Source: an uncultured virus (IMG/VR IMGVR_UViG_2636416135_000002)
Lineage: Duplodnaviria > Heunggongvirae > Uroviricota > Caudoviricetes
Length of the DNA: 64,000 nt
IMG/VR virus record: IMGVR_UViG_2636416135_000002
Reading direction: 5' to 3' (one strand)
The notes beneath the pieces are model-generated. The model had not been told where the DNA came from, ran no database searches, and saw only the letters and a list, made by a program, of their open reading frames with translations. Positions 1 to 64,000 of the stretch are shown here, piece by piece (the first letter of the stretch is position 1; each line of letters starts with the position of its first letter). The position numbers were made by a program, and so were the translations under genes.

Positions 1-943
1 CGGTAGCTGCCGCAGAGGTTCTTCCTCTGGAATCCGTCACTGTGGCTGTAAAAGTAATCGTGCCAGAGCTATTTAAAAATCCGGTTGTGAGAGTGGAAGC
101 AGTACCGGAGTAGCCTCCACCACTAATACTGTAGGATTTTATGGTAGAACCATAGCTTCCGGTAGCACCGTTGATTGTGAGAGTAGCCTTCGATTTCGAT
201 TGCACGTAGATGCCCCATGTGCTGGGGACATCACCGTCGATACGGCTTACTGTCAAGCTGGAGATGGTAGGCTTGACTGAAACAGGAACTGTTAGAGTCA
301 GCGTGCAGGTTTTTGTACCAATCTTGGTGGAACCATTATATGTGTCACATGTAATTGTGCAGGTGCCACTAGTGGTGCTTGGTATCTGATTAGCTAGTGT
401 GAGAGCAGGTGTCCATGATACAGAGGTAGAGGCGGTCTTTGTGGCGATGGTCCCCTTAGCACTACCGAAGGTATAGGACAGCGTATGAGTGAATGATGAA
501 GATGCCCTCGAAATAGAAATTGTTGTGGCACTTCCCATATTCACTGATGTTGCCGATACCGAAGATGCTCTTGGAATCGTGTTTAGCGTATGTGTTCCGC
601 TCGCTGATACATTAACCGCATAGCTATAGACACCAGCTTCACAGCTTAATTTGAAAGATTTTGTACCATCAGCGTTATGACTGATCTTTAAAGAACCCGA
701 TGCTATCACGGTTCCGTTATAGAGCTGAATACGATTGTCGGTTGAGGTGGATTAGACAGTTGTGCCGTTGATGACAGCCTTAAAACCACCAGACATGACC
801 CAGCCACTTCCTGAGCCGGAGCCTTTCAACGTCCATGCAATGGTAGATGTATTATTGGCTATATCCTGGCTGGATAGCGACCACGATAAGGTGACAGAAC
901 GTCCTTCTTTTGTGCCGGTTGTAATACTTCCGCTGGAAGCCAT
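1..943 (-). pseudogene. Phage minor tail/structural protein (DUF859-like) interrupted by in-frame TAA at 752-754; 3' end outside the window
   Basis: The 63-aa ORF ends ...INGTTV-TAA and the same frame continues STSTDNRIQLYNGTVIASGSLKISHNADGTKSF...TLNTIPRASS, typical of siphophage tail proteins. Confidence 0.75.
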
Positions 944-957
944 AATGAATCACTCCT

Positions 958-2679
958 TTACGATGCCGGGCCTCTCCACTTGATAGAGAGGTTACCGTTA
1001 TTTCTTGGAATAAAGTCAAACCATCCTCTGGTCTCATTACCAAGGGACAGCTTGTTACGAATCTCAGCATTGGTGATAACTAAGCTGTTGTTGGAGATAT
1101 AGGCAATTTTCTGACCGTTTTCTTTGAAGGCCAGTTCATTGTTTGAGAGCTCAGCAGTGAAGGCATTTCCTACTTTGCCGAGTTCAATAAGAGCTCCTTT
1201 GAAGCGGATATATTCTTCAAGGAGCTCCTGATTAGTTGCGATATTGTCCTTCAGTTCATCTGTGACAGCAGAGAAATCCATGCGGATCTCACTACTGTTT
1301 TGCGTAATCGTAGATTGAAAATCCTGCTGGATCGTTGCCATTTCTGAGCGTGAGATGTATTCTTCTCGCACGGTTAGCCTGATTTCTTCTGAAGTTTTGG
1401 AGATCTCTGAGTAACACTCGCGTACGCTTTCCTGTAACGCTGTAATATCATCAATTACTGTGTCAGTTGCTTCCTTCGCATCTTTGGCTGTAGCTTCTGC
1501 GGCATTTGCCTTTGCTATCGCACCTTGTATTTCTGCGGTTTTTCCAATCAAGTCATCGGTGAGTTCAGTGATATTTTCATTCTGTTTGGCCGATATGGAA
1601 GTCAGCTTGATACCGCTGGCACCAATAGTTATGGTGTTTCCAGAGGGATTTAAGTAATCTACGGTCTTACTCATGCAGGCGTAGCGTCCATCAATGCCGT
1701 GAGGCGGAGATAGGCAGTTCACAAACTGTCTGGCATGGATACTTCCGATATTAGCACCGGTGTCTGATTCATCCACGATTGTCAGTTCCATGCTGGTGAT
1801 ACCAGCAATAAGCTCTGCAAGACGAGCCTTTGCTTTGCGGAGAAGATTGCCCGGAAGCGTGACATCATCCCAGGCTTCTGTGGCCCAGATCCAGCCGATT
1901 TCTTTTGCAACAGTTTCATCAAATATATAATTTAGCCCATCGTTTACAGAAGTGATATCAACACGCTCATCGGATTCAACTTCGTTTCCTTCTTCATCGG
2001 TTGTCTTTTTCTTTGCTCCAAGTGGGATAAGAGCTGTGATGCGCTCAGTATGGTCGCGAGATATTTTGACATCTAGCAGATTCTTTCCGTATTCTACAGA
2101 TTGAATGGCACGCTCATTAAATTCAGCAAGATAATCCAAAACTTTCCCGGTATCCGTATAGCGGACCATCAAATAACCACCATGTGTATTGATTAGTTTA
2201 CTTTTGATGGCATCCAGCGTGCAAGAATACTCGGAATTGCTATAACTGATATAGTCATTGTTATCCGTGACTGTGATATTTCCCAGTTTGAAACGCTTCT
2301 TTTCTTCGACTGCCTTATTGTGGACAGAAAGAAAATATTCCAACAGACCTTTGAGTGTTCCTTTATAGGAGAAAGGTGGCTGTTGGCTATCCTTGAGATA
2401 TGCCAGAGCCGATTCACAGGTCCAAGTGTGTGTATTGTAAAAATCACTACCGTCATTTAAGGCACGACCCTCAAAGACTGTTGCATCGCCTTTTTTACAA
2501 ACAATAGTGGAAGCCATCGGGTGGATGGAATCCAAATATGGATGATTAAAGGGAGCAGACAGTGTCAGACTGTCGATGTTTTCGGCATCTTCAGATAGCT
2601 TTGCTTCTGTGATAGCAAGCTGAGATAACTGTGGATGATAGAAAAGCTGACCGTCTACAAAAATACGAAAGATACTCAT
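958..2679 (-). CDS. Phage tail protein (Tal / prophage endopeptidase-tail family)
   Basis: 573 aa, follows Dit; ITALIPLGA motif and coiled-coil C-terminal half. Confidence 0.8.
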   Translation of the reverse strand: MSIFRIFVDGQLFYHPQLSQLAITEAKLSEDAENIDSLTLSAPFNHPYLDSIHPMASTIVCKKGDATVFEGRALNDGSDFYNTHTWTCESALAYLKDSQQPPFSYKGTLKGLLEYFLSVHNKAVEEKKRFKLGNITVTDNNDYISYSNSEYSCTLDAIKSKLINTHGGYLMVRYTDTGKVLDYLAEFNERAIQSVEYGKNLLDVKISRDHTERITALIPLGAKKKTTDEEGNEVESDERVDITSVNDGLNYIFDETVAKEIGWIWATEAWDDVTLPGNLLRKAKARLAELIAGITSMELTIVDESDTGANIGSIHARQFVNCLSPPHGIDGRYACMSKTVDYLNPSGNTITIGASGIKLTSISAKQNENITELTDDLIGKTAEIQGAIAKANAAEATAKDAKEATDTVIDDITALQESVRECYSEISKTSEEIRLTVREEYISRSEMATIQQDFQSTITQNSSEIRMDFSAVTDELKDNIATNQELLEEYIRFKGALIELGKVGNAFTAELSNNELAFKENGQKIAYISNNSLVITNAEIRNKLSLGNETRGWFDFIPRNNGNLSIKWRGPAS

Positions 2680-3326
2680 AGGCGTCCCTCCCTGAATCGA
2701 AAAGTCGTGGTGCCGGTTCCTTGGATTGTGACTGTATTTCTGCCAGCTTGTAATTCAAACTCCGGAAGAGTCCAAGTACCTACACTGAGTGACTTCCTGA
2801 AAGAATCACTGCCGATTGTCCAGCTGAGAGCTGCTTCTGCTGAGGTTGTAATAACAGGAACAACAGGCATAAAGTCATTTTCGATAATGAGCGTACCGGA
2901 ACCAGTCAGATTAACGATTGTCTCTTCATTGTGATAGCGATAGGAATCTGCATCTTCACAGGAAATCGCGAGTTGGCCTTTACCTGAGAGTGGATCATAT
3001 TCGGATGAAATCTCTAAAGTACCAATAGCATATAGCTCCGGTTCTTCGCTGGTCGATACCTGTACTAATTGGCCCACATATCGGTTTGCTATCTCAGAGA
3101 CCATCTGGTCATATTTTGCTCTGGTTCCCAGCATAGAAAACGTTAAAGAAAAGCTCCGAGGCTGATAGGATATACGCCCCAGAGCTTCTGTATAACGAAT
3201 GGGAGAGTTCCTTCCCGGCACTACAATCGTGTTGCTTTGCGACTGTGGTACAGGGAAAGAGATGGTTTCTCGGAGCCAGCCCATAGAAGCGACTGATGTT
3301 CCGTTTAATTTAATATCAGGTGTCAT
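2676..3326 (-). CDS. Distal tail protein (Dit-like)
   Basis: 216 aa directly after the tape measure gene; VPGRN and LQAGRNTVTI motifs. Confidence 0.75.
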   Translation of the reverse strand: MTPDIKLNGTSVASMGWLRETISFPVPQSQSNTIVVPGRNSPIRYTEALGRISYQPRSFSLTFSMLGTRAKYDQMVSEIANRYVGQLVQVSTSEEPELYAIGTLEISSEYDPLSGKGQLAISCEDADSYRYHNEETIVNLTGSGTLIIENDFMPVVPVITTSAEAALSWTIGSDSFRKSLSVGTWTLPEFELQAGRNTVTIQGTGTTTFRFREGRL

Positions 3327-6300
3327 AGACTGAGCCTCCTTTGTAATTTTTGTGCTTTGCCGAGCTCACCGTCGATTGCCGGGAGCAGATGTCCTACGAG
3401 AGTCCCGTCCTCAAGGTAGATGCCTTTACTGGAATTATCCGCAATGACTGCCAGATATTTTTCCATTGCGCTGGTATTGAGATGACTGGAAATCATCGTT
3501 TCCAGCTGCTTATAGAAACCTGCAAGAGGAAGAATAGCCTCTGCACCAGCTTCACCGCCAGCCATCAAGGAAGATCCATTCATTCCAAAGATGGTAGGAC
3601 TGGTCATGATACCACCTTCCTTGTACCAATCGATAGAAAGATGTGGTACAGAAGGGGGAGCGATGGACAGTTTACCAGTCACCTTGAAATGCGGTAGCTT
3701 GATGTGCGGAAGAGAAATCTTCATGCCGGAGAAAAAACTCTTGATGGCATCAACAACACTTTTAACCTTGTTCTTTGCAGCTTCAATAGGAGTGGTGATA
3801 GCAGTCTTTATTCCGTTCCACACGGAAGTGGCGGTCGATTTGATTCCGTTAAAGATGTTGGAAACTGTGCTCTTTACAGAATTAAATACAGAAGTGACCG
3901 TCGATTTAATGGCGTTGACAGGAGTCGTGACTGCTGTTTTGATTGCGTTCCAAACGGTGGTCGCTGTGCTCTTTATCGCATTGAATACCGTCGTTACTAC
4001 AGATTTGATTGCATTGACGACGGTGGTCACAACTGTCTTTATCGCATTCCATACAGTAGAAAATACCGTCTTGATGGCGTTCATCACAGTGCTGATCACA
4101 GATGCCACTGCATGAATGACAGTTGTCACCTTGGATTTAATTGCATCCCAGACTGAGATAATAATTTCTTTACAGTTCTCCCAGATAAAGCGAAATGGAA
4201 GTGTGATAATATCGAAGGCAGCACTTAAAATGGAACCTATCGCCATGATGCCGACGGTTACGACATTTTTCAGTGTCTCCCAGATGGTGGTGAAGAAAGT
4301 AGCAATACCGTTCCAGATTCCTTCAAAGAAGGTCTTGATATTGGTCCAGACCTCATTCCAGCTGGTGCCAAACCATCCAAGGACTACATCTGCGACACCT
4401 TTGATAACATTGAGGATGTTTGAAAAGAAGCTACTGATTCCATTCCAGATAGAAGAAAATATTTCTTTTATGCCATTCCATGCCTGCGACCAGTTTCCGG
4501 TAAAGATGCCGATGAAAACATCCAGAATGCCGGTGATTACTCCGGTTACTGTGGAGAGAATATTTGCAATGTTGTTAAATGCTCCTTCAAATATTGGAGC
4601 AAGTACCTGACAAAAACCATCCCATATTGTTTTAAGAACATCTACGATATCAGTGAATTGAAATCCCAGAGCATTCAGCCTGTCAACAATACCCTGACAG
4701 AAGCCAGAGATAGTATCTTTGATACGATTCCAAGTCCCGATAATTGCATCCCGGAAGCCTTCGTTGGTTTTCCAAAGGTGAACAAAAGCAGCTGCTAAAA
4801 CGGCAATTACAGCAACAACAGCCAACACGGGCGCAGAGATGCCACCAAGTGCAGCACCAAGTTTTCCAAGAACGCCGGTTCCACCTTGAACAGCAACTTT
4901 CAGTTTACTGATACCATTTGCCAGCTTTACAAAGCCCTGCATAGCCACACCAATTTTTGATATGGCCGTTCCTATGATGATAAGCAGTGGACCGATTGAG
5001 GCGACCAAAAGAGCAATGGTAACAATGGTTCTCTTGGTGCCTTCATCCATTCCGTTAAGTTTATCCACAAAACCTTGCAATTTCGATACGATGGAGCGGA
5101 TAGCAGGCATCAGGATATCACCAAAAGAAATGGCAAGCTCCTGAAGCTGAGACTTTAAGATAGTAAGCTGACCGGCAAGATTGTCCTGCATAGTCATAGC
5201 CATTTTTTCAGCTGATCCGTCACAGTTTTCAATAGCAGAGGATAGCTTCTCGATATCGCCTTCGCCAGCATTCATCAGAGCGAGAAAGCCAGACATGGCA
5301 TTCTTACCAACAAGTGATTCTGCGGCTTGGGCTTTCTCGGATTCTGTTAAGTTACCGAAAGCAGAACGACAGTCTGCCAAAATATCGGAAAGATCACGCA
5401 TGGAGCCATCCGCATTGGTGGTAGCAATAGTGACATCTCCGATAGCCTTACCACTGATTTTTACATCACCGGCAAGGTTATTCATGATAGTACGAAGAGC
5501 AGTACCAGCCTGAGATGACTTGATACCGGCATTGGCCATAAGACCAATCGCTTCCGCAGTATCTTCAGCGGAAAACCCAAGTGCACCGGCAATAGGAGCA
5601 CAGTATTTGAAGGTTTCACCCATCATAGATACATTCGTATTGGCATTGGAAGATGCTGCTGCAAGGATATCTGCGAAACGACAGGAGTCTTTAGCGGAAA
5701 GTCCGAAAGCGGTAAGAGCATCGGTCACGATATCAGAAGTGGTTGCTAGGTCCTCACCAGAGGCAGCAGCCAAGTTCATAATACCTTCGATACCAGATAA
5801 CATATCTTCTGTTTTCCAGCCAGCCATCGCCATGTAGTTCATAGCTTCTGCGGCTTCAGTTGCAGAAAATTTAGTCTTAGCGCCCATCTCACGAGCTTTA
5901 TTTCTGAGGGCATCGAAGTCCTTACCAGTAGCACCAGAAACAGTAGCCACCTGACTCATTGCAGAGTCAAAGTCAGCTGCTGTTTTTACTGCGGCGACAC
6001 CAACACCGCCTATTACAGTGGTTACGCCCATCATCTTTTTACCGGCACCAGCGATGGAATTGCCAACGGCTTCCATCTTTTGACCAGCCACATCTATTTT
6101 AGAAAGTGCAGTGTTTGTAGTGGCAGCTTCCTGTTGCAGGTGTCGTAATTCTTCCTCAGTCTCTACGATTTCACGCTGAAGAGCGTCGTATTTGTCCTGA
6201 CCGAGTTCGCCATTTTCCAGCTGTTGTTTGGCCTGCTCCTGTGCTACCTTGAGTGAATCCAGCTTTTCCTTTGTGGCTGCGATGGCATCTTTTAAGAGTC

Positions 6301-6475
6301 TTTGCTTTTGAGAGAGTAGTTCCGTATTGGAAGGGTCCAGCTTCAGAAGGCGGTTGACGTCCTTCAAGGCAGACTGTGTAGAGCGGATTGAAGTATTGAC
6401 CGACTTTAAGGCTTTATCTAGGCCGGTCGTATCACCGCCAATTTCAACAGTGATACCTTTGATTCGGTTTGCCAA
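3323..6475 (-). CDS. Tail tape measure protein (TP901-like)
   Basis: 1050 aa, MANRIKGITVEIGGDT start, TKFSATEAAEAMNYMAMAGW core, 11-residue W/F-periodic repeats; TTG start after AAGGAGG. Confidence 0.95.
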   Translation of the reverse strand: MANRIKGITVEIGGDTTGLDKALKSVNTSIRSTQSALKDVNRLLKLDPSNTELLSQKQRLLKDAIAATKEKLDSLKVAQEQAKQQLENGELGQDKYDALQREIVETEEELRHLQQEAATTNTALSKIDVAGQKMEAVGNSIAGAGKKMMGVTTVIGGVGVAAVKTAADFDSAMSQVATVSGATGKDFDALRNKAREMGAKTKFSATEAAEAMNYMAMAGWKTEDMLSGIEGIMNLAAASGEDLATTSDIVTDALTAFGLSAKDSCRFADILAAASSNANTNVSMMGETFKYCAPIAGALGFSAEDTAEAIGLMANAGIKSSQAGTALRTIMNNLAGDVKISGKAIGDVTIATTNADGSMRDLSDILADCRSAFGNLTESEKAQAAESLVGKNAMSGFLALMNAGEGDIEKLSSAIENCDGSAEKMAMTMQDNLAGQLTILKSQLQELAISFGDILMPAIRSIVSKLQGFVDKLNGMDEGTKRTIVTIALLVASIGPLLIIIGTAISKIGVAMQGFVKLANGISKLKVAVQGGTGVLGKLGAALGGISAPVLAVVAVIAVLAAAFVHLWKTNEGFRDAIIGTWNRIKDTISGFCQGIVDRLNALGFQFTDIVDVLKTIWDGFCQVLAPIFEGAFNNIANILSTVTGVITGILDVFIGIFTGNWSQAWNGIKEIFSSIWNGISSFFSNILNVIKGVADVVLGWFGTSWNEVWTNIKTFFEGIWNGIATFFTTIWETLKNVVTVGIMAIGSILSAAFDIITLPFRFIWENCKEIIISVWDAIKSKVTTVIHAVASVISTVMNAIKTVFSTVWNAIKTVVTTVVNAIKSVVTTVFNAIKSTATTVWNAIKTAVTTPVNAIKSTVTSVFNSVKSTVSNIFNGIKSTATSVWNGIKTAITTPIEAAKNKVKSVVDAIKSFFSGMKISLPHIKLPHFKVTGKLSIAPPSVPHLSIDWYKEGGIMTSPTIFGMNGSSLMAGGEAGAEAILPLAGFYKQLETMISSHLNTSAMEKYLAVIADNSSKGIYLEDGTLVGHLLPAIDGELGKAQKLQRRLSL

Positions 6476-6490
6476 GTGTACGTCACCTCC

Positions 6491-6655
6491 TTAGAATTTA
6501 TCGAAGTCCTCCTGCGTTGCGATTTGCTGGTATTTCACATCGTCATTCGCCTTTTCCGTCCAGATGTCCATCACCATTCCAATGGTCAGAAGATCAAGAT
6601 CTCGAATAGAGATGCCGATTTCTATGCAACGCAGGAGAAACAACGGTGTGGTCAT
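6491..6655 (-). CDS. Tail assembly chaperone, second (T-like) segment, 54 aa; not in the ORF track
   Basis: Hand translation MTTPLFLLRCIEIGISIRDLDLLTIGMVMDIWTEKANDDVKYQQIATQEDFDKF; lies in the -1 frame of the upstream gene. Confidence 0.75.
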   Translation of the reverse strand: MTTPLFLLRCIEIGISIRDLDLLTIGMVMDIWTEKANDDVKYQQIATQEDFDKF

Positions 6656-7026
6656 TTCCCGGCTACTGCGATGAAGTTTTTTTTAGATTCAATTTCTGTT
6701 TGGAGGTTCATGCCCCAAAGTTCGAGAATTTCAGGAAGTACCTCATAGATGGAGAACATTTCGAATTCATCCAGCCATTCCTCAATGGTTGCCGGAATAC
6801 TGTGGTCTGCATGGTAGGCCATGATATAGGCCACATTCTCGAAAATCTCTAGGTCCTCAATCTCAAAGGATGAACCGTCATCCGAGCTGCCCTTGTAGGA
6901 AGATTCAAGGCGAGATAGATCCTTGAAGATATCACGCTTGAATTTCACACGATAGAGCCTTGGGATAGTGGCGGAGGAGCGAAATTTAACTTGTTTATCA
7001 CCGATTGCAATTGTTTTTTCTAACAT
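6652..7026 (-). CDS. Tail assembly chaperone (G-like)
   Basis: Between major tail and tape measure genes; ends ESKKNF over an A8C slippery run. Confidence 0.8.
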   Translation of the reverse strand: MLEKTIAIGDKQVKFRSSATIPRLYRVKFKRDIFKDLSRLESSYKGSSDDGSSFEIEDLEIFENVAYIMAYHADHSIPATIEEWLDEFEMFSIYEVLPEILELWGMNLQTEIESKKNFIAVAGK

Positions 7027-7040
7027 GCCTTACGTCCTCC

Positions 7041-7613
7041 TTATCCTTCTGTCTTAGGTACAGGCACATAGACCTGCTGATACCAGTTCTTGTAGGTTTC
7101 TGCGTCAGTCTCATCACCGGTACGGCTCTTTACAAGACCATCCTCTCTAGGGTCAGCGGTAAGCGTTAGCTTCTCCTTGCCTGGCTCGATGGTATCCTCT
7201 TTGGTCTCAGATTCAATGGATGGACGAGAGGAAGTGCAGTTGTATAGCACATGACGAATGCTTCTGACATCACCATCAAACTCGAAGAGCAATGCGAACT
7301 TTTCAAGCTCAGTGATGCTTGCATTTTCAATGAGCACACCATTTGTGTCCAGTTCTTCCTTTAGGATTTCTGTACGGAACCATTCCGGAATGAGTGCAAT
7401 TTCCAAATCACCGCTGTAACCGTTGTTTGCAGTGGAACGGAAATATACAATACCGTCGGCATAGAACGGAGAACTGTCACCCTCCGCATCTAAGCTGATG
7501 CTGACTGCTCCGGGGATAGCTTTCGGTTTGGCGTAGGTAAAGGCGCCATTCTCGCCACGAGTCAGCTTGGCGGCATGAACATTTTTCAGGTTATATTTGA
7601 CTTTATTACCCAT
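7041..7613 (-). CDS. Major tail protein (phi13 family)
   Basis: NKVKYNLKNVH, FYADGIVY, NNGYSGDLEIA, FALLFEFDGD motifs. Confidence 0.9.
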   Translation of the reverse strand: MGNKVKYNLKNVHAAKLTRGENGAFTYAKPKAIPGAVSISLDAEGDSSPFYADGIVYFRSTANNGYSGDLEIALIPEWFRTEILKEELDTNGVLIENASITELEKFALLFEFDGDVRSIRHVLYNCTSSRPSIESETKEDTIEPGKEKLTLTADPREDGLVKSRTGDETDAETYKNWYQQVYVPVPKTEG

Positions 7614-7618
7614 TTTGA

Positions 7619-7936
7619 TTAGACCTCCATTTCAAATGTGTAGAGGACTTCATAGAGCTTCTCGCTCTCAATCCAGACCTCTGTTTTGTTATAAAAAATG
7701 CCGTGCTCATCAAGCACAGCTTCTAGTGTTGCTTCCAATGCCGGGTCCTTACTATCACAGTAGAGTTCAATATGGACCTCATTGATTTTGTAATAGACGC
7801 GGCCATCTGCGGAGAAGTTGTCACTTCCCGGAAGCAGGTAGCAGATAAATGGTGGATTTGGTGATTCTCCCTCAGCAAAGTGGTCATAGGCAAAGGGAAG
7901 GGCCATCTCCGATAGAATCTTCAGTAATCTATCCAT
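7619..7936 (-). CDS. Putative tail completion/terminator protein
   Basis: 105 aa, position in the head-tail cluster. Confidence 0.65.
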   Translation of the reverse strand: MDRLLKILSEMALPFAYDHFAEGESPNPPFICYLLPGSDNFSADGRVYYKINEVHIELYCDSKDPALEATLEAVLDEHGIFYNKTEVWIESEKLYEVLYTFEMEV

Positions 7937-8312
7937 TTTTCAGACACCTCTCAATCTCAGATTCCAGTTCTTTGATACCAACTTCTTCTGCAGGAGCGAT
8001 ATGAGAACGACCGGCCACACGGCCACCGCCACGTTTGGCATGACCAAATTCAAGAAGGTGCGCTAACTGATAGCGATTTCTGGAATACACAGTGACTTCT
8101 AACGATTGGGAAGTTTCCTTGGTGTTCTTCACAGACCAACTCTTGCTGTAGGCTCCGGTATCTTTGGGAGCAGTACTTTGAATTTGCTTTTTAACTGTAT
8201 TACCAGCTTTTTTGACAGCGGCTTTCATATCTACTGTTGCAAGGTTCGCATATTCGGTCAATTCCTTCATTACGGCATCGGCAAGACCGTCAATTTTTAC
8301 TTTCTGGGCCAT
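7929..8312 (-). CDS. HK97 gp10-family protein
   Basis: APKDTGAY and LAHLLEFGHAKRGGGRV motifs. Confidence 0.85.
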   Translation of the reverse strand: MAQKVKIDGLADAVMKELTEYANLATVDMKAAVKKAGNTVKKQIQSTAPKDTGAYSKSWSVKNTKETSQSLEVTVYSRNRYQLAHLLEFGHAKRGGGRVAGRSHIAPAEEVGIKELESEIERCLKNG

Positions 8313-8313
8313 G

Positions 8314-8646
8314 TCATCGCCTCACTTTCTGGCAGGAGAGCTTGATACATTTTCGTTTAAAATTCATATGGTCTACTGCCAAAATATCATATAGTTCATT
8401 TCCAAACTGTATCCGATATCCAGTAGAGGTGAGAGCTGCAGCTTTCTTGCAATAGCGGATTGTGAAATCAATCTTGGAATCGTCTACTACAAGACCGGCA
8501 TCGGTGGATTCCTTCCCAGCTTCTGCACTAACGGTGGCATAGCAGGTGTAGTAATCTTTCCAAGCGTTCCTTCGATTTCCGATTGCATCAGAGATGACTT
8601 CATTCTTCTGAATATAAATGCGGACATTGAGTAGCTCAATATTCAT
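8314..8646 (-). CDS. Head closure / head-tail adaptor
   Basis: 110 aa; DAIGN, FTIRY and YDILAVD motifs. Confidence 0.8.
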   Translation of the reverse strand: MNIELLNVRIYIQKNEVISDAIGNRRNAWKDYYTCYATVSAEAGKESTDAGLVVDDSKIDFTIRYCKKAAALTSTGYRIQFGNELYDILAVDHMNFKRKCIKLSCQKVRR

Positions 8647-8918
8647 CAGAAGGCCTCCTTTCTGGAACCGAAGAGAAGAGAGCGTAAAGTCAGTGTCAGA
8701 GCATGATGGTCTGCTTCTTCACGGTGTTCGTAAAGATAGGCGACAGCGTAATAGATGGCAGGCTTTGCATTTTCACTTTCTTCAAAGGCATCCTGATCCT
8801 GTCTTGTGATATCCATGCAGAGGCGTGTAGCCGATGTGATGAGTGTTTCAATGAGAAAATCGTCATCGTCAAAGTCCACTCGTAGATACTGTTTCATTTC
8901 TTCTAAAGTGATAATCAT
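8646..8918 (-). CDS. Head-tail connector (gp6-like)
   Basis: ITLEEMKQYLRVD...YLYEHRE; start moved to the ATG at 8918 after a GGAGG RBS. Confidence 0.85.
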   Translation of the reverse strand: MIITLEEMKQYLRVDFDDDDFLIETLITSATRLCMDITRQDQDAFEESENAKPAIYYAVAYLYEHREEADHHALTLTLRSLLFGSRKEAF

Positions 8919-8985
8919 CGTTATTGCCTCCAATCTTGAAAAGGTGGGCAGCGCCATCGAAAGAGGACGACGCTGCCTTTCATGT

Positions 8986-10167
8986 TTAGCCCTTAGAAGA
9001 ACCATTGAGTTTCAAAATCTGTACTGCTTCCGGAAGAATCAGCTTGCCATCGACACGTTCCTTTGCCACATAGCCAATCATACCGTTGCCTGCAAAGAGC
9101 TCAGTGAGCTGCTTGAAGGAGCGAGTACCGCGATCACCAATGTTGTAATAGCTGTAATCACCGAAAGCGATAGCATTCTCCGGTGCATATGCAGAGGTGT
9201 GAACGGCATAGCCAAGGACCTTATCCGGTTCACCGGCCTGATAAGATGGCTGCCAGATATATGCGCCATTGTTGTCCTTCAGCTTGCGAAGCTGTGCCAA
9301 CGTCTTATCATTCATGATGAAACTTGCATTCTTACGATACGGACGCTTAAGAGCATATCCCAGGTCAAGCATATCATCTGATTTGATGGCAGCAGAAAGT
9401 GTACCTGCTACCGTACCGCCACCAGCTGTAGCAAAAAGTCCTGTCGGTTTACCGGAACCGTCTCCATTGAGGAATGCATCCTCTTCGGCATTTGCCAAAG
9501 CCTTACCAAACTGATCGATGATGTAATTTTCAAGACCGAAGGCATTATCATAGAGAAGTTCCTCAGTTACCTTGATAGCTACATGGAGCTTGTGTGCATC
9601 CAAAAGGATCTGACTGAAGGTTGCATCAGAAAACTGAAGAGCACCGCCTTCTTCAATCCATGCAGCTGCAGGTTTCGTAGCAGCGATGTTGATCTTATGC
9701 TCACCGGAAGTTGTGATGGTGTGTCCAAGACTTCTCATGATATTTTCTTCGGTAAGAACATCAATCAGACGACTGTCATATTCCTCCGGAACAAGGTAGC
9801 CACCGTCTGCATCAACACCTTCCTGTAAAATATTAGATACCTGACGGAAGTTAGTGCGGAGTGCCTGAAGCATACCATTTTTGTATTCATCAGAAGCACG
9901 ACCAGTCTTTGCAGGCTTTTCAGTAGCAGTAACAGGTTTTGAAGTGAGAGGTTTGTTTACCGGCTTGCTAAGCTCAGCATCCAATGCTTCCTGCCTCTCC
10001 AGACGAGCGATTTCCTTGCCAAGATCTGCGATTTCCTGTTCCATTCTGGAATAAGTTGCATCGTCCTCTGCAGTGAGAGTACCTTTTTCGGTACGATGAG
10101 AATCAAGAAATGCCTTTGCAGCATTCCATGCAGTATTGCGCTTTTCACGCAGTTCTAAAATAGTCAT
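8986..10167 (-). CDS. Major capsid protein, HK97 family
   Basis: DGGYLVPEE, FLNGDGSGKPTG and FGDYSYY motifs; N-terminal coiled-coil delta domain. Confidence 0.95.
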   Translation of the reverse strand: MTILELREKRNTAWNAAKAFLDSHRTEKGTLTAEDDATYSRMEQEIADLGKEIARLERQEALDAELSKPVNKPLTSKPVTATEKPAKTGRASDEYKNGMLQALRTNFRQVSNILQEGVDADGGYLVPEEYDSRLIDVLTEENIMRSLGHTITTSGEHKINIAATKPAAAWIEEGGALQFSDATFSQILLDAHKLHVAIKVTEELLYDNAFGLENYIIDQFGKALANAEEDAFLNGDGSGKPTGLFATAGGGTVAGTLSAAIKSDDMLDLGYALKRPYRKNASFIMNDKTLAQLRKLKDNNGAYIWQPSYQAGEPDKVLGYAVHTSAYAPENAIAFGDYSYYNIGDRGTRSFKQLTELFAGNGMIGYVAKERVDGKLILPEAVQILKLNGSSKG

Positions 10168-10182
10168 AGTTGAATACCTCCA

Positions 10183-10926
10183 TTAAATGTGTTGTTTGAT
10201 TAGGTCAAGACGCTCCATGAGAGAATCTACGGAGCGTTCTGGTATTTCTGGTTTCTTGATGTGGCACTTTGCAGCCAGCTTATCCATAAGAGAGTTGGTC
10301 ACAGATGCACGAGAGAAGAGCATGGGGCCAGCGACGTTGTTTTCTACAGGTATCTCTGCAGGTCTTGTCAGGATTTCATCGGCAAAGCCCATATCGATGG
10401 CTGTATGTGCATCCATCCAAGTTTCTGCATCCATGAGATGGGATAGCTTGGCGCGACTCATACCGGTCTTGATTTCGTAGGCATTGATGATGGATTCCTT
10501 GACTTCATCTAGCATGGCGATTGCCTTCTGCATCTCAGAGGTATCTCCCATTGCTGCAGTCATTGGGTTATGAATCATTAGCATGGATACTGGAGATACC
10601 AGCACCTTTGTGCCAGCCATAGCGATGACAGATGCCGCAGAGGCTGCGATGCCATCAATCTTCACAGTGACATTGCCGGGATATTCCATCATCATGTTGT
10701 AAATTTGGGCTGCGGCCACACAGTCGCCTCCCGGAGAGTTAATCCAAATGGTGATGTCTCCGTTTCCAGCAAACAGCTCATCTCGAAAGAGTTTAGGTGT
10801 GATATCGTCGTCAAACCAGCTTTCCTCTGCGATGGTGCCGTTTAGAAATAGTGTCCTCTCTAGTGTCTGCTCCTGCGTCTCCTGATTGGTCACCGTCTGA
10901 TTTTTCCACTTCCAGAACTTCTTCAT
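10183..10926 (-). CDS. ClpP-type head maturation protease
   Basis: INSPGGD, GIAASAASVI, MIHNP and ETWM motifs; start at MKKFWKW after AAGGAGG. Confidence 0.92.
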   Translation of the reverse strand: MKKFWKWKNQTVTNQETQEQTLERTLFLNGTIAEESWFDDDITPKLFRDELFAGNGDITIWINSPGGDCVAAAQIYNMMMEYPGNVTVKIDGIAASAASVIAMAGTKVLVSPVSMLMIHNPMTAAMGDTSEMQKAIAMLDEVKESIINAYEIKTGMSRAKLSHLMDAETWMDAHTAIDMGFADEILTRPAEIPVENNVAGPMLFSRASVTNSLMDKLAAKCHIKKPEIPERSVDSLMERLDLIKQHI

Positions 10927-12181
10927 CGTTCTCGTCCTCCTTTCCTTCAGCAGTAGTTGCTGCGAATATTCCTGCATCCTCCAGCTTGGTCATGTTTCCA
11001 TTGATGAGATATAAGTCACCACCAAGTTCCGGTGGGATGAGGTCCAGGTTTTCAAGTTCACGGATATCATTTGCGGACATCCAGCCATTCTGCCTTGCAG
11101 TAGCGTAACCGTTCATGCGACTTTGATAATCACCACGTAAGAGGCCGTCAACGTTGAACTTTACAAAATAAGCAGCTTTCTCCGATTCAGATAGAAGGGC
11201 TCGGTTGATGGACTGCTCCCAACGGACAATCCAGGGCTCCAAGGTGTACTTCACAAATTCGAGAGATTGCTGCTCAATATTAGAAAAGCTCGACTTCTCA
11301 AGATCACCGACCATATGAGGCGGTACTCTAAAGATTCGAGCTATTTCATCAATCTGAAATTTTCTTGTTTCCAGAAACTGTGCTTCATTTGGGGAAATGG
11401 AAATAGGCGTGTATTTCATGCCTTCTTCCAAAACAGCTACCTTATGAGAATTGTTCCCAGAGAAGCCTTTGGTCCAGCTTTCTCTGACAGCTTCCGGATT
11501 TTTTACGGTACCGGGATATTCCAAAATACCTCCCGGTGTGGCACCGTTTGCAAAGAACTTAGCACCGTATTCTTCTGTGGCGATAGCAAGTCCGATAGCG
11601 TTCTTGGCCATAGCGATGGGAGAGTAACCGACCAGGCCATCAAAGCCGAGGCCCGGAATATGGAGCACATCCGACGGTTTCAGGATGACTGTTCCATTTT
11701 TCATGGTAGGTGCATCTGAATCCTGCATTTGATATTGATAGTAGAGGTGACCTTTATCGTCACGATCCACACTCATTCGATTGGCCATCAGCGGATAGAG
11801 AGCGATGACTTCACCTTTGCCATTTCGTATAATTTGCGCATAGGCATTTCCATAAAGGAGAAGATGCGTCATCAAAGTCTCTCGGAAGACAAAGGACGTC
11901 ATTTCCGGATTTGGCTCATCGTGAATCAGTCGATACAGAGGATGCTTGATTGCCTTTTCTTTACTACCGGAGTCAGTATACTTATAAACATGGATCGGCA
12001 GTCCTGCAATGGACTCCGAAAGAATTCTGACACAGGCGTAGACTGCAGTCATCTGCATGGCACTTCGTTCATTGACGGCTTTGCCAGAGTTGCTTCCACC
12101 AAAGAGAAAACGATAGGCGCTGCCATTGGTGCTGTTGGTGGGCTTGTCTCTGGAATGAAATAGCCCCGATAAAAATCCCAT
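10811..12181 (-). CDS. Portal protein, HK97 family
   Basis: AVYACVRILSE, LLYGNAYA, FFANGATPGG, EIARIFRVPP; probable start MGFLSG. Confidence 0.95.
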   Translation of the reverse strand: MGFLSGLFHSRDKPTNSTNGSAYRFLFGGSNSGKAVNERSAMQMTAVYACVRILSESIAGLPIHVYKYTDSGSKEKAIKHPLYRLIHDEPNPEMTSFVFRETLMTHLLLYGNAYAQIIRNGKGEVIALYPLMANRMSVDRDDKGHLYYQYQMQDSDAPTMKNGTVILKPSDVLHIPGLGFDGLVGYSPIAMAKNAIGLAIATEEYGAKFFANGATPGGILEYPGTVKNPEAVRESWTKGFSGNNSHKVAVLEEGMKYTPISISPNEAQFLETRKFQIDEIARIFRVPPHMVGDLEKSSFSNIEQQSLEFVKYTLEPWIVRWEQSINRALLSESEKAAYFVKFNVDGLLRGDYQSRMNGYATARQNGWMSANDIRELENLDLIPPELGGDLYLINGNMTKLEDAGIFAATTAEGKEDENDEEVLEVEKSDGDQSGDAGADTREDTISKRHHRRGKLV

Positions 12182-12248
12182 AAATATTCCTTTCTGCCTT
12201 AAGAGGCGTATAAAATTCAAAGTTTCGTCATAAAATAATTTATGCAAA

Positions 12249-12280
12249 TGCTTGCAATTGCAAGCAAAAGCGAATATAAT
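12249..12280 (+). promoter_or_regulatory. SigA-type promoter of the TA operon with an 18-bp palindromic operator over the -35
   Basis: TTGCAA (12252-57), 17 bp, TATAAT (12275-80); perfect palindrome TGCTTGCAATTGCAAGCA at 12249-12266. Confidence 0.8.
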
Positions 12281-12301
12281 AAAGAAAAAGGAGGCGATAC
12301 T

Positions 12302-12607
12302 ATGGCAAATACATCCGCTGTTTATGCAAGAATAGATACGAATCTCAAGGATAATGCTGAGAGCATTCTTTCTCAGCTTGGCATTTCTCCATCCAGTGCA
12401 ATTCAGATGCTTTATAGCCAGATCGTACTGAAAAAGGGTATGCCGTTTGAATTGAAACTTCCTTCTTCTAAGCCATTAGCTGTTGGTGCAATGACCAGAG
12501 AAGAACTTGATGCAGAACTCCAGAAGGGTGTTGATTCCATCAAAGCAGGAAAGGTATATTCTGCAGATGAAGTCGACGCGGCACTTGCAAAGGAGTTTGG
12601 CATATGA
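12302..12607 (+). CDS. Type II antitoxin, RelB/DinJ family
   Basis: VYARIDTNLKDNAESILSQLGISPSSAI...GMPFEL; AAGGAGG RBS. Confidence 0.9.
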   Translation: MANTSAVYARIDTNLKDNAESILSQLGISPSSAIQMLYSQIVLKKGMPFELKLPSSKPLAVGAMTREELDAELQKGVDSIKAGKVYSADEVDAALAKEFGI

Positions 12608-12933
12608 CGGATAGCTACAATGTCGGCTATTCTGTAGATGCACTTGGTGATTTACGTGAAATCTATTCGTATATTGCGAATGAACTTCTTGTTCCGGAGA
12701 CAGCCGCAGCTCAGCTGGGGCGCATACGAAAGGAAGTTCGTTCATTGGATTTCATGCCAGCTCGTTATACGTTAGTTGAATGGGAGCCTTGGCATTCGAT
12801 GAAAATGCATCAGCTTCCGGTAGACAACTTTATTGTGTATTATCTTGTCGATGATAAAGAGAGGACAGTTACAGTAGCACGAATATTCTACGGCGGTCGA
12901 GATATCGAAGGAATTATAAATTCAAATAAATAA
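12604..12933 (+). CDS. Type II toxin, RelE/ParE family
   Basis: ALGDLREIYSYIA...VTVARIFYGGRD; ATGA overlap with the antitoxin. Confidence 0.9.
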   Translation: MTDSYNVGYSVDALGDLREIYSYIANELLVPETAAAQLGRIRKEVRSLDFMPARYTLVEWEPWHSMKMHQLPVDNFIVYYLVDDKERTVTVARIFYGGRDIEGIINSNK

Positions 12934-12940
12934 ACAGAAG

Positions 12941-12975
12941 TGGAGCTTTTGTGTGAAAACAAGAGCTCCATTTTT
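12941..12975 (+). terminator. Intrinsic terminator between the convergent TA operon and terL
   Basis: TGGAGCT...AGCTCCA stem followed by TTTTT. Confidence 0.7.
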
Positions 12976-14575
12976 ATATGAATAAAATTCCTCTGTCATC
13001 ATAGACAGAAGCGCCTGTATTATTTCCACAGCGGATCGCACGGTCAAGTCCCATGATAGTGGCGACGGCTCCGTCGATTTTCTCTGTGGATTTTTCTTTG
13101 TCAGCTTTTATATTGCCTGCCGGGTCAGTGCGGATATAGATGTTATCCATCATCCAACGGAGTACCGGATGACCACCGTGGGCCAGCTTTTGTTCCAGTG
13201 TTAGTTTCATGAGTTCCTTTGTCGGTGGGGACATATCCTTAAATCCCTGACCGAAAGGAACAACAGTAAAGCCCATGCCTTCGAGGTTTTGAACCATCTG
13301 AACAGCTCCCCAGCGGTCAAAGGCAATTTCTCTGATATTGAATCGTTCTCCAAGACGCTCGATGAATTTTTCAATGTAACCGTAGTGGACGACATTTCCC
13401 TCGGTAGTTTCCAGAAAGCCTTGTCGTTCCCAAACGTCATAAGGAACGTGGTCTCGCCTTACTCGAAGCTCCAGCGTATCTTCTGGTATCCAGAAGTACG
13501 GTAAGATGCAGAACTTGTCATCCTCATCTAGCGGAGGAAATACCAGAACGAAGGCTGTAATATCCGTAGTTGAGGAAAGATCCAGACCGCCATAGCAGAC
13601 ACGACCCTCTAAGGATTCTTCATCAACTTTGAAGGAGCAGGCATCCCATTTTTCCATTGGCATCCAACGGACTGCCTGTTTGACCCACTGGTTGAGTCTT
13701 AGCTGTCTAAAGGAATTCTCCTCACCGGGATTCTGTTTTGCAGATTCACAGGCAGCTTCGACTTTATCGATACCGACCGTGATTCCAAGAGATGGATTGG
13801 CTTTCTTCCAGACCTCTGGGTCCGTCCAGTCATCGGTTTCATCAGCGCCATAGATGACCGGATAGAAGGTTGGATCTATTTTTCTTCCCTCCAAGATATC
13901 CTTGGCTTTCTGATGTGTTTCATAACAGATGCTGTTGGTATCTGTTCCGGCGGTAGTGATAAGAAAGTAGAGTGGTTGCGTTCTGGCATCACCGGAGCCT
14001 TTGGTCATAACATCAAAGAGCTTTCGGTTAGGTTGAGTATGTAGCTCATCGAATACGACACCATGAATATTGAAACCATGCTTTGAGTAGGCCTCAGCGG
14101 ACAATACCTGATAGAAGCTGTTGGTCGGTTGGTAGACGATACGCTTCTGGGAAGCGAGAATTTTTACTCGTCTATTCAGTGCAGGGCACATACGCACCAT
14201 ATCGGCAGCAACATCAAATACGATGGTTGCCTGCTGGCGGTCAGCTGCACAGCCATAAACCTCAGCTCGTTCTTCGCCATCACCGCAGGTAAGTAGTAGG
14301 GCGACGGCAGCCGCAAGCTCAGATTTGCCCATTTTTTTAGGGATTTCCACATAGGCAGTATTAAACTGCCGATAGCCATTCGGTTTCAAAGTGCCAAAGA
14401 GATCTCGTATAATCTGTTCTTGCCAGTCAATAAGCTCAAATGGCTTACCGGCCCATGTTCCTTTGGTATGGCAGAGACATTCAATAAAATTGACTGCATA
14501 ATCCGCCATCTGTTTGCTATAGGTGGAGTCAGCAGCCATGAAGCGTGTCGGTGTGTAGTTTTCAAGCGTACGCAA
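12974..14575 (-). CDS. terL: Terminase large subunit
   Basis: EIPKKMGKSEL Walker A, VVFDELH Walker B, GGLDLS and KIDGAVA motifs. Confidence 0.95.
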   Translation of the reverse strand: MRTLENYTPTRFMAADSTYSKQMADYAVNFIECLCHTKGTWAGKPFELIDWQEQIIRDLFGTLKPNGYRQFNTAYVEIPKKMGKSELAAAVALLLTCGDGEERAEVYGCAADRQQATIVFDVAADMVRMCPALNRRVKILASQKRIVYQPTNSFYQVLSAEAYSKHGFNIHGVVFDELHTQPNRKLFDVMTKGSGDARTQPLYFLITTAGTDTNSICYETHQKAKDILEGRKIDPTFYPVIYGADETDDWTDPEVWKKANPSLGITVGIDKVEAACESAKQNPGEENSFRQLRLNQWVKQAVRWMPMEKWDACSFKVDEESLEGRVCYGGLDLSSTTDITAFVLVFPPLDEDDKFCILPYFWIPEDTLELRVRRDHVPYDVWERQGFLETTEGNVVHYGYIEKFIERLGERFNIREIAFDRWGAVQMVQNLEGMGFTVVPFGQGFKDMSPPTKELMKLTLEQKLAHGGHPVLRWMMDNIYIRTDPAGNIKADKEKSTEKIDGAVATIMGLDRAIRCGNNTGASVYDDRGILFI

Positions 14576-14684
14576 ATGTATGCGCCTCCTTTCGCAGAAA
14601 TAAAAATAGCCGCCTGATGGCGACGTCTATAACGAGGAACAGCCCCATCTGGGACCGTCCTTCCTGATATTCTTTTCAGGTGAG

Positions 14685-14927
14685 TTAATTTAATTCGTTA
14701 AGCAGGATACAAAACGCTAGGTTGGCCTCTTCACAGGTTGGTTCGATGTCCCAGCCTCTGTCGTAGTTGGCGATCCATTTACCATCCATCTTCAGGCTGA
14801 GCTTTGAAATCTTACCGCCGTTGATGCCATAGTCTTCACTAGGCTCTTCAAAATATTTGACCCAGTATTTTACACTCTTGTATCTGCCGTCTTTCTTCGG
14901 GATTCCGATGGTTCCTTCTTTCCACAT
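14685..14927 (-). CDS. Phage hypothetical protein
   Basis: 80 aa, YGINGGKISKL...NYDRGWD; GGAGG RBS. Confidence 0.7.
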   Translation of the reverse strand: MWKEGTIGIPKKDGRYKSVKYWVKYFEEPSEDYGINGGKISKLSLKMDGKWIANYDRGWDIEPTCEEANLAFCILLNELN

Positions 14928-14930
14928 GGC

Positions 14931-15299
14931 TTATGCCTCCTTTACCGTCATCTTGATTGCAGGGATAAGGGCGTGCTCACCGGTCTTCCAATCGGTGTAA
15001 CGTGCCTTTACTGTGGTAAGGCCTGCCATGCTGATTCCGTGCTTCTCGAAGGCTGCAAGAGTTTCGATGAGACTTGAGAAGGTGGAGCTGATTGTGAATT
15101 CTGTGATACCGTTTGCTCTCAAGGTCTGAGCGATTTCTTCAATGTCGTAATCCCAAATGACCTCGTTAAAGTCGATGAGCTCATTTCCGTTTTGCTTGCT
15201 GGTTCTGTAAGCCCAGAATAAAGTTCCGTTGATTCCAAGGTCCTTAAGGTTTCTTGCGTTCTGCTTGATGGCTTCTTCAAATGTTCTGATTTCTTTCAT
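14931..15299 (-). CDS. Phage hypothetical protein
   Basis: 122 aa, GITEFTISSTFS; AGGAGG RBS. Confidence 0.7.
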   Translation of the reverse strand: MKEIRTFEEAIKQNARNLKDLGINGTLFWAYRTSKQNGNELIDFNEVIWDYDIEEIAQTLRANGITEFTISSTFSSLIETLAAFEKHGISMAGLTTVKARYTDWKTGEHALIPAIKMTVKEA

Positions 15300-15325
15300 G
15301 GTAGGTTCCTCCTAAAAATGTGTTT

Positions 15326-15391
15326 GTCTCGTCTCCCGACTCGGTCGGTGCTTCTTGCTTTGCAAGGGGTGTCCACCGGACACCCGCACCC
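15326..15391. repeat. 66-bp GC-rich hairpin element (REP/MITE-like) in a 5' leader
   Basis: Hairpins GGTGTCC-ACC-GGACACC and CTTGC-TTT-GCAAG; absent from the equivalent position next to the duplicated promoter at 16404. Confidence 0.5.
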
Positions 15392-15435
15392 TTTTGGTAG
15401 TACTATATATCACTCTAAAAGCACATAATAGCAAG
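15392..15435 (-). promoter_or_regulatory. Duplicated promoter-like element, copy 1
   Basis: Minus strand CTTGCTATTATGTGCTTTTAGAGTGATATATAGTACTACCAAAA; identical to 16404-16446 except one indel. Confidence 0.65.
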
Positions 15436-15485
15436 TTAATTCTGGGCATATAGTACACAATTATTCATGGAGAAAACTGTATATT

Positions 15486-15716
15486 TTAGTCGTTGATTGG
15501 AACCTTCCGGCAGCGGTCCACACCGTAGATTATGTTAAGTCCGGAGCCGTTGTCCCAATTTACCATGATGCTTCCGGTATCATCCACACCGATGACGGTG
15601 CCACGTGTGCCCACTGGAGGCGCCTGTGCGTCGTCCATTTGGATTAGTTCAACACGTGTGCCAGCTGGATAAAGGTGGCGCTGGCGGGCCACCTGTTCCT
15701 TACTTGGAAATTGCAT
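15486..15716 (-). CDS. DUF4314-like protein
   Basis: YPAGTRVELIQMDDAQAPPVGTRGTVIGVDDTGSIMVNWDNGSGL. Confidence 0.8.
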   Translation of the reverse strand: MQFPSKEQVARQRHLYPAGTRVELIQMDDAQAPPVGTRGTVIGVDDTGSIMVNWDNGSGLNIIYGVDRCRKVPIND

Positions 15717-16386
15717 GGCCTTCACCTCCTTTGAATGCGCTGTTGCCCGGAAGATATCTCAGTAGGATTTTACGGTCTGTTTTGTACTCATTCCCGATGA
15801 AGCCGAGGCGAAGAAGGAAACAACGGAAAGCGTAGCGTTCGTTGTCTACTGGCTTTTCTGTGGCGCTGATTCGTTTTTGATCCTTGCTCATTTTGCAAAG
15901 GGCAGCAATCAGTGTGCTGTAGGCGTGAATTTCATCCGGTGCAGGAAGTTCTGAGAACCAAGGAAAGGAAATGCTGTCTTCATTCAGTTCAAAGCGTAGG
16001 TCATCAATGTGCAGGGCATGTTTGATGAGAAATCCTTTGGCATCTAGAAGGTTGGTTAGGTTTCCAACATTGACCTTGTCCAGCGGAATGGTAATGTTAA
16101 GTCCCGTTTTTTCTGTAGAAGTTACTTTAGCCTTTGGTTCCTGAGTCGGATGAAAGTATGTTTCTTTCGGACAGTAGCCGCTTGCGTCCAAGAGAGCAAG
16201 CAGTTTGTCGTATTCAGCTGGGCTCATAGTGTTCGGGCCTTCAATGTTTCCTTCTCGTGTCAGGAGAAGGTCCCCAATCTGATAGGCGTAGGAAGGAGCT
16301 CTCAGGTATTGAGGTTTTGTGTTCGTGTACTCGCCAAGCAGGGCTGCCAGCGGCTTTCTTTCGGTTGCGTTTAAAATGATCTTCAT
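15700..16386 (-). CDS. Conserved phage protein (often labelled virulence-related protein; function unknown)
   Basis: PSYAYQIG and NERYAFRCFLLRLGFIGNEYK motifs. Confidence 0.7.
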   Translation of the reverse strand: MKIILNATERKPLAALLGEYTNTKPQYLRAPSYAYQIGDLLLTREGNIEGPNTMSPAEYDKLLALLDASGYCPKETYFHPTQEPKAKVTSTEKTGLNITIPLDKVNVGNLTNLLDAKGFLIKHALHIDDLRFELNEDSISFPWFSELPAPDEIHAYSTLIAALCKMSKDQKRISATEKPVDNERYAFRCFLLRLGFIGNEYKTDRKILLRYLPGNSAFKGGEGHAISK

Positions 16387-16403
16387 GTAGGTGTCCTCCT
16401 TTG

Positions 16404-16446
16404 TTTTGGTAGTACATATATCACTCTAAAAGCACATAATAGCAAG
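16404..16446 (-). promoter_or_regulatory. Duplicated promoter-like element, copy 2
   Basis: Near-identical to 15392-15435; directly upstream of the RBS of the gene starting at 16386. Confidence 0.65.
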
Positions 16447-16504
16447 CGATATCGGAGAAAAACATCGACAAATATGTGCCTTCTGGATTGTGTACATTAC
16501 CGAC

Positions 16505-17755
16505 TTACAAAAGAGTGGCATCCTCAGCTTCTGGAACAATTTCATCGTAGGAATAGGTTAAACCATCGCGGATGACGGAAATTTTCTCAGAGGAACCAAC
16601 CTGTTCAATGTAGCGTTTGACGATAACATCGCAGAACTTTTCGTCCAGTTCAATGGTGTAGCAGATACGCCCTGTCTGTTCACATGCGATGAGCGTGCTA
16701 CCGGAACCACCAAACGGATCGAGGACCAGAGAGTTGGTCATGCTGGAATTCATAATCGGATAAGCCAGAAGAGGGATAGGCTTCATGGTCGGATGGTCGC
16801 CGTTCTTCTTAGGCTTATCAAATTCCCAGATGGTCGTTTCCTTGCGTCCGGTATACCACTGATGCTTGCCGGATTTCTTCCATCCGAAGAGGCAGGGCTC
16901 ATGCATCCACTGGTAAGGGCTGCGACCAAGGACAAGGGACTGCTTTTTCCAGATACAGCAGCCAGAGAGATAAAAACCAGCATCGGCAAAGGCTCTACGG
17001 AAATTGAGTCCTTCGGTGTCTGCGTGGAAAACATATATAGAAGCATCAGCTGCCATCGATTCGTACATGCGAGTGTAGGCATCAAGCAGGAATTGATAGA
17101 AAGCATCGTTTTCCATATTGTCGTTCTTAATCTTACCAGCGCTACCTTCATAATTGACATTGTACGGAGGATCGGTCACAACCAGATTGGCCTGCTTTCC
17201 GTTCATCAGAAGTTCATAGGTTTCAGGTTTTGTGGAATCACCACAGACAAGGCGATGATCACCAAGGAGCCACAGATCACCGGCCTTGGAAAAGGTCGGC
17301 TTTGCAAGCTCAGCATCCACATCGAAGTCGTCATCCTGAACACCTTTTTTTGTATCTTCTCGGAACAGGTCCTCCAGTTCTTCGGGATCAAATCCGGTGA
17401 GAGAGACATCGAAGTCTGCTCCTTGAAGGTCAGCAATAAGAAGGGCCAACTTGTCGTTATCCCATTCACCACTGATTTTGTTGAGAGCAACATTCAGTGC
17501 TTTCTCTTTATCCTCATCCATTTCAACAATGACGCATTCCACTTCCGTGATGCCCATGTCGATAAGGACCTTTAGTCTCTGGTGACCGCCAACAACACGA
17601 GAAGTGCTGGCATTCCAGATGACAGGTTCGACATAGCCGAACTGCTCAATGGAGCGTTTCAGTTTTTCATATTCTTTATCGCCGGGCTTTAGATCTTTTC
17701 GAGGATTGTAATCAGCAGGAAGAAGCTCTGCGACATTTTTCTTTTCAATTAGCAT
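16505..17755 (-). CDS. ParB-N-domain DNA N4/N6 methyltransferase
   Basis: YNPR and VGGHQRL (ParB-like); TDPPYNV motif IV; HPTMKP; DPFGGSGST motif I. Confidence 0.92.
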   Translation of the reverse strand: MLIEKKNVAELLPADYNPRKDLKPGDKEYEKLKRSIEQFGYVEPVIWNASTSRVVGGHQRLKVLIDMGITEVECVIVEMDEDKEKALNVALNKISGEWDNDKLALLIADLQGADFDVSLTGFDPEELEDLFREDTKKGVQDDDFDVDAELAKPTFSKAGDLWLLGDHRLVCGDSTKPETYELLMNGKQANLVVTDPPYNVNYEGSAGKIKNDNMENDAFYQFLLDAYTRMYESMAADASIYVFHADTEGLNFRRAFADAGFYLSGCCIWKKQSLVLGRSPYQWMHEPCLFGWKKSGKHQWYTGRKETTIWEFDKPKKNGDHPTMKPIPLLAYPIMNSSMTNSLVLDPFGGSGSTLIACEQTGRICYTIELDEKFCDVIVKRYIEQVGSSEKISVIRDGLTYSYDEIVPEAEDATLL

Positions 17756-17907
17756 GATGCAGCCCTCCTGTGCAATAACTTTTTTAATCCCTTGAAAGCG
17801 GCATCTATATCACCAGCTTTTGCCTGTCCTTTGAGTGTGCTAAACTGCTGGAAGGTTAAATGCCTGCGATATTTCTTTAGCAAGCTCATAAATTCCGATA
17901 AATCCAT
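17749..17907 (-). CDS. Small hypothetical protein, 52 aa; not in the ORF track
   Basis: Hand translation MDLSEFMSLLKKYRRHLTFQQFSTLKGQAKAGDIDAAFKGLKKLLHRRAASC; AAAGGA RBS; fills the gap between terS and the MTase. Confidence 0.65.
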   Translation of the reverse strand: MDLSEFMSLLKKYRRHLTFQQFSTLKGQAKAGDIDAAFKGLKKLLHRRAASC

Positions 17908-17908
17908 A

Positions 17909-18463
17909 TCAATTTCCTTTCCGTGCCAGTAGAAGACGTTCCATCACATCATCCTGTGGTGTGGCTCCGTTGTATTCAGTGGCACAATTTTCTCTTACGA
18001 TTTGGTAGATCTCCATCCAGAGACGATTGGTTTGGCTCATGAAATTCTGACTCATAGCCACATAGGGTGACTGGATAGCATTGCCAGTGGTCGGATGTTT
18101 CGCAAGAAAGCCAAACTCAGTGATCGCTTCCTCGCATTGAATCCAACGAGCAACACTCATGGCATAGCGCTCCAAAAGCTCTGGAGAGACAAGAGAAGCG
18201 CAGCCACGTTCATGTAGCCAGTTCCATGTTTTCTTGTAGACATCTGTAGCAACGAGCTTTTTTCCGTTCTTTTGCTTGGCAGATAACATCTTGGATGGTT
18301 TGGGCATCGGCTGACCTTCTAAATCGACGGTGCTGTCTGTAAAGTCGATGACAGTCAACTCACGTTTACCCGGATTTCCCTCAGCGATTCTCTCAGCTAA
18401 GGGCTTTTTCTTGGCTCCAGCGCCGATACGAGCGCCGCCACGGTTTGTACCGTCCTTAGCCAT
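17909..18463 (-). CDS. terS: Terminase small subunit (P27 family)
   Basis: RGGARIGAGAKKKP, EGNPGKR, HPTTGNAIQSPYV. Confidence 0.85.
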   Translation of the reverse strand: MAKDGTNRGGARIGAGAKKKPLAERIAEGNPGKRELTVIDFTDSTVDLEGQPMPKPSKMLSAKQKNGKKLVATDVYKKTWNWLHERGCASLVSPELLERYAMSVARWIQCEEAITEFGFLAKHPTTGNAIQSPYVAMSQNFMSQTNRLWMEIYQIVRENCATEYNGATPQDDVMERLLLARKGN

Positions 18464-18550
18464 TTTCTACACCTCCAGTTCAGGGGCCTATATACCCCGT
18501 TTGAAATTGCGACTTTGTGCGTGAGACCCCACGCCCGTTCCCCGGTGACT

Positions 18551-18934
18551 TCACCGTAGAGAAGTAGACCGCCCCTGCCGGTTGTGCCAGCGGTCGCCGT
18601 GTTCCGCATGAATCTTGGCATGGCAGGATTTGCAAAGAGCCATCAAGTTTTCTCTATCATGCGTTCCACCTTGTGAAAGAGGTTTTATATGGTGTATCTG
18701 CTCGGTTGGTGTGTAGACACCATTCTCAAGGCACCTTTCACAAAGCGGGTGGGCAGCAGCATAGCTGTCACGGATACGTTTCCATGCACGTCCGTAGCGA
18801 CGCTTAGCATTCGGGTCTCGGTCATACTTCTCGTAGCGTTTGGCTTCCTTCTTTTCATGCTCCGGACAGAAGCGTCCATCTGTCAGATTAGGGCATCCGG
18901 GATAGGAGCAGGGACGCTTTGGTTTTCTTGGCAT
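18551..18934 (-). CDS. Packaging-associated HNH endonuclease
   Basis: CERC...HHIKPLSQGGTHDRENLMALCKSCHAKIH; start MPRKPKRPC after AAGGAGG. Confidence 0.92.
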   Translation of the reverse strand: MPRKPKRPCSYPGCPNLTDGRFCPEHEKKEAKRYEKYDRDPNAKRRYGRAWKRIRDSYAAAHPLCERCLENGVYTPTEQIHHIKPLSQGGTHDRENLMALCKSCHAKIHAEHGDRWHNRQGRSTSLR

Positions 18935-19049
18935 CGTATTCCTCCTTCCGTTTGGGCATAAGAAAAGCCCTGTAGGATTGATTCCCACAAGGCTCTCTGC
19001 GATTATCACTTTCGCTAGTATAATAATATCAGAAGAGCTTAGTGTCTTT

Positions 19050-19484
19050 CTATGTCATTTCATGTCCACCTTCATAGGAAGCAGGAACTTTTACTTCTTC
19101 CAGTGCCTTTCCATGAAGTTTGTGGATGTAACGAAGCTCATATCCCATATCAACAGCAATCTGCTCCCATGTGATAAAGCAGAGGTAGCGTTCCTCAAGC
19201 AAGGTCTGGTATTCTGTATTGCTGACCTGTTTGATAACCTCTATGATTTCCTTCTTTAACGCCACCAGCTCCACAACGTCTTTGCTGATTTCATCCTCCA
19301 GCTCGATGATGTCAAGAATGGCGGATTCCATTCGAGAGCCTTCACGGTTAGGGCTCTTTGGCATATCGGAGTAGGACGGTGTGCAACGGGTAGCTAATTC
19401 ATTTAAGGAATCTATCTGTAACAGTTTGCTTTTGATTCTATTATCCAAGTAGCGTGCTTGTGATAAGTATTCTTTTGCAGTCAT
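19050..19484 (-). CDS. Late-gene activator (RinA/ArpU/DUF1492-like)
   Basis: MTAKEYLSQA...LLEERYLCFITWEQIAVDMGY, sigma-region-4-like HTH; upstream of the HNH gene. Confidence 0.8.
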   Translation of the reverse strand: MTAKEYLSQARYLDNRIKSKLLQIDSLNELATRCTPSYSDMPKSPNREGSRMESAILDIIELEDEISKDVVELVALKKEIIEVIKQVSNTEYQTLLEERYLCFITWEQIAVDMGYELRYIHKLHGKALEEVKVPASYEGGHEMT

Positions 19485-19553
19485 TCATTTGTACCTCCGA
19501 AAAAATAGATTTCCCTCGGATTTGCACGGATTGTCGTAATTTTCCTGTGATTA

Positions 19554-20900
19554 TCATAGGTTTGCTTTTACCGCATCGATAAGGGCATTCTGGGTCAGCT
19601 CCTTTTTGAAGAGAGCTTTTAAGATACGCTCATCAATAGTTCCTTTTGTGATGATGTGTTCTATCACTACGGTTCCGGAAGTCTGCCCCTGCCTCCAGAG
19701 ACGGGCGCTGGTCTGCTGATATAATTCCAGTGACCATGTCAGCCCAAACCAGATGAGGATGGAGCCGCCAGCCTGCAGGTTGAGTCCATGACCGGCAGAA
19801 GCAGGGTGGATGACTACGACAGGTATCTTTCCGGCATTCCAGTCGGTGATGTCCTTGCTGGATTTTATTTCTCTCACATCAAAGCGTTTCTTGATACGAG
19901 AGAGGTCATGCTTGAACCAGTAAGCCACAAGGATCGGTTTTTCGTTTGCGGATTCGATGATATCCTCCAGAGCATCCAGCTTTCTGTCATGAAACTCGAT
20001 GGTGTCGCCGGTATCGGAATAAATGGCACCGTTGGCAAGTTGGGATAGCTTTCCGGTGAGGGAAGCTGCATTGGCAGCAGTAATTTCCCCATCAGGGAGT
20101 TCCAACACCAACTCCTGCTTCAATTCCTCGTATCGGGTCACTTCATCATTAGATAAATGGACCTCGTATTCGGAGGAGATGAGCTCTGGCATGTTCAGGT
20201 GGTCCGTTGATTTCATGGAGATGGTAATATCGGAAATTTGGCCGTAGATGCGTTCCTCTGCATAGGGTTGCGGCTTATAGGAATAGATAATCTGACCATT
20301 CCTCTTGTCCGGCACGAAGTAGTTGTTTCGGTACTCGGTAATGAAGCGTCCGAGGCGTTTCCCTAAATCCAGCAGTCGGAACTCAGCCCATAAATCCATA
20401 AGACCGTTGGAAGATGGTGTTCCAGTCAGGCCGATGATACGCTTGACGCTTGGTCTTACCTTCAGGAGGGACTTAAACCTCTTTGAATTGTGATTTTTGA
20501 AGGAAGAAAGCTCGTCGATGACCACCATATCATAGTCAAATGGAAAGCCACTGGACTCGATGAGCCACTGTAGGTTTTCTCTATTGATGATGGTGATATC
20601 AGCACCAGCCATCAAAGCTGCTTTTCGCTCTCTCGGTGTTCCCACACAGACAGCGAAGGTCAGATGTTTCAGGTGCTGCCATTTTCTGATTTCTGCAGGC
20701 CATGTGTCCCTGGCAACTCGAAGTGGGGCGACTACCAGAATGCGATGGGCTTCAAAGCTATCGAATAGAAGGTCTGCGATGGCAGTCAGGGAAATGACCG
20801 TTTTTCCAAGGCCCATATCGAGCAGGACTGCTGCCACAGGATGTGTCTCAATATAATCAATGGCATAGGCCTGATAATCATGAGGTGCGAAGTTCATCAA
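19554..20900 (-). CDS. SNF2-related helicase
   Basis: LDMGLGKT, VIDELS, LTGTP, GHGLNLQ, RLWRQGQ. Confidence 0.92.
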   Translation of the reverse strand: MMNFAPHDYQAYAIDYIETHPVAAVLLDMGLGKTVISLTAIADLLFDSFEAHRILVVAPLRVARDTWPAEIRKWQHLKHLTFAVCVGTPRERKAALMAGADITIINRENLQWLIESSGFPFDYDMVVIDELSSFKNHNSKRFKSLLKVRPSVKRIIGLTGTPSSNGLMDLWAEFRLLDLGKRLGRFITEYRNNYFVPDKRNGQIIYSYKPQPYAEERIYGQISDITISMKSTDHLNMPELISSEYEVHLSNDEVTRYEELKQELVLELPDGEITAANAASLTGKLSQLANGAIYSDTGDTIEFHDRKLDALEDIIESANEKPILVAYWFKHDLSRIKKRFDVREIKSSKDITDWNAGKIPVVVIHPASAGHGLNLQAGGSILIWFGLTWSLELYQQTSARLWRQGQTSGTVVIEHIITKGTIDERILKALFKKELTQNALIDAVKANL

Positions 20901-21159
20901 TCATCCCTCCAATCTGCTCGATGCTATCAATTACATAGACACGAAAGCCCAAAGAACGAAGGAGCCTGTGCCTTGCCTTTTGCAATGGGCGTGGGGATTC
21001 TCTCGGTGCTTTTAATTCTGCAAAGGCAAACTTCCCATCAGGTAATAAGATCAGGCGGTCGGGCATCCCTGCGAAAGAAGGAGACACGAACTTCGGTGCG
21101 ATACCACCAGCCTTTTTTACTGCGGTTGTCAATTTCTTTTCTATCGTTTTTTCTAACAT
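20878..21159 (-). CDS. VRR-NUC nuclease
   Basis: GMPDRLILLP...FAELKAP...PLQ. Confidence 0.9.
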   Translation of the reverse strand: MLEKTIEKKLTTAVKKAGGIAPKFVSPSFAGMPDRLILLPDGKFAFAELKAPRESPRPLQKARHRLLRSLGFRVYVIDSIEQIGGMIDELRTS

Positions 21160-21193
21160 ATTTGTCCTCCATCAGGCCGTTAATTTGAAGATG

Positions 21194-21288
21194 TGCAAGG
21201 TGTATCAATGGTATTTTCCATACTTTTTCTTATTGATATTTTTATAGGCTTAAGAATAGTTTTATATAACACCTTGATACACCTTGCA
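21194..21288. other. Candidate phage replication origin
   Basis: Perfect 15-bp inverted repeat TGCAAGGTGTATCAA / TTGATACACCTTGCA around a 65-bp AT-rich spacer, just downstream of the primase gene. Confidence 0.55.
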
Positions 21289-21298
21289 ATTTATGGCC

Positions 21299-23572
21299 TT
21301 AATTCATAAAATCCTCGTCTGCACCAGTGTCTTCACGTAAGCGCAGACCCTTAAAGTAACGCTTTCTGCTCACGGTGATTCGCTCAAAACCAGCCTTCTC
21401 CAGAGCAAAGTAGAAGTCAGCGGTACTGCGCACATACTCATTGCAGTCTAAAGAATAGTTGCGGTAAGCCTGATAAAGAGAAGAGGAGCTTTCTTTATAG
21501 GATAGGTCGATCTCACATTTATCTGCAAGGAAGTGACCGAACCAGTCGTTCTGACTGCGGTATTCATTGATAGCTTCCTGCACGCAATCCGGCACGGGAA
21601 TCTGGTAATTAGATTCGATGACCTTCTTGGCACCTTCGATGACCCACGCCAAAATGTTGCCGCCTGCGTTGTCATAAAGGTACTCGCTATAATTCTTGAT
21701 GTCGCTGCTGCCGGTAATCTTGGCGTTGAACGGGATGACGATAAGTCGTCTCCAGATGCCGTCATCGGATGCAGAGACACGAGGCAGATGGTTGGTGTAA
21801 AGCACCAGCGTGTGGCAGGGTTTGAAGGAGAACGGATCCTTGTATTTCTTCTCTGCAAAGACATCATCGGTGGAGCAGAGCTGCTTAACGGTGGAATCGT
21901 TCAGACGAGCACCTTCCTGCATTTCGGCTGCGATGAGGAGTCTTTTTCCTTTGACCTCAGCCATTTCCGGTTTGATGTTTCTGCGGCATCCTACGGTGAG
22001 CGTATCTGCAGAAATGTTACCGGAGTAAAGACCAAGCACTCTGGAGATAGCATTCCAGAAGGTGGACTTACCATTGCGTCCATCACCGTAGGCAATGATG
22101 AGTGCTTCCACATAGACCTTGCCGATAGCAGCCAGACCACAAATCATCTGAACATAATCGATGAGTTCCTGATTACCCTGAAAGATGAGGTCAAGGCAGT
22201 CCAGCCAAATCTGCTTTCCCTTGTAGTTCGGAGACACTGATGTGATTTTGGTAATGAAATCTTCCGGCAGGTGTTCTCTGGCACCAGCCATTCCTTTACG
22301 CAGGTCATAGGTTGCTTCCGGCGTACACATAGCGAAGCAATCAGCATCAAGGTCACGAGGCGAGATTTCCAGCATCGGGCGAGATTCCTTAAGCGTAGAA
22401 GTAATGTTCTTGGAGTCCCTGCGCTTTACAGCAAACTGCTGATATGCCTTTGCAGCCAGAAATTCTTGATAGGCTTCCAGCTGGTGCTCGTTCATCAGCT
22501 GCTCCGCCTTGTTCTTTGACATAGAATCAAGCAGAGACTGTGCGCCAGAGTTCTTCAGCTTATCGAGAGCTTCGAGCATATCATTGCCAGCTTCATTCAG
22601 CTGCCTTCTGGTAAGTTCGTGAGCCACTGCCTGTGCACCCGGTTCGGATTCCTGCCAGTAGTGGTCAGAGTATCGGATGAAGTGGGTGGCTGGAGAGTAG
22701 CGGAGCTCACCAGAAAAGTATTTTGCTAACACCTCAGCTTGTCCAACATCGGAAAAATCTCCGGGTTTGTAACAGAAAGGATCATTATATACTTCCGGTG
22801 CAATGTAGCCGTCCTGCTGGGAAAGTCTTGCATAAAAACGTTGGGCACTGTGCCAGATAGTAGCGAGCTCAGATGCTTCCAGTGGAGGTGTGCACTTTGT
22901 CGATTCCTCCATAAATGTCTGATATGCTTTGTCGCTATCTCCGTATTTCTTGATAACACGACCGGCGAAACGAGACATAGTCGCATTTCGGCTTCCTTCT
23001 GGGATAGCGGATCCATTGTATTGGCCATCCGGTAAATCCTCATCGAATAGGTCCTCATCCAAGAATTCAGTCAGATTCATACGTCCCGGATAAAGGGCAA
23101 CATCTGCAGTGGTCGTTCCAAAGAAGAAACGTGCTGCATCCAGCGCTTGTGTATCAAAATAAGGGAAGATGGAATTGACTAGCTTCTTCATATCGCTGTA
23201 AAGAGAGGAATCCGATACATATTCGATTGGAAACAGAACATGGAATTTTGGCCTTGCCGCCTTGCCGTTTTTCTCACGGTTATTGTAGCGGCTATAGTGG
23301 ATCGCAAAGCTGACGCCAGGAAAGGCCTGCATGATATCATCAGGAGTGACCCAGTCATCCGGATTTTCAGAGTGGTCGTTATCGCAATCCACAGGAAGGC
23401 AGTCGCTGCCAATGAAATTATCGCCATTGCGGTAGCTGTTCTTATATTCGGCACAGACATAATCATGGCAGATAGCAGCTTTCAGGCTGTCCTCATCTAA
23501 GATGACATGTTTGTGCGGATAGGAGCAGTTGCCAGGATTACCGGTAACGTCTGCAGAATAAATGGTGAACAT
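21299..23572 (-). CDS. Phage/plasmid primase-helicase, P4/D5 family
   Basis: DCDND primase motif, EGSRN PriCT-like motif, YGDGRNGKST Walker A, TNHLP, GIWRR. Confidence 0.92.
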   Translation of the reverse strand: MFTIYSADVTGNPGNCSYPHKHVILDEDSLKAAICHDYVCAEYKNSYRNGDNFIGSDCLPVDCDNDHSENPDDWVTPDDIMQAFPGVSFAIHYSRYNNREKNGKAARPKFHVLFPIEYVSDSSLYSDMKKLVNSIFPYFDTQALDAARFFFGTTTADVALYPGRMNLTEFLDEDLFDEDLPDGQYNGSAIPEGSRNATMSRFAGRVIKKYGDSDKAYQTFMEESTKCTPPLEASELATIWHSAQRFYARLSQQDGYIAPEVYNDPFCYKPGDFSDVGQAEVLAKYFSGELRYSPATHFIRYSDHYWQESEPGAQAVAHELTRRQLNEAGNDMLEALDKLKNSGAQSLLDSMSKNKAEQLMNEHQLEAYQEFLAAKAYQQFAVKRRDSKNITSTLKESRPMLEISPRDLDADCFAMCTPEATYDLRKGMAGAREHLPEDFITKITSVSPNYKGKQIWLDCLDLIFQGNQELIDYVQMICGLAAIGKVYVEALIIAYGDGRNGKSTFWNAISRVLGLYSGNISADTLTVGCRRNIKPEMAEVKGKRLLIAAEMQEGARLNDSTVKQLCSTDDVFAEKKYKDPFSFKPCHTLVLYTNHLPRVSASDDGIWRRLIVIPFNAKITGSSDIKNYSEYLYDNAGGNILAWVIEGAKKVIESNYQIPVPDCVQEAINEYRSQNDWFGHFLADKCEIDLSYKESSSSLYQAYRNYSLDCNEYVRSTADFYFALEKAGFERITVSRKRYFKGLRLREDTGADEDFMN

Positions 23573-23901
23573 TAGTCATACACCTCCTTGGATTCATCTT
23601 CCAGAACCTTGGTGATAAATTTTAAAGCACGGATCATGGTTTCCAGTTCGCAATCACCACCGAGGCAGACCTCAAAACCGTTACTGCCACAGCGAGTGGT
23701 ATAGCTATGGATTTCCATGTCTGTGCAGGCTGCATCTTGAATACGAAAATAGGTGCGTCCGCCATGACCGGTATCGCCACCGTAATAACCGGTAGTTCCT
23801 GCCTCGACCTCTAAGATGTTGCAGCTGACCACATCTCTGCTATAGGTTGTGATTTCAGTTCCGTCTTTTAATATCCTTGAATTTTCTTTTACTTCGTACA
23901 T
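23572..23901 (-). CDS. Phage hypothetical protein
   Basis: 109 aa, EAGTTGYYGGDTGHGGRTYFRI. Confidence 0.7.
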   Translation of the reverse strand: MYEVKENSRILKDGTEITTYSRDVVSCNILEVEAGTTGYYGGDTGHGGRTYFRIQDAACTDMEIHSYTTRCGSNGFEVCLGGDCELETMIRALKFITKVLEDESKEVYD

Positions 23902-23904
23902 GTG

Positions 23905-24324
23905 TTAAACCTCCTCAAGTTTTTCGGTGAAATAGCGCAGGCGGTAATTTTTCCACTTGGCTCGTTTGATTTCTGCTTCCATGCCAGGAGATATATGACT
24001 TCCAAAGACCCAGACTTCAGAACATTTGCTCATGATGGCGTTTCCAAAGAAAAGGCCAAGTTCACGTTCTTTCGGGTCGTTATCGTTCAAAAACTGTGGA
24101 AACAGCAGGTGTGGCGCAATGGGGATGTATCCTTGCTCCACTGCAAAACGGCTGTAGGTCCTGGCAGCAGCTACGTTCTTTCCGATGTCTCCGGCAAAGG
24201 GAGAGCAGATATACACGATTGGTCTGAAAGCTCTTAGCGCACGGGTCTCGTTTTCGATTGAAGAAAGAGCACCGAAAGCAGTAGGGTCAGGATAGCCTTC
24301 GTTGTTGTATTTGCTGATTGACAT
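23905..24324 (-). CDS. DUF4406-like protein
   Basis: VYICSPFAG, PIAPHLLFPQF, CSEVWVFG, GMEAEI. Confidence 0.75.
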   Translation of the reverse strand: MSISKYNNEGYPDPTAFGALSSIENETRALRAFRPIVYICSPFAGDIGKNVAAARTYSRFAVEQGYIPIAPHLLFPQFLNDNDPKERELGLFFGNAIMSKCSEVWVFGSHISPGMEAEIKRAKWKNYRLRYFTEKLEEV

Positions 24325-24433
24325 GTCAGCTTCCTCCTTTCCGGATGGACATGGAAAAAGGACGCCCATCTCTAATATCCATTGGAGATGAACGTCCCAT
24401 TTTGATGAAAAACAGAAATGAAATTTTTATCTC

Positions 24434-24475
24434 CACTATTAAATGGAGATGAGTTTGCCGATTGGCCGAAAAAAT
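24434..24475 (-). promoter_or_regulatory. Repeated intergenic motif, copy 2 (candidate phage-sigma promoter)
   Basis: 37/42 identical to 29134-29175. Confidence 0.55.
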
Positions 24476-26416
24476 CTAATCTTTTTTATAAAAAGGTGTC
24501 TTATAGCCATCGGCTCTTAAAAGCAGTCCCTTGGCCCAAGGTGGTGTGCGGCCCATTTGCTCACAAACTGCATCCAACGACATACTGGGATCCGCTTCGA
24601 TGACAACCTCATCGTGAATATGCATGACGATAGAACAGCAGCGGAGTGTCTGCATAGCATAGCAAAGAATATCACGGGCAGTTGCCTGTACGATATTCTC
24701 AACAAATTTCGGACCGTAGGAATCAAGTCGTTCCCACTTCTTGGTGCCACCGATGCCTTCATAGGTGATACATTGGCCACCGAACGTATTGGTTCCAACC
24801 TTCGGTTTTACATACGCCAACTTTCTTCCTGATGGGAGAGTAATAAAGAGCATGCCACTCCTGCAGGAGAAGGTCAGTCCATATTCGGAAGTTGTGTGCT
24901 TGAACTTTACGGCTTCCATGACAGCATGATCAACATCCCACCAGAATTTCACGATGTTCGGATTAGACTGTCTCCATGCATCTACCAGCGGATGGAGTTC
25001 TTCTTCGGTGAGCCCCATATCCAGTGCGCCCATTGCTTTCAAGGCTCCGACTGAGCCTCCATAGCCAAGGGCAAGTTCCGCAATCTTGCCTTTTTGACGG
25101 AGATGGCCATTGATACCGTGCTTTTCTACGGGAACTTTGAACATCTGCGATGCAGAGGCGCAGTAGATGTCGCCACCTTTAGCAAAGACATCTTGACGCC
25201 ATTTTTCACCGGCAAACCATGCAATGACACGGGCTTCGATAGCAGAAAAGTCCGCTACCAGAAACTGAGTTCCTTCTCTTGGAATGAAGGCAGTACGGAT
25301 AAGCTGGGAAAGAGTATCCGGAACATCTTCGTAGAGAAGTTCCACAGCTTCAAAGTTGCCGGAGCGCACTAGAGAGCGAGCCTCTGCAAGGTCTGAAAGA
25401 TGATTTTGTGGTAGGTTCTGCAACTGAATGTTACGACCGGAGAATCTACCGGTTCGATTGGCACCATAAAACTGGAACATGCCACGGGCACGCCCATCGG
25501 CACAGACGGTCTTTTCCATTGCCTGATATTTGCGGACAGATGACTTGGCCAGCTGCTGTCTTAAAGTAAGAACCTGCGAGAGCTTCGGAGAAGTAGATTT
25601 TAAGAGTTCTGCAACAGTTTTCTTGCCAAGGGTATCTGTCTGCAATCCATTATCTGAAAGCCATGCTTTCATCTGTTGGACGGAATTTGGATTTTCCAGC
25701 TGCGTGATTTTCTTCATCGTATCGACCAGTTGCGTTCTGGAGCGAGTATCCATTTCAATGGCAGCAGCAACAAGATCCATATCTAAGCGTACACCACGGT
25801 CATTGATTTCTTGGTCTTGATGGTATTCATCCCAGACCTGAGCCGGAACGGGAAATTTTGCGAGCCTCTGCTGGATGCCCATTTCGGTCTCCACATCTCG
25901 GACATTATATTTTTTGAACATGGCCCATTTATCCGGAGCATGGAAGGGGCGATTTCTTGTACGCTGCCCATTGGTCTTCGTGGGAGCACAGGGCTGGCAA
26001 AAATATTTGATGAGGTCTTTTCCTTCTGAGAGCTTTTGTTTTTCCAAACCGAGAACAGCACCGACACCCTCCAAGGAGAGTGGGAGTCCCATTGTGGCAG
26101 ACCAAATCATAGAGCAACGCCAGCTTTCAGGTTCTAGATATTCTCCGGTCGGGTATCCTAAGAAACGAGAAAGGCAGATGCGTTCAAAAGCTGCATTGAA
26201 TGCCCACTTGATGACAGATTCATCCTCCAGGGCAAGAAGAACTTCTTTTGGAATCTGTTCTCCGCAGGCAAGGTCAATGACCCGAACGGGCTGGCTGTCT
26301 GCGCTATAGGCAAAGAGTAAGATTTCAAAATTGGGAGACTCCACATAGCGATAGACGCCTGTTTTCTGAAGAGGCACATCACTGTAGGTCTCAATATCAA
26401 TACTGAGTGTTTTCAT
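24476..26416 (-). CDS. Phage DNA polymerase, family A
   Basis: IDIETYS exonuclease motif, RTGRFSG, QLQNLP, ADFSAIEAR, RQKGKIAELALGYG, HIHDE. Confidence 0.95.
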   Translation of the reverse strand: MKTLSIDIETYSDVPLQKTGVYRYVESPNFEILLFAYSADSQPVRVIDLACGEQIPKEVLLALEDESVIKWAFNAAFERICLSRFLGYPTGEYLEPESWRCSMIWSATMGLPLSLEGVGAVLGLEKQKLSEGKDLIKYFCQPCAPTKTNGQRTRNRPFHAPDKWAMFKKYNVRDVETEMGIQQRLAKFPVPAQVWDEYHQDQEINDRGVRLDMDLVAAAIEMDTRSRTQLVDTMKKITQLENPNSVQQMKAWLSDNGLQTDTLGKKTVAELLKSTSPKLSQVLTLRQQLAKSSVRKYQAMEKTVCADGRARGMFQFYGANRTGRFSGRNIQLQNLPQNHLSDLAEARSLVRSGNFEAVELLYEDVPDTLSQLIRTAFIPREGTQFLVADFSAIEARVIAWFAGEKWRQDVFAKGGDIYCASASQMFKVPVEKHGINGHLRQKGKIAELALGYGGSVGALKAMGALDMGLTEEELHPLVDAWRQSNPNIVKFWWDVDHAVMEAVKFKHTTSEYGLTFSCRSGMLFITLPSGRKLAYVKPKVGTNTFGGQCITYEGIGGTKKWERLDSYGPKFVENIVQATARDILCYAMQTLRCCSIVMHIHDEVVIEADPSMSLDAVCEQMGRTPPWAKGLLLRADGYKTPFYKKD

Positions 26417-26470
26417 GAGATTGTCCTTTCTACAAAACAGGCAGCAGAGAAATCCCTGCCGCCTGCCGTG

Positions 26471-26656
26471 TTACTGTTTATCTTTATTGGATTTGTATTT
26501 ATTGATGTCACGGCGGATGTGGTATACCGCATAGCGGATAAGATAAAGAATAATTTTCCCTACGTTATAAATGATGAAGCTATATACCGCTACAAAGAAG
26601 GTGTATGCGATGACATTAGCAATAAATAGATTTAAGATTTCTGCAAATTCATTCAT
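26471..26656 (-). CDS. Small predicted membrane protein
   Basis: 61 aa, hydrophobic N-terminal two-thirds, basic tail; AAAAGGAG RBS. Confidence 0.55.
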   Translation of the reverse strand: MNEFAEILNLFIANVIAYTFFVAVYSFIIYNVGKIILYLIRYAVYHIRRDINKYKSNKDKQ

Positions 26657-26721
26657 AGATGGTCTCCTTTTGTCGAAAGATGTGCTGGCGGCAGCAGAAC
26701 CACCGCCAGCAGGTTGATAGA

Positions 26722-26910
26722 TTACTTAAAGTCATTCATGCGCTTTTCGTGGTATTCGAGATCACGCTTGTCCTTTTCATGTTCACGCTTTTCGCGTCTA
26801 TGGTCATTGATGATAATCTGAATCATAGAGACTGCAGTAGTAAGTCCAACACACGCGAAGCAGCCGATACAGATGTTTACAAGGATTGTACTAATCATAA
26901 TTGTCGCCAT
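26722..26910 (-). CDS. Small predicted membrane protein
   Basis: 62 aa, one hydrophobic segment and a charged tail; GGAGGTG RBS. Confidence 0.6.
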   Translation of the reverse strand: MATIMISTILVNICIGCFACVGLTTAVSMIQIIINDHRREKREHEKDKRDLEYHEKRMNDFK

Positions 26911-26925
26911 AGTTTGTCACCTCCA

Positions 26926-27498
26926 TTAATCAAGGAAATCATCATCGTCATCAGTTGCAAAGTCAGATTCAGCAGAAGCCTTACCACCAAGAGGCTCACC
27001 ATCACGAATCTTCTGCAGATTATTAAGACCGCAGGCGATGCCCTTATTACCAGAGCTGTTGAAAGCGTAGAAGCTGATGCTGGCGCGACCGTAGACTCCA
27101 GAGTAAACCTCAGAACGAGTAAGGATAGGATTGCGGTCTGCATCCACGATGCCCGGAGCAGAAGTGGCGTTGGCATTTACAAAGTAGCTGCCAGCGTAAG
27201 CAGGGTCATCCGGTCTTTCAAGGTCGCCATCACGAAGAGGAGTCTTAAGTACGGAAAGAGCTGGTACGGACTTGCCGTTGCCCTTGAGCTTGGATTCACC
27301 TTCACGATATGCAGCCTCGATAGCAGCTTCAATCTTTGCGACAGTCTTTGTGTCGGACTTCGGGATAATCAGGCTGACACTGTATTTCGGAGTGCCACCA
27401 TTGATGGATTTCGGTTCCCAGACGTTGGCGTAGCTCCAGCGTGTGTTAGGACCGGTGATAACTTTCATGGGATTTGTCATTTTTGCATTTTTACTCAT
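26926..27498 (-). CDS. Phage ssDNA-binding protein (DUF2815)
   Basis: RWSYANVWEP, PLRDGD, VYSGVYGRA, acidic tail DDDDDFLD. Confidence 0.88.
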   Translation of the reverse strand: MSKNAKMTNPMKVITGPNTRWSYANVWEPKSINGGTPKYSVSLIIPKSDTKTVAKIEAAIEAAYREGESKLKGNGKSVPALSVLKTPLRDGDLERPDDPAYAGSYFVNANATSAPGIVDADRNPILTRSEVYSGVYGRASISFYAFNSSGNKGIACGLNNLQKIRDGEPLGGKASAESDFATDDDDDFLD

Positions 27499-28630
27499 TG
27501 TCATATTCCTCCATAAAATCATTTTTTGCTGTGTTCATTGCCGGGCGTTTATCGCTCTCCGGCACAAGAGTAGGTTTGCCTTGTGGCTTTTCAATATAGG
27601 CTGCAAGAAGTTCTTCGAAGCGAGCTTTGCCGAGCAGCTTTTGCATGGCTGTGATACCAAGTAGCTTCTTTTCGTAAGGGTTAAAACCAGCAGCTTTGAC
27701 AACCTTCGATACAGTATCTTCGTTGGTATATCTGCGGTTGGAGCGACCTTCAACCAGTTTCCAGCCAGTCCATTCTTTACCGCTGATTGCCTGCTGGAGC
27801 GCATACTCCTTGATGTCATTGGCCCAAGAGACCAGTTCATCGACACGGGAGAGGATGACTTCAATTTCCGAATCCTCCAACAGTGGCGGCAACTTGAAAT
27901 CGTGCTGTGCAAGTAGAAGATTGGCTTCAGCTCTGGCTCGGCATTCATGCTTTGCCCTACAGAATCCGCACCATTCACCACACAGGAAATTTCCATCACC
28001 GGCAAAGGCAAGGTCTGCGGTAGGCCTCAGAACTTCATCGGCCCATTGATACAGGTCATCCTTGCTGACTTCGTAGGTAGAAATGTTCTGGCGTCTGGGC
28101 TGATAGATGGTCATGCTGACCGTATCGATGTCGTAAATATCATCAAAGAGTTCCAGTGCGCCAAGGGCGTAACACTTCATCTGCGAATTGTCTTCAGCGG
28201 ATACGAGAATTCCAAGACCGTGCTTGTAGTCAATTACGCGCATGGTACCGTCGCTGATGAGAATGGCATCAGATGTTCCGAAGCCTTGTTCTACCCAACG
28301 GGAGAAGTCCACTCGCTGTTCAATCAGAACAACAGGGTCGGAGCAGGTCTGCTTGGCCTCCTCAAAAAGCTCCATGATGAAGCAGACATACCCGGTGGCA
28401 CAGTCATCCATTTCAGCGTTATACCAGTCGAGATTCTTGGTAGGATCTGTAGCTTTCATGCCGAGTGCTTTACGGAGCTTGTACTCACAAAGAGAGTGGG
28501 CATCGGAGCCTTCTGCAGCATAGTTGCTGCCTTTATCCTCGTAGGTTTCGCAGAGCCTTGCTGACGGTGGACAGTGGAGCCAGCGGTCAGAAGAGGATGC
28601 GGAGAGGATTGCATGTCCTTTAGGTGGCAT
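27491..28630 (-). CDS. DUF2800 Cas4-like PD-(D/E)XK nuclease
   Basis: HAILSASSSDRWLHCPPS, FGTSD, IDYKHG, QMKCYALG, WCGFC. Confidence 0.88.
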   Translation of the reverse strand: MPPKGHAILSASSSDRWLHCPPSARLCETYEDKGSNYAAEGSDAHSLCEYKLRKALGMKATDPTKNLDWYNAEMDDCATGYVCFIMELFEEAKQTCSDPVVLIEQRVDFSRWVEQGFGTSDAILISDGTMRVIDYKHGLGILVSAEDNSQMKCYALGALELFDDIYDIDTVSMTIYQPRRQNISTYEVSKDDLYQWADEVLRPTADLAFAGDGNFLCGEWCGFCRAKHECRARAEANLLLAQHDFKLPPLLEDSEIEVILSRVDELVSWANDIKEYALQQAISGKEWTGWKLVEGRSNRRYTNEDTVSKVVKAAGFNPYEKKLLGITAMQKLLGKARFEELLAAYIEKPQGKPTLVPESDKRPAMNTAKNDFMEEYDNE

Positions 28631-28631
28631 A

Positions 28632-28946
28632 TTAGAGCACCTCCGCTTCCCTGAGCAGGGCTTCATAATGTTTTGGGTCTACGAGTGACAACTTGCTTGC
28701 ACCGTACTTTTTAAGAAGTTCTCGAATTTCAGCTGTATGTCCGGCACGAGATTTATCCGCAAGAACAGCTCGAACTTCCTCAAGGGTCAGTGCAGGTTTT
28801 GCAGGAGCGGCAGGGTCTTCTGCTTTTTCAGCGGCTTCGGATGCTCCTCCAAACTGCTGTGCGAGCCAGTTTGCTGCATCGTTAATAGCAGTGGCAGCAT
28901 TTCTCAGCTCTTCGATGGTCATAGCCATATCGTTCATTTTTGACAT
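28632..28946 (-). CDS. Conserved phage hypothetical protein
   Basis: LTLEEVRAVLADKSRAG...YGASKLS. Confidence 0.75.
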   Translation of the reverse strand: MSKMNDMAMTIEELRNAATAINDAANWLAQQFGGASEAAEKAEDPAAPAKPALTLEEVRAVLADKSRAGHTAEIRELLKKYGASKLSLVDPKHYEALLREAEVL

Positions 28947-29100
28947 TTACTTTTCCTCCTTCCTCGGATTGTCTGTGTGCGGCGATGATTCTGAGATTCT
29001 TCGCCATTCTTGCGGATACCTGGCTGATTGCAGTGAGAGTAGCAATCACTTCTGCGTCCGTGCCGCTTCTGTTGTGAAAAGTTCGATTCACGATGTTCAC
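28882..29100 (-). CDS. Phage hypothetical protein
   Basis: 72 aa, LTAISQVSARMAKNL; GAAAGCGAG upstream. Confidence 0.5.
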   Translation of the reverse strand: MNIVNRTFHNRSGTDAEVIATLTAISQVSARMAKNLRIIAAHRQSEEGGKVNVKNERYGYDHRRAEKCCHCY

Positions 29101-29133
29101 CTCGCTTTCTGTAGGTCGCTTTGTTTCGCCTTA

Positions 29134-29175
29134 CACTACTCAATGGAGGTGAGATTGCCGTTTGGCCGAAAAAAT
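29134..29175 (-). promoter_or_regulatory. Repeated intergenic motif, copy 1 (candidate phage-sigma promoter)
   Basis: Minus strand TTTTTCGGCCAAACGGCAATCTCACCTCCATTGAGTAGTG at the head of the replication operon. Confidence 0.55.
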
Positions 29176-29190
29176 ATAAAAAAGTTTTTG

Positions 29191-29226
29191 AAAAGAAAAA
29201 TCGTCCCCTGAAAAATCAGAGGACGA
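29191..29226 (-). terminator. Intrinsic terminator after the sigma-like gene
   Basis: Minus strand TCGTCCTCTGA-TTTT-TCAGGGGACGA followed by TTTTTCTTTT. Confidence 0.7.
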
Positions 29227-29235
29227 CCATTCATA

Positions 29236-29754
29236 TTAGATGTAGTCCTTAAGCTCGGAGCGGAGCTTCTGGAACAGCTTGTCCCTGCGATAAACGAATG
29301 TATTACGAGAGAGGCCCATTTCCTTGCCGCAGTCACGTTCCGATTTTCCTTCCATAATAAGCTGGCAGATAAGACGAACTTCCGGATCCAGCTCGTTCAG
29401 CTTTGCGTAGAGGGCGTGAAGAAGCTCTGCGTCCTCCAACACTTCAGTGATAGCTGCAGATTCATCCGGAACATCGTCAAGCCAGCTCTTTTCGTTTCCG
29501 TCACCGTCACTAATGGTGTTGTCGAGAGAAAGCTGATCGCCAGCCTTAGCATAAGGACAAGTTAAACAATCCATGTCACATAAGTAGCGCTTGCTTGCAG
29601 GGCAGACACAGCGGCCATGCTCTTGCTGACGCTTACGGTAGGTGTTGATTTCACGGTAGTAGTTCGTGTAGAACTCCTTGTTGATATCCACCCAGCTTTT
29701 GGATTCTTTAATGTAGATACGATATTGTTTACTCTGATTTACGTTTTTTGACAT
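29236..29754 (-). CDS. Sigma-70 region-4 / ECF-like phage regulator with a Cys cluster
   Basis: CVCP...CDMDCLTC, LSLD, C-terminal HTH GKSERDCGKEMGLSRNTFVYRR. Confidence 0.8.
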   Translation of the reverse strand: MSKNVNQSKQYRIYIKESKSWVDINKEFYTNYYREINTYRKRQQEHGRCVCPASKRYLCDMDCLTCPYAKAGDQLSLDNTISDGDGNEKSWLDDVPDESAAITEVLEDAELLHALYAKLNELDPEVRLICQLIMEGKSERDCGKEMGLSRNTFVYRRDKLFQKLRSELKDYI

Positions 29755-29760
29755 ATAAAA

Positions 29761-29947
29761 ACCTCCATCTTGTCAATCCGAGATGGAGGTTCCTTGCTGC
29801 TACCGGCAAAAGGGTATAGTGGTACCATGGTCAGGAGAAATCTCCATCTCATGTGTGCCACCAGCCTTTCCAGTTGCCGGGAGCGATATATTCTGTTGTG
29901 TGGTCACTTCAGCACTGGAAAGCTGTCTGCGCAAACTGCTGAAGTGA
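29761..29947 (-). promoter_or_regulatory. Putative structured 5' leader RNA with alternative RBS-sequestering helices
   Basis: Five complementary segment pairs of 7-11 bp within about 190 nt, one covering the GGAGG RBS. Confidence 0.55.
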
Positions 29948-30021
29948 TTAATATAGGAAATGAATGAGTGAAATTATGTTGCTGTATCGCTGAACGGAAA
30001 TTTGCGATGACAAACACAAAT

Positions 30022-30050
30022 TTGACAAACGAAAAACTCTGTGGTACACT
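30022..30050 (+). promoter_or_regulatory. SigA-type promoter for the defence cluster
   Basis: TTGACA, 17 bp, TACACT, with an extended TG motif. Confidence 0.75.
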
Positions 30051-30192
30051 TATTAAAGTGTGTATCTATATTCAGATGCGTTCTCCACTTCCTATGACTT
30101 AAGTATATAGGAAAGTGCATTTTTTACCGAACAACGCTGTACATGCTTATACACAGTTGTACACGCTTGATTCAAAATGGAGGTGTTTGGGA

Positions 30193-31350
30193 TTGGCAAA
30201 AACTGAATTCGAAGTGTTTGCTCAAAAAATAGCAACGTATTTTCAAGGAGACCTATCTCCAGAAGAATTTACGAGGACACTTTTTAAGAAAATTTATCTC
30301 AATCCCAATGGTGACACTCTGTTACATGACATGGAGCCTAGGACGCTGCGTGGTTATTTTTACAGAGAGCACAACATCACCACTTTGGCGAAGAAAATAA
30401 ATAAGGACTTGGACTCTCAGTATTTTGAAGAATTTATCGATACAGAGACGGACGATACTATTAAAGGTTTATGCGCGGCATTTGCCGATGAGTGTCCCGG
30501 AATCGACAACGAAAACTTCAAAAATAAAATTGCAGAGAGATTTAAAGAAATTATTTGTAATGCAGCAACAATAAAGCGCAAGCGTAAGAAAACAACAGAA
30601 CTTGTTCCTCAGTCTCAAGAAACAACAGTGGATGCAACAATTTCGCCATCTATCAAAGAGCAATATGGAGCTCTGCTTGTGGCGGAAGAACGCAGTGTTT
30701 GTCCGAATGATGGCTGCAGCACACCGTTATTTGTGAATGTAGGAGGACAGCTCGGAGCAAATTATGAAGTGACATTTATTGACCCATCTGTACCAGAAAC
30801 AAGAATGGAGAATTTAATTGCACTTTGTCCGGCTTGTCATAGCAAATACATCACAGGAAGAACAGATGAGCAGGTTCAGAGATTGTTACATATAAAAAAG
30901 AGCCTCGTAGATGACTACGAGGCGAAAGAGACTGTCTCTATGCAGAAGGTTGAAGATGGTATCCGCAAGGTGCTTGAGAAAATACCCAAAATGCAAGCAC
31001 CAGCAAATATTGATTTGAACTATAATCCTGTGACAATAAGACAGAAGATTGCCACAGATAATTTGATGCTTTATCTCAAGGCAAAGACGAATGTGAATGT
31101 ATATTACAGTGCAGTACAAGATGCATTCACTGAGTTGAACGCTGAAAGAATTCTTCGATATAAACCGTTTTGTCTTCAAGTCAGGATGACATATATGAAC
31201 TTGAGCGATATGGGATTGTCGCAGGATGAGATATTTGAAAAGATGGTTGATTGGTTACAAGATGCCACCCATGAGGATAGGAGCTCGTGTGAAGTGATAA
31301 TTTCTTACTTCATACAGAAATGTGAGGTGTTCGATGCTATTGCCGAATAA
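30193..31350 (+). CDS. ABC-three-component / Lamassu-like effector (HNH-like Zn domain plus C-terminal domain)
   Basis: CPNDGC...ENLIALCPACH; ends IISYFIQKCEVF; TTG start after GGAGGTG. Confidence 0.75.
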   Translation: MAKTEFEVFAQKIATYFQGDLSPEEFTRTLFKKIYLNPNGDTLLHDMEPRTLRGYFYREHNITTLAKKINKDLDSQYFEEFIDTETDDTIKGLCAAFADECPGIDNENFKNKIAERFKEIICNAATIKRKRKKTTELVPQSQETTVDATISPSIKEQYGALLVAEERSVCPNDGCSTPLFVNVGGQLGANYEVTFIDPSVPETRMENLIALCPACHSKYITGRTDEQVQRLLHIKKSLVDDYEAKETVSMQKVEDGIRKVLEKIPKMQAPANIDLNYNPVTIRQKIATDNLMLYLKAKTNVNVYYSAVQDAFTELNAERILRYKPFCLQVRMTYMNLSDMGLSQDEIFEKMVDWLQDATHEDRSSCEVIISYFIQKCEVFDAIAE

Positions 31351-31561
31351 GTTAATATCATACGACCAGAGCATCCTGCCTAAGTTCCCGGTTGTATTGA
31401 AAGAACTAAAAAACAGTCCTATGTCAGTGCATGACTTATACAAAAGAGTGATAAAGAAAATGTCTGGTGTTAGTGAGTTTATTGATACACTAGATTGTTT
31501 GTATGCACTTGGGAAAATAGAATTTGATGAAGAAGAGGAGGTGCTGCGCTATGTTGTATGA
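31334..31561 (+). CDS. ABC-three-component middle component (LmuC-like)
   Basis: 75 aa MLLPNKLISY...LDCLYALGKI, overlapping both neighbours. Confidence 0.75.
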   Translation: MLLPNKLISYDQSILPKFPVVLKELKNSPMSVHDLYKRVIKKMSGVSEFIDTLDCLYALGKIEFDEEEEVLRYVV

Positions 31562-33263
31562 AATTGAATGCGAAAAATTCGCTAAAAAAGTCAAAGGCCA
31601 GCTTGTTCCTCGTGGCCGTATCCAACTTCGTGAAGGTTTAAATACTGTGCTAGGTGATAAAGCTGCACAGAACTCAATTGGTAAGTCTACCTTCCTTCTT
31701 GTTGTTGACTTTTGCTTTGGTGGTGATGATTACATTAATCCTAAGATATGCAAAGCAAAAGAAAAACTGCACTCACATACTATTAACTTTGCTTTTAAAT
31801 TTGGGAATAAAATAGATTATTTTTGCAGAAGCACAAAAACGCCTTCTGAGATAGGTATCTGTGACTCGGAGTATAAAGTACAGCGAATACAAACTCTGAA
31901 AGAATTCAAGGATTACCTCTTGAAGGCGTATGATATAACAACTCCTTCAATCTCATTTAGAGAGATGGTAGGGCGCTTTCTGCGTATCTATGGTAGAGAG
32001 AATTATGCGGAAAGATACCCTTTGAAATACGGGGATGTTAAGCCAGAATCCGCAATAGAAACATTGGAGAAAATGTTCAATGTTTTTGCATTTATTGAAG
32101 AATACAAAAGTGTTTACGATGATAAGAGTAAACGCAGTAAGGTGCGAGATGATGCAACTAAACTTGGTGAGATGACAAATGTCGCAAGGACCAAGAAGGA
32201 ATATAACGCCAATGAAAAGGAAATCGAACGCCTTAGAACAGAATTACAAAAGTTGATGGACAGAGAGGATGCTAAATTATCCCAAGAAGAAACGGACAAT
32301 CTGGATAAAGCATCTGAGATTAGAGGCCAGCTGACAGTTCTGAAAAGAAGACGCAGTAGACTTGTATCGCAACTAAATGCTGTAAAAGCAAATATGTCGG
32401 GAGGTTTTGTTCCAGTTGAGGAAGATTTATCGGAGCTGTCCGAGTTCTTTCCTGATGTTGATGTCCAGAAGCTATCTCAAATAGAGCATTTTCATGACAA
32501 GATGCAGCACATCCTTTCTCAGGAAATGGGCGATGAGATAGCACAGCTTCAGATATTGATTGATGCTATTTCGGCTGAAATGGTAAGGCTTCAAGAATCG
32601 CAAAGGAAACTTGGAATACCGGTGACGATCTCTAAAAAATTTATGGATAGGGTGGTTGAGATTCAGCGTCAAATAGATATTTTAGTTGCAAAAAATAAAG
32701 GATATGACAAATCCGCCAAACTAAAAACAGAGAAAAAAGAAGCAAAAGTTCAACTTGAAGATGTCCGTGAAACACAGCTTCAGGCAGTTGAAACAAGTAT
32801 CAATCAGGAAATGACTCGTCTAAACGATTATATCTATAATGGTGAACGCTATGCGCCTACTATAAAATTTGGAAATTCTAGAAGTGGAAAGCCAACTTAT
32901 GAATTTTGGACTGAGGACGATACTGGAGCAGGCACAAACTTCAAGGGATTAATTATTTTTGACCTTGCACTCTTACGGCTCACGGAGCTACCAGTTATAG
33001 CACATGATTCTAATATTTTCAAAAATATTGCAGACTTGCCGATAGATAAAATCATGGAGCTATATAACCAGAGTGAAAAGCAGATTTTTATTGCATTTGA
33101 TAAAGAAGATACATTTTATGATGTGACACGTGACATTGTCCATTCGACTAAGGTTATTGAGCTTCATGAAAATGGAGGAGAACTATTTGGATGGTCATGG
33201 GCAAAGAAAGCAGCAAGAGAGAAACAAATTGCTACAGAAACTGGTGTGATTGAGGAGTCATAA
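31551..33263 (+). CDS. SMC-like ABC ATPase (DUF2326 / LmuB-like)
   Basis: GLNTVLG...NSIGKST Walker A, central coiled coil, FDLALL...IAHDS Walker B region. Confidence 0.82.
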   Translation: MLYEIECEKFAKKVKGQLVPRGRIQLREGLNTVLGDKAAQNSIGKSTFLLVVDFCFGGDDYINPKICKAKEKLHSHTINFAFKFGNKIDYFCRSTKTPSEIGICDSEYKVQRIQTLKEFKDYLLKAYDITTPSISFREMVGRFLRIYGRENYAERYPLKYGDVKPESAIETLEKMFNVFAFIEEYKSVYDDKSKRSKVRDDATKLGEMTNVARTKKEYNANEKEIERLRTELQKLMDREDAKLSQEETDNLDKASEIRGQLTVLKRRRSRLVSQLNAVKANMSGGFVPVEEDLSELSEFFPDVDVQKLSQIEHFHDKMQHILSQEMGDEIAQLQILIDAISAEMVRLQESQRKLGIPVTISKKFMDRVVEIQRQIDILVAKNKGYDKSAKLKTEKKEAKVQLEDVRETQLQAVETSINQEMTRLNDYIYNGERYAPTIKFGNSRSGKPTYEFWTEDDTGAGTNFKGLIIFDLALLRLTELPVIAHDSNIFKNIADLPIDKIMELYNQSEKQIFIAFDKEDTFYDVTRDIVHSTKVIELHENGGELFGWSWAKKAAREKQIATETGVIEES

Positions 33264-33279
33264 TAAATGGAGGTACCAG

Positions 33280-33507
33280 ATGCGTATCAGTTATAATCCG
33301 TTATGGAAAATGCTTATTGATAGAGGCATGAACAAAAAAGAATTGAGAGAACTTAGTGGAATAAGCACAGCGTCAATGGCAAAGCTGGGTAAAGGAGACA
33401 ATATTACTACAGATGTGCTTTTGAGAATATGCACGGCATTGAATTGTCAGATTAGTGATATTTTAGAAACTTTGCCAGATGAAGAAACTAAGAATAACGA
33501 AGATTAA
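33280..33507 (+). CDS. XRE/Cro-C1 HTH regulator
   Basis: ISYNPLWKMLIDRGMNKKEL...ICTALNCQISDI. Confidence 0.9.
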   Translation: MRISYNPLWKMLIDRGMNKKELRELSGISTASMAKLGKGDNITTDVLLRICTALNCQISDILETLPDEETKNNED

Positions 33508-33527
33508 AATTCGTTAGGAGGATTTGG

Positions 33528-34157
33528 ATGGAGCAAAATAACAAAGTAGCCCTACAGGCAGCGAGCCCATATAATGCTGCCATAACAAGAGAACAATTTT
33601 TATTTTATGAAGTGCGAACTACTGCCAAGTTGCTCCATGAGGGATGCAGCTCAGAAGAAGTAGTAGAGCGTATTATTTCAGATAATTTATTTCAGTATCC
33701 GACAGAAAAGTCGGTGCGAAAGATGGCGCTTGCTTGCCTGAGAAGATTAGAGGCACTTGGTGATAATTCTTTAGTTGCAGCAATCGCAACGCAGCCATCC
33801 GATGTAGCAAAGCAGATATGTTTGTATGCCATGATGAAACAGTACCGCTTGATTTGGGATTTCATGATTACCGTCATCGGTGAGAAGTACAGATTATCGG
33901 ACACTACTTTCGGCAAGATAGACTTGAATAGCTATTTCCTGCGCTTGCAGGAGCAGGATGACTGGGTGGCCACATGGAGTGATTCTACGGTTACCAAGTT
34001 GAAACAGGTAATCGCAAAAATACTGGTGGAAAATGAATACATTGATAATATTAAATCTGTAAAGCTCAACCCGGTATGGCTCCAGCCTGTACTTGAGAAT
34101 GCAATCCGTGAAAATGGTGATGAGATTGCTCTTCCTGCATTCAATTGCTTTTCGTAA
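33528..34157 (+). CDS. brxA: BREX protein BrxA (DUF1819)
   Basis: DNLFQYPT and WSDSTVTKLKQ motifs; position before brxB and brxC. Confidence 0.88.
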   Translation: MEQNNKVALQAASPYNAAITREQFLFYEVRTTAKLLHEGCSSEEVVERIISDNLFQYPTEKSVRKMALACLRRLEALGDNSLVAAIATQPSDVAKQICLYAMMKQYRLIWDFMITVIGEKYRLSDTTFGKIDLNSYFLRLQEQDDWVATWSDSTVTKLKQVIAKILVENEYIDNIKSVKLNPVWLQPVLENAIRENGDEIALPAFNCFS

Positions 34158-34171
34158 GGAGGTAGGCCCAA

Positions 34172-34729
34172 GTGAGTGAATTGAAAGAAAGACTAGATAA
34201 CCTCAGAGCCTTAATGCAGGAGCCAGAGTTTCTTGAAGGCAAAGGTTTAAGCAATGAGGTAAATATACGAATCTTCTGTTATGACCCATCCGATGAGATG
34301 ATGGTCAGACATTTTATCGAGCAGATTATGACAGATCAGTCAATGAACTGTCACCTGATAGAACATAACTTATATGAAGTGTTTCTTTCTATCTGTGAAG
34401 ATAAGCGCATCGCAAAAACAATACCTGCGATGGAAGAGAAAAAAGGTAAAGAATTTATCCGAGACCAGATGAGCCGTATGGCTAATAATACAGCTTTTGT
34501 AAATAAGATGAAATATGAACCACATGAAGCTGGTGACGTACTTGTCATTACAGGAGTGGGAGATGCATTTCCGTTTATCAGAGTCCATGACCTGTTAAAT
34601 GCGATGCAGCCAGAATTTCCAGATGTTCCGATTCTGGTGTTCTATCCAGGCAATTATGATGGCCGTGATGTGCAGCTTTTCAATCGCCTGAAGAAAAATC
34701 CTTACTACCGAGCTTTCAATGTGATTTAA
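34172..34729 (+). CDS. brxB: BREX protein BrxB (DUF1788)
   Basis: GLSNEV, IFCYDP, ITGVG, FYPGNY, YYRAF. Confidence 0.9.
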   Translation: MSELKERLDNLRALMQEPEFLEGKGLSNEVNIRIFCYDPSDEMMVRHFIEQIMTDQSMNCHLIEHNLYEVFLSICEDKRIAKTIPAMEEKKGKEFIRDQMSRMANNTAFVNKMKYEPHEAGDVLVITGVGDAFPFIRVHDLLNAMQPEFPDVPILVFYPGNYDGRDVQLFNRLKKNPYYRAFNVI

Positions 34730-34741
34730 GGAGGAACAGCA

Positions 34742-37700
34742 ATGGTTATTGAACAATTATTCCAAGAGGATATTAATCGTAAAATCAATGGCGTCGTTAA
34801 AGTAGACCAAGATGCTACTGATGTTCTTGTTCAGGAATTGGATGAGTATGTCATCACCAGAGATTTGAAGAAGCACTTCATTACTTTCTTTAATAACTAT
34901 GGAGAGTCCTTTCATGAAGGCACTGCAGATATTGGTGTTTGGATTTCCGGGTTCTTTGGAAGTGGTAAATCTCACTTCCTGAAAATGCTCTCCTACCTGC
35001 TTGCTAATCAGGAGGTACAGGGTGTTCGTACCGTAGAACGATTTCGTAAAAAATTTGAGGATGATCCGGCAACATTCATGTTGATTGATTCCGTTACTAA
35101 GGGTCATACGGATACTATCCTTTTCAATATCGATATTGAGGGTTCCATCAACAAGGACAAGACTGCTGTTCTTCGTGTTTTTGCAAAGATGTTCTATAAC
35201 TACCTTGGTTTTTATGGGGAGAATCTTAAGGTAGCAAAGCTGGAGCAGTTCATCGAAAAACGTGGAAAGACAGCAGAGTTCCGTCGTGTATTTGAGGAGA
35301 AAAATGGTGGCCCTTGGCTTGAGTCAAGAGATGCCTTCGCTTTCTTTGAAGACGATGTTGTTGATACATTGAAAGAGGTTCTCGGTATGAGCGAGGATGC
35401 TGCACGTAACTGGTTTAATGGAACCGAGACCGTAGAGACCAGCATCGCACAGCTTGTTTCTGAGATGAAAGATTATGTGGACAATAAACCGGATGACTTC
35501 CGTTTGCTATTTATGGTCGATGAGGTTGGCCAGTATGTAGGTGGCGATACAGACCTTCTTATTAACCTGCAGTCTCTTGTTGAGAAAATCGGCAGTGAGT
35601 GCGGCGGTAAGATTTGGGTTGTTTGTACCGGTCAGGAAGCTATCGATGAAATCATCAAGGCTCGTGAAAATGAGTTTTCTCGTATTCAGGCCCGTTTCAA
35701 GACCAGACTTTCGCTGACTTCTTCTTCCGCAGACGAAGTTATCCAGAAACGTATTTTGAAAAAAAAGCCTGAAGTGGAACCGGCATTGGAACAGATATAT
35801 AGCCAGAATGATTCCGTTCTTCGTAACCTGTTCAGCTTTACTGATGCAATGTTGGACATTAAGGGATATACCGGTCCGCAGGACTTTGCCAGAAACTTCC
35901 CGTTCGTACCTTACCAGTTCATTATCATGCAGAAGGTATTTGCTGAAATCCGTAAACATGGTAACTCTGGTAAACACCTTTCCGGTGGTGAACGTTCGAT
36001 GCTTTCCGGATTCCAAGAGGCAGCACAGAGGATTCAGGATAAGGACGAGTATGCACTGGCACCGTTCTATCTTTTCTACGATACCGTACATACATTCCTT
36101 GACAGTTCTATTCGTCGTGTTATTGAGCGTTGCCAGAAGGCAGCAGACAACGGTGATGGTATTGAACAGCAGGATGTGGACGTTTTAAAGCTCCTGTATC
36201 TTATCCGTTATGTCGATGATATTCCGGCAAACATTGATAACATTGTTATCCTTATGGCGGATGATATTCGTTTGGATAAGATTACGATGCGCGAAAAGGT
36301 ACGTGGCAGTCTCGACCGTCTGCTTAGTCAGAACTACATCGGAAGAACCGGTGACACTTATAATTTCCTGACTGATGAAGAACAGGATATTCAAAGAGAC
36401 ATTTACAAAAATACTCAGGTCGATACCTCTGCAATCGTGGAGCGTATTGGCCAGATGATTTTTGCTGATATTTATACAACAAAGAAATACCGTCACGGAA
36501 AGTACGATTTCCCATTTGATCAGATGGTAGACACAACAAGCATTGGTGCCGTAACCGGTGGTATGAGACTTCGCATCATGACGGTAGCAACAGACACTGT
36601 TGAGAAGAGTGAGCTTCGTCTTATGACAGAGTCTAAAAATCAGGCGATCGTTGTACTTGCTGAAACACCTTATTATGAGTCATTGGAAAAAGCAATGAAA
36701 GTGCGTAAATATGTAAAGCAGCGTAATGTAGCACAGCTACCGAAGTCCGTACAGGACATCATTCGAAATCATCAGGATGAGGCTAACAAGTACGAAGCAT
36801 CTGCAGAGGAAGATTTGAAGAAGGCAATCGTTGATGCAGAGTTCTATGTAGATGGAGAACGTATTGAAGTTAAGGGTGGAGATGCTAAGAGCAAGCTGGA
36901 TCAAGCGCTGGAATATTTAGTTACTCATGTTTATAGTGAACTTGGTCTTATTACAAAGAATGCGGATACAGACGCTGATATATTGGCAGTACTGCAGGGT
37001 GACCATCTGAATGGTGTTATGGCTGGTATGGAAGAAAACCATGACGCCGCAGTGAAAATGGAAGAATATTTGGAAATGCAGGACGCCAAAAAACTTCCTA
37101 CTTCTATGGCAGATGTACAGAGCCGCTATCAGGCGATTCCTTATGGCTGGAAGGAAATCGACATTGCGGTTGTGGCTGCGATGCTGATTTACGACTAGAA
37201 GGTCACGGTTAAGTACGGTGGCGAAACTATCCAGCCGGGTAATCCAAAACTTCCGGATATGCTTCGTAAGAAGAGTGAGATTGGCAGAACAAGCATCTCT
37301 AAGCGTCAGATCATTACGGCAACTAAGATGCGTGCCGTCAAAGAATTGCTGCGTGAATACTTCGATGTAATGGACGTACCGGATGATGAAGACGGGCTAG
37401 TTGGATATATTGTTGAGAAGTTTGAAGAACAGAAGTCTCATTATGAGAAGCTGAATGAACGTTATGAGGGTCATAAATATCCTGACCATCACCTTGTGAC
37501 AAAAGCTCTCAGCCTAATGGAAAGTGTACTTTCTCAGCGCAAGGATAATACAGCTCTGATTGACAGACTTCTGAAGGAGGAAGACAGCCTCCTTGATAAT
37601 AAGGATGACATGCAGAGCGTTGAAGGTTTCTTCAAGAATCAGGTGCAGGTGTTCGATGCAGCAGTTCGTATGGAAGCAGAGCTGAGAAACGACCTCTCTT

Positions 37701-38296
37701 ATCTTCAGAAGGAAGAGGAGGCAAATCAGGCACTGAATCAGATTCGTAAGATTACCGTAGTGGATGCCGGACAGAGTAGCGTTTACAGACGTATCCCTGA
37801 GTTGAACGGATTGATGGATACTGTTCGTGAGGGCCACGGAAGGCTTCTCGAAGCAAAGCGAGCAGAGATTCTTGAAATCATCCGTCAGTGCTTGTCAGAA
37901 ATCCATACTCTTGCCGGTGATGTTTATGATGCCAGAGCAATATCTGAGCGTGCTGATAAATTCTTTGATCAGCAGAAGACAAGAGTGGCAGAGCTGGAAA
38001 GCCTGCAGCTTCTTGATGGTCTGGTACCTCAGATGTGGGGATATAAGGATGACACAGTCGATAAAATCGATGGTATCGTTCATCCAAAGACTCCAGTTAC
38101 ACCAACCGTCAAACCGAAAGAAGGTGGAGCAGTAACTCCTCCAGCTCCAAAGAAGGTTATCAAAAATGTATACCGTCAGGCGGCATTCCCTTCTAAGACT
38201 CTTGAGAGTCAGGAAGATATCGATGCCTACGTTGAAAGAATGAGAGCATACCTCACTGCAATGATGAAGGATTGCGACGGAATCAAATTAAGCTAA
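34742..38296 (+). pseudogene. brxC: BREX ATPase BrxC split by an in-frame TAG at 37196-37198
   Basis: WISGFFGSGKSH Walker A and VDEVGQY Walker B; frame continues Y-D-stop-K-V-T-V-K-Y-G-G into the 37259 ORF. Confidence 0.85.
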
Positions 38297-38306
38297 GGAG
38301 ACCGTT

Positions 38307-39779
38307 ATGAACAAGAATGCGATAAAAAAATTCGCCACAGAGGCTCGCCGAGAGTTAATCTCCCGTGTGAGCCAGAGGGCGTTGAAATACGGTATTTCCG
38401 ATAAAGAAATCGGAAATCCAAATGACGATAGCGTCAATGGGCATTTGCTTTCTTCTACCGAGAAGAAGCAGAGAGCTGCCTTGATTGCGCAGATTAAAGA
38501 AAAAGGATATGAGCAGGTTATGGAGGAGGTTGCCTACACATGGTTTAACCGTTTCTCCGCACTGCGATTCATGGAGGTCAATGGATATCTCCCTAGTAGA
38601 GTGCGTGTTTTCACAGATGAAAACAATGCATTTAAGCCTCAGATTCTTACTGAGGCAATTCACATGGAGCTGGATGGACTCGATATGGAGAAAGTCTATG
38701 CCTATAAGGAAGCCAATGACAATGATGAATTGTATAAGTATCTTCTGATTACCCAGTGCAATGCACTCAATAGCGTGCTTCCGGGTATGTTCCAGAAGAT
38801 TGCAGACTACACCGAGCTTTTGTTTCCTGACAACCTTCTTCGTGAAGGTAGTGTTGTTCAGCAGATGATTGAACTGATACCGGAGGAAGATTGGAAGGAT
38901 GCCGTTCAGATTATTGGATGGTTGTATCAATACTATAATATTGAACAAAATGAACTTGTATATGATGGCACTATGTCAAAGAGCAGGCTTCCGAAGGAAT
39001 TGATTCCTGCAGCAACAACAATATTTACTCCAGATTGGGCCGTCAGGTACATGGTAGAAAACTCTTTGGGGCATATTTGGTTGGAAGGGCACCCAGATGA
39101 TGAACTGAAATCTCAGTGGAAGTATTATCTGGAAGAGGCAAAGCAGGAGTCAGTTGTTCAGGATCAGCTTGCGTCCATTCGTGAAGAGTATAAAGCTCTG
39201 AAACCAGAAGATATTCTGTGCATCGACCCTTGCTCCGGCAGCGGCCACATTTTGGCCTATATGTTTGATGTGCTCGTTCAGATTTATGAGGCTTATGGTG
39301 TTGATACCAGAACTGCAGTTGCAAGTATCGTAGAAAACAACATCTATGGATTGGATATCGATGACCGTGCAGCACAGCTGGCATACTTCTCCGTTATGAT
39401 GAAAGCCTGCCAGTACGATAAGAGATTCTTTCGTCGTAAGGTTCAACCGCATGTTTACGCCATTGCAGAAAGTAACTATGTGGACCAGTATGCAGTGGAA
39501 TACTTCTGTAATAGTGATGTAAAGCTAAAGACAGCAATGGATACCATTATTGCAGAGCTTCATGATGCAAAGGAATATGGTTCTATCCTTACAATTAGCC
39601 AGCAAGATTGGAATACTCTCTATGCTCGTTTTGATGAGATTAAGAATGAGAGTGTGATGTCGATTTATTCAGAAGCAGCATTAAAGTTAAAAAATATGGT
39701 CGAAGTTGCTGAAGTTTTGTCGAAAAAATACCATGTTGTTTCCACTAATGAGCGTGAATTATTAGGACTAAGTGATTAA
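38307..39779 (+). pseudogene. pglX: BREX methyltransferase PglX, 5' part, truncated at motif IV
   Basis: EEVAYTWFNR, IIGWLYQYY, FTPDWAVRYMVENSLG, DPCSGSGHIL; ends KYHVVSTN-ERELLGLSD-stop where NPPY is expected. Confidence 0.9.
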
Positions 39780-39847
39780 AACCTTGATTTTATCAGCTTT
39801 TTTAGACATTAGAGGAGAAAACAAAATGAATAACAGAGTAAAATAAT

Positions 39848-39963
39848 GGCTCTTCACTTTAGAAATTAAAGATGAGGAGCTGTTTTTATATCCAACTAAA
39901 TAAATAATGATACATAGAGCGTTTGCTTATCTGATTTTAGATTTGTGAACGCTCTATTTTTTT
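39848..39963 (+). terminator. Two tandem terminator-like hairpins at the ICE left end
   Basis: GCTCTTCA...TGAGGAGC plus T run; ATAGAGCGTT...AACGCTCTAT plus T run. Confidence 0.6.
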
Positions 39964-39990
39964 GTTCCAAATATAACTCAAGGACTGGAG

Positions 39991-40908
39991 GTGAATGAAA
40001 TGGGTGGAACAAAATATAAGCATTTCTATGGTAATCAGAGTGAGCAGTTCACATTCTATAAAGTTCCGAAGCAGTTGTTTGTAGACGAAGAGTTTCACAA
40101 TGTTTCAGCTGAAGCAAAGCTGCTGTATGGGATATTGCTTGATCGTATGAGCTTATCTTCTGCAAATGGTTGGCTTGATGAAGATGGAAAGGTATATATC
40201 ATCTTTACGATTGAAGAAATTAAAGCCAGCTTAGGTTGTGCAAGCAAGAAAGCAGTAAATCTATTAAATGAGCTTGAAAACAAATGTGGTTTAATCGACA
40301 GGATACGACAAGGACTTGGAAAACCGAATATTATTTATGTGAAGAACTTCTTGACTTGTGATGTGGATAACTATGTGGAAAGACAAATCTTGAATTGTCA
40401 AAATGACAATTCTGGTGATGTCAAAAGTACAATTCAAGAATGGTCAAAATCAAAATGTAATAATACTGATATAAATAAGACTGATATTAGTTATACTGAT
40501 CCTTCTTTCTTTCCGGAAAATCCCGAAAGGAAAGACGAAGCGAGCGATTATTACACGCAATCTTTAATCGGTCTTAAAGAAAAATTGGATTATGATAGCT
40601 TAGCAATAAGCTATAGACTTCACATCGGTATGCTTGATGAAATCTTTGAAATCTTGAACGATACCCTTACAAGCAGCTGCAAGATGATCCGAATCGGCAA
40701 AGATGATAAACCGGCAGAGTTGGTAAAAAGCAAATTAAGGAAGTTGGATTACAGTCATATCCAGTTTGTTATGGAATGTATGTTAGAGAATACGAGTAAG
40801 GTGCGTAACATCAGGCAATATCTGCTTACGACTTTGTATAACGCAACTCATACCATGGACAGCTATTACACGAGTTTAGTGAATCACGATATGTATGGTG
40901 ATTATTAA
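39991..40908 (+). CDS. repA: Replication initiator, RepA_N plus DUF6017-like C-terminus
   Basis: FYKVPKQLF, AKLLYGILLDRMSLS, RQGLGKPNIIYVK, NIRQYLLTTLYNA. Confidence 0.88.
   Translation: MNEMGGTKYKHFYGNQSEQFTFYKVPKQLFVDEEFHNVSAEAKLLYGILLDRMSLSSANGWLDEDGKVYIIFTIEEIKASLGCASKKAVNLLNELENKCGLIDRIRQGLGKPNIIYVKNFLTCDVDNYVERQILNCQNDNSGDVKSTIQEWSKSKCNNTDINKTDISYTDPSFFPENPERKDEASDYYTQSLIGLKEKLDYDSLAISYRLHIGMLDEIFEILNDTLTSSCKMIRIGKDDKPAELVKSKLRKLDYSHIQFVMECMLENTSKVRNIRQYLLTTLYNATHTMDSYYTSLVNHDMYGDY
40362..40456. other. Candidate oriV inside repA
   Basis: Perfect DnaA box (TGTGGATAA, 40362-70); GTCAAAA repeats at 40397, 40420 and 40443; inverted repeat at 40392-40412. Confidence 0.6.
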
Positions 40909-40928
40909 AACGAAAGGAGCGTGAACGA

Positions 40929-41756
40929 ATGAAAAACAATCCGACAGTGATCGCAGTAGTCAATCAAAAAGGTGGAACGGGAAAAACGACTACTTGCGAA
41001 AATCTAGGGATAGGAATTGCCTTAGAAGGTAAAAAAGTGCTGCTTATTGACACTGATCCGCAGGCAAGTTTAACAATCAGTTTGGGCTTTCCTAATCCTG
41101 ATGATTTATATCCTACGCTTTCAGACCTGCTGACGAAAGTGATTGAGGAGGAAACAATCACGCCAAAAGAAGGCGTTATTCATCACAAAGAAGGTGTGGA
41201 TTTGATACCGGCGAATATTGAGTTATCCGGTCTTGAGGTATCGATAGTAAATGCAATGAGCCGAGAAAAGATATTGAAGCAGTATGTAGATTCAGTAAAA
41301 AAAGAATACGACTATGTGTTGCTTGATTGTATGCCAAGCTTAGGTATGCTGACGATCAATGCCCTTGCGGCAGCTGATAATGTCTTGATTCCGGTACAGG
41401 CACAGTATCTTCCGGCAAAAGGTTTGGAGCAGCTGCTTCAGACAATCAATAAAGTCAGACGGCAGATCAATCCCAAATTAAGAATTGAGGGAGTGCTTTT
41501 GACGATGGTAGACAGCAGAACCAACTATGGAAAAGACATCAGCACATTGATTAGGGAAACCTATGGGGATAAACTAAAAGTTTTCAAGACGGATATTCCT
41601 CGTTCGGTTCGTGCAGAAGAAATCAGTGCAGAGGGAAAAAGCATATTTTCGCACGATCCCAAAGGAAAAGTATCGGAAGCCTATAAGATACTGACAAAGG
41701 AGGTGTTGAAAGATGGCGAAAAAAGGCGTAAACATCAGCTTGAAGGGGTACGATGA
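40929..41756 (+). CDS. parA: ParA/Soj ATPase
   Basis: NQKGGTGKTTT, DTDPQASLT, DCMPSLG. Confidence 0.95.
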   Translation: MKNNPTVIAVVNQKGGTGKTTTCENLGIGIALEGKKVLLIDTDPQASLTISLGFPNPDDLYPTLSDLLTKVIEEETITPKEGVIHHKEGVDLIPANIELSGLEVSIVNAMSREKILKQYVDSVKKEYDYVLLDCMPSLGMLTINALAAADNVLIPVQAQYLPAKGLEQLLQTINKVRRQINPKLRIEGVLLTMVDSRTNYGKDISTLIRETYGDKLKVFKTDIPRSVRAEEISAEGKSIFSHDPKGKVSEAYKILTKEVLKDGEKRRKHQLEGVR

Positions 41757-42639
41757 TATTTTCTCAACAGAAGAAACCCGTACCGATGAGAAGCTGGAAA
41801 AGGTGCAGAATATTCCTTTATCAGAGCTTCACCCATTCAAGAACCACCCGTTCAAAGTCATTGATGATGAATCTATGTTACGAACCGTAGAAAGCGTAGC
41901 ACAATATGGAGTGCTTGCACCGGCAATCGCACGACCAAGAGAGGAAGGTGGCTATGAGCTGATTTCCGGTCATAGACGACACCATGCTTCAGAATTAGCA
42001 GGCAGAGAAACTATGCCAGTTATCGTCAGAAATCTTGATGATGACGCTGCAACGATTTTGATGGTAGATTCCAATCTGCAAAGAGAAACGATACTGCCAA
42101 GCGAAAGAGCTTTTGCCTACAAGATGAAGTTAGAAGCGATAAAACATCAAGGAGCAAGAAGTGATTTAACTTCGTGCCAACTTGGCACGAAGTTGCGAAC
42201 AGATGAAATGCTGGCAAAAGATAGCGGAGATAGTGCCAGACAAGTTCAACGATATATTCGATTGACGGAGCTGATACCGGAGCTTCTATCTATGGTCGAT
42301 GAAAAGAAAATATCATTCAATCCTGCTGTGGAGCTTTCGTATCTGACGAAAGAAGAACAACAGGATTTTTTAGAAGCCATGGATATGGAGCAGAACACTC
42401 CGTCCTTGTCCCAAGCTCAGCGATTGAAGAAGCTCAGCCAAGAAGGAAACTGCACATTGGAAGCAATGGCAGAAATCATGGCAGAAGTAAAGAAAGATGA
42501 GCTTGATAAGGTTACGATCAAAAATGATGTGCTGAAGAAATATTTCCCGAAGTCCTATACGCCAAAACAAATGCAAGATATTATCATCAAGCTTTTGGAA
42601 GGCTGGCATAAAAAACGAACAAGAGATATGGAGAGGTAG
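41713..42639 (+). CDS. parB: ParB/Spo0J-family protein
   Basis: YELISGHRR, DSNLQRE, HTH SARQVQRYIRL. Confidence 0.93.
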   Translation: MAKKGVNISLKGYDDIFSTEETRTDEKLEKVQNIPLSELHPFKNHPFKVIDDESMLRTVESVAQYGVLAPAIARPREEGGYELISGHRRHHASELAGRETMPVIVRNLDDDAATILMVDSNLQRETILPSERAFAYKMKLEAIKHQGARSDLTSCQLGTKLRTDEMLAKDSGDSARQVQRYIRLTELIPELLSMVDEKKISFNPAVELSYLTKEEQQDFLEAMDMEQNTPSLSQAQRLKKLSQEGNCTLEAMAEIMAEVKKDELDKVTIKNDVLKKYFPKSYTPKQMQDIIIKLLEGWHKKRTRDMER

Positions 42640-42646
42640 ATAAAAT

Positions 42647-43162
42647 ATGTTCAAAGAAAAGAAAATGATAAAGGCAATGAAATGGCTGTTTAGCTTGTAT
42701 TCTATTGATGATTTTGATGGGTATGACGAAGAAGCTTATGGAGAAGATTTCGGACTTTGCTTACCAGAAGTCGTACTGGCGTTAAGGAACAATGCCCAGA
42801 TCGTCCATGAATATGAGGTTGACGGCAGTATCGAGTTTGCTTTCAAGTACAAGGGCAAGGAGCTGTTTGGTCAACGAGCAATCAAGATCTGTTCCGAGAT
42901 GGAAGTAGGGGCAAGCAGCAATCAGACTGATGTCAGCTATCATACGGAGCTATGGTTATTGGAGGATATGAGTTTTGCGATAACGCACTGTATTGAGATG
43001 AGCCATGATGATGGTATCGTCTATGAAAGTAGATACCGTACCTTTGTTCAAAAAGTAAAAGGCAGAGAGGACTTGTTCTTCGCACCGGAAAAACTGATTG
43101 ATACCTTGGAAGAGTTATGTGTCCCGATATGGGAAAGCGAAGCGACGATTTATGAGCTGTAA
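42647..43162 (+). CDS. Hypothetical protein
   Basis: 171 aa acidic ORF with GGAGAGG RBS. Confidence 0.7.
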   Translation: MFKEKKMIKAMKWLFSLYSIDDFDGYDEEAYGEDFGLCLPEVVLALRNNAQIVHEYEVDGSIEFAFKYKGKELFGQRAIKICSEMEVGASSNQTDVSYHTELWLLEDMSFAITHCIEMSHDDGIVYESRYRTFVQKVKGREDLFFAPEKLIDTLEELCVPIWESEATIYEL

Positions 43163-43204
43163 GGTTTGTAGATGGTCGCTTTTATATTTGAACGGAGGTC
43201 AGCG

Positions 43205-43834
43205 ATGAAAGAGTATGAAGTGAAGATAACGGAAACATTGGAAAAGACAGTAACGGTTCAAGCAGCGAGTCGAGCTGAAGCAGAAGAAAAAGTGGAGGAA
43301 GCTTGGAACAATTCGGAGTATATCTTGGATAGTGAGAATTTTGTTGGAGCTAAGTTTACAACGGAAAGCGAAAGAGCTTTGGAAAACAGTCTGATTGATG
43401 TTCTGCTTGTAGAGCCGGGGCAGTATCCAAAACAAATCAAGATCGGAAGCGACCTTGATGATTTAAGAGAAGCAGTCGATGGCGACATTGAATGTACCTA
43501 CCCTTTTGAAGATGAAGTAGGAATTATTTTGAATGAATGTGGAAAACTGCTGGGACTTCCGCTGAATCGTGCAATGCGTACCGATGATGGAGAGGTCTAT
43601 GACATCTATGCAGGATCATTTCTTGTTGTAGGTTTGACGGAAGATAATTTCGGTTCGCTTTCACCGGAACTGATGGAAAAGTTTGAAGCAAAGTTTCATC
43701 AGCCGGAAATGTTCGTAAAGTTGGGGAAAGGCATGATGGTACTTCCGATACCGGAAGAATCAATGAAAGCTAGAGATCAAAATAAAGGAATTGAGCCAAA
43801 GATAAAGAAATCCCCGGAAGTTGGGGATATGTAA
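43205..43834 (+). CDS. DpnD/PcfM-like plus DUF3846-like fusion protein
   Basis: YEVKITETLEKTVTVQA; VLLVEPG...NECGKLLGLPLNRA...YAGSFLVVG. Confidence 0.7.
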   Translation: MKEYEVKITETLEKTVTVQAASRAEAEEKVEEAWNNSEYILDSENFVGAKFTTESERALENSLIDVLLVEPGQYPKQIKIGSDLDDLREAVDGDIECTYPFEDEVGIILNECGKLLGLPLNRAMRTDDGEVYDIYAGSFLVVGLTEDNFGSLSPELMEKFEAKFHQPEMFVKLGKGMMVLPIPEESMKARDQNKGIEPKIKKSPEVGDM

Positions 43835-43849
43835 AGGAGGAAAAATAGT

Positions 43850-44197
43850 ATGGCAAGACCGTTAGCATATATCACAGCAGTTTGGAGCGATGAACCGCAT
43901 GAAGCAAAAGAAGAAGCATTAAGATTTTCAAGACAGGTGTATGACGCAGGCTATTCACCTATCTGCCCTATACTGATGTATATGGGATTATTAAAAGACA
44001 ATATTCCAAAAGAATTCAAGGACAAACAGGATATGTCCCTTGAGCTGCTTAGAAGATGTCGAATCTTGGTTGTATGTGGAAATGATACCGATGAAGCTAT
44101 GAAAACGGATATTGCAATGGCAAAGAAATACCATATTGCAGCCACAACGCTGGAGGGTATATTGACGGTCGAGGGAAAGAACAAAAAGAAATCTTAA
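43850..44197 (+). CDS. DUF4406-like ICE protein
   Basis: PLAYITA, GYSPICP, LRRCRILVVCG. Confidence 0.65.
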   Translation: MARPLAYITAVWSDEPHEAKEEALRFSRQVYDAGYSPICPILMYMGLLKDNIPKEFKDKQDMSLELLRRCRILVVCGNDTDEAMKTDIAMAKKYHIAATTLEGILTVEGKNKKKS

Positions 44198-44229
44198 ATG
44201 TGATTAGCTTATGGAAGGGGTGATGAACC

Positions 44230-44709
44230 ATGCAGGAAGAAGTTGAAAACAGGGCGTTCAATCTCGCTATCAGCACTTCCAAGCTGACTGCACGAACATT
44301 AGCAAGAGCCTTTCAGATGTATCTAAGACATCGAAGGGAGCAGAAGTTTCAAAAAGGTGCAAAGACCAATATTGAGAAGAAATCCGTTGCGAGCCTATTG
44401 AAGGACAGCAAAAAGCTGATGAACATGGAAATATCGGAAACGGATATAGCCGGATTTGAAAAATATGCCAAGAAGTATCGTGTTGATTATGAAATCAAGA
44501 TGGACGATAGCGTAACGCCACCGAAGTATCTTGTGTTCTTTAAGGCTGATGACGGAAAGGATATGACGAAAGCGTTCAAAGCATATTTGGCTTCTGTCAT
44601 GCAGAAAGAAAAGAAGCCAAGCGTATTGAAGCAGTTGTCGAAATTTAAGGAAAAAGTGAGAGCTATGCCGAAAAAGGATCGCAATAAGGATAAGGAGCAT
44701 AGCCTATGA
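44230..44709 (+). CDS. PcfB-family (DUF3801) protein
   Basis: MQEEVENR, AKKYRVDY, YLVFFKA, KPSVLKQL. Confidence 0.85.
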   Translation: MQEEVENRAFNLAISTSKLTARTLARAFQMYLRHRREQKFQKGAKTNIEKKSVASLLKDSKKLMNMEISETDIAGFEKYAKKYRVDYEIKMDDSVTPPKYLVFFKADDGKDMTKAFKAYLASVMQKEKKPSVLKQLSKFKEKVRAMPKKDRNKDKEHSL

Positions 44710-46472
44710 AGATGACAAAGAATGAACTGAAAAGGTTAATTATTTTAAATATCCCATATCTTGTCATCGGACTTGTGGCAACGAATATCGGAGAAGCATG
44801 GCGATTGGCAACCGGGATTGATTCATCTGAAAAGTTACTGTCGTTTATCACGACGCTTGGAACAGCGTTTCAAAATCCATTACCGTCGCTTAATCCGTTG
44901 GATTTATTGATTGGTTTATGTGTTGGTGCGGCAATCAGAACAGCAGTCTATCTTAAAGGCAAAAATGCCAAGAAGTTTCGTCATAAGGTGGAATATGGTT
45001 CTGCAAGATGGGGTACAGCAAAAGACATCGAGCCATTTGTTGCTCCAGACTTTAAGGACAATATCATATTGACCAAGACGGAAAAACTGATGATGAGTAA
45101 CCGACCGAAAGAGCCGAAGAATGCCAGAAACAAGAATGTGCTGATTGTAGGTGGTTCCGGTTCCGGCAAGACAAGATTTTGGATCAAGCCGAATCTTTTG
45201 CAGATGCATTCAAGTTATGTTGTTACTGATCCAAAAGGAAGTATCGTCATCGAGTGCGGCAATGCCCTTTTGAAGAACCACTATAAGATTAAAATTTTCA
45301 ATACGATCAATTTCAAGAAGTCTATGCACTACAATCCCTTTGCCTATATCCATTCTGAAAAGGATATTTTGAAGCTCGTAACGACGCTGATTACCAACAC
45401 AAAAGGAGATGGCAAAGCCGGTGATGAATTTTGGACGAAAGCGGAAACGCTTCTTTACTGTGCTTTGATCGGATATATCCATTATGAAGCACCGATTGAG
45501 GAACAGAACTTCTCTACTTTGATTGAATTTATCAATGCGATGGAAGTAAGAGAAGATGATGAGGATTTTCAAAATCCTGTGGATCTGATGTTTGAAGCAT
45601 TGGAAAAAGCAAACCCGAACCACTTTGCAGTAAGGCAGTATAAAAAATTCAAATTAGCCGCTGGCAAGACTTCAAAATCGATCCTTATTTCATGCGGAGC
45701 AAGGCTTGCACCGTTTGACATTGAAGAACTTAGAGAGATAACTGCTTATGATGAACTGGAACTAGATACCCTTGGAGATAGGAAAACAGCATTGTTTTTG
45801 ATTATGTCCGATACTGACGGAACCTTTAACTTTCTGATTTCCATGATCTATACGCAGCTTTTCAATCTGCTGTGCGAAAAAGCTGATGATGTGTATGGCG
45901 GAAGACTTCCTGTTCATGTGAGGTGCTTGATTGATGAAGCTGCTAACATCGGTCAGATACCCAATTTGGAAAAATTAGTAGCAACGATCCGAAGTCGTGA
46001 AATTTCAGCCTGCTTGGTACTTCAGGCACAGTCGCAGCTGAAGGCAATCTATAAAGACAATGCTGACACGATTATCGGAAATATGGATTCAAGAATATTC
46101 CTAGGCGGAGCTGAGCCGACAACACTAAAGGAACTTAACCAAGCTCTGGGCAAGGAAACGATCGACACCTACAACACATCGGATACCAGAGGAAACAGTC
46201 CGTCATACGGAACAAATTATCAAAAGCTCGGCAAGGATCTGATGACGGTTGATGAGCTGTCGGTACTGGACGGTTCCAAGTGTATTTTGCAGCTTAGGGG
46301 CGTCAGACCGTTTCTATCGGATAAGTATGATCTGACGCAGCACCCGAACTACAAGCTCACATCGGACTACGACAAGAAGAACACATTTGATATCGAGAAG
46401 TTCTTGAACCGAAAACTAAAACTGAATCAAGATGATGTCTATGAAGTCATAGAGATCGATAAAGAAACCTAA
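44706..46472 (+). CDS. virD4: VirD4/TraG-like type IV coupling protein
   Basis: EYGSARWG, GGSGSGKTRF, VTDPKG, LIDEAANIG. Confidence 0.95.
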   Translation: MKMTKNELKRLIILNIPYLVIGLVATNIGEAWRLATGIDSSEKLLSFITTLGTAFQNPLPSLNPLDLLIGLCVGAAIRTAVYLKGKNAKKFRHKVEYGSARWGTAKDIEPFVAPDFKDNIILTKTEKLMMSNRPKEPKNARNKNVLIVGGSGSGKTRFWIKPNLLQMHSSYVVTDPKGSIVIECGNALLKNHYKIKIFNTINFKKSMHYNPFAYIHSEKDILKLVTTLITNTKGDGKAGDEFWTKAETLLYCALIGYIHYEAPIEEQNFSTLIEFINAMEVREDDEDFQNPVDLMFEALEKANPNHFAVRQYKKFKLAAGKTSKSILISCGARLAPFDIEELREITAYDELELDTLGDRKTALFLIMSDTDGTFNFLISMIYTQLFNLLCEKADDVYGGRLPVHVRCLIDEAANIGQIPNLEKLVATIRSREISACLVLQAQSQLKAIYKDNADTIIGNMDSRIFLGGAEPTTLKELNQALGKETIDTYNTSDTRGNSPSYGTNYQKLGKDLMTVDELSVLDGSKCILQLRGVRPFLSDKYDLTQHPNYKLTSDYDKKNTFDIEKFLNRKLKLNQDDVYEVIEIDKET

Positions 46473-46636
46473 ATCTATCCTCTGCCGGTGCAGAAAAACG
46501 ATAGGTTTATTTTTATGCCTGAATGCTCTGCACAGGACAAGCTGACATGGCAAATGAAGTGAAAAGAAAGGTCGAAAGGTGCAGGCATAGGCGAACACAC
46601 AAAAAACAAAAGTTAAAAATATGGAGGAAATGAATC

Positions 46637-46849
46637 ATGGAATTTTTTAACAGTGCAGTAGATGTATTACAGACTTTGGTAGTGGCTCTTGGAGCAGGAC
46701 TTGGCGTATGGGGAGCAATCAACTTGCTTGAAGGCTACGGTAACGACAATCCGGGTGCGAAATCGCAGGGAATGAAGCAGCTTATGGCTGGTGGCGGAGT
46801 TGCTCTTATCGGTATCACTCTTATTCCGCTTCTTTCTGGATTGTTCTAA
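46637..46849 (+). CDS. Maff2-family membrane protein
   Basis: LEGYGNDNPGAKSQGMKQLMAGGG. Confidence 0.9.
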   Translation: MEFFNSAVDVLQTLVVALGAGLGVWGAINLLEGYGNDNPGAKSQGMKQLMAGGGVALIGITLIPLLSGLF

Positions 46850-46867
46850 GAGATGGAGGGCTAGCAT

Positions 46868-47734
46868 TTGGAAGGCATACTCGAACAGATAACCAATTGG
46901 TTGAAGGAAATGCTCGTTGGCGGCATTATGGATAATCTGTCGGGGATGTTTGATTCTGTCAACCAGCAGGTTGGCGAAATTGCGGTAGAAGTGGGAATGA
47001 CTCCGGAAGTTTTTTCACCCGGAGTCTTTTCCATGATTCGTAATGTATCCGAATCAGTCATTATCCCGATTGCAGGATTGATTTTGACTTTTATCGCCTG
47101 TTACGAGCTGATACAGATGATTATCGATCACAATAATCTCAACAATTTTGAAACATGGATCTTTTTCAAGTGGATCTTCAAGACCTTTGTTGCTGTCATG
47201 CTGATAACCAACACTTTCAATATCACGATGGCTGTCTTTGATATAGCAAATCATGTGATAGAAGCAAGCGGAGGCATTATTTCCGGCGATACAGCGATAG
47301 ATCCGGGAATGCTGGACGCTCTTGAAGAAACGCTGATGGAAATGGATGTCGGACCGCTTCTTGGTCTGTTCCTTCAGTCGCTGATCGTGCAGATTACGAT
47401 GTCGGTGCTGTCGATTGTGATTTTTATCATCGTCTATGGAAGAATGATTGAGATCTATTTAATGACGAGCTTGGCTCCTATTCCGTTATCGACATTCGGA
47501 AACAGAGAACAAAGCCAAGTCGGACAGAACTATCTGAGGTCGCTGTTTGCATTAGGTTTTCAAGGCTTCTTGATCATGATATGCGTCGGTATCTATGCGG
47601 TACTGATCAGTGAGCTGGCATTAAGCGATGACATCATCATGTCGATATGGGGAATCATGGGTTACACCATTCTGCTTTGCTTTACGCTGTTCAAGACAGG
47701 AAGCTTGGCAAAGAGCGTATTCAATGCCCATTAA
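46868..47734 (+). CDS. VirB6-like conjugal transfer membrane protein
   Basis: Multi-pass; YGRMIEIYL...APIPL, NYLRSLFALGFQGFLI. Confidence 0.88.
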   Translation: MEGILEQITNWLKEMLVGGIMDNLSGMFDSVNQQVGEIAVEVGMTPEVFSPGVFSMIRNVSESVIIPIAGLILTFIACYELIQMIIDHNNLNNFETWIFFKWIFKTFVAVMLITNTFNITMAVFDIANHVIEASGGIISGDTAIDPGMLDALEETLMEMDVGPLLGLFLQSLIVQITMSVLSIVIFIIVYGRMIEIYLMTSLAPIPLSTFGNREQSQVGQNYLRSLFALGFQGFLIMICVGIYAVLISELALSDDIIMSIWGIMGYTILLCFTLFKTGSLAKSVFNAH

Positions 47735-47745
47735 GGAGGTCGCAG

Positions 47746-48306
47746 ATGAAGAAATACAATGTAATCTATGTCGATCCCCCTTGGAGCTATCGTGTATGGA
47801 GCGACAAAGGAAAAGGACGCTCTGCGGAAAGCCATTATTCGACGATGAGTATTGAGGATATCAAGAAGCTGCCCATAGGAAAACTGGCAGATAAGGATTG
47901 TGCTTTGTTTATGTGGATCACATTCCCTTTGCTTGAAGAAATGGGCGAAGTATTGAAGGCTTGGGGATTCAAATACAAGACGGTGGCTTTCGTATGGATC
48001 AAGCAGAACAAGAAATCGGATTCTTTGTTCTGGGGAATGGGTTATTGGACAAGAGCCAATGCAGAGATCTGTATCTTGGCGACAAAAGGAAGTCCGAAAC
48101 GATGTTCCAAAGGGATTCATCAAGTCATCGTTTCCCATATTGAAAGGCACAGCAAAAAACCGGAAGAAGCAAGAAAGCGTATAGAGAAGCTGATGGGCGA
48201 TGTTCCTAAGATTGAACTGTTTGCAAGAGAAAAAGCAGAGGATTGGGATACTTGGGGAAATGAAGCACCTGATGGCATATCTATACCGGAATTGGAGGTG
48301 GTCTAA
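47746..48306 (+). CDS. MT-A70-family adenine methyltransferase
   Basis: YVDPPW, GMGYWTRANAE, HSKKP, IELFAR; ATG 47746 after AAGGAGG. Confidence 0.9.
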   Translation: MKKYNVIYVDPPWSYRVWSDKGKGRSAESHYSTMSIEDIKKLPIGKLADKDCALFMWITFPLLEEMGEVLKAWGFKYKTVAFVWIKQNKKSDSLFWGMGYWTRANAEICILATKGSPKRCSKGIHQVIVSHIERHSKKPEEARKRIEKLMGDVPKIELFAREKAEDWDTWGNEAPDGISIPELEVV

Positions 48307-48756
48307 ATGGCAGCGTATGTACCGGTTCCTCGTGATCTGACACGAGTGAAATCGAAGATATTTTTTAATTTGACGAAAAGGCAGCTGCTTTGTTTTGGTG
48401 CAGCGGCACTGATTGGCTTGCCGGTATTCTTTCTGCTACGAATGAGTGGCAATGTGAGCTTGGCAGTCATCGGCATGATGATCGTCATGCTTCCGCTGTT
48501 CTTTCTTGCAATGTATGAAAAAGACGGACAGCCGCTTGAAGTCATAGCGAAGCATTTTATCGAAAGCAGATTTATTCGTCCGAAGGAAAGACCTTATAGG
48601 ACGGACAACTATTATGCGGCATTGATGAGGCAGTGCCAGCTAGAGAAGGAGGTAGAGGCGATTATTTTCAATTCTCAAAAAGAAAAAATCGGCAGACATC
48701 AATCTGCCAAGCAATCTGACAAAAAAACAAGAAAAAGAAATCAGGAAGCTGATTGA
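48307..48756 (+). CDS. PrgI-family protein
   Basis: VPVPRDL...LTKRQLLCF, two hydrophobic helices. Confidence 0.9.
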   Translation: MAAYVPVPRDLTRVKSKIFFNLTKRQLLCFGAAALIGLPVFFLLRMSGNVSLAVIGMMIVMLPLFFLAMYEKDGQPLEVIAKHFIESRFIRPKERPYRTDNYYAALMRQCQLEKEVEAIIFNSQKEKIGRHQSAKQSDKKTRKRNQEAD

Positions 48757-48817
48757 AAATGCCAAGAGATATGACGGGATTCCAAGAACTGCACAGCAGT
48801 CGATTCCTTTTCAGAGA

Positions 48818-51094
48818 ATGTTTCCCGATGGTATTTGCAGAGTAAGGGAAAATTACTATACAAAGACTTTGCAGTTTCAGGACATCAACTATCAGCTTGC
48901 CCAGCAGGAAGATCAAAAGGCAATCTTTGAGGAATGGTGCAGCTTTCTTAATTTCTTTGACAGCTCGATTCACTTTGAGCTGTCTTTTATGAATATGAGT
49001 ACGGACGCTGAAAGCTTTGAAAAGAATATCCGTATCCCCCATCAGAAAGATGAGTTCAATCCGATACGAAACGAGTATACGCAGATGCTGAAGTCGCAGC
49101 TTGCTCAAGGAAACAACGGACTTACAAAAGCCAAGTATCTGACTTTTGGTATCGAAGCAGAATCCATGAAGCAGGCGAAGCCAAGACTGGAGCATGTGCA
49201 GACGGATTTGCTGAACAATTATCGAAGATTGGGCGTTAGTGCAAAGGTATTGAATGGGAAGGAACGCTTGCAGCTTATGCACTCCATTTTTCACATGGGA
49301 GATCAAGAGAAGTTTATGTTTGAATGGGAATGGCTTGTAGAATCCGGTTTATCGGTAAAAGATTTTATTGCACCGACTTCATTCGGCTTTCATGGAAACC
49401 GAGTGTTTCAGATGGGCGAAGTCTACGGAGCGATGTCCTATCTTGCGATTACTGCTTCTGATTTAAGCGACCAGATGTTGAAGGATTTCTTGGATATGGA
49501 TTCCTCGCAGATCGTTACTATGCATATTCAGTCGGTGGATCAGACTTCAGCTATCAAGAAAGTGAAGCATACGATTACGGAACTTGACCGTTCCAAGATC
49601 GAGGAGCAGAAGAAAGCAGTTCGCTCCGGTTATGATATGGACATCATTCCATCAGATTTGGCGACCTATGGGAAAGACGCAAAGGCACTCTTGAAAGAGT
49701 TGCAGAGTCAGAACGAGCGAATGTTCTTATTGACATTCCTTGTTATGAATATCGGCAAGACGAAACAGGAACTTGAAAACAATGTGTTTCAGGCGAAATC
49801 TATTGCTCAGAAGCACAACTGCATTTTAAGAAGGCTTGATTATCAGCAGGAGAACGCTTTGATGAGTAGCCTTCCTTTAGCGAACAATCTCATTGAGATC
49901 CAAAGAGGACTGACGACCTCAAGCACAGCGATCTTCGTTCCTTTTACGACGCAGGAGCTTTTTCAAAGCGGAAATGAATCTCTTTACTATGGACTGAACG
50001 CTCTTTCCAACAATCTGATTATGGTGGATCGCAAGAAACTAAAGAATCCTAACGGGTTGGTATTGGGAACGCCGGGTTCTGGAAAAAGTTTCAGTGCAAA
50101 AAGAGAAATTGCCAACTGCTTCTTGGCAACCGATGATGACATCATTATCTGTGATCCGGAGTCGGAATATACAGCACTTGTATATAAGTTCAAGGGACAG
50201 GTGGTAAAGATCAGTCCGAGCAGTACGCAGTTCATCAATCCGATGGACATCAATGCCAATTATTCGGAGGAAGATAATCCGATTGCATTGAAAGCTGATT
50301 TTGTCTTGTCTTTATGCGAGCTTATCGTTGGTGGAAAAGATGGATTGCAGCCGATTGAAAAGACGGTAATCGACCGTTGTGTTCATCAGATTTATCAGCG
50401 ATATTTTGAAAATCCGGTGCCGGAGAATATGCCGCTTTTAGAGGATTTGTATCAAGCGTTATTGGCACAGGAAGAAAAAGAAGCTCATCATGTAGCCACA
50501 GCCCTTGAAATCTATGTCAAAGGTTCGTTGAACCTGTTCAATCATAGAACGAATGTGGATATCAATAACCGATTGGTGTGCTACGACATCAAGGAGCTTG
50601 GAAAACAATTAAAGAAAATCGGAATGCTTGTGGTACAGGATCAGGTATGGGGACGAGTAACCGCAAACCGTAATGCAGGTAAAGCGACACGCTATTATAT
50701 GGACGAGTTCCATCTGCTTCTAAAGGAAGAACAGACAGCAGCGTATTCGGTTGAGATCTGGAAAAGATTTCGTAAATGGGGCGGTATCCCGACAGGAATT
50801 ACCCAGAATGTAAAAGATCTTTTATCAAGTCGAGAAGTAGAAAATATCTTTGAAAACTCTGACTTCATTTATATGCTGAACCAAGCGTCCGGCGATAGGC
50901 AGATTCTAGCCAATCAGCTGAATATCTCTCCTCACCAGCTTTCTTTTGTAACGCATTCCGGTGAGGGCGAAGGCTTGCTGTTTTATGGCAATGTGATTCT
51001 GCCATTTGTAGACAGATTCCCGACTGACCTTGAGTTGTATCGCATAATGACGACAAAATTATCTGAAGTAAGCGAGAAAGCTGAGGTGCAGTAA
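48818..51094 (+). CDS. virB4: VirB4-like conjugation ATPase; true start probably upstream (frame open from 48656)
   Basis: LGTPGSGKSF, DPESEY, YMDEFH, RFRKWGG. Confidence 0.93.
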   Translation: MFPDGICRVRENYYTKTLQFQDINYQLAQQEDQKAIFEEWCSFLNFFDSSIHFELSFMNMSTDAESFEKNIRIPHQKDEFNPIRNEYTQMLKSQLAQGNNGLTKAKYLTFGIEAESMKQAKPRLEHVQTDLLNNYRRLGVSAKVLNGKERLQLMHSIFHMGDQEKFMFEWEWLVESGLSVKDFIAPTSFGFHGNRVFQMGEVYGAMSYLAITASDLSDQMLKDFLDMDSSQIVTMHIQSVDQTSAIKKVKHTITELDRSKIEEQKKAVRSGYDMDIIPSDLATYGKDAKALLKELQSQNERMFLLTFLVMNIGKTKQELENNVFQAKSIAQKHNCILRRLDYQQENALMSSLPLANNLIEIQRGLTTSSTAIFVPFTTQELFQSGNESLYYGLNALSNNLIMVDRKKLKNPNGLVLGTPGSGKSFSAKREIANCFLATDDDIIICDPESEYTALVYKFKGQVVKISPSSTQFINPMDINANYSEEDNPIALKADFVLSLCELIVGGKDGLQPIEKTVIDRCVHQIYQRYFENPVPENMPLLEDLYQALLAQEEKEAHHVATALEIYVKGSLNLFNHRTNVDINNRLVCYDIKELGKQLKKIGMLVVQDQVWGRVTANRNAGKATRYYMDEFHLLLKEEQTAAYSVEIWKRFRKWGGIPTGITQNVKDLLSSREVENIFENSDFIYMLNQASGDRQILANQLNISPHQLSFVTHSGEGEGLLFYGNVILPFVDRFPTDLELYRIMTTKLSEVSEKAEVQ

Positions 51095-52812
51095 TGAAGA
51101 AAAAGACGACACGCTTGAAATTCACAGAAGATGATCTTCGTAATGACAAGGTGGCGAAAGCACATCAGAAGGCAGAAAAAATCGCAGATAGGTCGGATAA
51201 GGCAAAAAGCAAGATAATTACTGACAAGGAAAGGGCAGCAACCCGTTCTGAAAAGCTCCGATTTGCTAAGGCGGAGGTGGCAATGGAGAATATCAAGACG
51301 CCATCAAAGCTGAAGCGAGCTGCTACGCTTGGAGGCACTGCGGTGGTTTCTAAAGGCGTGCATGAGGTTCTTTCCAAGAATGAAGATGAAAATGCCGGTG
51401 TAGATTCAGCTAGGCAAAGCGGAAGCTTGGCAGAAGCTTCAGTTCGCAGTTTGGAACAGGCTCATTACAGCCATAAGATGAAGAAATACAGCAAGGCAGA
51501 ACGATTGGAAAAGAAGGCGGACAAAGCCAATATCAATACGCTTTATGAAAAGCAGAAAAGCGTAGAGCCTTCTTCCAATCCTTTTTCACGATGGAAACAG
51601 AAGCAAGCTATCAAGAAAGAATATGCAGCAGCCAAGGCTGGGAAAGGAGCGAAAGAAGCAGCCGGTACGACTAAGACTGCGACCAAGAATACGAAGAAAT
51701 TTACTGAAAAGATCGGTGGATTTGTATCGAAGCATTCCCATACGATTTTGCTTGTATTGGGGTTCGGTCTTGTCCTTACGCTTCTTCTTGGAGCATTTTC
51801 TTCCTGTTCCGTCATGTTTCATGGCGGTATGAATACAGTCCTTGGAACTTCCTATACAGCAGAAGATGAGGACATCATCGGAGCAAATGATGATTACAAA
51901 GCACTGGAAGCCGGCTTGCAGTCAAAAATCAACAATATCGAAAGCACCCACTCCGGCTATGATGAGTACCGATACCAGTTGGACGAAATCAACCACAATC
52001 CCTATGAGCTGACTTCCTATCTGACAGTTATGTTTGAGGATTACAGCAGAGCAGAGGTACAGGATATTTTAAGAGAACTATTTGAGCGTCAGTATGAGCT
52101 TTCCACAAGGGAAGAAATTGAGATAAGAACAAGAACGGAAACAAGGACTGGGACAAGAGAAGTTACAGATCCCGAAACAGGAGAAACAACGACGGAAGAA
52201 TATGAATATGAGGTAGAAGTTGAATATGAGTATCGTATTCTTCATGTAACGCTGAAAAACAAGGGACTTGGAACAGTCATTGCCGGTATGGGCATGAGTG
52301 ACGATGAGATGGAGCGATATGCAGTATTGCTTCAGACACGAGGCAATCGAGCCTACTTGTTTGAAGATGATATTTACTCCAATCCGACCGGACCATATAC
52401 GGACTATGACATTCCGGGAGAGGCACTGACTGATGAAAAGTTTGCCAAGATGATCAAAGAAGCAGAAAAATATCTCGGTTATCCTTATGTGTGGGGTGGT
52501 TCTTCTCCGTCAACAAGTTTTGACTGCTCTGGATTTGTATCGTGGGTAATCAATAACTGTGGGAATGGTTGGAATGTCGGCAGGCAGACTGCTGAGAGCT
52601 TGCGAAGAATGTGCGATATTATCCCACCAAGCGAAGCAAAGCCGGGTGATCTTGTTTTCTTTCAAGGCACTTATGAAACAAGCGGAGCTTCGCATATCGG
52701 TATCTATGTAGGAAACGGTATGATGATCCATTGCGGGAATCCGATTTCTTATGCTTCGATTGAAGTACCATACTGGCAGCAGCATTTTTATTGTTACGGA
52801 AGATTGCGTTAA
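51094..52812 (+). CDS. Conjugation cell-wall hydrolase with C-terminal NlpC/P60 domain
   Basis: YLGYPYVWGG, FDCSGFV, HIGIYVG. Confidence 0.92.
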   Translation: MKKKTTRLKFTEDDLRNDKVAKAHQKAEKIADRSDKAKSKIITDKERAATRSEKLRFAKAEVAMENIKTPSKLKRAATLGGTAVVSKGVHEVLSKNEDENAGVDSARQSGSLAEASVRSLEQAHYSHKMKKYSKAERLEKKADKANINTLYEKQKSVEPSSNPFSRWKQKQAIKKEYAAAKAGKGAKEAAGTTKTATKNTKKFTEKIGGFVSKHSHTILLVLGFGLVLTLLLGAFSSCSVMFHGGMNTVLGTSYTAEDEDIIGANDDYKALEAGLQSKINNIESTHSGYDEYRYQLDEINHNPYELTSYLTVMFEDYSRAEVQDILRELFERQYELSTREEIEIRTRTETRTGTREVTDPETGETTTEEYEYEVEVEYEYRILHVTLKNKGLGTVIAGMGMSDDEMERYAVLLQTRGNRAYLFEDDIYSNPTGPYTDYDIPGEALTDEKFAKMIKEAEKYLGYPYVWGGSSPSTSFDCSGFVSWVINNCGNGWNVGRQTAESLRRMCDIIPPSEAKPGDLVFFQGTYETSGASHIGIYVGNGMMIHCGNPISYASIEVPYWQQHFYCYGRLR

Positions 52813-52819
52813 GGAGGAC

Positions 52820-53059
52820 ATGATGATAACGAGATTAGATAAAATCAAAGCAGATTTAGATAAAGCAAGGACAAAGCGTGATGAGTGGGAGCAGAGAGTG
52901 AAAGACCTTGAGAAAAAATACAAGGAAATGGAAAACACCATGATTCACGACATGGTTCATGCAGCAAACATTACACCGGAACAGTTGGCAGAGCTTATTC
53001 AAAAAGCAAATACCGCTGTTCCTTTTAAAATTACGGAGGGTATGGAAAATGACGATTAA
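52820..53059 (+). CDS. DUF4315-like protein
   Basis: Coiled coil, ITPEQLAELI; AAGGAGG RBS. Confidence 0.78.
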   Translation: MMITRLDKIKADLDKARTKRDEWEQRVKDLEKKYKEMENTMIHDMVHAANITPEQLAELIQKANTAVPFKITEGMENDD

Positions 53060-53717
53060 AAGAAGATTTGTATTGCCGGTTCTTATGGCAGTTATGGTTA
53101 TGGGACTTTTCGTGCCGACAACAGCTTATGCCAAAGCAAGCGAACAGCCGCCAGCGGAAACGACAGAAGAAACGAAAGAAGAACCAAAGCCGGAAAAGCC
53201 TTTGACACCAGACGGAAATCTTACGCTAGTTGATGATGTAGGAGCTGAATCAAGCGTAGGCAAGCAGTTTGTTACTTTGGTATCGAAGAACGGAAACTAT
53301 TTCTATTTGATTATCGATCGAGATGATAAGGGCAAAAGTACCGTTCATTTCTTGAACCAAGTCGATGAAGTGGATTTGATGTCGTTGATGGAAACTGAGG
53401 ACGCAGAAAAGCTTCAAGCAGAGCTGAATCAGAAAGAAGAACCAAAAATCGAGGAACAACAGCCAGAAGAAAAAGTTGAGGTCATAGAAGAACATGAACC
53501 AGACAAACCAATGAACTTGCTTCCAGTCGTAGTTCTTGTGATTGTAATCATTGGTGGAGGTATCTTTGCGTTTATGAAGCTGAAGGAAAAGAAAAAGGCA
53601 GAAGAAACCAAACCAGATCCGGACGCTGACTACAATGATGATGAACTGGACGAAGATGATGAGCTTGATTACTTTGAAATTAACGAGGAAGATGAAGAAA
53701 CAGAGGAAAAAGCTTAG
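53049..53717 (+). CDS. DUF4366-like membrane protein
   Basis: Signal peptide, LTPDGNLTLVDD, KQFVTLVSKNGNYFYLIIDR, TM helix, acidic tail. Confidence 0.82.
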   Translation: MTIKRRFVLPVLMAVMVMGLFVPTTAYAKASEQPPAETTEETKEEPKPEKPLTPDGNLTLVDDVGAESSVGKQFVTLVSKNGNYFYLIIDRDDKGKSTVHFLNQVDEVDLMSLMETEDAEKLQAELNQKEEPKIEEQQPEEKVEVIEEHEPDKPMNLLPVVVLVIVIIGGGIFAFMKLKEKKKAEETKPDPDADYNDDELDEDDELDYFEINEEDEETEEKA

Positions 53718-53784
53718 TAAAAAGGCAGTCGTGAAGGCTGCCGATACATATTTAATAAATTTTATAAATTTTTGCAATAACATA

Positions 53785-53814
53785 TTGACTGCACAATTTG
53801 TGCAGGCTTATGAT
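53785..53814 (+). promoter_or_regulatory. MerR-type promoter with operator in the spacer
   Basis: TTGACT, 18 bp, TATGAT; dyad CTGCACAA-T-TTGTGCAG at 53789-53805. Confidence 0.72.
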
Positions 53815-53839
53815 TTACTTGAAAAGAGAGGAGCTTAAC

Positions 53840-54889
53840 ATGAAAAAATTAAATGAAGTTTGCAAAATTGTTGGACTAAATAGAAGGACGATTCAAGAAT
53901 ACGAATTCAATGGTTTAGCAAAGACTCCTGAAACAAAAAATAAATATGGACATTTGTTATATTCTGATGAGGATATTGAACGACTGTGGCAACTTAGATT
54001 CTATAAAGAATTGGGATATAAAAAAAGAGACATAGAAAAAATATTTAACGATCCTAAATATGACAAGCAAAAATCATTAGAAGCACAAATAAAGCTACTT
54101 GAAAAAAAGAAACAAGACTTAGAAAATCTGATTAACGTTGCAAAAGGGATGAGTACAATGGGAGTGAATACTTTCTCTCGAAAATCCAGTTCAACATTAT
54201 TGGATGATATGCCTTTTGATACAGCAATATCTGTGCTTGGATTAGCTTTTAAAAATTTGTCAGATGAGGACGATTTGGATGAAATGATTACAGATTCTTT
54301 AAATGAGGATGATTTAGATCTTTGGTTCGAAAATATTGAGAAGATCATGGAACAAGGGGGAAAAGGAAAAGCTTTTGATAATATAGAAGTGCAAGATTTA
54401 GTTCATAAATTATATGATCTTACATCACCGTTATTCTCGCCATCTATGATGATGTTTGAATGGGCATATTTATGTTTGGTACCGGGATCTGAATTTGCTA
54501 ATGAAATAGATCAGATTTTTGGAGTTAATAAATCTATTTATCTATTTGAAGCTATACAAACATTTATTAAGAATAATAAAAATAATGCTTATGATAATGA
54601 ATTACTTGATTGTTTTGAAAATATTAGAAAGTTGGGCTTAAAAAAATATCCAGCTAATTCGGATGAAGTGCAGGAAGAGGTAAGAAAAATTCATAGACTG
54701 ATAGAGCAGATGAAGATTTATAACGAAAAAGGTCAAATGAATCTCATGACTTCATTTAGTAATTTATTTGCGAGTAATGAATATAAACAAATTATTGATG
54801 GCGGAAAAGATAAAGGTGTTTCTTGGTTTATATCCAGAGCTCTTGAAATTTATATAAAAAATATAGAAGGAGGAAATGCTAATGAGTAA
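53840..54889 (+). CDS. MerR-family regulator with two TipAS-like C-terminal repeats
   Basis: LNEVCKIVGLNRRTIQEYE...LYSDEDIERLWQLRFYKELG; DNIEVQDLVHKL and NSDEVQEEVRKI. Confidence 0.82.
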   Translation: MKKLNEVCKIVGLNRRTIQEYEFNGLAKTPETKNKYGHLLYSDEDIERLWQLRFYKELGYKKRDIEKIFNDPKYDKQKSLEAQIKLLEKKKQDLENLINVAKGMSTMGVNTFSRKSSSTLLDDMPFDTAISVLGLAFKNLSDEDDLDEMITDSLNEDDLDLWFENIEKIMEQGGKGKAFDNIEVQDLVHKLYDLTSPLFSPSMMMFEWAYLCLVPGSEFANEIDQIFGVNKSIYLFEAIQTFIKNNKNNAYDNELLDCFENIRKLGLKKYPANSDEVQEEVRKIHRLIEQMKIYNEKGQMNLMTSFSNLFASNEYKQIIDGGKDKGVSWFISRALEIYIKNIEGGNANE

Positions 54890-55256
54890 TCGAAGTAAAG
54901 AAATTATGGAACTTCTGAATGATAATGGTAAAAATGCTACTGATATGACGAGTGCATTAAAGAAAATTGGTGATGGGGATATGCAAAAAGGATTAAATAC
55001 ACTAGCAAGTTACTTTAAAAATACCGGAATTAATATAGGTGAAAAAAGTGGTTGGGTTAAAGGATCAGCCACTACACTTGGAGTGACACTTGCAATAGGA
55101 GGAGGAGCTTATCTTATTGATAGATATAAAAAATACAAAGCAAATAAGGAATTAGAAGCTGAAGGTGAAAAAATTTATGAAGCGCTAAAAGAGACAATTA
55201 CTGTAGAAGAAAACGAAGGAGGTGAAGATGATGAGCGAGAGATTTCCGAATATTGA
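54882..55256 (+). CDS. Hypothetical protein with one TM segment
   Basis: 124 aa; AGGAGG RBS; overlaps the merR stop. Confidence 0.7.
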   Translation: MSNRSKEIMELLNDNGKNATDMTSALKKIGDGDMQKGLNTLASYFKNTGINIGEKSGWVKGSATTLGVTLAIGGGAYLIDRYKKYKANKELEAEGEKIYEALKETITVEENEGGEDDEREISEY

Positions 55257-55413
55257 TTGGTACTGTGACCGTTGCAATGCTTACTTAAATTCACAGCCGG
55301 GATTTGATGACCATAAATATACATGGAAGTGTACAGAATGTGGTCATAAGAATAGTATTTCTTCCGATGATATTTATGAATCAGAAGAAGATTTCAGGAA
55401 TGTGAATGATTAG
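55228..55413 (+). CDS. Small zinc-ribbon protein
   Basis: WYCDRCNAYLN...WKCTECGHKN. Confidence 0.75.
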   Translation: MMSERFPNIDWYCDRCNAYLNSQPGFDDHKYTWKCTECGHKNSISSDDIYESEEDFRNVND

Positions 55414-55424
55414 GAGGAAGCCAT

Positions 55425-55634
55425 ATGTTAGTTCTTGGAGTTAATAAAATTCTTAATTGGTGTCAAATTGTATCTGGTGGTAGAAGATATACTTGCCCAA
55501 CGAAAGAAATTGATGGGAAACTATTGTTTGCGTTCAAAAAAGCATGGCATCCAGTTGAAGAATATATTACCGAACATACGGATGAACTTGTTGAAGAAGG
55601 CGGACGAATTTTCTCAAGACCATTTAAAAAGTAA
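55425..55634 (+). CDS. Hypothetical protein
   Basis: 69 aa; AGGAGG RBS. Confidence 0.65.
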   Translation: MLVLGVNKILNWCQIVSGGRRYTCPTKEIDGKLLFAFKKAWHPVEEYITEHTDELVEEGGRIFSRPFKK

Positions 55635-55648
55635 TATGAGGTGAAAAA

Positions 55649-55786
55649 ATGAACAGAGAAGAATTGAAAGAACAGATTGATGAGCTAATGAGACAGTATG
55701 CAGATGAAGAAATTGACGGAGCTACTTACGCACAAAAAATGATGGAGTTAACAACATCTGCTCAAAATGAAAACGACGAAGATTAA
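55649..55786 (+). CDS. Small acidic protein, 45 aa; not in the ORF track
   Basis: Hand translation MNREELKEQIDELMRQYADEEIDGATYAQKMMELTTSAQNENDED; GAGGTG RBS. Confidence 0.6.
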   Translation: MNREELKEQIDELMRQYADEEIDGATYAQKMMELTTSAQNENDED

Positions 55787-55851
55787 TCGGATAGTTTGCT
55801 TTTGTAAAGAAAATCACTAAAGAAGAATAAATCTAAACTTTACAAAAATTA

Positions 55852-55894
55852 TTACATAGCAGTCTTGTACTAATTGCAGTATGAGGCTGCTTTT
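55852..55894 (+). repeat. 43-bp direct repeat, copy 1 (terminator-like hairpin)
   Basis: 41/43 identical to 56348-56390. Confidence 0.8.
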
Positions 55895-55999
55895 TAATAT
55901 CTACAATCAGTAATTTTATTGTTCTGTAGTCAGCATGATTGTTTTAGCTAAAGTATTTATAGTATAGTAATTGCGACAGATATACGGGAGATAAGGAAC

Positions 56000-56335
56000 A
56001 TGTGTAAAAAAGCTGCGGCAGAAATTGAACAAAAGAAAACAGATATTTATTTAGCAGTCAGAGAGTATGAATTTATGAAGGCTTTAGCTGAAGATAGCGA
56101 TTTTAAAAGAACCGAAAATGCTATTAGCGACATTATAGAAAAGGAACGGATCATTTCTACAATGATGGACAACTATCTGACAGGTGTTGAGAAAATCAGT
56201 GATAATGATTTGGCAAATCAATTCTTTCACTTCTATACAAACTATCGTGAACAGGAAGAAATGATGGAACAGAAGATGTATCTTCGAGGATTTAAGGATT
56301 GTATAGAGCTATTGAAGAAAACCGGTGTCATTTAG
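56000..56335 (+). CDS. Hypothetical protein
   Basis: 111 aa helical ORF ending MYLRGFKDCIELLKKTGVI. Confidence 0.7.
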   Translation: MCKKAAAEIEQKKTDIYLAVREYEFMKALAEDSDFKRTENAISDIIEKERIISTMMDNYLTGVEKISDNDLANQFFHFYTNYREQEEMMEQKMYLRGFKDCIELLKKTGVI

Positions 56336-56347
56336 ATCAAAAGTAAC

Positions 56348-56390
56348 TTACATAGCAGTCTTGTACTAATTATAGTATGAGGCTGCTTTT
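56348..56390 (+). repeat. 43-bp direct repeat, copy 2 (terminator-like hairpin)
   Basis: 14-bp stem with three G-U pairs followed by a T run. Confidence 0.8.
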
Positions 56391-56418
56391 ATTTTTTCCC
56401 TAAAAACGAAAGGAGTCG

Positions 56419-58482
56419 ATGAAAATGAAATTAGTATTAGCGGAAAAGCCATCTGTTGCTCAGAGTATCGCCAAAGTTATCGGTGCTGCAAGCAGAAAAG
56501 ACGGATACCTTGAGGGCAACGGATATATCGTCAGTTGGTGTATTGGTCATCTGGTAGAACTGGCAGAACCGGAAACCTATGATGAAAAGTACAAGAAATG
56601 GACTTATGATGATTTGCCTATCGTGCCAAGCAAGTGGAAATATGAAGTATCGTCTGCGACAAGAAAACAATTTACAGTATTGAAGAATCTGATGAAGCGA
56701 GAAGATGTTGACAGCCTTGTCTGTGCAACGGACGCTGGGCGTGAGGGAGAACTGATTTTCCGACTTGTCTATCATCAGTGCCACTGTACCAAGCCATTTG
56801 AAAGACTTTGGATTTCTTCCATGGAAGATAGTGCAATCAAAGATGGATTTGAAAACCTAAAACCTTCCTCAGCTTATGACAGGCTGTATGAAGCTGCGTT
56901 ATGTCGAGAGCGAGCCGACTGGCTAGTTGGTATCAATGCTACTCGGCTTTTTTCTTGCCTATATAGGCAGTCTTTAAGTGTTGGACGAGTGATGACACCG
57001 ACGCTTGCAATGACGGTACAAAGAGAAGCAGCTATTTCAGCTTTTAAGGAAGAAAGCTTTTATACGGTAGAGGTTGATTGTGATGGATTCATTGCAAGTA
57101 GTGAGCGTTATCAATCAAAAGAAGAAGCTGAAGCAGACAGAAAGAAATGCGAAGCGAAGGAAACGATTGATGTCATCAAAGTACGGACTAAGGAAAAATC
57201 AGAAAAAGCACCGGCTTTATATGACCTTACAAGTTTGCAAAGGGATTCCAACAGACTGCTTGGATATACAGCGAAGCAGACGCTTGATTATGCTCAAAGC
57301 CTATATGAAAAGAAGCTGATCACCTACCCTCGTACCGATAGCCGATTTATTACTGAAGATATGGAAAACGGTCTGTCTGAGCTGTTTGAACCAATACAAA
57401 AGTTCACAAAAAAAGAGCTTGCCGAGGTTGAAAAGAAGCAGATCATCAACAACAAGAAAGTAACAGACCATCATGCCATTCTTCCGACAAAAGAGATTAC
57501 CGGTATCAGCGAATCTGAGCTGCCAAGTGGCGAATTATCTATCTTGAATCTTATATGCCAGAGATTGCTGGTATCTATCAGAAAGCCTTATATCTTTGAA
57601 GAAACAACGGTGGAGCTTGCTTGTGGTGGCTTGCCTTTCAAAGTCAAAGGAAAAACGGTTTTAAGCATAGGCTGGAAAGCACTGAATCCAAAGGAAGAAA
57701 AAGAGAAGAATCAGATTCCAAAGCTGAAGGCAGGAGATGTTTTGAATATCCAAAAGGCAGAAGTCAAAGAAGGAAAGACATCACCACCGAAACATTTTAC
57801 AGAAGATACCTTGCTGTCAGCTATGGAGAATGCCAGTGCTGATGAAATGCCAAAAGAAGCAGAACGAAAAGGAATCGGAACACCTGCAACAAGAGCCGGA
57901 ATTATCGAAAAACTGGTGCAGAAAGGCTATGTCAAACGAGTTGGCGATAAAAAGACAAAGAACCTCATTCCTACTGATGTTGGGGTTGCTCTTGTAACGG
58001 TTATGCCGGAGCAGATCCAATCGCCGACAATGACAGCCGAGTGGGAAGAAAAACTTATCGGAATTGAAAAAGGAGAAACGGAGGGAGAAGCGTTTATGGA
58101 AGATATTCAGACAATGGTTAGAGATTTAGTAGGAACATACGAAGTTGTGAAAGGAGCAGATGTTATTATGCCAAATAAAAATCATGCAGTAGGTCGTTGC
58201 CCTCATTGCGGCAGTGAAGTAATCGAGCGTCAGAAAGGCTGGTTCTGCGACAACAAGCAGTGCCGATTCGTGTTATGGAAAGACAATGCGTTCTTTACCT
58301 ATATCGGCAAAAAGATCAATCCTCATATTGTGGATCAGCTGCTTCGTGATGGAAAAGCAAGGCTCAAGGACTGCAAATCCAAGAAAACAGGCAAAAGCTA
58401 CAATGCCGATGTGCTGTTAAGTACGGAAGCTGATGGTAGAGCAAAGTTTTCGCTGTCCTTTGAGCAGAAAGGAAAAAGGTAA
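56419..58482 (+). CDS. topB: DNA topoisomerase III (ICE-borne)
   Basis: LAEKPS, ATDAGREGELI, ITYPRTDS, GIGTPATRA. Confidence 0.95.
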   Translation: MKMKLVLAEKPSVAQSIAKVIGAASRKDGYLEGNGYIVSWCIGHLVELAEPETYDEKYKKWTYDDLPIVPSKWKYEVSSATRKQFTVLKNLMKREDVDSLVCATDAGREGELIFRLVYHQCHCTKPFERLWISSMEDSAIKDGFENLKPSSAYDRLYEAALCRERADWLVGINATRLFSCLYRQSLSVGRVMTPTLAMTVQREAAISAFKEESFYTVEVDCDGFIASSERYQSKEEAEADRKKCEAKETIDVIKVRTKEKSEKAPALYDLTSLQRDSNRLLGYTAKQTLDYAQSLYEKKLITYPRTDSRFITEDMENGLSELFEPIQKFTKKELAEVEKKQIINNKKVTDHHAILPTKEITGISESELPSGELSILNLICQRLLVSIRKPYIFEETTVELACGGLPFKVKGKTVLSIGWKALNPKEEKEKNQIPKLKAGDVLNIQKAEVKEGKTSPPKHFTEDTLLSAMENASADEMPKEAERKGIGTPATRAGIIEKLVQKGYVKRVGDKKTKNLIPTDVGVALVTVMPEQIQSPTMTAEWEEKLIGIEKGETEGEAFMEDIQTMVRDLVGTYEVVKGADVIMPNKNHAVGRCPHCGSEVIERQKGWFCDNKQCRFVLWKDNAFFTYIGKKINPHIVDQLLRDGKARLKDCKSKKTGKSYNADVLLSTEADGRAKFSLSFEQKGKR

Positions 58483-58485
58483 GCT

Positions 58486-59055
58486 ATGAGTAAAGAAATT
58501 CGATTTATCAACAGCAAGTATGATGATTTGTTCCGCATTCCGGACGGAGCAACAATCCAGATTGAGTTTTCCAATGAGCCGGTCATCAAGACTTGCAAAT
58601 ATATTGATGATTATCATACCAAGATCGGAAGCGAGCTATTTCACATCTGTCAGTTTGCAGAGATGATGGAGCGTGTCGGAGCAAAGTATTATCCGGAAGA
58701 TGAGATTATAGACGAACAAGCAGCATGGAAAGTCGGTCAGAACCATTATCTTGCATTGCAGACCTCGGAAGATGGGTATGACTACACCCTGTATGACAAG
58801 AACTTCAATGAGATCGATGGCGGTCAGCTTGATGATCCAGAGCTTTCAATGAAAGAAGCCAGAAAAGAAATCTTGAACGACTTTAAGCTTGGCAGAAAAG
58901 ACTTAGTAACAATTGACTATGATGATCTTCTTGAAAAAGTGGAACAGGTCGAAACCAAACAGATTTCTTCAGTGCTTGAGAAGCTTAACAGCCATAAAAA
59001 ATCCATTTTGGAAAATAAACAGTCATCAGAGATGTTCTTTGATGAGGAAAGATAG
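58486..59055 (+). CDS. LPD16-like domain protein
   Basis: YLALQTSEDGYDYTLYDKNFNEIDGGQLD. Confidence 0.65.
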   Translation: MSKEIRFINSKYDDLFRIPDGATIQIEFSNEPVIKTCKYIDDYHTKIGSELFHICQFAEMMERVGAKYYPEDEIIDEQAAWKVGQNHYLALQTSEDGYDYTLYDKNFNEIDGGQLDDPELSMKEARKEILNDFKLGRKDLVTIDYDDLLEKVEQVETKQISSVLEKLNSHKKSILENKQSSEMFFDEER

Positions 59056-59063
59056 AGGAAACT

Positions 59064-59657
59064 ATGATGAAGATAGAAAAATGGGACGAAATCAATGGAG
59101 CCAGCCATGAGAAAAAGCTAGAAGCATTTATTGAATCGACCAACGACTGCTATGCCATCATGCAGCTTAAAAGAACGGAAGAAACAGCAATGGAACGATT
59201 TGCTTCGATGACAGAGCTGAACTATTTGGGAAAGACGCCACAGATCGATCATTATGAAATCGTTTATGTCGCACCTATGGAATCGACTGAACCGCAGAGC
59301 GTTCTGCTTGAAAGCCTATACGAAAAATTCAACCTCTATCATCCGGAAGATTTTCGAGGACATAGTTTATCGGTCAGCGACATCGTGGCATTGAAAACAA
59401 ATGATATGGTATCCTGCCATTACGTTGATACGATTGGTTTCAAAGAACTGCCGGACTTTATGAAGCCTGAGAACTATTTGAAAAATGCAGAAATGTCGAT
59501 GGAAGATGATTATGGAATGATTGACGGTGTCATCAACAACGGAAAAGGCATGGATAGTCTGGAGAAACCATCTGTTTTAGAAAAACTGAAAGAACCGTCA
59601 GCCATAGGAGAAATCAAAAAGCCTTCCAAAGCACATTTGGAAAGAGAGCTGGAATGA
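59064..59657 (+). CDS. YodL plus DUF4316-like protein
   Basis: HPEDFRGHSLSVSDIV; NYLKNAEMSMEDDYGMIDGVINNG. Confidence 0.8.
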   Translation: MMKIEKWDEINGASHEKKLEAFIESTNDCYAIMQLKRTEETAMERFASMTELNYLGKTPQIDHYEIVYVAPMESTEPQSVLLESLYEKFNLYHPEDFRGHSLSVSDIVALKTNDMVSCHYVDTIGFKELPDFMKPENYLKNAEMSMEDDYGMIDGVINNGKGMDSLEKPSVLEKLKEPSAIGEIKKPSKAHLERELE

Positions 59658-59863
59658 TGGAATTTACGCATGATGAAAAAATATTGATACTGATTTATCA
59701 GACAGGAACAAGAAAAGATTTGATTGAAACATTGGAACAGATGAAAGCACAGCTTGATTATGATGAAACAGAACTAAAGGAAATGAGCGAATCGCTTCTT
59801 CTGAAGCTGAACAGGATGAGCGACAAGGAATTCGACGGTCTGTGCTTTTATCCAGACATTTAA
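59654..59863 (+). CDS. Transposon-transfer-assisting (TTRAP-like) protein
   Basis: FTHDEKILILIY...KLNRMSDKEF. Confidence 0.7.
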   Translation: MMEFTHDEKILILIYQTGTRKDLIETLEQMKAQLDYDETELKEMSESLLLKLNRMSDKEFDGLCFYPDI

Positions 59864-59880
59864 GGACGGGAGGTTAGCAG

Positions 59881-62800
59881 ATGAATCAAAAAGAAAAATA
59901 CTATGCCAGCGTAGCTGCAAGTACGATTAAGGAAATCTCAAGCAGTGTGGAATCATGGACTTCGTTTCTTACGACGATGGGAAAGAACTATGATTTCAGC
60001 TATCCGGATCAAGTGATGATCCATGCCCAGCGACCGAATGCGACGCTATGTATGGAATTTGACCAGTGGAAAGAAGAAAAGTACAGATATGTGAAGCGAG
60101 GCTCTAAAGGAATCGCCTTGTTCGTTACGGATAGCGAAAAACCTTATCTTAGATATGTATTTGATGTTTCGGATACCGGCAGCCGAAGAAATTCTCGTGA
60201 GCTTGAAAAACTATGGAAATTTGATGACATTCATCGTATTCCGATTCAAGAAGCTATGGAGAAAGCTTATGGAGCTAAAAAAGAATGGAACATGGAAATG
60301 CAGCTTCAAAATGTTGCAGAAAAGCTTGCGGAAGAATATTTCAACGACAGAAGAAACGAGATGGCTGACATCATTGCGGAATCTTTCTTAGAAGGTTATG
60401 ATGAACTTAACATAGAAGTAGCCTTTACAAGAGCAGTATCAACAAGCGTTGCCTACAGCCTTTATTCAAGATTGACGGATAATGCGGAAGCCTACTTCGA
60501 TGAGGAAGATTTCAGAAATATCTTTGAATTCAACACAAGGAAAAGCATCAATGCTTTAGGTACAGCAGTCAGCACAATCAGTACCGAGATGTTTCTTGAA
60601 ATCGAAAAGACAGTGATTGCATTTGAACAACAAAAAGAGGTCGAAAGGAGCGAGAGATATGACGACACAGATGAACTACAGCCAGATTGGAGAATATTTG
60701 ATTCCGGAAATTCAGTTACAGAACACAGAAGCGAAGCCATTGGGAAAATACGCAAGGATGAGGAGAGCGTTCCTCAAGGAGAACAAACCGATGACTTACA
60801 ACGACATGATTTTGACGGAGACATTGTTTCCGCACCTTTGGGAAGTGGACGAAACAGCGAACAAGAGAATGGAAGTGCTGATGAGCCAGTTGCTGGAGAA
60901 GAATCCGGCACCGAGCAAGAAGGAAAACCAGATGTCTTGGGTGCAGCACATGAACGCACTAAAGGCACAAGCCGAAGAAATGATTATGACGGAGTTAATC
61001 AACAACTAACCTTAGACCTGTTCCTAAGCGAGCAGGAACAGATCAGATGGATAGATGAAGCGGAGAGCGTAGAAAGCAATGCGACCTTCGCTTTTTCTTT
61101 TGCCCAAGAAGATATTGATACCATCCTGATCCATGGAAGCAATACTGATAATGCCAGAATGATGGTTGCGACAGAATTTATGAAGCAGAAATCAGCTGAT
61201 GAAATTGCTGAAAGCTTGAAAACAATCTATCATGGCGGATACGGTCTTAAAACAAGTAGAGGTGCGGTTTCTGCTTGGTATGGAGAAGATGGCATTCACT
61301 TGGCTAAGGGAAATACAGCAAGATATTCTGATGTGAATATCATTTCTTGGAAAGAAGCGGCAGAGCGTATCAGTGAACTGCTTGAAAACGGGCAGTTCGC
61401 AACCAATGTGGAGCTTGTTGAAGCAGAAAACTTTGAAAAAACACAGATTGCACAGAAACTGTGGTATCTTGTGCGTGATTTCAGCGATGAAAGCAAGGAA
61501 CTTCATCTTTTTCCAAGTCTTTCAGATATCAGAGGCATTGGATTTCCGAATGAAACCAAGGAGCTTGCTCAAAAACTGAATGATACTCACTTCTGCAATC
61601 AGCTAGCTGCTGAATATGAAGATTTTATCCGGAAGTACGAAGCAGACAGAAGCATTCTTCGTTTTCACTATCATCGTGTATATGATTTGGAAAAATCAAT
61701 CAAAGAACTTTTTCTTGAACGAAGGAACTATCAAACTGAAATGTTCGACTTCCCTGAAAGAAAAACCTTTATTACGGACGATGAAATCAACGCAGACCTT
61801 GCAAGAGGCAGCGGCTTTTCCGGTGGAAAAGGAAGAATCTATGATTATTTTACGGAAAGCCACGATACGAAAAGCAAGGCAGACTTTTTGAAAAATGAGT
61901 TCGGTACAGGTGGTCATTCTCATGCCTTGTCCGGTGCGACTCATAGCGGACAGGATCATAGTGCCAAAGGAATTGTTTATAAAAAAGAGGGCTGTGAAAC
62001 TGTCAATCTGAACTGGACGCAGGTAGCAAACCGTATCAGCGAGCTGATAAAAAAAGACCGTTATCTGACAGCTGAGGAGCTTGAAAAAAGACAATTAAAA
62101 GAAGCCGAGCCATTAGGAGCTGAGGTGGTGAAAGAAGCGACAATAGAAGCAGATGAAGTTTTAGAAGACATTGCTGCTGAAGAAGTATTAGAGGACTATC
62201 CTTTTGCGGTCGGTCAAAGAGTGTTTCTTGAAGGTACGGAGTTTGAGATTACAGAAATCAGAGAGCATGAAGTACAGCTTCTTGATCCGTCTTTGCTCTA
62301 TCCGATCTTTCGAGTGGAAAGCAAAGCTGATTTTGAACGATTGGTGGAGCTTGAAGAAAAGAATGAAGAAATCAAAGAAGAAACTGTTGAGATACCGGCA
62401 GCCAACTACACCATCAGCAACGAGCATTTAGGTGAAGGCGGTCCGAAACAGAAGTTTGCAAGAAACATTGAAGCAATAAAACTGCTTTATGACTTGGAAA
62501 AAGAAAATCGGAATGCGACTTTTGAAGAACAGGAGATATTGTCGAACTATGTCGGCTGGGGTGGACTTGCTGACGCATTTGACAGCAATAAGCCAAACTG
62601 GTCAAACGAATATCAGGAACTGAAGAATCTGCTTCCAGAAAAGGAATATGAGATGGCACGAGCTTCGACGCTGAACGCCCATTATACAAGTCCGGTAGTC
62701 ATTAAGGCGATGTATGAAGCGTTGTCGCAGATGGGATTTAAAACAGGGAATATCTTGGAGCCATCTATGGGGATTGGCAACTTCTTTGGGCTTCTTCCGG

Positions 62801-64000
62801 AATCCATGAGAGGAAGCAATCTTTACGGAGTTGAGCTTGATTCTATCACTGGTCGTATTGCCAAAAAGCTTTACCCGAATGCTGATATTAAAATTAGCGG
62901 ATTTGAAAAAACAGATCGAAGGGATTTCTATGATATATCTATCGGCAACGTGCCTTTCGGGAATTACAAGGTCAGTGACAAACCATACGACAAGCTTGGT
63001 TTTTCAATCCACAACTATTTCTTCGCTAAGGCTCTGGATCAAGTAAGACCGGGCGGTATCGTTGCTTTTGTTACAAGTCGCTATACGATGGATCAGCAGA
63101 GTCCCGATGTCAGACAATATCTTGCTCAAAGAGCAGAGCTTCTTGGTGCAGTCAGACTTCCCAACAACGCATTTAAAGCCAATGCCGGAACAGATGTTGT
63201 GTCAGATATTATCTTCTTGCAGAAACGGGATCATCCGATTGACATTGAGCCGGATTGGGTGCATTTGGGACAGAGTGAAGATGGATTTGCCATTAACAGC
63301 TATTTTGTCGAAAATCCTCAGATGGTGCTAGGAAGGCTTGAAAGTCAGTCAACCCAGTACGGTAAAGAAGAATGTACGGTTGCTCCGATTGAGGGTACAG
63401 AACTATCAGAGCTTTTAAGCAATGTAATCAAGAATATTAACGGAAGCTATGTTGAAGCAGAGGTATCGGAACAGCCACTTGTGGGAGCTGCGGAAACTAT
63501 TCCGGCAGCACCGGATGTAAAGAACTTCTCTTATGCTGTGGTTGATGATGAAATCTATTTCAGAGAAAACTCAGTGATGAGGCTTTGTGATTTCAATGAT
63601 ACTGCCAAAGGCAGAATCAAAGGCATGGTAGAGCTGAGAAAAATCGTCAATGAGCTGATTGACTATCAGTTGAATGATTACTCCGACGAGGATATCAAAA
63701 CGAAGCAGAAAGAGTTGGATATAGCTTATGATGAATTTTCATCTAAGTATGGCTTGCTTAATTCAAGAGCCAACTCGATGGCATTTGCAGATGATTCTTC
63801 CTACTACCTTTTATGCTCCCTTGAGAACATTGATGAAAACGGAAATCTTGAAAGTAAGGCGGATATGTTTACCAAAAGAACGATCCGACCGGAAGTTAAC
63901 ATTACAAGCGTGGATACGCCGATTGAAGCGTTGGCAATCTCCATCGGAGAAAGAGGTGTGGTAGATCTTCCGTATATGGCAGAGCTTGTAGGTACGCCAG
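59881..64000 (+). CDS. Giant ArdC-like/N6-methylase protein of the ICE methylase-SNF2 helicase (DarB-like) family; runs off the window, absent from the ORF track
   Basis: Hand translation: IHAQRPNAT and VKRGSKGIAL at the N-terminus; YVGWGGL, STLNAHYT, LEPSMGIGNF and IGNVPFG in the same frame. The helicase part is inferred to lie beyond the window. Confidence 0.88.
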   Translation, partial: MNQKEKYYASVAASTIKEISSSVESWTSFLTTMGKNYDFSYPDQVMIHAQRPNATLCMEFDQWKEEKYRYVKRGSKGIALFVTDSEKPYLRYVFDVSDTGSRRNSRELEKLWKFDDIHRIPIQEAMEKAYGAKKEWNMEMQLQNVAEKLAEEYFNDRRNEMADIIAESFLEGYDELNIEVAFTRAVSTSVAYSLYSRLTDNAEAYFDEEDFRNIFEFNTRKSINALGTAVSTISTEMFLEIEKTVIAFEQQKEVERSERYDDTDELQPDWRIFDSGNSVTEHRSEAIGKIRKDEESVPQGEQTDDLQRHDFDGDIVSAPLGSGRNSEQENGSADEPVAGEESGTEQEGKPDVLGAAHERTKGTSRRNDYDGVNQQLTLDLFLSEQEQIRWIDEAESVESNATFAFSFAQEDIDTILIHGSNTDNARMMVATEFMKQKSADEIAESLKTIYHGGYGLKTSRGAVSAWYGEDGIHLAKGNTARYSDVNIISWKEAAERISELLENGQFATNVELVEAENFEKTQIAQKLWYLVRDFSDESKELHLFPSLSDIRGIGFPNETKELAQKLNDTHFCNQLAAEYEDFIRKYEADRSILRFHYHRVYDLEKSIKELFLERRNYQTEMFDFPERKTFITDDEINADLARGSGFSGGKGRIYDYFTESHDTKSKADFLKNEFGTGGHSHALSGATHSGQDHSAKGIVYKKEGCETVNLNWTQVANRISELIKKDRYLTAEELEKRQLKEAEPLGAEVVKEATIEADEVLEDIAAEEVLEDYPFAVGQRVFLEGTEFEITEIREHEVQLLDPSLLYPIFRVESKADFERLVELEEKNEEIKEETVEIPAANYTISNEHLGEGGPKQKFARNIEAIKLLYDLEKENRNATFEEQEILSNYVGWGGLADAFDSNKPNWSNEYQELKNLLPEKEYEMARASTLNAHYTSPVVIKAMYEALSQMGFKTGNILEPSMGIGNFFGLLPESMRGSNLYGVELDSITGRIAKKLYPNADIKISGFEKTDRRDFYDISIGNVPFGNYKVSDKPYDKLGFSIHNYFFAKALDQVRPGGIVAFVTSRYTMDQQSPDVRQYLAQRAELLGAVRLPNNAFKANAGTDVVSDIIFLQKRDHPIDIEPDWVHLGQSEDGFAINSYFVENPQMVLGRLESQSTQYGKEECTVAPIEGTELSELLSNVIKNINGSYVEAEVSEQPLVGAAETIPAAPDVKNFSYAVVDDEIYFRENSVMRLCDFNDTAKGRIKGMVELRKIVNELIDYQLNDYSDEDIKTKQKELDIAYDEFSSKYGLLNSRANSMAFADDSSYYLLCSLENIDENGNLESKADMFTKRTIRPEVNITSVDTPIEALAISIGERGVVDLPYMAELVGTP
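60659..61009 (+). CDS. tnpV: TnpV-family protein nested in the +1 frame of the giant gene
   Basis: 116 aa: YSQIGEYLIP, LGKYARMRRAFLKE, LFPHLWEVD, WVQHMNALKAQAEE; RBS GAAAGGAG at 60643-50. Confidence 0.8.
   Translation: MTTQMNYSQIGEYLIPEIQLQNTEAKPLGKYARMRRAFLKENKPMTYNDMILTETLFPHLWEVDETANKRMEVLMSQLLEKNPAPSKKENQMSWVQHMNALKAQAEEMIMTELINN
61058..61101 (+). terminator. Terminator-like hairpin after the nested tnpV, inside the giant ORF
   Basis: AAGCGGAG...CTTCGCTT stem running into TTTCTTTT. Confidence 0.5.

Follow-up and report, generated by a model that had tools for sequence, protein, structure and literature searches.

A BREX cluster contains a pglX gene that breaks off within the codons of its catalytic motif IV, and the DNA that follows is of another kind. 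The gene lies in a stretch of 64,000 nucleotides from an uncultured virus, called here the window. What broke the gene, and why at that codon? Is BREX the object of the insertion, or does motif IV attract it wherever the motif occurs?

The break in pglX and the allele without it

The 5' part of pglX occupies 38307..39749 on the plus strand, as delimited by an NCBIfam model and by alignment to the empty allele: 481 codons, of which the last encodes the Asn of motif IV. The truncated open reading frame (38307-39779, 490 aa) reads KYHVVSTN, with AAT at 39747-39749, continues as ERELLGLSD and stops, and the NCBIfam model BREX_1_MTaseX is matched over profile positions 1-514 of 1210. A first-pass annotation had described a PglX that is normal to KYHVVSTN and then turns to foreign residues and a stop. 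Translation confirms this, as do the other pglX loci: NPPY continues in all 81 whose alignment reaches the site (11 of the 92 loci fell short). The region 451-490 of the truncated PglX, used as a protein query, found no match, and the 3' half of pglX, sought within the 64-kb window, is absent.

What the site looked like before it was broken can be read from genomes with an empty site, a comparison to which the annotation had pointed. One uninterrupted pglX locus, L081, is the same as window 28307-39749 (11,443 bp) save for 3 substitutions. After AAT it goes on with CCT CCA TAT TTG GGT (NPPYLG), giving a PglX of 1,159 aa, then pglZ, brxL and an Mrr-like gene. The whole record that carries the empty allele (G006, 67.8 kb) matches window 1-39749 at 99.975%, and the match ends exactly there. 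The element therefore sits exactly between the N and the P of PglX motif IV, and 39749/39750 is most likely the left junction (attL) of an ICE with a Tn1549-type conjugation module.

PglX must be inactive after the insertion, which cuts through the catalytic motif and takes away about 680 residues. Y511A alone, in motif IV of BrxX, is described as abolishing both BREX defence and methylation (10.1101/2024.04.12.589305), a precedent that adds to the case for the annotation's view that the insertion disables BREX.

PglX is not the only casualty. The type 1 order brxA-brxB-brxC-pglX-pglZ-brxL is complete in L081, and the window has brxA and brxB (33528..34729, plus strand, by Pfam), a split brxC (34742..38296, plus strand) and the 5' part of pglX. 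The frames into which brxC is split, of 818 aa and 345 aa, are separated by TAG at 37196-37198, as against CAG in L081, and T>C at 37196 is seen in runs X1, X16 and X19. Recoding of TAG was considered as the source of this stop and rejected: read with code 11, the genes of the prophage are long, and copies nearly identical to this one have CAG. BrxC is needed for BREX methylation (10.1101/2024.04.12.589305). The prophage-linked BREX of the window is now decaying.

The prophage in question (tail, capsid, portal, terminase and a DNA polymerase A module) covers approximately 1..29754 on the minus strand, by Pfam; G006 carries it too, classed there as a provirus. ABC-three-component-like genes, for a CTD11 protein and a DUF2326 protein, follow at 30115..33263 on the plus strand (Pfam). 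In a Johnsonella contig these phage genes again stand next to BREX, and the cluster is probably cargo at the prophage end. The unit of prophage, ABC-three-component genes and BREX recurs near-identically elsewhere, whole in G006 and as the brxC-pglX stretch in runs whose labels are bovine gut and two coded organisms; these copies, and BREX relatives at 87-93% in contigs of Veillonella, Johnsonella and Hominimerdicola, suggest recent horizontal spread. In Hominimerdicola (L004:1707-2797) a 170-bp segment similar to the end of the prophage recombinase gene is fused straight to the ABC-three-component region, as if the phage body had been deleted and the defence cargo retained. The prophage in the window also contains a pair of 44-bp repeats, at 15392-15435 and 16404-16446.

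The element beyond the junction and its sister

The annotation had also seen AT-rich DNA, hairpins and repA beyond the junction, and these are there. GC drops from 0.44-0.46 in the two kb before to 0.36-0.39 over 39001-41000, and an inverted repeat with 19-nt arms, evident in the sequence at 39914..39957, stands upstream of repA, which starts at 40000. The repeat is kept with base changes in the sister element described below; in the alignment one A-T pair has become G-C by a double change, and one G-C pair has become G-T. Possibly it is a replication or regulatory site; a promoter and terminator scan called no terminator-like or promoter-like site at the repeat.

What lies beyond, all of it on the plus strand, is the body of a conjugative element. 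repA (RepA_N), parA and parB extend over 40000..42639 (Pfam). The conjugation module at 44706..52812 encodes VirD4 (CD1115 family), a VirB6-like protein, an MT-A70 methyltransferase, PrgI, VirB4 (CD1110 family) and a CD1108/NlpC-P60 protein (Pfam and NCBIfam). DNA topoisomerase III follows at 56419..58482 (Pfam and NCBIfam), and at 59881..64000 is the open reading frame of a large helicase-methyltransferase of the element's own, which runs past the window end and has its own motif IV, GNVPF, with the Asn codon at 62947. The VirD4-like protein and VirB4 score 567 and 1108 against NCBIfam cut-offs of 250 and 325, and I take the CD1115 and CD1110 models to be markers of the Tn1549 family. A relaxase of the PF03432 type also marks that family; one is found in the sister, and the corresponding position lies beyond the window. 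As in the Tn1549 family as described (PMC4701971), in which ParA is a feature and RepA_N a frequent one, the window has both by Pfam. VirB4 is called at 758 aa, compared with 809 aa in a 98%-identical relative: the frame is open upstream (48662-48818) and lacks a common start codon at the corresponding position, which points to a start-codon variant or minor decay. In plasmids, the only matches to the element were short ones to repA, and searches of viral_contigs with the left end, the right end and RepA gave no relatives.

The other end of such an element can be seen in a sister. When the left end plus repA (the first 1.2 kb) was used as query against 401 genomes of one family, a single genome, G177, matched from query base 1. 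Its element, of 51,162 bp, splits hsdM at FDLVLTN|PPF; three large serine recombinases (Resolvase, Recombinase and Zn-ribbon domains) stand beside the right junction, and beyond that junction the remainder of HsdM resumes with PPFGTKKGG. The frames of the conjugation module are colinear in the two elements, with identities of 90% for VirD4, 91% for VirB4 and 64% for RepA. The element end, sought in 401 genomes of G177's order and 3 genus-level genomes, was met in G177 itself only; end-like matches in G356, G074 and G313 were dropped, as they consist of 26-40 bp of AT-rich DNA and leave the junction uncovered. The cargo of the sister (G177:C12:49828-61960) is defence-like, with an SNF2 helicase, an N6/N4 methylase and ResIII in a row, and the four genes after ResIII resemble by eye what I presume to be a KAP-NTPase/QueC/TatD (Qat-type) set.

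When the ends of the sister are joined, they form a 48-bp site that is symmetric about AA and has perfect 10-bp distal arms, TTAGTCCTAA and TTAGGACTAA, a layout that fits the usual attP of large serine integrases. AAT is present at both junctions, and joining the target halves in silico gives an unbroken HsdM of 472 aa. Precise excision is geometrically possible. Transferred to the window, the symmetry centre and the AAT at both sister junctions place the putative crossover dinucleotide at 39747..39748 (plus strand), the AA that begins the Asn codon. The element half of attL, at 39749..39771 (plus strand), is shared with the left end of the sister; it encodes the tail ERELLGL and ends with the distal arm TTAGGACTAA at 39762-39771, of which the sister has a perfect inverted copy at its right end. 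Because the window carries this same arm, I infer that the same integrase module, a serine-integrase triplet, and the right end of the element lie past base 64000.

Targets of the element

If the element recognizes pglX, other copies should lie in pglX; if it recognizes motif IV, they may lie in any gene with that motif. A metagenome scan for the element end decides the matter: all 6 copies found follow the in-frame motif-IV Asn of an adenine methyltransferase. Three are in hsdM (FDVILMN, ADYIMAN and ADFIMAN), one in a ResIII-Eco57I type IIG-like enzyme (FNAIVGN) whose intact relative reads NPPYQ, and two in helicase-methyltransferases of ICEs (L142 and L147; FDAVIGN and FDVAIGN) whose intact relatives read GNVPF or GNIPF. 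Three of the 6 elements are 92% identical to that in the window over 1.2-1.5 kb. On the target side the search pattern required nothing beyond AAY, and AA occurs as a dinucleotide 11,334 times in the window alone.

Protein searches extend the list. A second split PglX, P0125, is 45% identical to that of the window and ends VVTN|ECELLGLIA; it occurs on 24 contigs, and over 475 residues it matches a full-length Thomasclavelia ramosa PglX at 100% identity. P0135 is the C-terminal half of the same PglX, starting at M479, and P0208 and P0224 are integrases 98% identical to those of G177. P0135, P0208 and P0224 are each listed with a longest contig of 184,345 bases, which suggests one contig carrying both pglX halves and the triplet. 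In viral_contigs, P0125 found only 2 distant PglX loci. A profile search with the element tail returned mostly full-length methyltransferases, and 3 of the 124 stored proteins match the tail pattern: P0001, which is new and is a third helicase-methyltransferase, and P0002 and P0121, the targets of L144 and L147. P0124 was recognized by eye.

In all there are 10 distinct targets, every one of them split at the motif-IV Asn: 4 hsdM, 3 ICE helicase-methyltransferases, 2 pglX and 1 type IIG-like gene. Of these, 7 were found without bias towards methyltransferases; the protein searches, designed around methyltransferase ends, are poor at finding targets of other kinds. The empty allele, the sister and the metagenome copies all agree with the earlier proposal that motif-IV codons serve as the attachment site. 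That the element is directed at BREX is not supported: with pglX making up 2 of the 10 targets, the target is the motif, not BREX.

How might such a site be read? The left arms of the targets share an invariant A at -14 from the D/N/H codon and T in the second positions of hydrophobic codons, a weak pattern. A matrix made from them, with each site left out in turn, ranks the true sites in the top 0.1-3.9% of 10,939 AA sites, the pglX site of the window scoring worst (top 3.9%). The left arm achieves no more than this, and therefore the right arm must add specificity. G006 has a second motif-IV site (G006:C1:63552), FNAVLMNPPY in a gene of 608 aa, with a left-arm score above that of the pglX site that was used.

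Nor is the preference for motif IV common to all relatives of these recombinases. Integrases were surveyed in 399 scored genomes (2 more went unscored), of which 57 matched; 30 loci were examined, one of them G177 itself. Just 1 of the other 29 had a methyltransferase downstream, several of the loci being inner triplet members or cut short by a contig edge. The locus closest to the G177 triplet, at 54% identity, has a similar end and no methyltransferase downstream. Apart from L166, described below, the remaining loci lie in other genes, are inner triplet members or abut a contig edge; L152, L156, L160, L167, L171, L173 and L174 have downstream what I take by eye to be fragments of an AbrB/SpoVT-type regulator, an amidase, an HTH protein, spoIVB, a polysaccharide deacetylase and an M23 peptidase. 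Phages gave only 3 short integrase matches. The annotation had looked to related recombinases for a preference for methyltransferase motifs: copies with the same end show it in 6 of 6 cases, but distant triplets sit in unrelated genes, and motif-IV targeting is not a property of every triplet.

I propose that the window contains the left end of a multi-target ICE whose serine integrases use the codon pattern of a catalytic motif as a degenerate attB, a reading I regard as very probably correct. A triplet of serine recombinases would recombine the 48-bp symmetric attP with a degenerate chromosomal site, namely the motif-IV codons of N6-adenine DNA methyltransferases, roughly (F/Y)D-x-hydrophobic-hydrophobic-x-N-(P/V)-P-(Y/F), crossing over at the AA of the Asn codon. 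Protein function preserves the motif-IV codon pattern, and landing sites should therefore exist in almost any Firmicute, whether in BREX pglX, in type I hsdM, in a type IIG-like enzyme or in another ICE's helicase-methyltransferase gene. On insertion the catalytic motif would be split and the enzyme killed; excision would rebuild the gene. Enzymes with DPPY or DPPW have no AA core and would be spared, among them the product of the element's own MT-A70 gene (DPPW at 47773). The element's own helicase-methyltransferase, in contrast, scores like a target on the left-arm matrix, so nesting of one element within another is predicted.

The host would be expected to survive the loss of a restriction or BREX methyltransferase, because every restriction or BREX target seen has its methyltransferase built into the machine that attacks. 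Type I and type IIG enzymes need their methyltransferase part to cut. When BrxX or its motif-IV tyrosine is lost, defence and methylation are reported to disappear without toxicity (10.1101/2024.04.12.589305). On both grounds the observed targets should be safe to break.

Rival readings and known systems

Could the junction be an artefact of assembly, or a rearrangement without specificity? None of the 4 runs compared bridges 39749/39750. The best share of junction words in any indexed run is 0.43, and the runs with a partial share hold the empty allele or fragments; contigs stop at 39749 in 3 of the 4 runs, one of them leading to the empty allele. Against an artefact, the break falls on the very base at which the element ends at 7 other DNA loci, and on the same codon in unrelated genes. 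Since the exact truncated protein is found on 8 contigs (from several sources, some perhaps the same data; one contig is 213,529 bases long) and the same element end in unrelated genomes, the junction is not a one-off assembly error, and a chimera is scarcely credible. Another suggestion is a regulated switch of the kind that A118 provides at comK, in which the element excises on cue and BREX is restored. Ambroset et al. raise the idea for rumA, hsdM and mutT (PMC4701971), the crossover keeps both the Asn codon and the frame, and the truncated 818-aa BrxC is on 5 contigs as against 8 for the split PglX, a weak hint of carriers with an intact brxC. In the window, though, excision alone would leave BrxC split, because its brxC has TAG where the empty allele and three runs have CAG; moreover, the targets are not specific to BREX, and no circle, excised form or excision product was seen. 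What stands of the reversible switch put forward in the annotation is the geometry, as rebuilt in silico for the hsdM of the sister; that it regulates BREX is improbable.

A different matter is whether the choice of motif IV is itself adaptive, selected because it disables m6A-based host defence and the protective methyltransferases of rival ICEs, the element bringing methylation and defence cargo of its own. Defence methyltransferases make up 7 of the 10 distinct targets, the cargo of G177 described above would fit, and two integrase lineages only about 25-41% identical use different motifs of the same gene class. Against this, integration follows entry, and by that reasoning the incoming DNA would be unprotected; 3 of the 10 targets are ICE genes; distant triplets sit in unrelated genes, with a methyltransferase downstream at 1 of 29 loci besides the sister, several of these loci being inner or cut short; and a large survey did not find the targets of serine recombinases enriched within or close to anti-phage genes (PMC10083194). 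Motifs that are conserved, abundant and dispensable explain the pattern with no benefit from defeating defence. Selection of this kind is possible but rather doubtful. It is in an equally tentative spirit that I extend the multi-target reading to a hitherto undescribed ICE lineage whose motif-IV-reading triplet makes integration a general means of countering defence (type I, type IIG, BREX and rival ICEs), and which came to this gene class independently of the Tn1806 lineage with its use of the SAM-binding motif I.

Whatever its purpose, the mechanism would offer gut Firmicutes a route to lose BREX and restriction systems in one step, and would let one integrase lineage find sites in almost any host by reading a conserved enzyme motif rather than a gene. 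Annotation of defence systems would count the split loci as BREX or restriction-modification although they are dead. The tail N-E(R/C)ELLGL is a simple marker by which further cases can be found.

Genes split by serine-integrase elements are familiar. The skin element interrupts sigK, its one target, and its excision is regulated. A118 in comK likewise makes a precise and potentially reversible interruption of a coding sequence, with one target and regulated excision (PMC4701971). The window family differs from both in having many targets, and BREX here carries a second lesion. Rearrangement of pglX itself, which the annotation took as precedent, turns out to be a different process: the published cases are programmed inversions of BREX-1 pglX, in which an adjacent invertase swaps the middle, specificity-bearing region (PMC9881135). 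The same BREX gene is rearranged, but by an ICE in the window, of about 50 kb judging from its sister, and in the catalytic motif. The literature searched, outside which lie several primary papers and supplements, has no report of an ICE in pglX and none that names motif IV as an ICE site.

The nearest parallel is found in streptococci. Ambroset et al. (PMC4701971) describe Tn1549-family ICEs with integrase triplets in hsdM. The Tn1806-like ICEs (Tn1806, ICESpy10750/10750-RD.2, ICESan95_hsdM and ICESag167) join a conjugation module of the Tn1549 family to a serine-integrase triplet (PMC4701971, PMC12942858, PMC13006639) and, according to two articles of 2026, insert at a GG/GGGG repeat within methyltransferase genes of the hsdM, Eco57I-type and snf2 kinds (PMC12942858, PMC13006639). 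The word "motif" is absent from the main texts of those two articles. The sister resembles these elements in its three serine integrases at one end, its very short direct repeat and its disrupted target, and the targets of both groups include hsdM, Eco57I-type methyltransferases and the methyltransferase-SNF2 gene of other ICEs. Insertion in methyltransferase genes is thus a shared feature, but here it occurs at motif IV. pglX is not among the targets encountered in published descriptions of Tn1806-like ICEs, and the hosts here are gut Clostridia and Erysipelotrichia.

I compared two streptococcal records, CP138365.1 and CP044103.1, on which the comparison rests; the former is taken to be ICESag167 from its strain name, erm(B) and snf2. 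In both, the target resumes with E-G-T-G-(N/G)-F, which is motif I, and the core is GG. Tn1806-like records thus cross at motif I, with the GG core expected from the published GG/GGGG repeat, whereas in the window family the crossover lies at the AA within the motif-IV Asn codon; AAT is at both sister junctions and at that of the window. A distant clostridial triplet from the survey (L166; G1078:C1, near 879,700) behaves like the streptococcal group: it lies in hsdM with a GG core, and its target resumes at G-T-G/A-x-F, again motif I. Integrases of the Tn1806 group are described as more than 70% identical among themselves, and the sister triplet falls below this, its long alignments with the triplets of the two records giving about 25-41% identity and two short N-terminal pieces about 50%. 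The element in the window works like a Tn1806-like ICE but departs from that group in integrase identity and core repeat; its specificity is distinct. Two distant lineages of triplet integrases, one using motif I and the other motif IV of a single gene class, are a natural pair, useful for asking how serine integrases read degenerate sites and why three of them are kept.

Follow-up and report, generated by a model that had tools for sequence, protein, structure and literature searches.

Rz1 inside Rz (phage lambda) and comS inside srfAB (Bacillus subtilis) are embedded out-of-frame genes, in which a complete small gene that has a start of its own is contained, in shifted frame, within a larger gene on the same strand; in the case of comS, the host gene is giant and multidomain. 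To our knowledge, bacteria seldom have long conserved out-of-frame overlaps, and proposed cases usually meet with doubt. We analyze here a stretch of 64,000 nucleotides from an uncultured virus (IMG/VR record IMGVR_UViG_2636416135_000002; hereafter the window), in which a complete tnpV cassette within the linker DNA of a giant multidomain gene very probably forms a conserved same-strand overlapping gene pair. As in the known embedded pairs, the inner ORF lies wholly inside the outer one, on the same strand, in shifted frame and with its own start signals. It differs from Rz1 and comS in that the overlap spans 351 nt and is kept across lineages in which the host domain is just 25–28% identical, in that the embedded gene is also widespread in free form (86 of 120 sampled loci), and in that the pair has a conserved terminator-like hairpin within the host ORF. 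We know of no such intragenic hairpin for Rz1 or comS.

The protein encoded by the host gene resembles the polyvalent, DarB-like proteins of conjugative elements and phages (Iyer et al. 2017, PMC5512222): it is likewise a giant, multidomain product of a conjugative element, with a putative ArdC-like N terminus and with SNF2/helicase domains. The main text of that study mentions neither TnpV nor overlapping or alternative reading frames nor a frameshift, and the description of polyvalent proteins given there includes neither a nested gene nor an internal terminator. Our search found no description of the overlap between tnpV and the giant gene in the searchable literature. The nested protein, for its part, belongs to the same family (PF14198) as the TnpV of Tn4451/Tn4453-type elements, covering the full profile and being of comparable length (about 115 aa), but tnpV of the Tn4451 type is free-standing, whereas that of the window lies out of frame inside the giant gene. 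Free relatives of the window TnpV are found directly 3′ of TnpX-type large serine recombinases at six loci (L001, L047, L114, L115, L145 and L169). By Pfam, no recombinase is encoded among the 29 plus-strand ORFs scanned in positions 30115–59860; the element itself extends past the window, and a distal recombinase may lie there.

The giant gene and the tnpV nested within it

The giant polyvalent gene occupies positions 59881..63999 on the plus strand (frame 0) and, in the ORF list, runs without a stop up to the end of the window. The gene continues beyond position 63999, and the complete protein comprises 2446 aa (P0003, 100% identity). Precomputed Pfam annotation of full-length P0003 places SNF2/helicase domains (PF00176, PF00271 and PF04851) in the polypeptide, and the corresponding part of the gene lies past the window end. 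As to a methylase, residues 1008–1088 give a weak Pfam match to the Eco57I methylase (19.3 bits, cut-off 25.3), the protein scores 23 bits against the NCBIfam MAD2 methyltransferase (cut-off 720), and one homologue carries the source name "N12 class adenine-specific DNA methylase". Residues 384–940 match nothing in Pfam at E ≤ 0.09. We read the protein as beginning with a putative ArdC-like domain and a predicted disordered linker; additional domains come next, and a possible N6-methylase-like region and the SNF2-type helicase complete it. The gene sits in a conjugative element with genes for T4CP, VirB4 and TrbL as well as relaxosome-associated and partition genes, and its neighbors include LPD16, YodL and TTRAP genes.

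Residues 1–261 (59881..60663, plus strand) are predicted by AF2 to form a folded domain, with a pLDDT of 70–94, and the predicted fold suggests that this N terminus is an ArdC-like domain. Its top match in the PDB is 6i89, the ArdC of plasmid R388 (Foldseek probability 0.99, E 0.015, TM 0.36 normalized to the target); in sequence it has no Pfam match at E ≤ 1, and a sequence-profile search of the PDB returned 0 matches. The adjoining residues 262–382 (60664..61026, plus strand), which are the frame-0 reading across tnpV, have a pLDDT of 25–39 and no secondary structure in the model and are predicted to be a disordered linker between folded parts of the giant protein. Among 18 homologues, this stretch contains 0 indels at identities of 52–100%. 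A DNA similarity search with positions 59881–61400 gave no match among plasmids and one short match in the phage collection. When genome contigs were scanned with a 506-aa piece, no relative was confirmed; relatives were obtained by TnpV alignment instead.

tnpV itself spans 60659..61009 on the plus strand, with 116 codons and a TAA stop at 61007–61009. Since (60659 − 59881) mod 3 = 1, it lies in frame +1 relative to the giant gene; the ORF is listed as 60617..61009 and yields 116 aa when counted from the ATG at 60659. Frame 0 is free of stops across 60659–61009, where it reads ...ERSERYDDTDELQPDW...EESGTEQEGKPD... The earlier note had proposed a TnpV-like protein, a strong ribosome-binding site 8 nt before ATG 60659 and about 350 bp of dual-coding DNA, and each of these points holds. 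The +1 protein matches Pfam PF14198 (TnpV) with an E of 8.9e-37 and 125.9 bits (cut-off 27) over positions 1–111 of the 111 of the profile. The Shine-Dalgarno sequence GAAAGGAG (60643..60650, plus strand) stands 8 nt 5′ of the ATG, and two sets of 43 and 72 distinct nested sequences almost all have it or a near variant 5–12 nt 5′ of the start. The same nucleotides encode E255-R256-S in frame 0, and in the giant-protein alignment E255 is invariant and R256 nearly so. The dual-coding overlap is 351 nt long, with both frames open in homologues. A simple consensus scan of 59500–62000, which is no proof of absence, found no promoter-like site on the plus strand.

The AF2 model of TnpV (pLDDT 84.6) consists of a β-hairpin and four helices. 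Foldseek found no match to it in the PDB at E ≤ 0.001, and VIA-align over 48,161 chains returned just generic helical-hairpin matches (Z ≤ 6.8); these searches are uninformative, so that a structural family is neither inferred nor excluded. In sequence, 42 TnpV columns are invariant among 18 relatives.

Conservation of both frames and selection upon them

We compared the two frames in several sets of relatives. Sample A consisted of the best 80 loci by TnpV likeness to the window, of which 68 are nested, 11 stand-alone and 1 broken. In all 43 distinct nested sequences of this sample the giant frame has 0 stops, with 8–19 stops in the third frame, while 12 stand-alone tnpV genes hold 3–12 stops in the giant-type frame. 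Sample B, 120 TnpV loci out of 300 Clostridia genomes, divides into 33 nested and 86 stand-alone copies; the giant frame is stop-free in 33/33 of the former, and 86/86 of the latter contain at least one stop (median 7). Sample C was searched from the side of the N-terminal domain, and 61 of the 63 genes with that domain that were examined have a TnpV-frame match just 3′ of it, down to a domain identity of 25–28%. A third nested set has a stop-free giant frame in 22/22 cases. Altogether, both frames are open in 98/98 nested loci (43 + 33 + 22), counts that are not independent events, because the sequences share kinship, and 98/98 stand-alone tnpV genes contain stops in the giant-type frame, from 1 to 22 per gene. 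The nested phase is identical in every locus, with tnpV starting 240–338 codons into the giant ORF.

No stop or frameshift interrupts the +1 frame in any of these 98 nested loci, and the recurrence of the same single giant ORF, rather than two genes, in all of them rules out a sequencing artifact. When the window tnpV was shuffled synonymously, the giant frame stayed open in 1.6% of 500 trials and acquired a mean of 3.0 stops. On this comparison of sequences, chance is excluded as the cause of a stop-free giant frame across tnpV.

The frame-specific substitution test that the earlier note had called for shows the TnpV frame to be constrained, and the codon positions rank differently by entropy inside and outside the overlap. 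Outside it, in the flanking regions, position 3 of the giant codons is the most variable, with an entropy of 0.94–1.02. In the overlap, this position, which is position 2 of tnpV, has the lowest entropy (0.27), and giant position 1, which is position 3 of tnpV, the highest (0.64). For pN/pS, we used the tnpV frame, which is ungapped, as the reference, since large insertions spoiled a protein-guided codon alignment of all subfamilies. Over 780 pairs, the TnpV frame has a pN of 0.161 and a pS of 0.483 (pN/pS ~0.33), and the giant frame in the overlap has a pN of 0.262 and a pS of 0.127 (pN/pS ~2). At equal pN, the pS of nested tnpV is 0.54–0.60 vs 0.80–0.83 for stand-alone genes; the reduction suggests an added constraint from the giant frame, although the gap could partly reflect saturation or codon usage. 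The substitution pattern indicates that purifying selection acts on the TnpV frame; the giant frame is kept stop-free and at fixed length.

A tree of 162 sequences mixes nested with free forms and contains 12 changes between the two, at least 3 of which are forced by well-supported branches. One free clade (the L013 group) falls within a nested clade with an SH-aLRT support of 87–91%. Being unrooted and built on just 117 columns, the tree gives no firm direction as to whether the nested or the free form came first.

A terminator-like hairpin downstream of tnpV

The earlier note had also placed a terminator-like hairpin about 50 nt past the tnpV stop, and we find it to begin at 48 nt, still inside the giant ORF, and to be conserved and covarying. 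The element (61057..61101, plus strand) consists of the stem GAAGCGGAG (61057–65) / CTTCGCTTT (61086–94) followed by TTCTTTT (61095–61101), and in frame 0 it encodes ...EAES...TFAFSF. In these features it resembles an intrinsic terminator, here set within the giant ORF. The surrounding positions 61005–61125 fold at −36.4 kcal/mol (z −4.24), and 0/200 shuffles fold as well. This fold also contains a first hairpin 3′ of the stop, CTGTTCCT / AGGAACAG (61018..61041, plus strand), the pairing of which is not kept in relatives: most rows are non-complementary in the aligned columns. A simple terminator scan restricted to loops of 3–8 nt missed 61057–61101, because the loop in the window is 20 nt long.

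In the alignment of nested sequences, 82.1% of the stem cells are paired, vs 36–59% with the partner strand slid. Ten of the 11 pairs are changed on both sides, with 81 such cells vs 30.6 in shuffles (0/500 reach that number); at least 9 of the 11 pairs form in 58/72 rows, and the four T's at 61092–95 are conserved at 90% or more. Among the stem cells, G-U pairs number 40 and A-C mismatches 66, and with no excess of G-U, this comparison does not point to pairing in the sense RNA in particular. A relaxed finder, applied within 160 nt of the tnpV stop with other windows of the same genes as controls, detected a terminator-like element in 64/73 distinct nested sequences (87.7%) vs 52/853 control windows (6.1%) and 30% of stand-alone genes, an enrichment of 14 times over the controls; the median energy of the stems is −16 kcal/mol. 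It found no element in the remaining 9 of 73 (L002, L003, L068, L106–L108, L111, L124 and L163). This count and the alignment-based one supersede a strict, no-mismatch finder, which gave 30/74 nested sequences, a low number because many stems hold one A-C mismatch or a TTTTGT tail. The typical anatomy is an 8–12-bp GC-rich stem, a loop often of 5 nt and a T-run that directly abuts the 3′ side of the stem, and this layout is confined to the sense strand. Of 21 distant lineages, 16 have such an element, with unrelated stem sequences; the structure is kept there while the stems and the encoded residues differ, so that the protein motif is not the conserved thing.

An Rfam search of 60400–61400 returned one sub-threshold match, ctRNA_p42d (23.6 bits, gathering score 50), which we take as chance. 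Contigs from RNA libraries, from a relative ~92% identical, cover the whole stretch, and one spans the terminator region, so that termination, if real, is incomplete, or else the contig is DNA. Such contigs may derive from DNA and carry no strand or end information, and they therefore say nothing on RNA ends or levels. The element shares with attenuator-type intrinsic terminators a GC-rich stem-loop and T-run, in a position that would let it gate downstream expression. Attenuators, however, are found in leaders or intergenic regions, whereas the element of the window lies in a translated ORF, with no antiterminator or alternative structure identified.

Alternative explanations, the role of TnpV and significance

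Several other readings would account for parts of these observations. If the giant ORF were not read through, the DNA would hold three separate genes, one for the N terminus, tnpV itself and one for the methylase/helicase 3′ of it, and frame 0 would be open across tnpV by accident or through faulty assembly. The low-complexity, predicted disordered frame-0 reading, its pN/pS of ~2, as expected without amino-acid constraint, and a terminator-like element after tnpV, as after an ordinary gene, are in keeping with this arrangement. Against it stand the stop-free frame 0 of every nested set (43/43, 33/33 and 22/22) vs the stops in 98/98 stand-alone genes, the codon shuffles that seldom leave frame 0 open, and the fixed linker length with 0 indels; moreover, with no stop after the N-terminal domain, ribosomes must run on. 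We consider separate genes very improbable. A programmed +1 frameshift near 60617–60659, with GAAAGGAG as stimulator, that fuses TnpV to the ArdC-like domain seems fainter still as a prospect. The tnpV frame is indeed open for 14 to ~170 codons 5′ of the ATG, depending on the locus, and internal Shine-Dalgarno-like sequences are known frameshift stimulators (prfB, dnaX), which counts for a frameshift. Yet an ATG or other start codon is conserved 5–12 nt past the Shine-Dalgarno, stand-alone tnpV has an ordinary Shine-Dalgarno and begins with the same residue, we saw neither a slippery nor a hungry-codon site that is conserved, and the length of the upstream open stretch varies freely. We find it scarcely credible that the +1 ORF is open by chance or is a defunct remnant of tnpV: the whole PF14198 profile is matched (E 8.9e-37), 42 columns are invariant among 18 relatives, pN/pS in this frame is ~0.33, and the Shine-Dalgarno and start are conserved.

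The hairpin and T-run are more debatable. Rather than a terminator, they may be an element of RNA stability or processing (a 3′ protector of the tnpV fragment), a DNA signal on the transferred single strand, or a by-product of the EAES...SAFSF motifs, a set of options that we find doubtful, though by no means far-fetched. They draw on the position of the element in an ORF that needs transcription through it, on A-C mismatches exceeding G-U pairs, on the RNA-library contig that spans it and on an Rfam match that stays sub-threshold. The canonical terminator anatomy on the sense strand only and the 14-fold enrichment over windows of the same genes weigh on the other side.

Returning to the embedded pair, we hold with considerable confidence that TnpV would be initiated independently, at its own Shine-Dalgarno and ATG on the giant-gene mRNA. 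Opinion is evenly divided in our own judgment as to whether the hairpin may act as a partial intrinsic terminator or attenuator; attenuation of the downstream part was suggested in the earlier note, and the strong conservation of the terminator-like hairpin agrees with it. If it does, termination there would produce a short transcript that still carries the complete tnpV, and the hairpin would gate transcription into the methylase/helicase part, with read-through depending on ribosomes translating frame 0 or on antitermination. Processive antitermination overcomes terminators in long Gram-positive conjugation operons.

As to what TnpV does, passages of PMC3158075 propose an Xis-like role, and passages of PMC5704250, citing Lyras et al. 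2004, state that the Tn4451 recombinase TnpX integrates and excises without a directionality factor. An Xis role is not supported. We take TnpV to be a probable accessory factor that mobile elements carry, and we favor a function in regulation or nucleic-acid binding over one in excision. A bolder idea, which we think unlikely, is that the tnpV-terminator cassette forms a regulatory switch in which TnpV would act on the downstream hairpin or on RNA polymerase and thereby set read-through. Nested TnpV would then decide how much transcription enters the part of the giant gene that encodes the methylase/helicase, and free TnpV how much enters the cargo genes 3′ of tnpV, which at the loci examined and in passages of PMC11913394 are often restriction-modification, defense or tet genes. 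Were this true, TnpV would be the first known example of a new family of small termination/antitermination factors, which set the timing of gene expression once a mobile element has arrived in a cell.

The locus also bears on annotation. The expectation in the earlier note that gene callers miss the nested tnpV is borne out by RefSeq plasmid tables, which list the giant gene alone, but not by NCBI, where entries named "TnpV protein" are letter-identical to nested ORFs (P0150 to L009, on the same 24,246-nt contig; P0213 to L024; and P0229 to the L061 type). Annotation at this site is inconsistent in what are very common conjugative elements of gut bacteria. The free copies of tnpV serve as an internal control for the maintenance of the overlap, and the pair illustrates that a whole gene cassette can be accommodated within a giant protein's linker, here one predicted to be disordered, and that "conserved motifs" of such a linker (ERS, EAES...SAFSF) can be the shadows of a ribosome-binding site and a terminator. 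The intragenic terminator-like hairpin offers a testable handle on the relative expression of a giant anti-restriction-type gene and tnpV, and it bears as well on the role of the widespread TnpV family.

The nested gene and its host element

Within the giant open reading frame, a +1-frame ORF occupies 60617–61009; from the ATG at 60659 it encodes a protein of 116 amino acids. This protein matches the Pfam TnpV family (PF14198) over the complete profile (positions 1–111 of 111), with an E value of 8.9e-37 and a score of 125.9 bits against a cut-off of 27 bits, and the sequence GAAAGGAG lies at 60643–60650, 8 nt upstream of the start codon. An earlier note, made from the sequence alone, had described a TnpV-like gene nested here out of frame, with its own ribosome-binding site and a terminator-like hairpin downstream. 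The open frame, the start, GAAAGGAG, the TnpV match and the hairpin all lie where that note placed them; the nested tnpV gene is real, and the interpretation then offered is essentially right.

The giant ORF starts at 59881 on the + strand, is open past the end of the window, and is the next gene after TTRAP in a conjugative element that occupies the + strand from ~39,990 onward. The element has replication and partition genes (RepA_N/DUF6017 at 39991, ParA and ParB) and + strand genes for DpnD-PcfM/DUF3846, a coupling protein, PrgI, a VirB4-like ATPase, NlpC/P60, a CD1107-like protein, a topoisomerase, LPD16, YodL/DUF4316 and TTRAP. An MT-A70 methylase gene (47647–48303) sits among the type IV secretion genes, and the start of this ORF overlaps the end of the + strand TrbL_2 ORF (46868–47731). 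The full giant product, found at 100% identity in the protein collection (P0003), is 2446 amino acids long and contains SNF2 and helicase Pfam domains. The outer gene is a member of the polyvalent or methylase–helicase proteins (Iyer et al. 2017, PMC5512222); in a term search, the main text of that paper holds no mention of TnpV, overlapping, frameshift or alternative reading.

Directly upstream of the first gene of the element (RepA_N/DUF6017), we observe a BREX-like locus (33528–39776) with BrxA, BrxB, a BrxC split over two ORFs (34742–37195 and 37259–38293), and a short methylase-like ORF of 490 amino acids (38307–39776) with weak Eco57I/MmeI matches. It is possible that the BREX methylase gene was the insertion site of the element. 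Farther upstream, two + strand ORFs at 30115–33260 have the defence-associated domains ABC-3C CTD11 and DUF2326. Although the window carries a conjugative element, the genome record nearest to it among those compared (G001) is filed as viral and has 52% of the window's sampled words in common.

Public annotation of the nested gene is inconsistent. The expectation that gene callers would miss it holds for the RefSeq plasmid tables that we inspected, which give the giant gene alone, but not for three NCBI- or ENA-derived TnpV entries that are letter-identical to nested ORFs. Prodigal-type TnpV calls come mostly from contigs shorter than 1 kb, in which the giant ORF is cut.

Conservation of the two reading frames

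We surveyed relatives in three ways. A scan with a TnpV alignment, using one genome per species, confirmed 531 relatives, and among the best 80 of these 531, 68 loci are nested with the phase seen in the window, 11 are stand-alone and 1 is interrupted by a stop. Adding the window and two plasmid loci brings the number of distinct nested tnpV sequences to 43. The giant frame has no stop in any of the 43, and the third frame has 8–19; in 12 distinct stand-alone tnpV genes, the giant-type frame contains 3–12 stops. Synonymous-codon shuffles of each nested tnpV introduce a mean of 3.0 giant-frame stops, and for the window's own gene the giant frame stays open in 1.6% of 500 such shuffles.

A six-frame TnpV search of 300 Clostridia genomes gave 223 matches in 111 genomes. 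The sample analyzed comprises 120 loci, namely 119 of the 150 matches listed and one added; the 31 dropped were mostly less than ~2 kb from a contig start or contained stops, and 73 others fall outside the sample. We find 33 nested and 86 stand-alone genes and one other (L150), in which tnpV is covered by a giant-type frame that ends early downstream. The giant frame is free of stops in all 33 nested genes and has at least one in all 86 stand-alone genes (median 7), among them a decayed nested tnpV with one stop (L154).

In the reciprocal search, the first 250 residues of the giant protein gave 84 matches in 58 of the same 300 genomes. Comparison of table coordinates places a TnpV match just downstream on the same strand in 39 of the 43 strongest rows. 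A nested, same-phase TnpV-frame match is present in 22 of 24 further rows (4 strong, 20 weaker), lying 240–334 codons into the ORF in these 22 loci; the exceptions are one locus without a TnpV-frame match (L218) and one that is truncated (L225). Thus, 61 of 63 examined genes with the giant N-terminal domain carry a nested tnpV at domain identities down to 25–28%; this count covers all but 21 of the 84 matches, those 21 being for the most part short, incomplete hits to smaller ORFs. The same nesting occurs in more distant homologues on one Clostridium botulinum and one Clostridium perfringens plasmid, where the host genes are annotated merely as "SNF2-related protein" and "helicase-related protein".

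Several relatives have shortened giant ORFs (L033, L050, L051, L052, L037, L065 and L073). In one subfamily (L016, L058), the tnpV frame is open for ~260 codons and holds a second short TnpV-like stretch upstream (profile positions 42–65; L016:9836-9904 and L058:161-232), which may be a partial duplication.

The proposed dual-coding stretch (351 nt) held up in these comparisons, and its substitution patterns indicate purifying selection on the TnpV frame. When 19 distinct close relatives are aligned by codon, the third position of the giant frame is the most variable in the two flanks (entropy 0.94 and 1.02), the pattern of ordinary coding DNA. Within the overlap the pattern moves by one base: the giant third position, which is position 2 of tnpV, becomes the least variable (0.27), and the giant first position, the tnpV wobble position, the most variable (0.64). 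In 780 pairwise comparisons among 40 distinct nested sequences, pN is lower than pS in the TnpV frame (0.161 and 0.483) and higher than pS in the giant frame (0.262 and 0.127). Across 18 aligned TnpV proteins, 42 columns are invariant. The giant frame is nevertheless not free of constraint, since it never contains a stop and its linker (residues 262–382) has no indels in 18 giant-protein homologues of 52–100% identity. At equal amino-acid divergence, pS is 0.54–0.60 in nested tnpV compared with 0.80–0.83 in stand-alone genes, a difference that is suggestive of constraint from the giant frame. In one contig of the RNA-library run X3, from a relative ~92% identical, an insertion and a deletion of 1 nt each, separated by 10 nt (window 60741 and 60751), would shift both frames for three codons; as this is a single contig at depth 9, the pair may reflect misassembly.

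An AlphaFold2 model of giant residues 1–520, built from 27 aligned sequences, is confident for residues 1–261 (pLDDT 70–94), unstructured for 262–382 (pLDDT 25–39) and confident again from ~384. The tnpV overlap, residues 260–376, coincides with the unstructured stretch. The predicted N-terminal fold comes closest to ArdC, an antirestriction protein encoded by plasmid R388 (6i89; Foldseek probability of 0.99 with an E value of 0.015); an ArdC-like domain is a lead, short of a firm assignment.

The ribosome-binding site is conserved as well: in almost every member of two sets of 43 and 72 distinct nested sequences, the tnpV start is preceded at 5–12 nt by GAAAGGAG or a sequence close to it (GAAAGGA, AAGGAGG). 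In the giant-protein alignment, Glu255 is invariant and Arg256 nearly so, with the rest of the linker variable; this apparent Glu–Arg motif is the shadow of the ribosome-binding site.

The hairpin downstream of tnpV

On the + strand, GAAGCGGAG (61057–65) pairs with CTTCGCTTT (61086–94), followed by TTCTTTT, and the region 61005–61125 folds at a z score of −4.24. That this hairpin is conserved is supported by covariation in an alignment of 72 distinct nested sequences over the 135 nt that follow the tnpV stop. Across its 11-pair helix, 82.1% of cells are paired, versus 36–59% when the 3′ partner is slid by 1–3 columns, and both sides have changed at 10 of the 11 pairs. Double changes occupy 81 cells compared with 30.6 in shuffles, none of 500 of which reaches 81. 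At one pair, 33 sequences have G-C and 29 have A-U; its two columns are third codon positions of Ala and Phe in the window's reading frame. At least 9 of the 11 pairs form in 58 of the 72 rows, and the stem has at its 3′ foot four T's that are each at least 90% conserved. A-C mismatches (66 cells) are more frequent than G-U pairs (40 cells), which counts against an RNA-only reading.

Many relatives have the textbook form, a 10–12 bp stem with a 5-nt loop followed by TTTTTCTT. A relaxed terminator finder, applied up to 160 nt after the tnpV stop, detects a terminator-like element in 87.7% of distinct nested sequences (64 of 73; the other 9 lack it). The rate is 6.1% (52 of 853) for control windows drawn from other parts of these giant ORFs, and after stand-alone tnpV the element is found in 29 of 96 genes. 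In distant lineages, 16 of 21 have such an element with unrelated stem sequences; the structure is therefore conserved and the encoded peptide is not. A second, 8-bp hairpin folds in the window right after the tnpV stop (61018–61041; CTGTTCCT / AGGAACAG), with a pairing that most relatives in the nested-sequence alignment do not keep.

Free tnpV loci and a model for expression

The TnpV model (pLDDT 84.6) shows a β-hairpin followed by four helices, and comparison with the PDB gave no informative neighbour. TnpV has been proposed to aid excision from its likeness to lambda Xis, a proposal repeated for Clostridium difficile elements (PMC3158075). This role is not supported: according to a review (PMC5704250, citing Lyras et al. 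2004), the recombinase of Tn4451 needs no directionality factor for either integration or excision. Stand-alone tnpV lies directly 3′ of TnpX-type large serine recombinases in six loci (L114, L115, L145, L169, L001 and L047) and adjoins Mob_Pre relaxases in five and MobA-type relaxases in seven. It often borders cargo (L084–L203), in the form of restriction-modification genes (XhoI, BglII, a type I R subunit, D12 and C5 methylases) or defence genes (Shedu, Kiwa, pPIWI_RE and Schlafen-type genes). In two loci (L095 and L202) a ribosomal-protection-type EF-G gene borders tnpV, and in L095 tnpV begins 16 nt after the end of an SNF2 fragment. This neighbourhood is in line with published reports of tnpV immediately preceding tet(O) (PMC11913394) and of TnpV-bearing elements inserted in snf2 genes of Streptococcus suis ICEs (PMC9815147). 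In L047 (15924–18522), the giant ORF ends early (2239 amino acids), and after it come a gene for a large serine recombinase of the TnpX type (Resolvase, Recombinase, Zn ribbon and DUF4368 domains) and a second, free tnpV, as if a Tn4451-like mobilizable element had inserted into the giant gene.

On a TnpV tree of 162 distinct sequences, nested and free forms are interspersed, with 12 changes, at least 3 of them forced by well-supported branches. Therefore, tnpV has switched between nested and free more than once; we claim no direction for these changes because the tree is short and unrooted.

Classical embedded genes include Rz1 in Rz and comS in srfAB. The nested tnpV architecture works like theirs and differs in the length of the overlap, the depth of its conservation, the many free copies of the gene and the terminator-like hairpin inside the outer ORF. 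None of the published passages on TnpV that were consulted mentions the nested arrangement, and titles and abstracts on overlapping genes with conjugative, helicase or methyltransferase gave nothing relevant (subscription journals lay outside the scope of both searches).

Both reading frames are maintained, tnpV has a conserved start preceded by a conserved Shine-Dalgarno sequence, and the outer ORF contains a terminator-like hairpin that is likewise conserved; these features suggest how the locus could be expressed. TnpV would be translated from its own start on the giant-gene mRNA, and the hairpin would end part of the transcripts ~90 nt after tnpV. Because the tnpV stop is upstream of the hairpin, the resulting short RNA could yield complete TnpV; it could not yield the complete giant protein. 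Ribosomes translating tnpV would not mask the stem, as they are released 48 nt before it. Read-through, perhaps aided by frame-0 ribosomes or an antitermination mechanism, would give the full mRNA. RNA-library contigs from a relative ~92% identical span the whole stretch, and such contigs are blind to RNA ends. The arrangement, absent from the literature that was searched, is an embedded overlapping gene combined with an intragenic terminator-like element.
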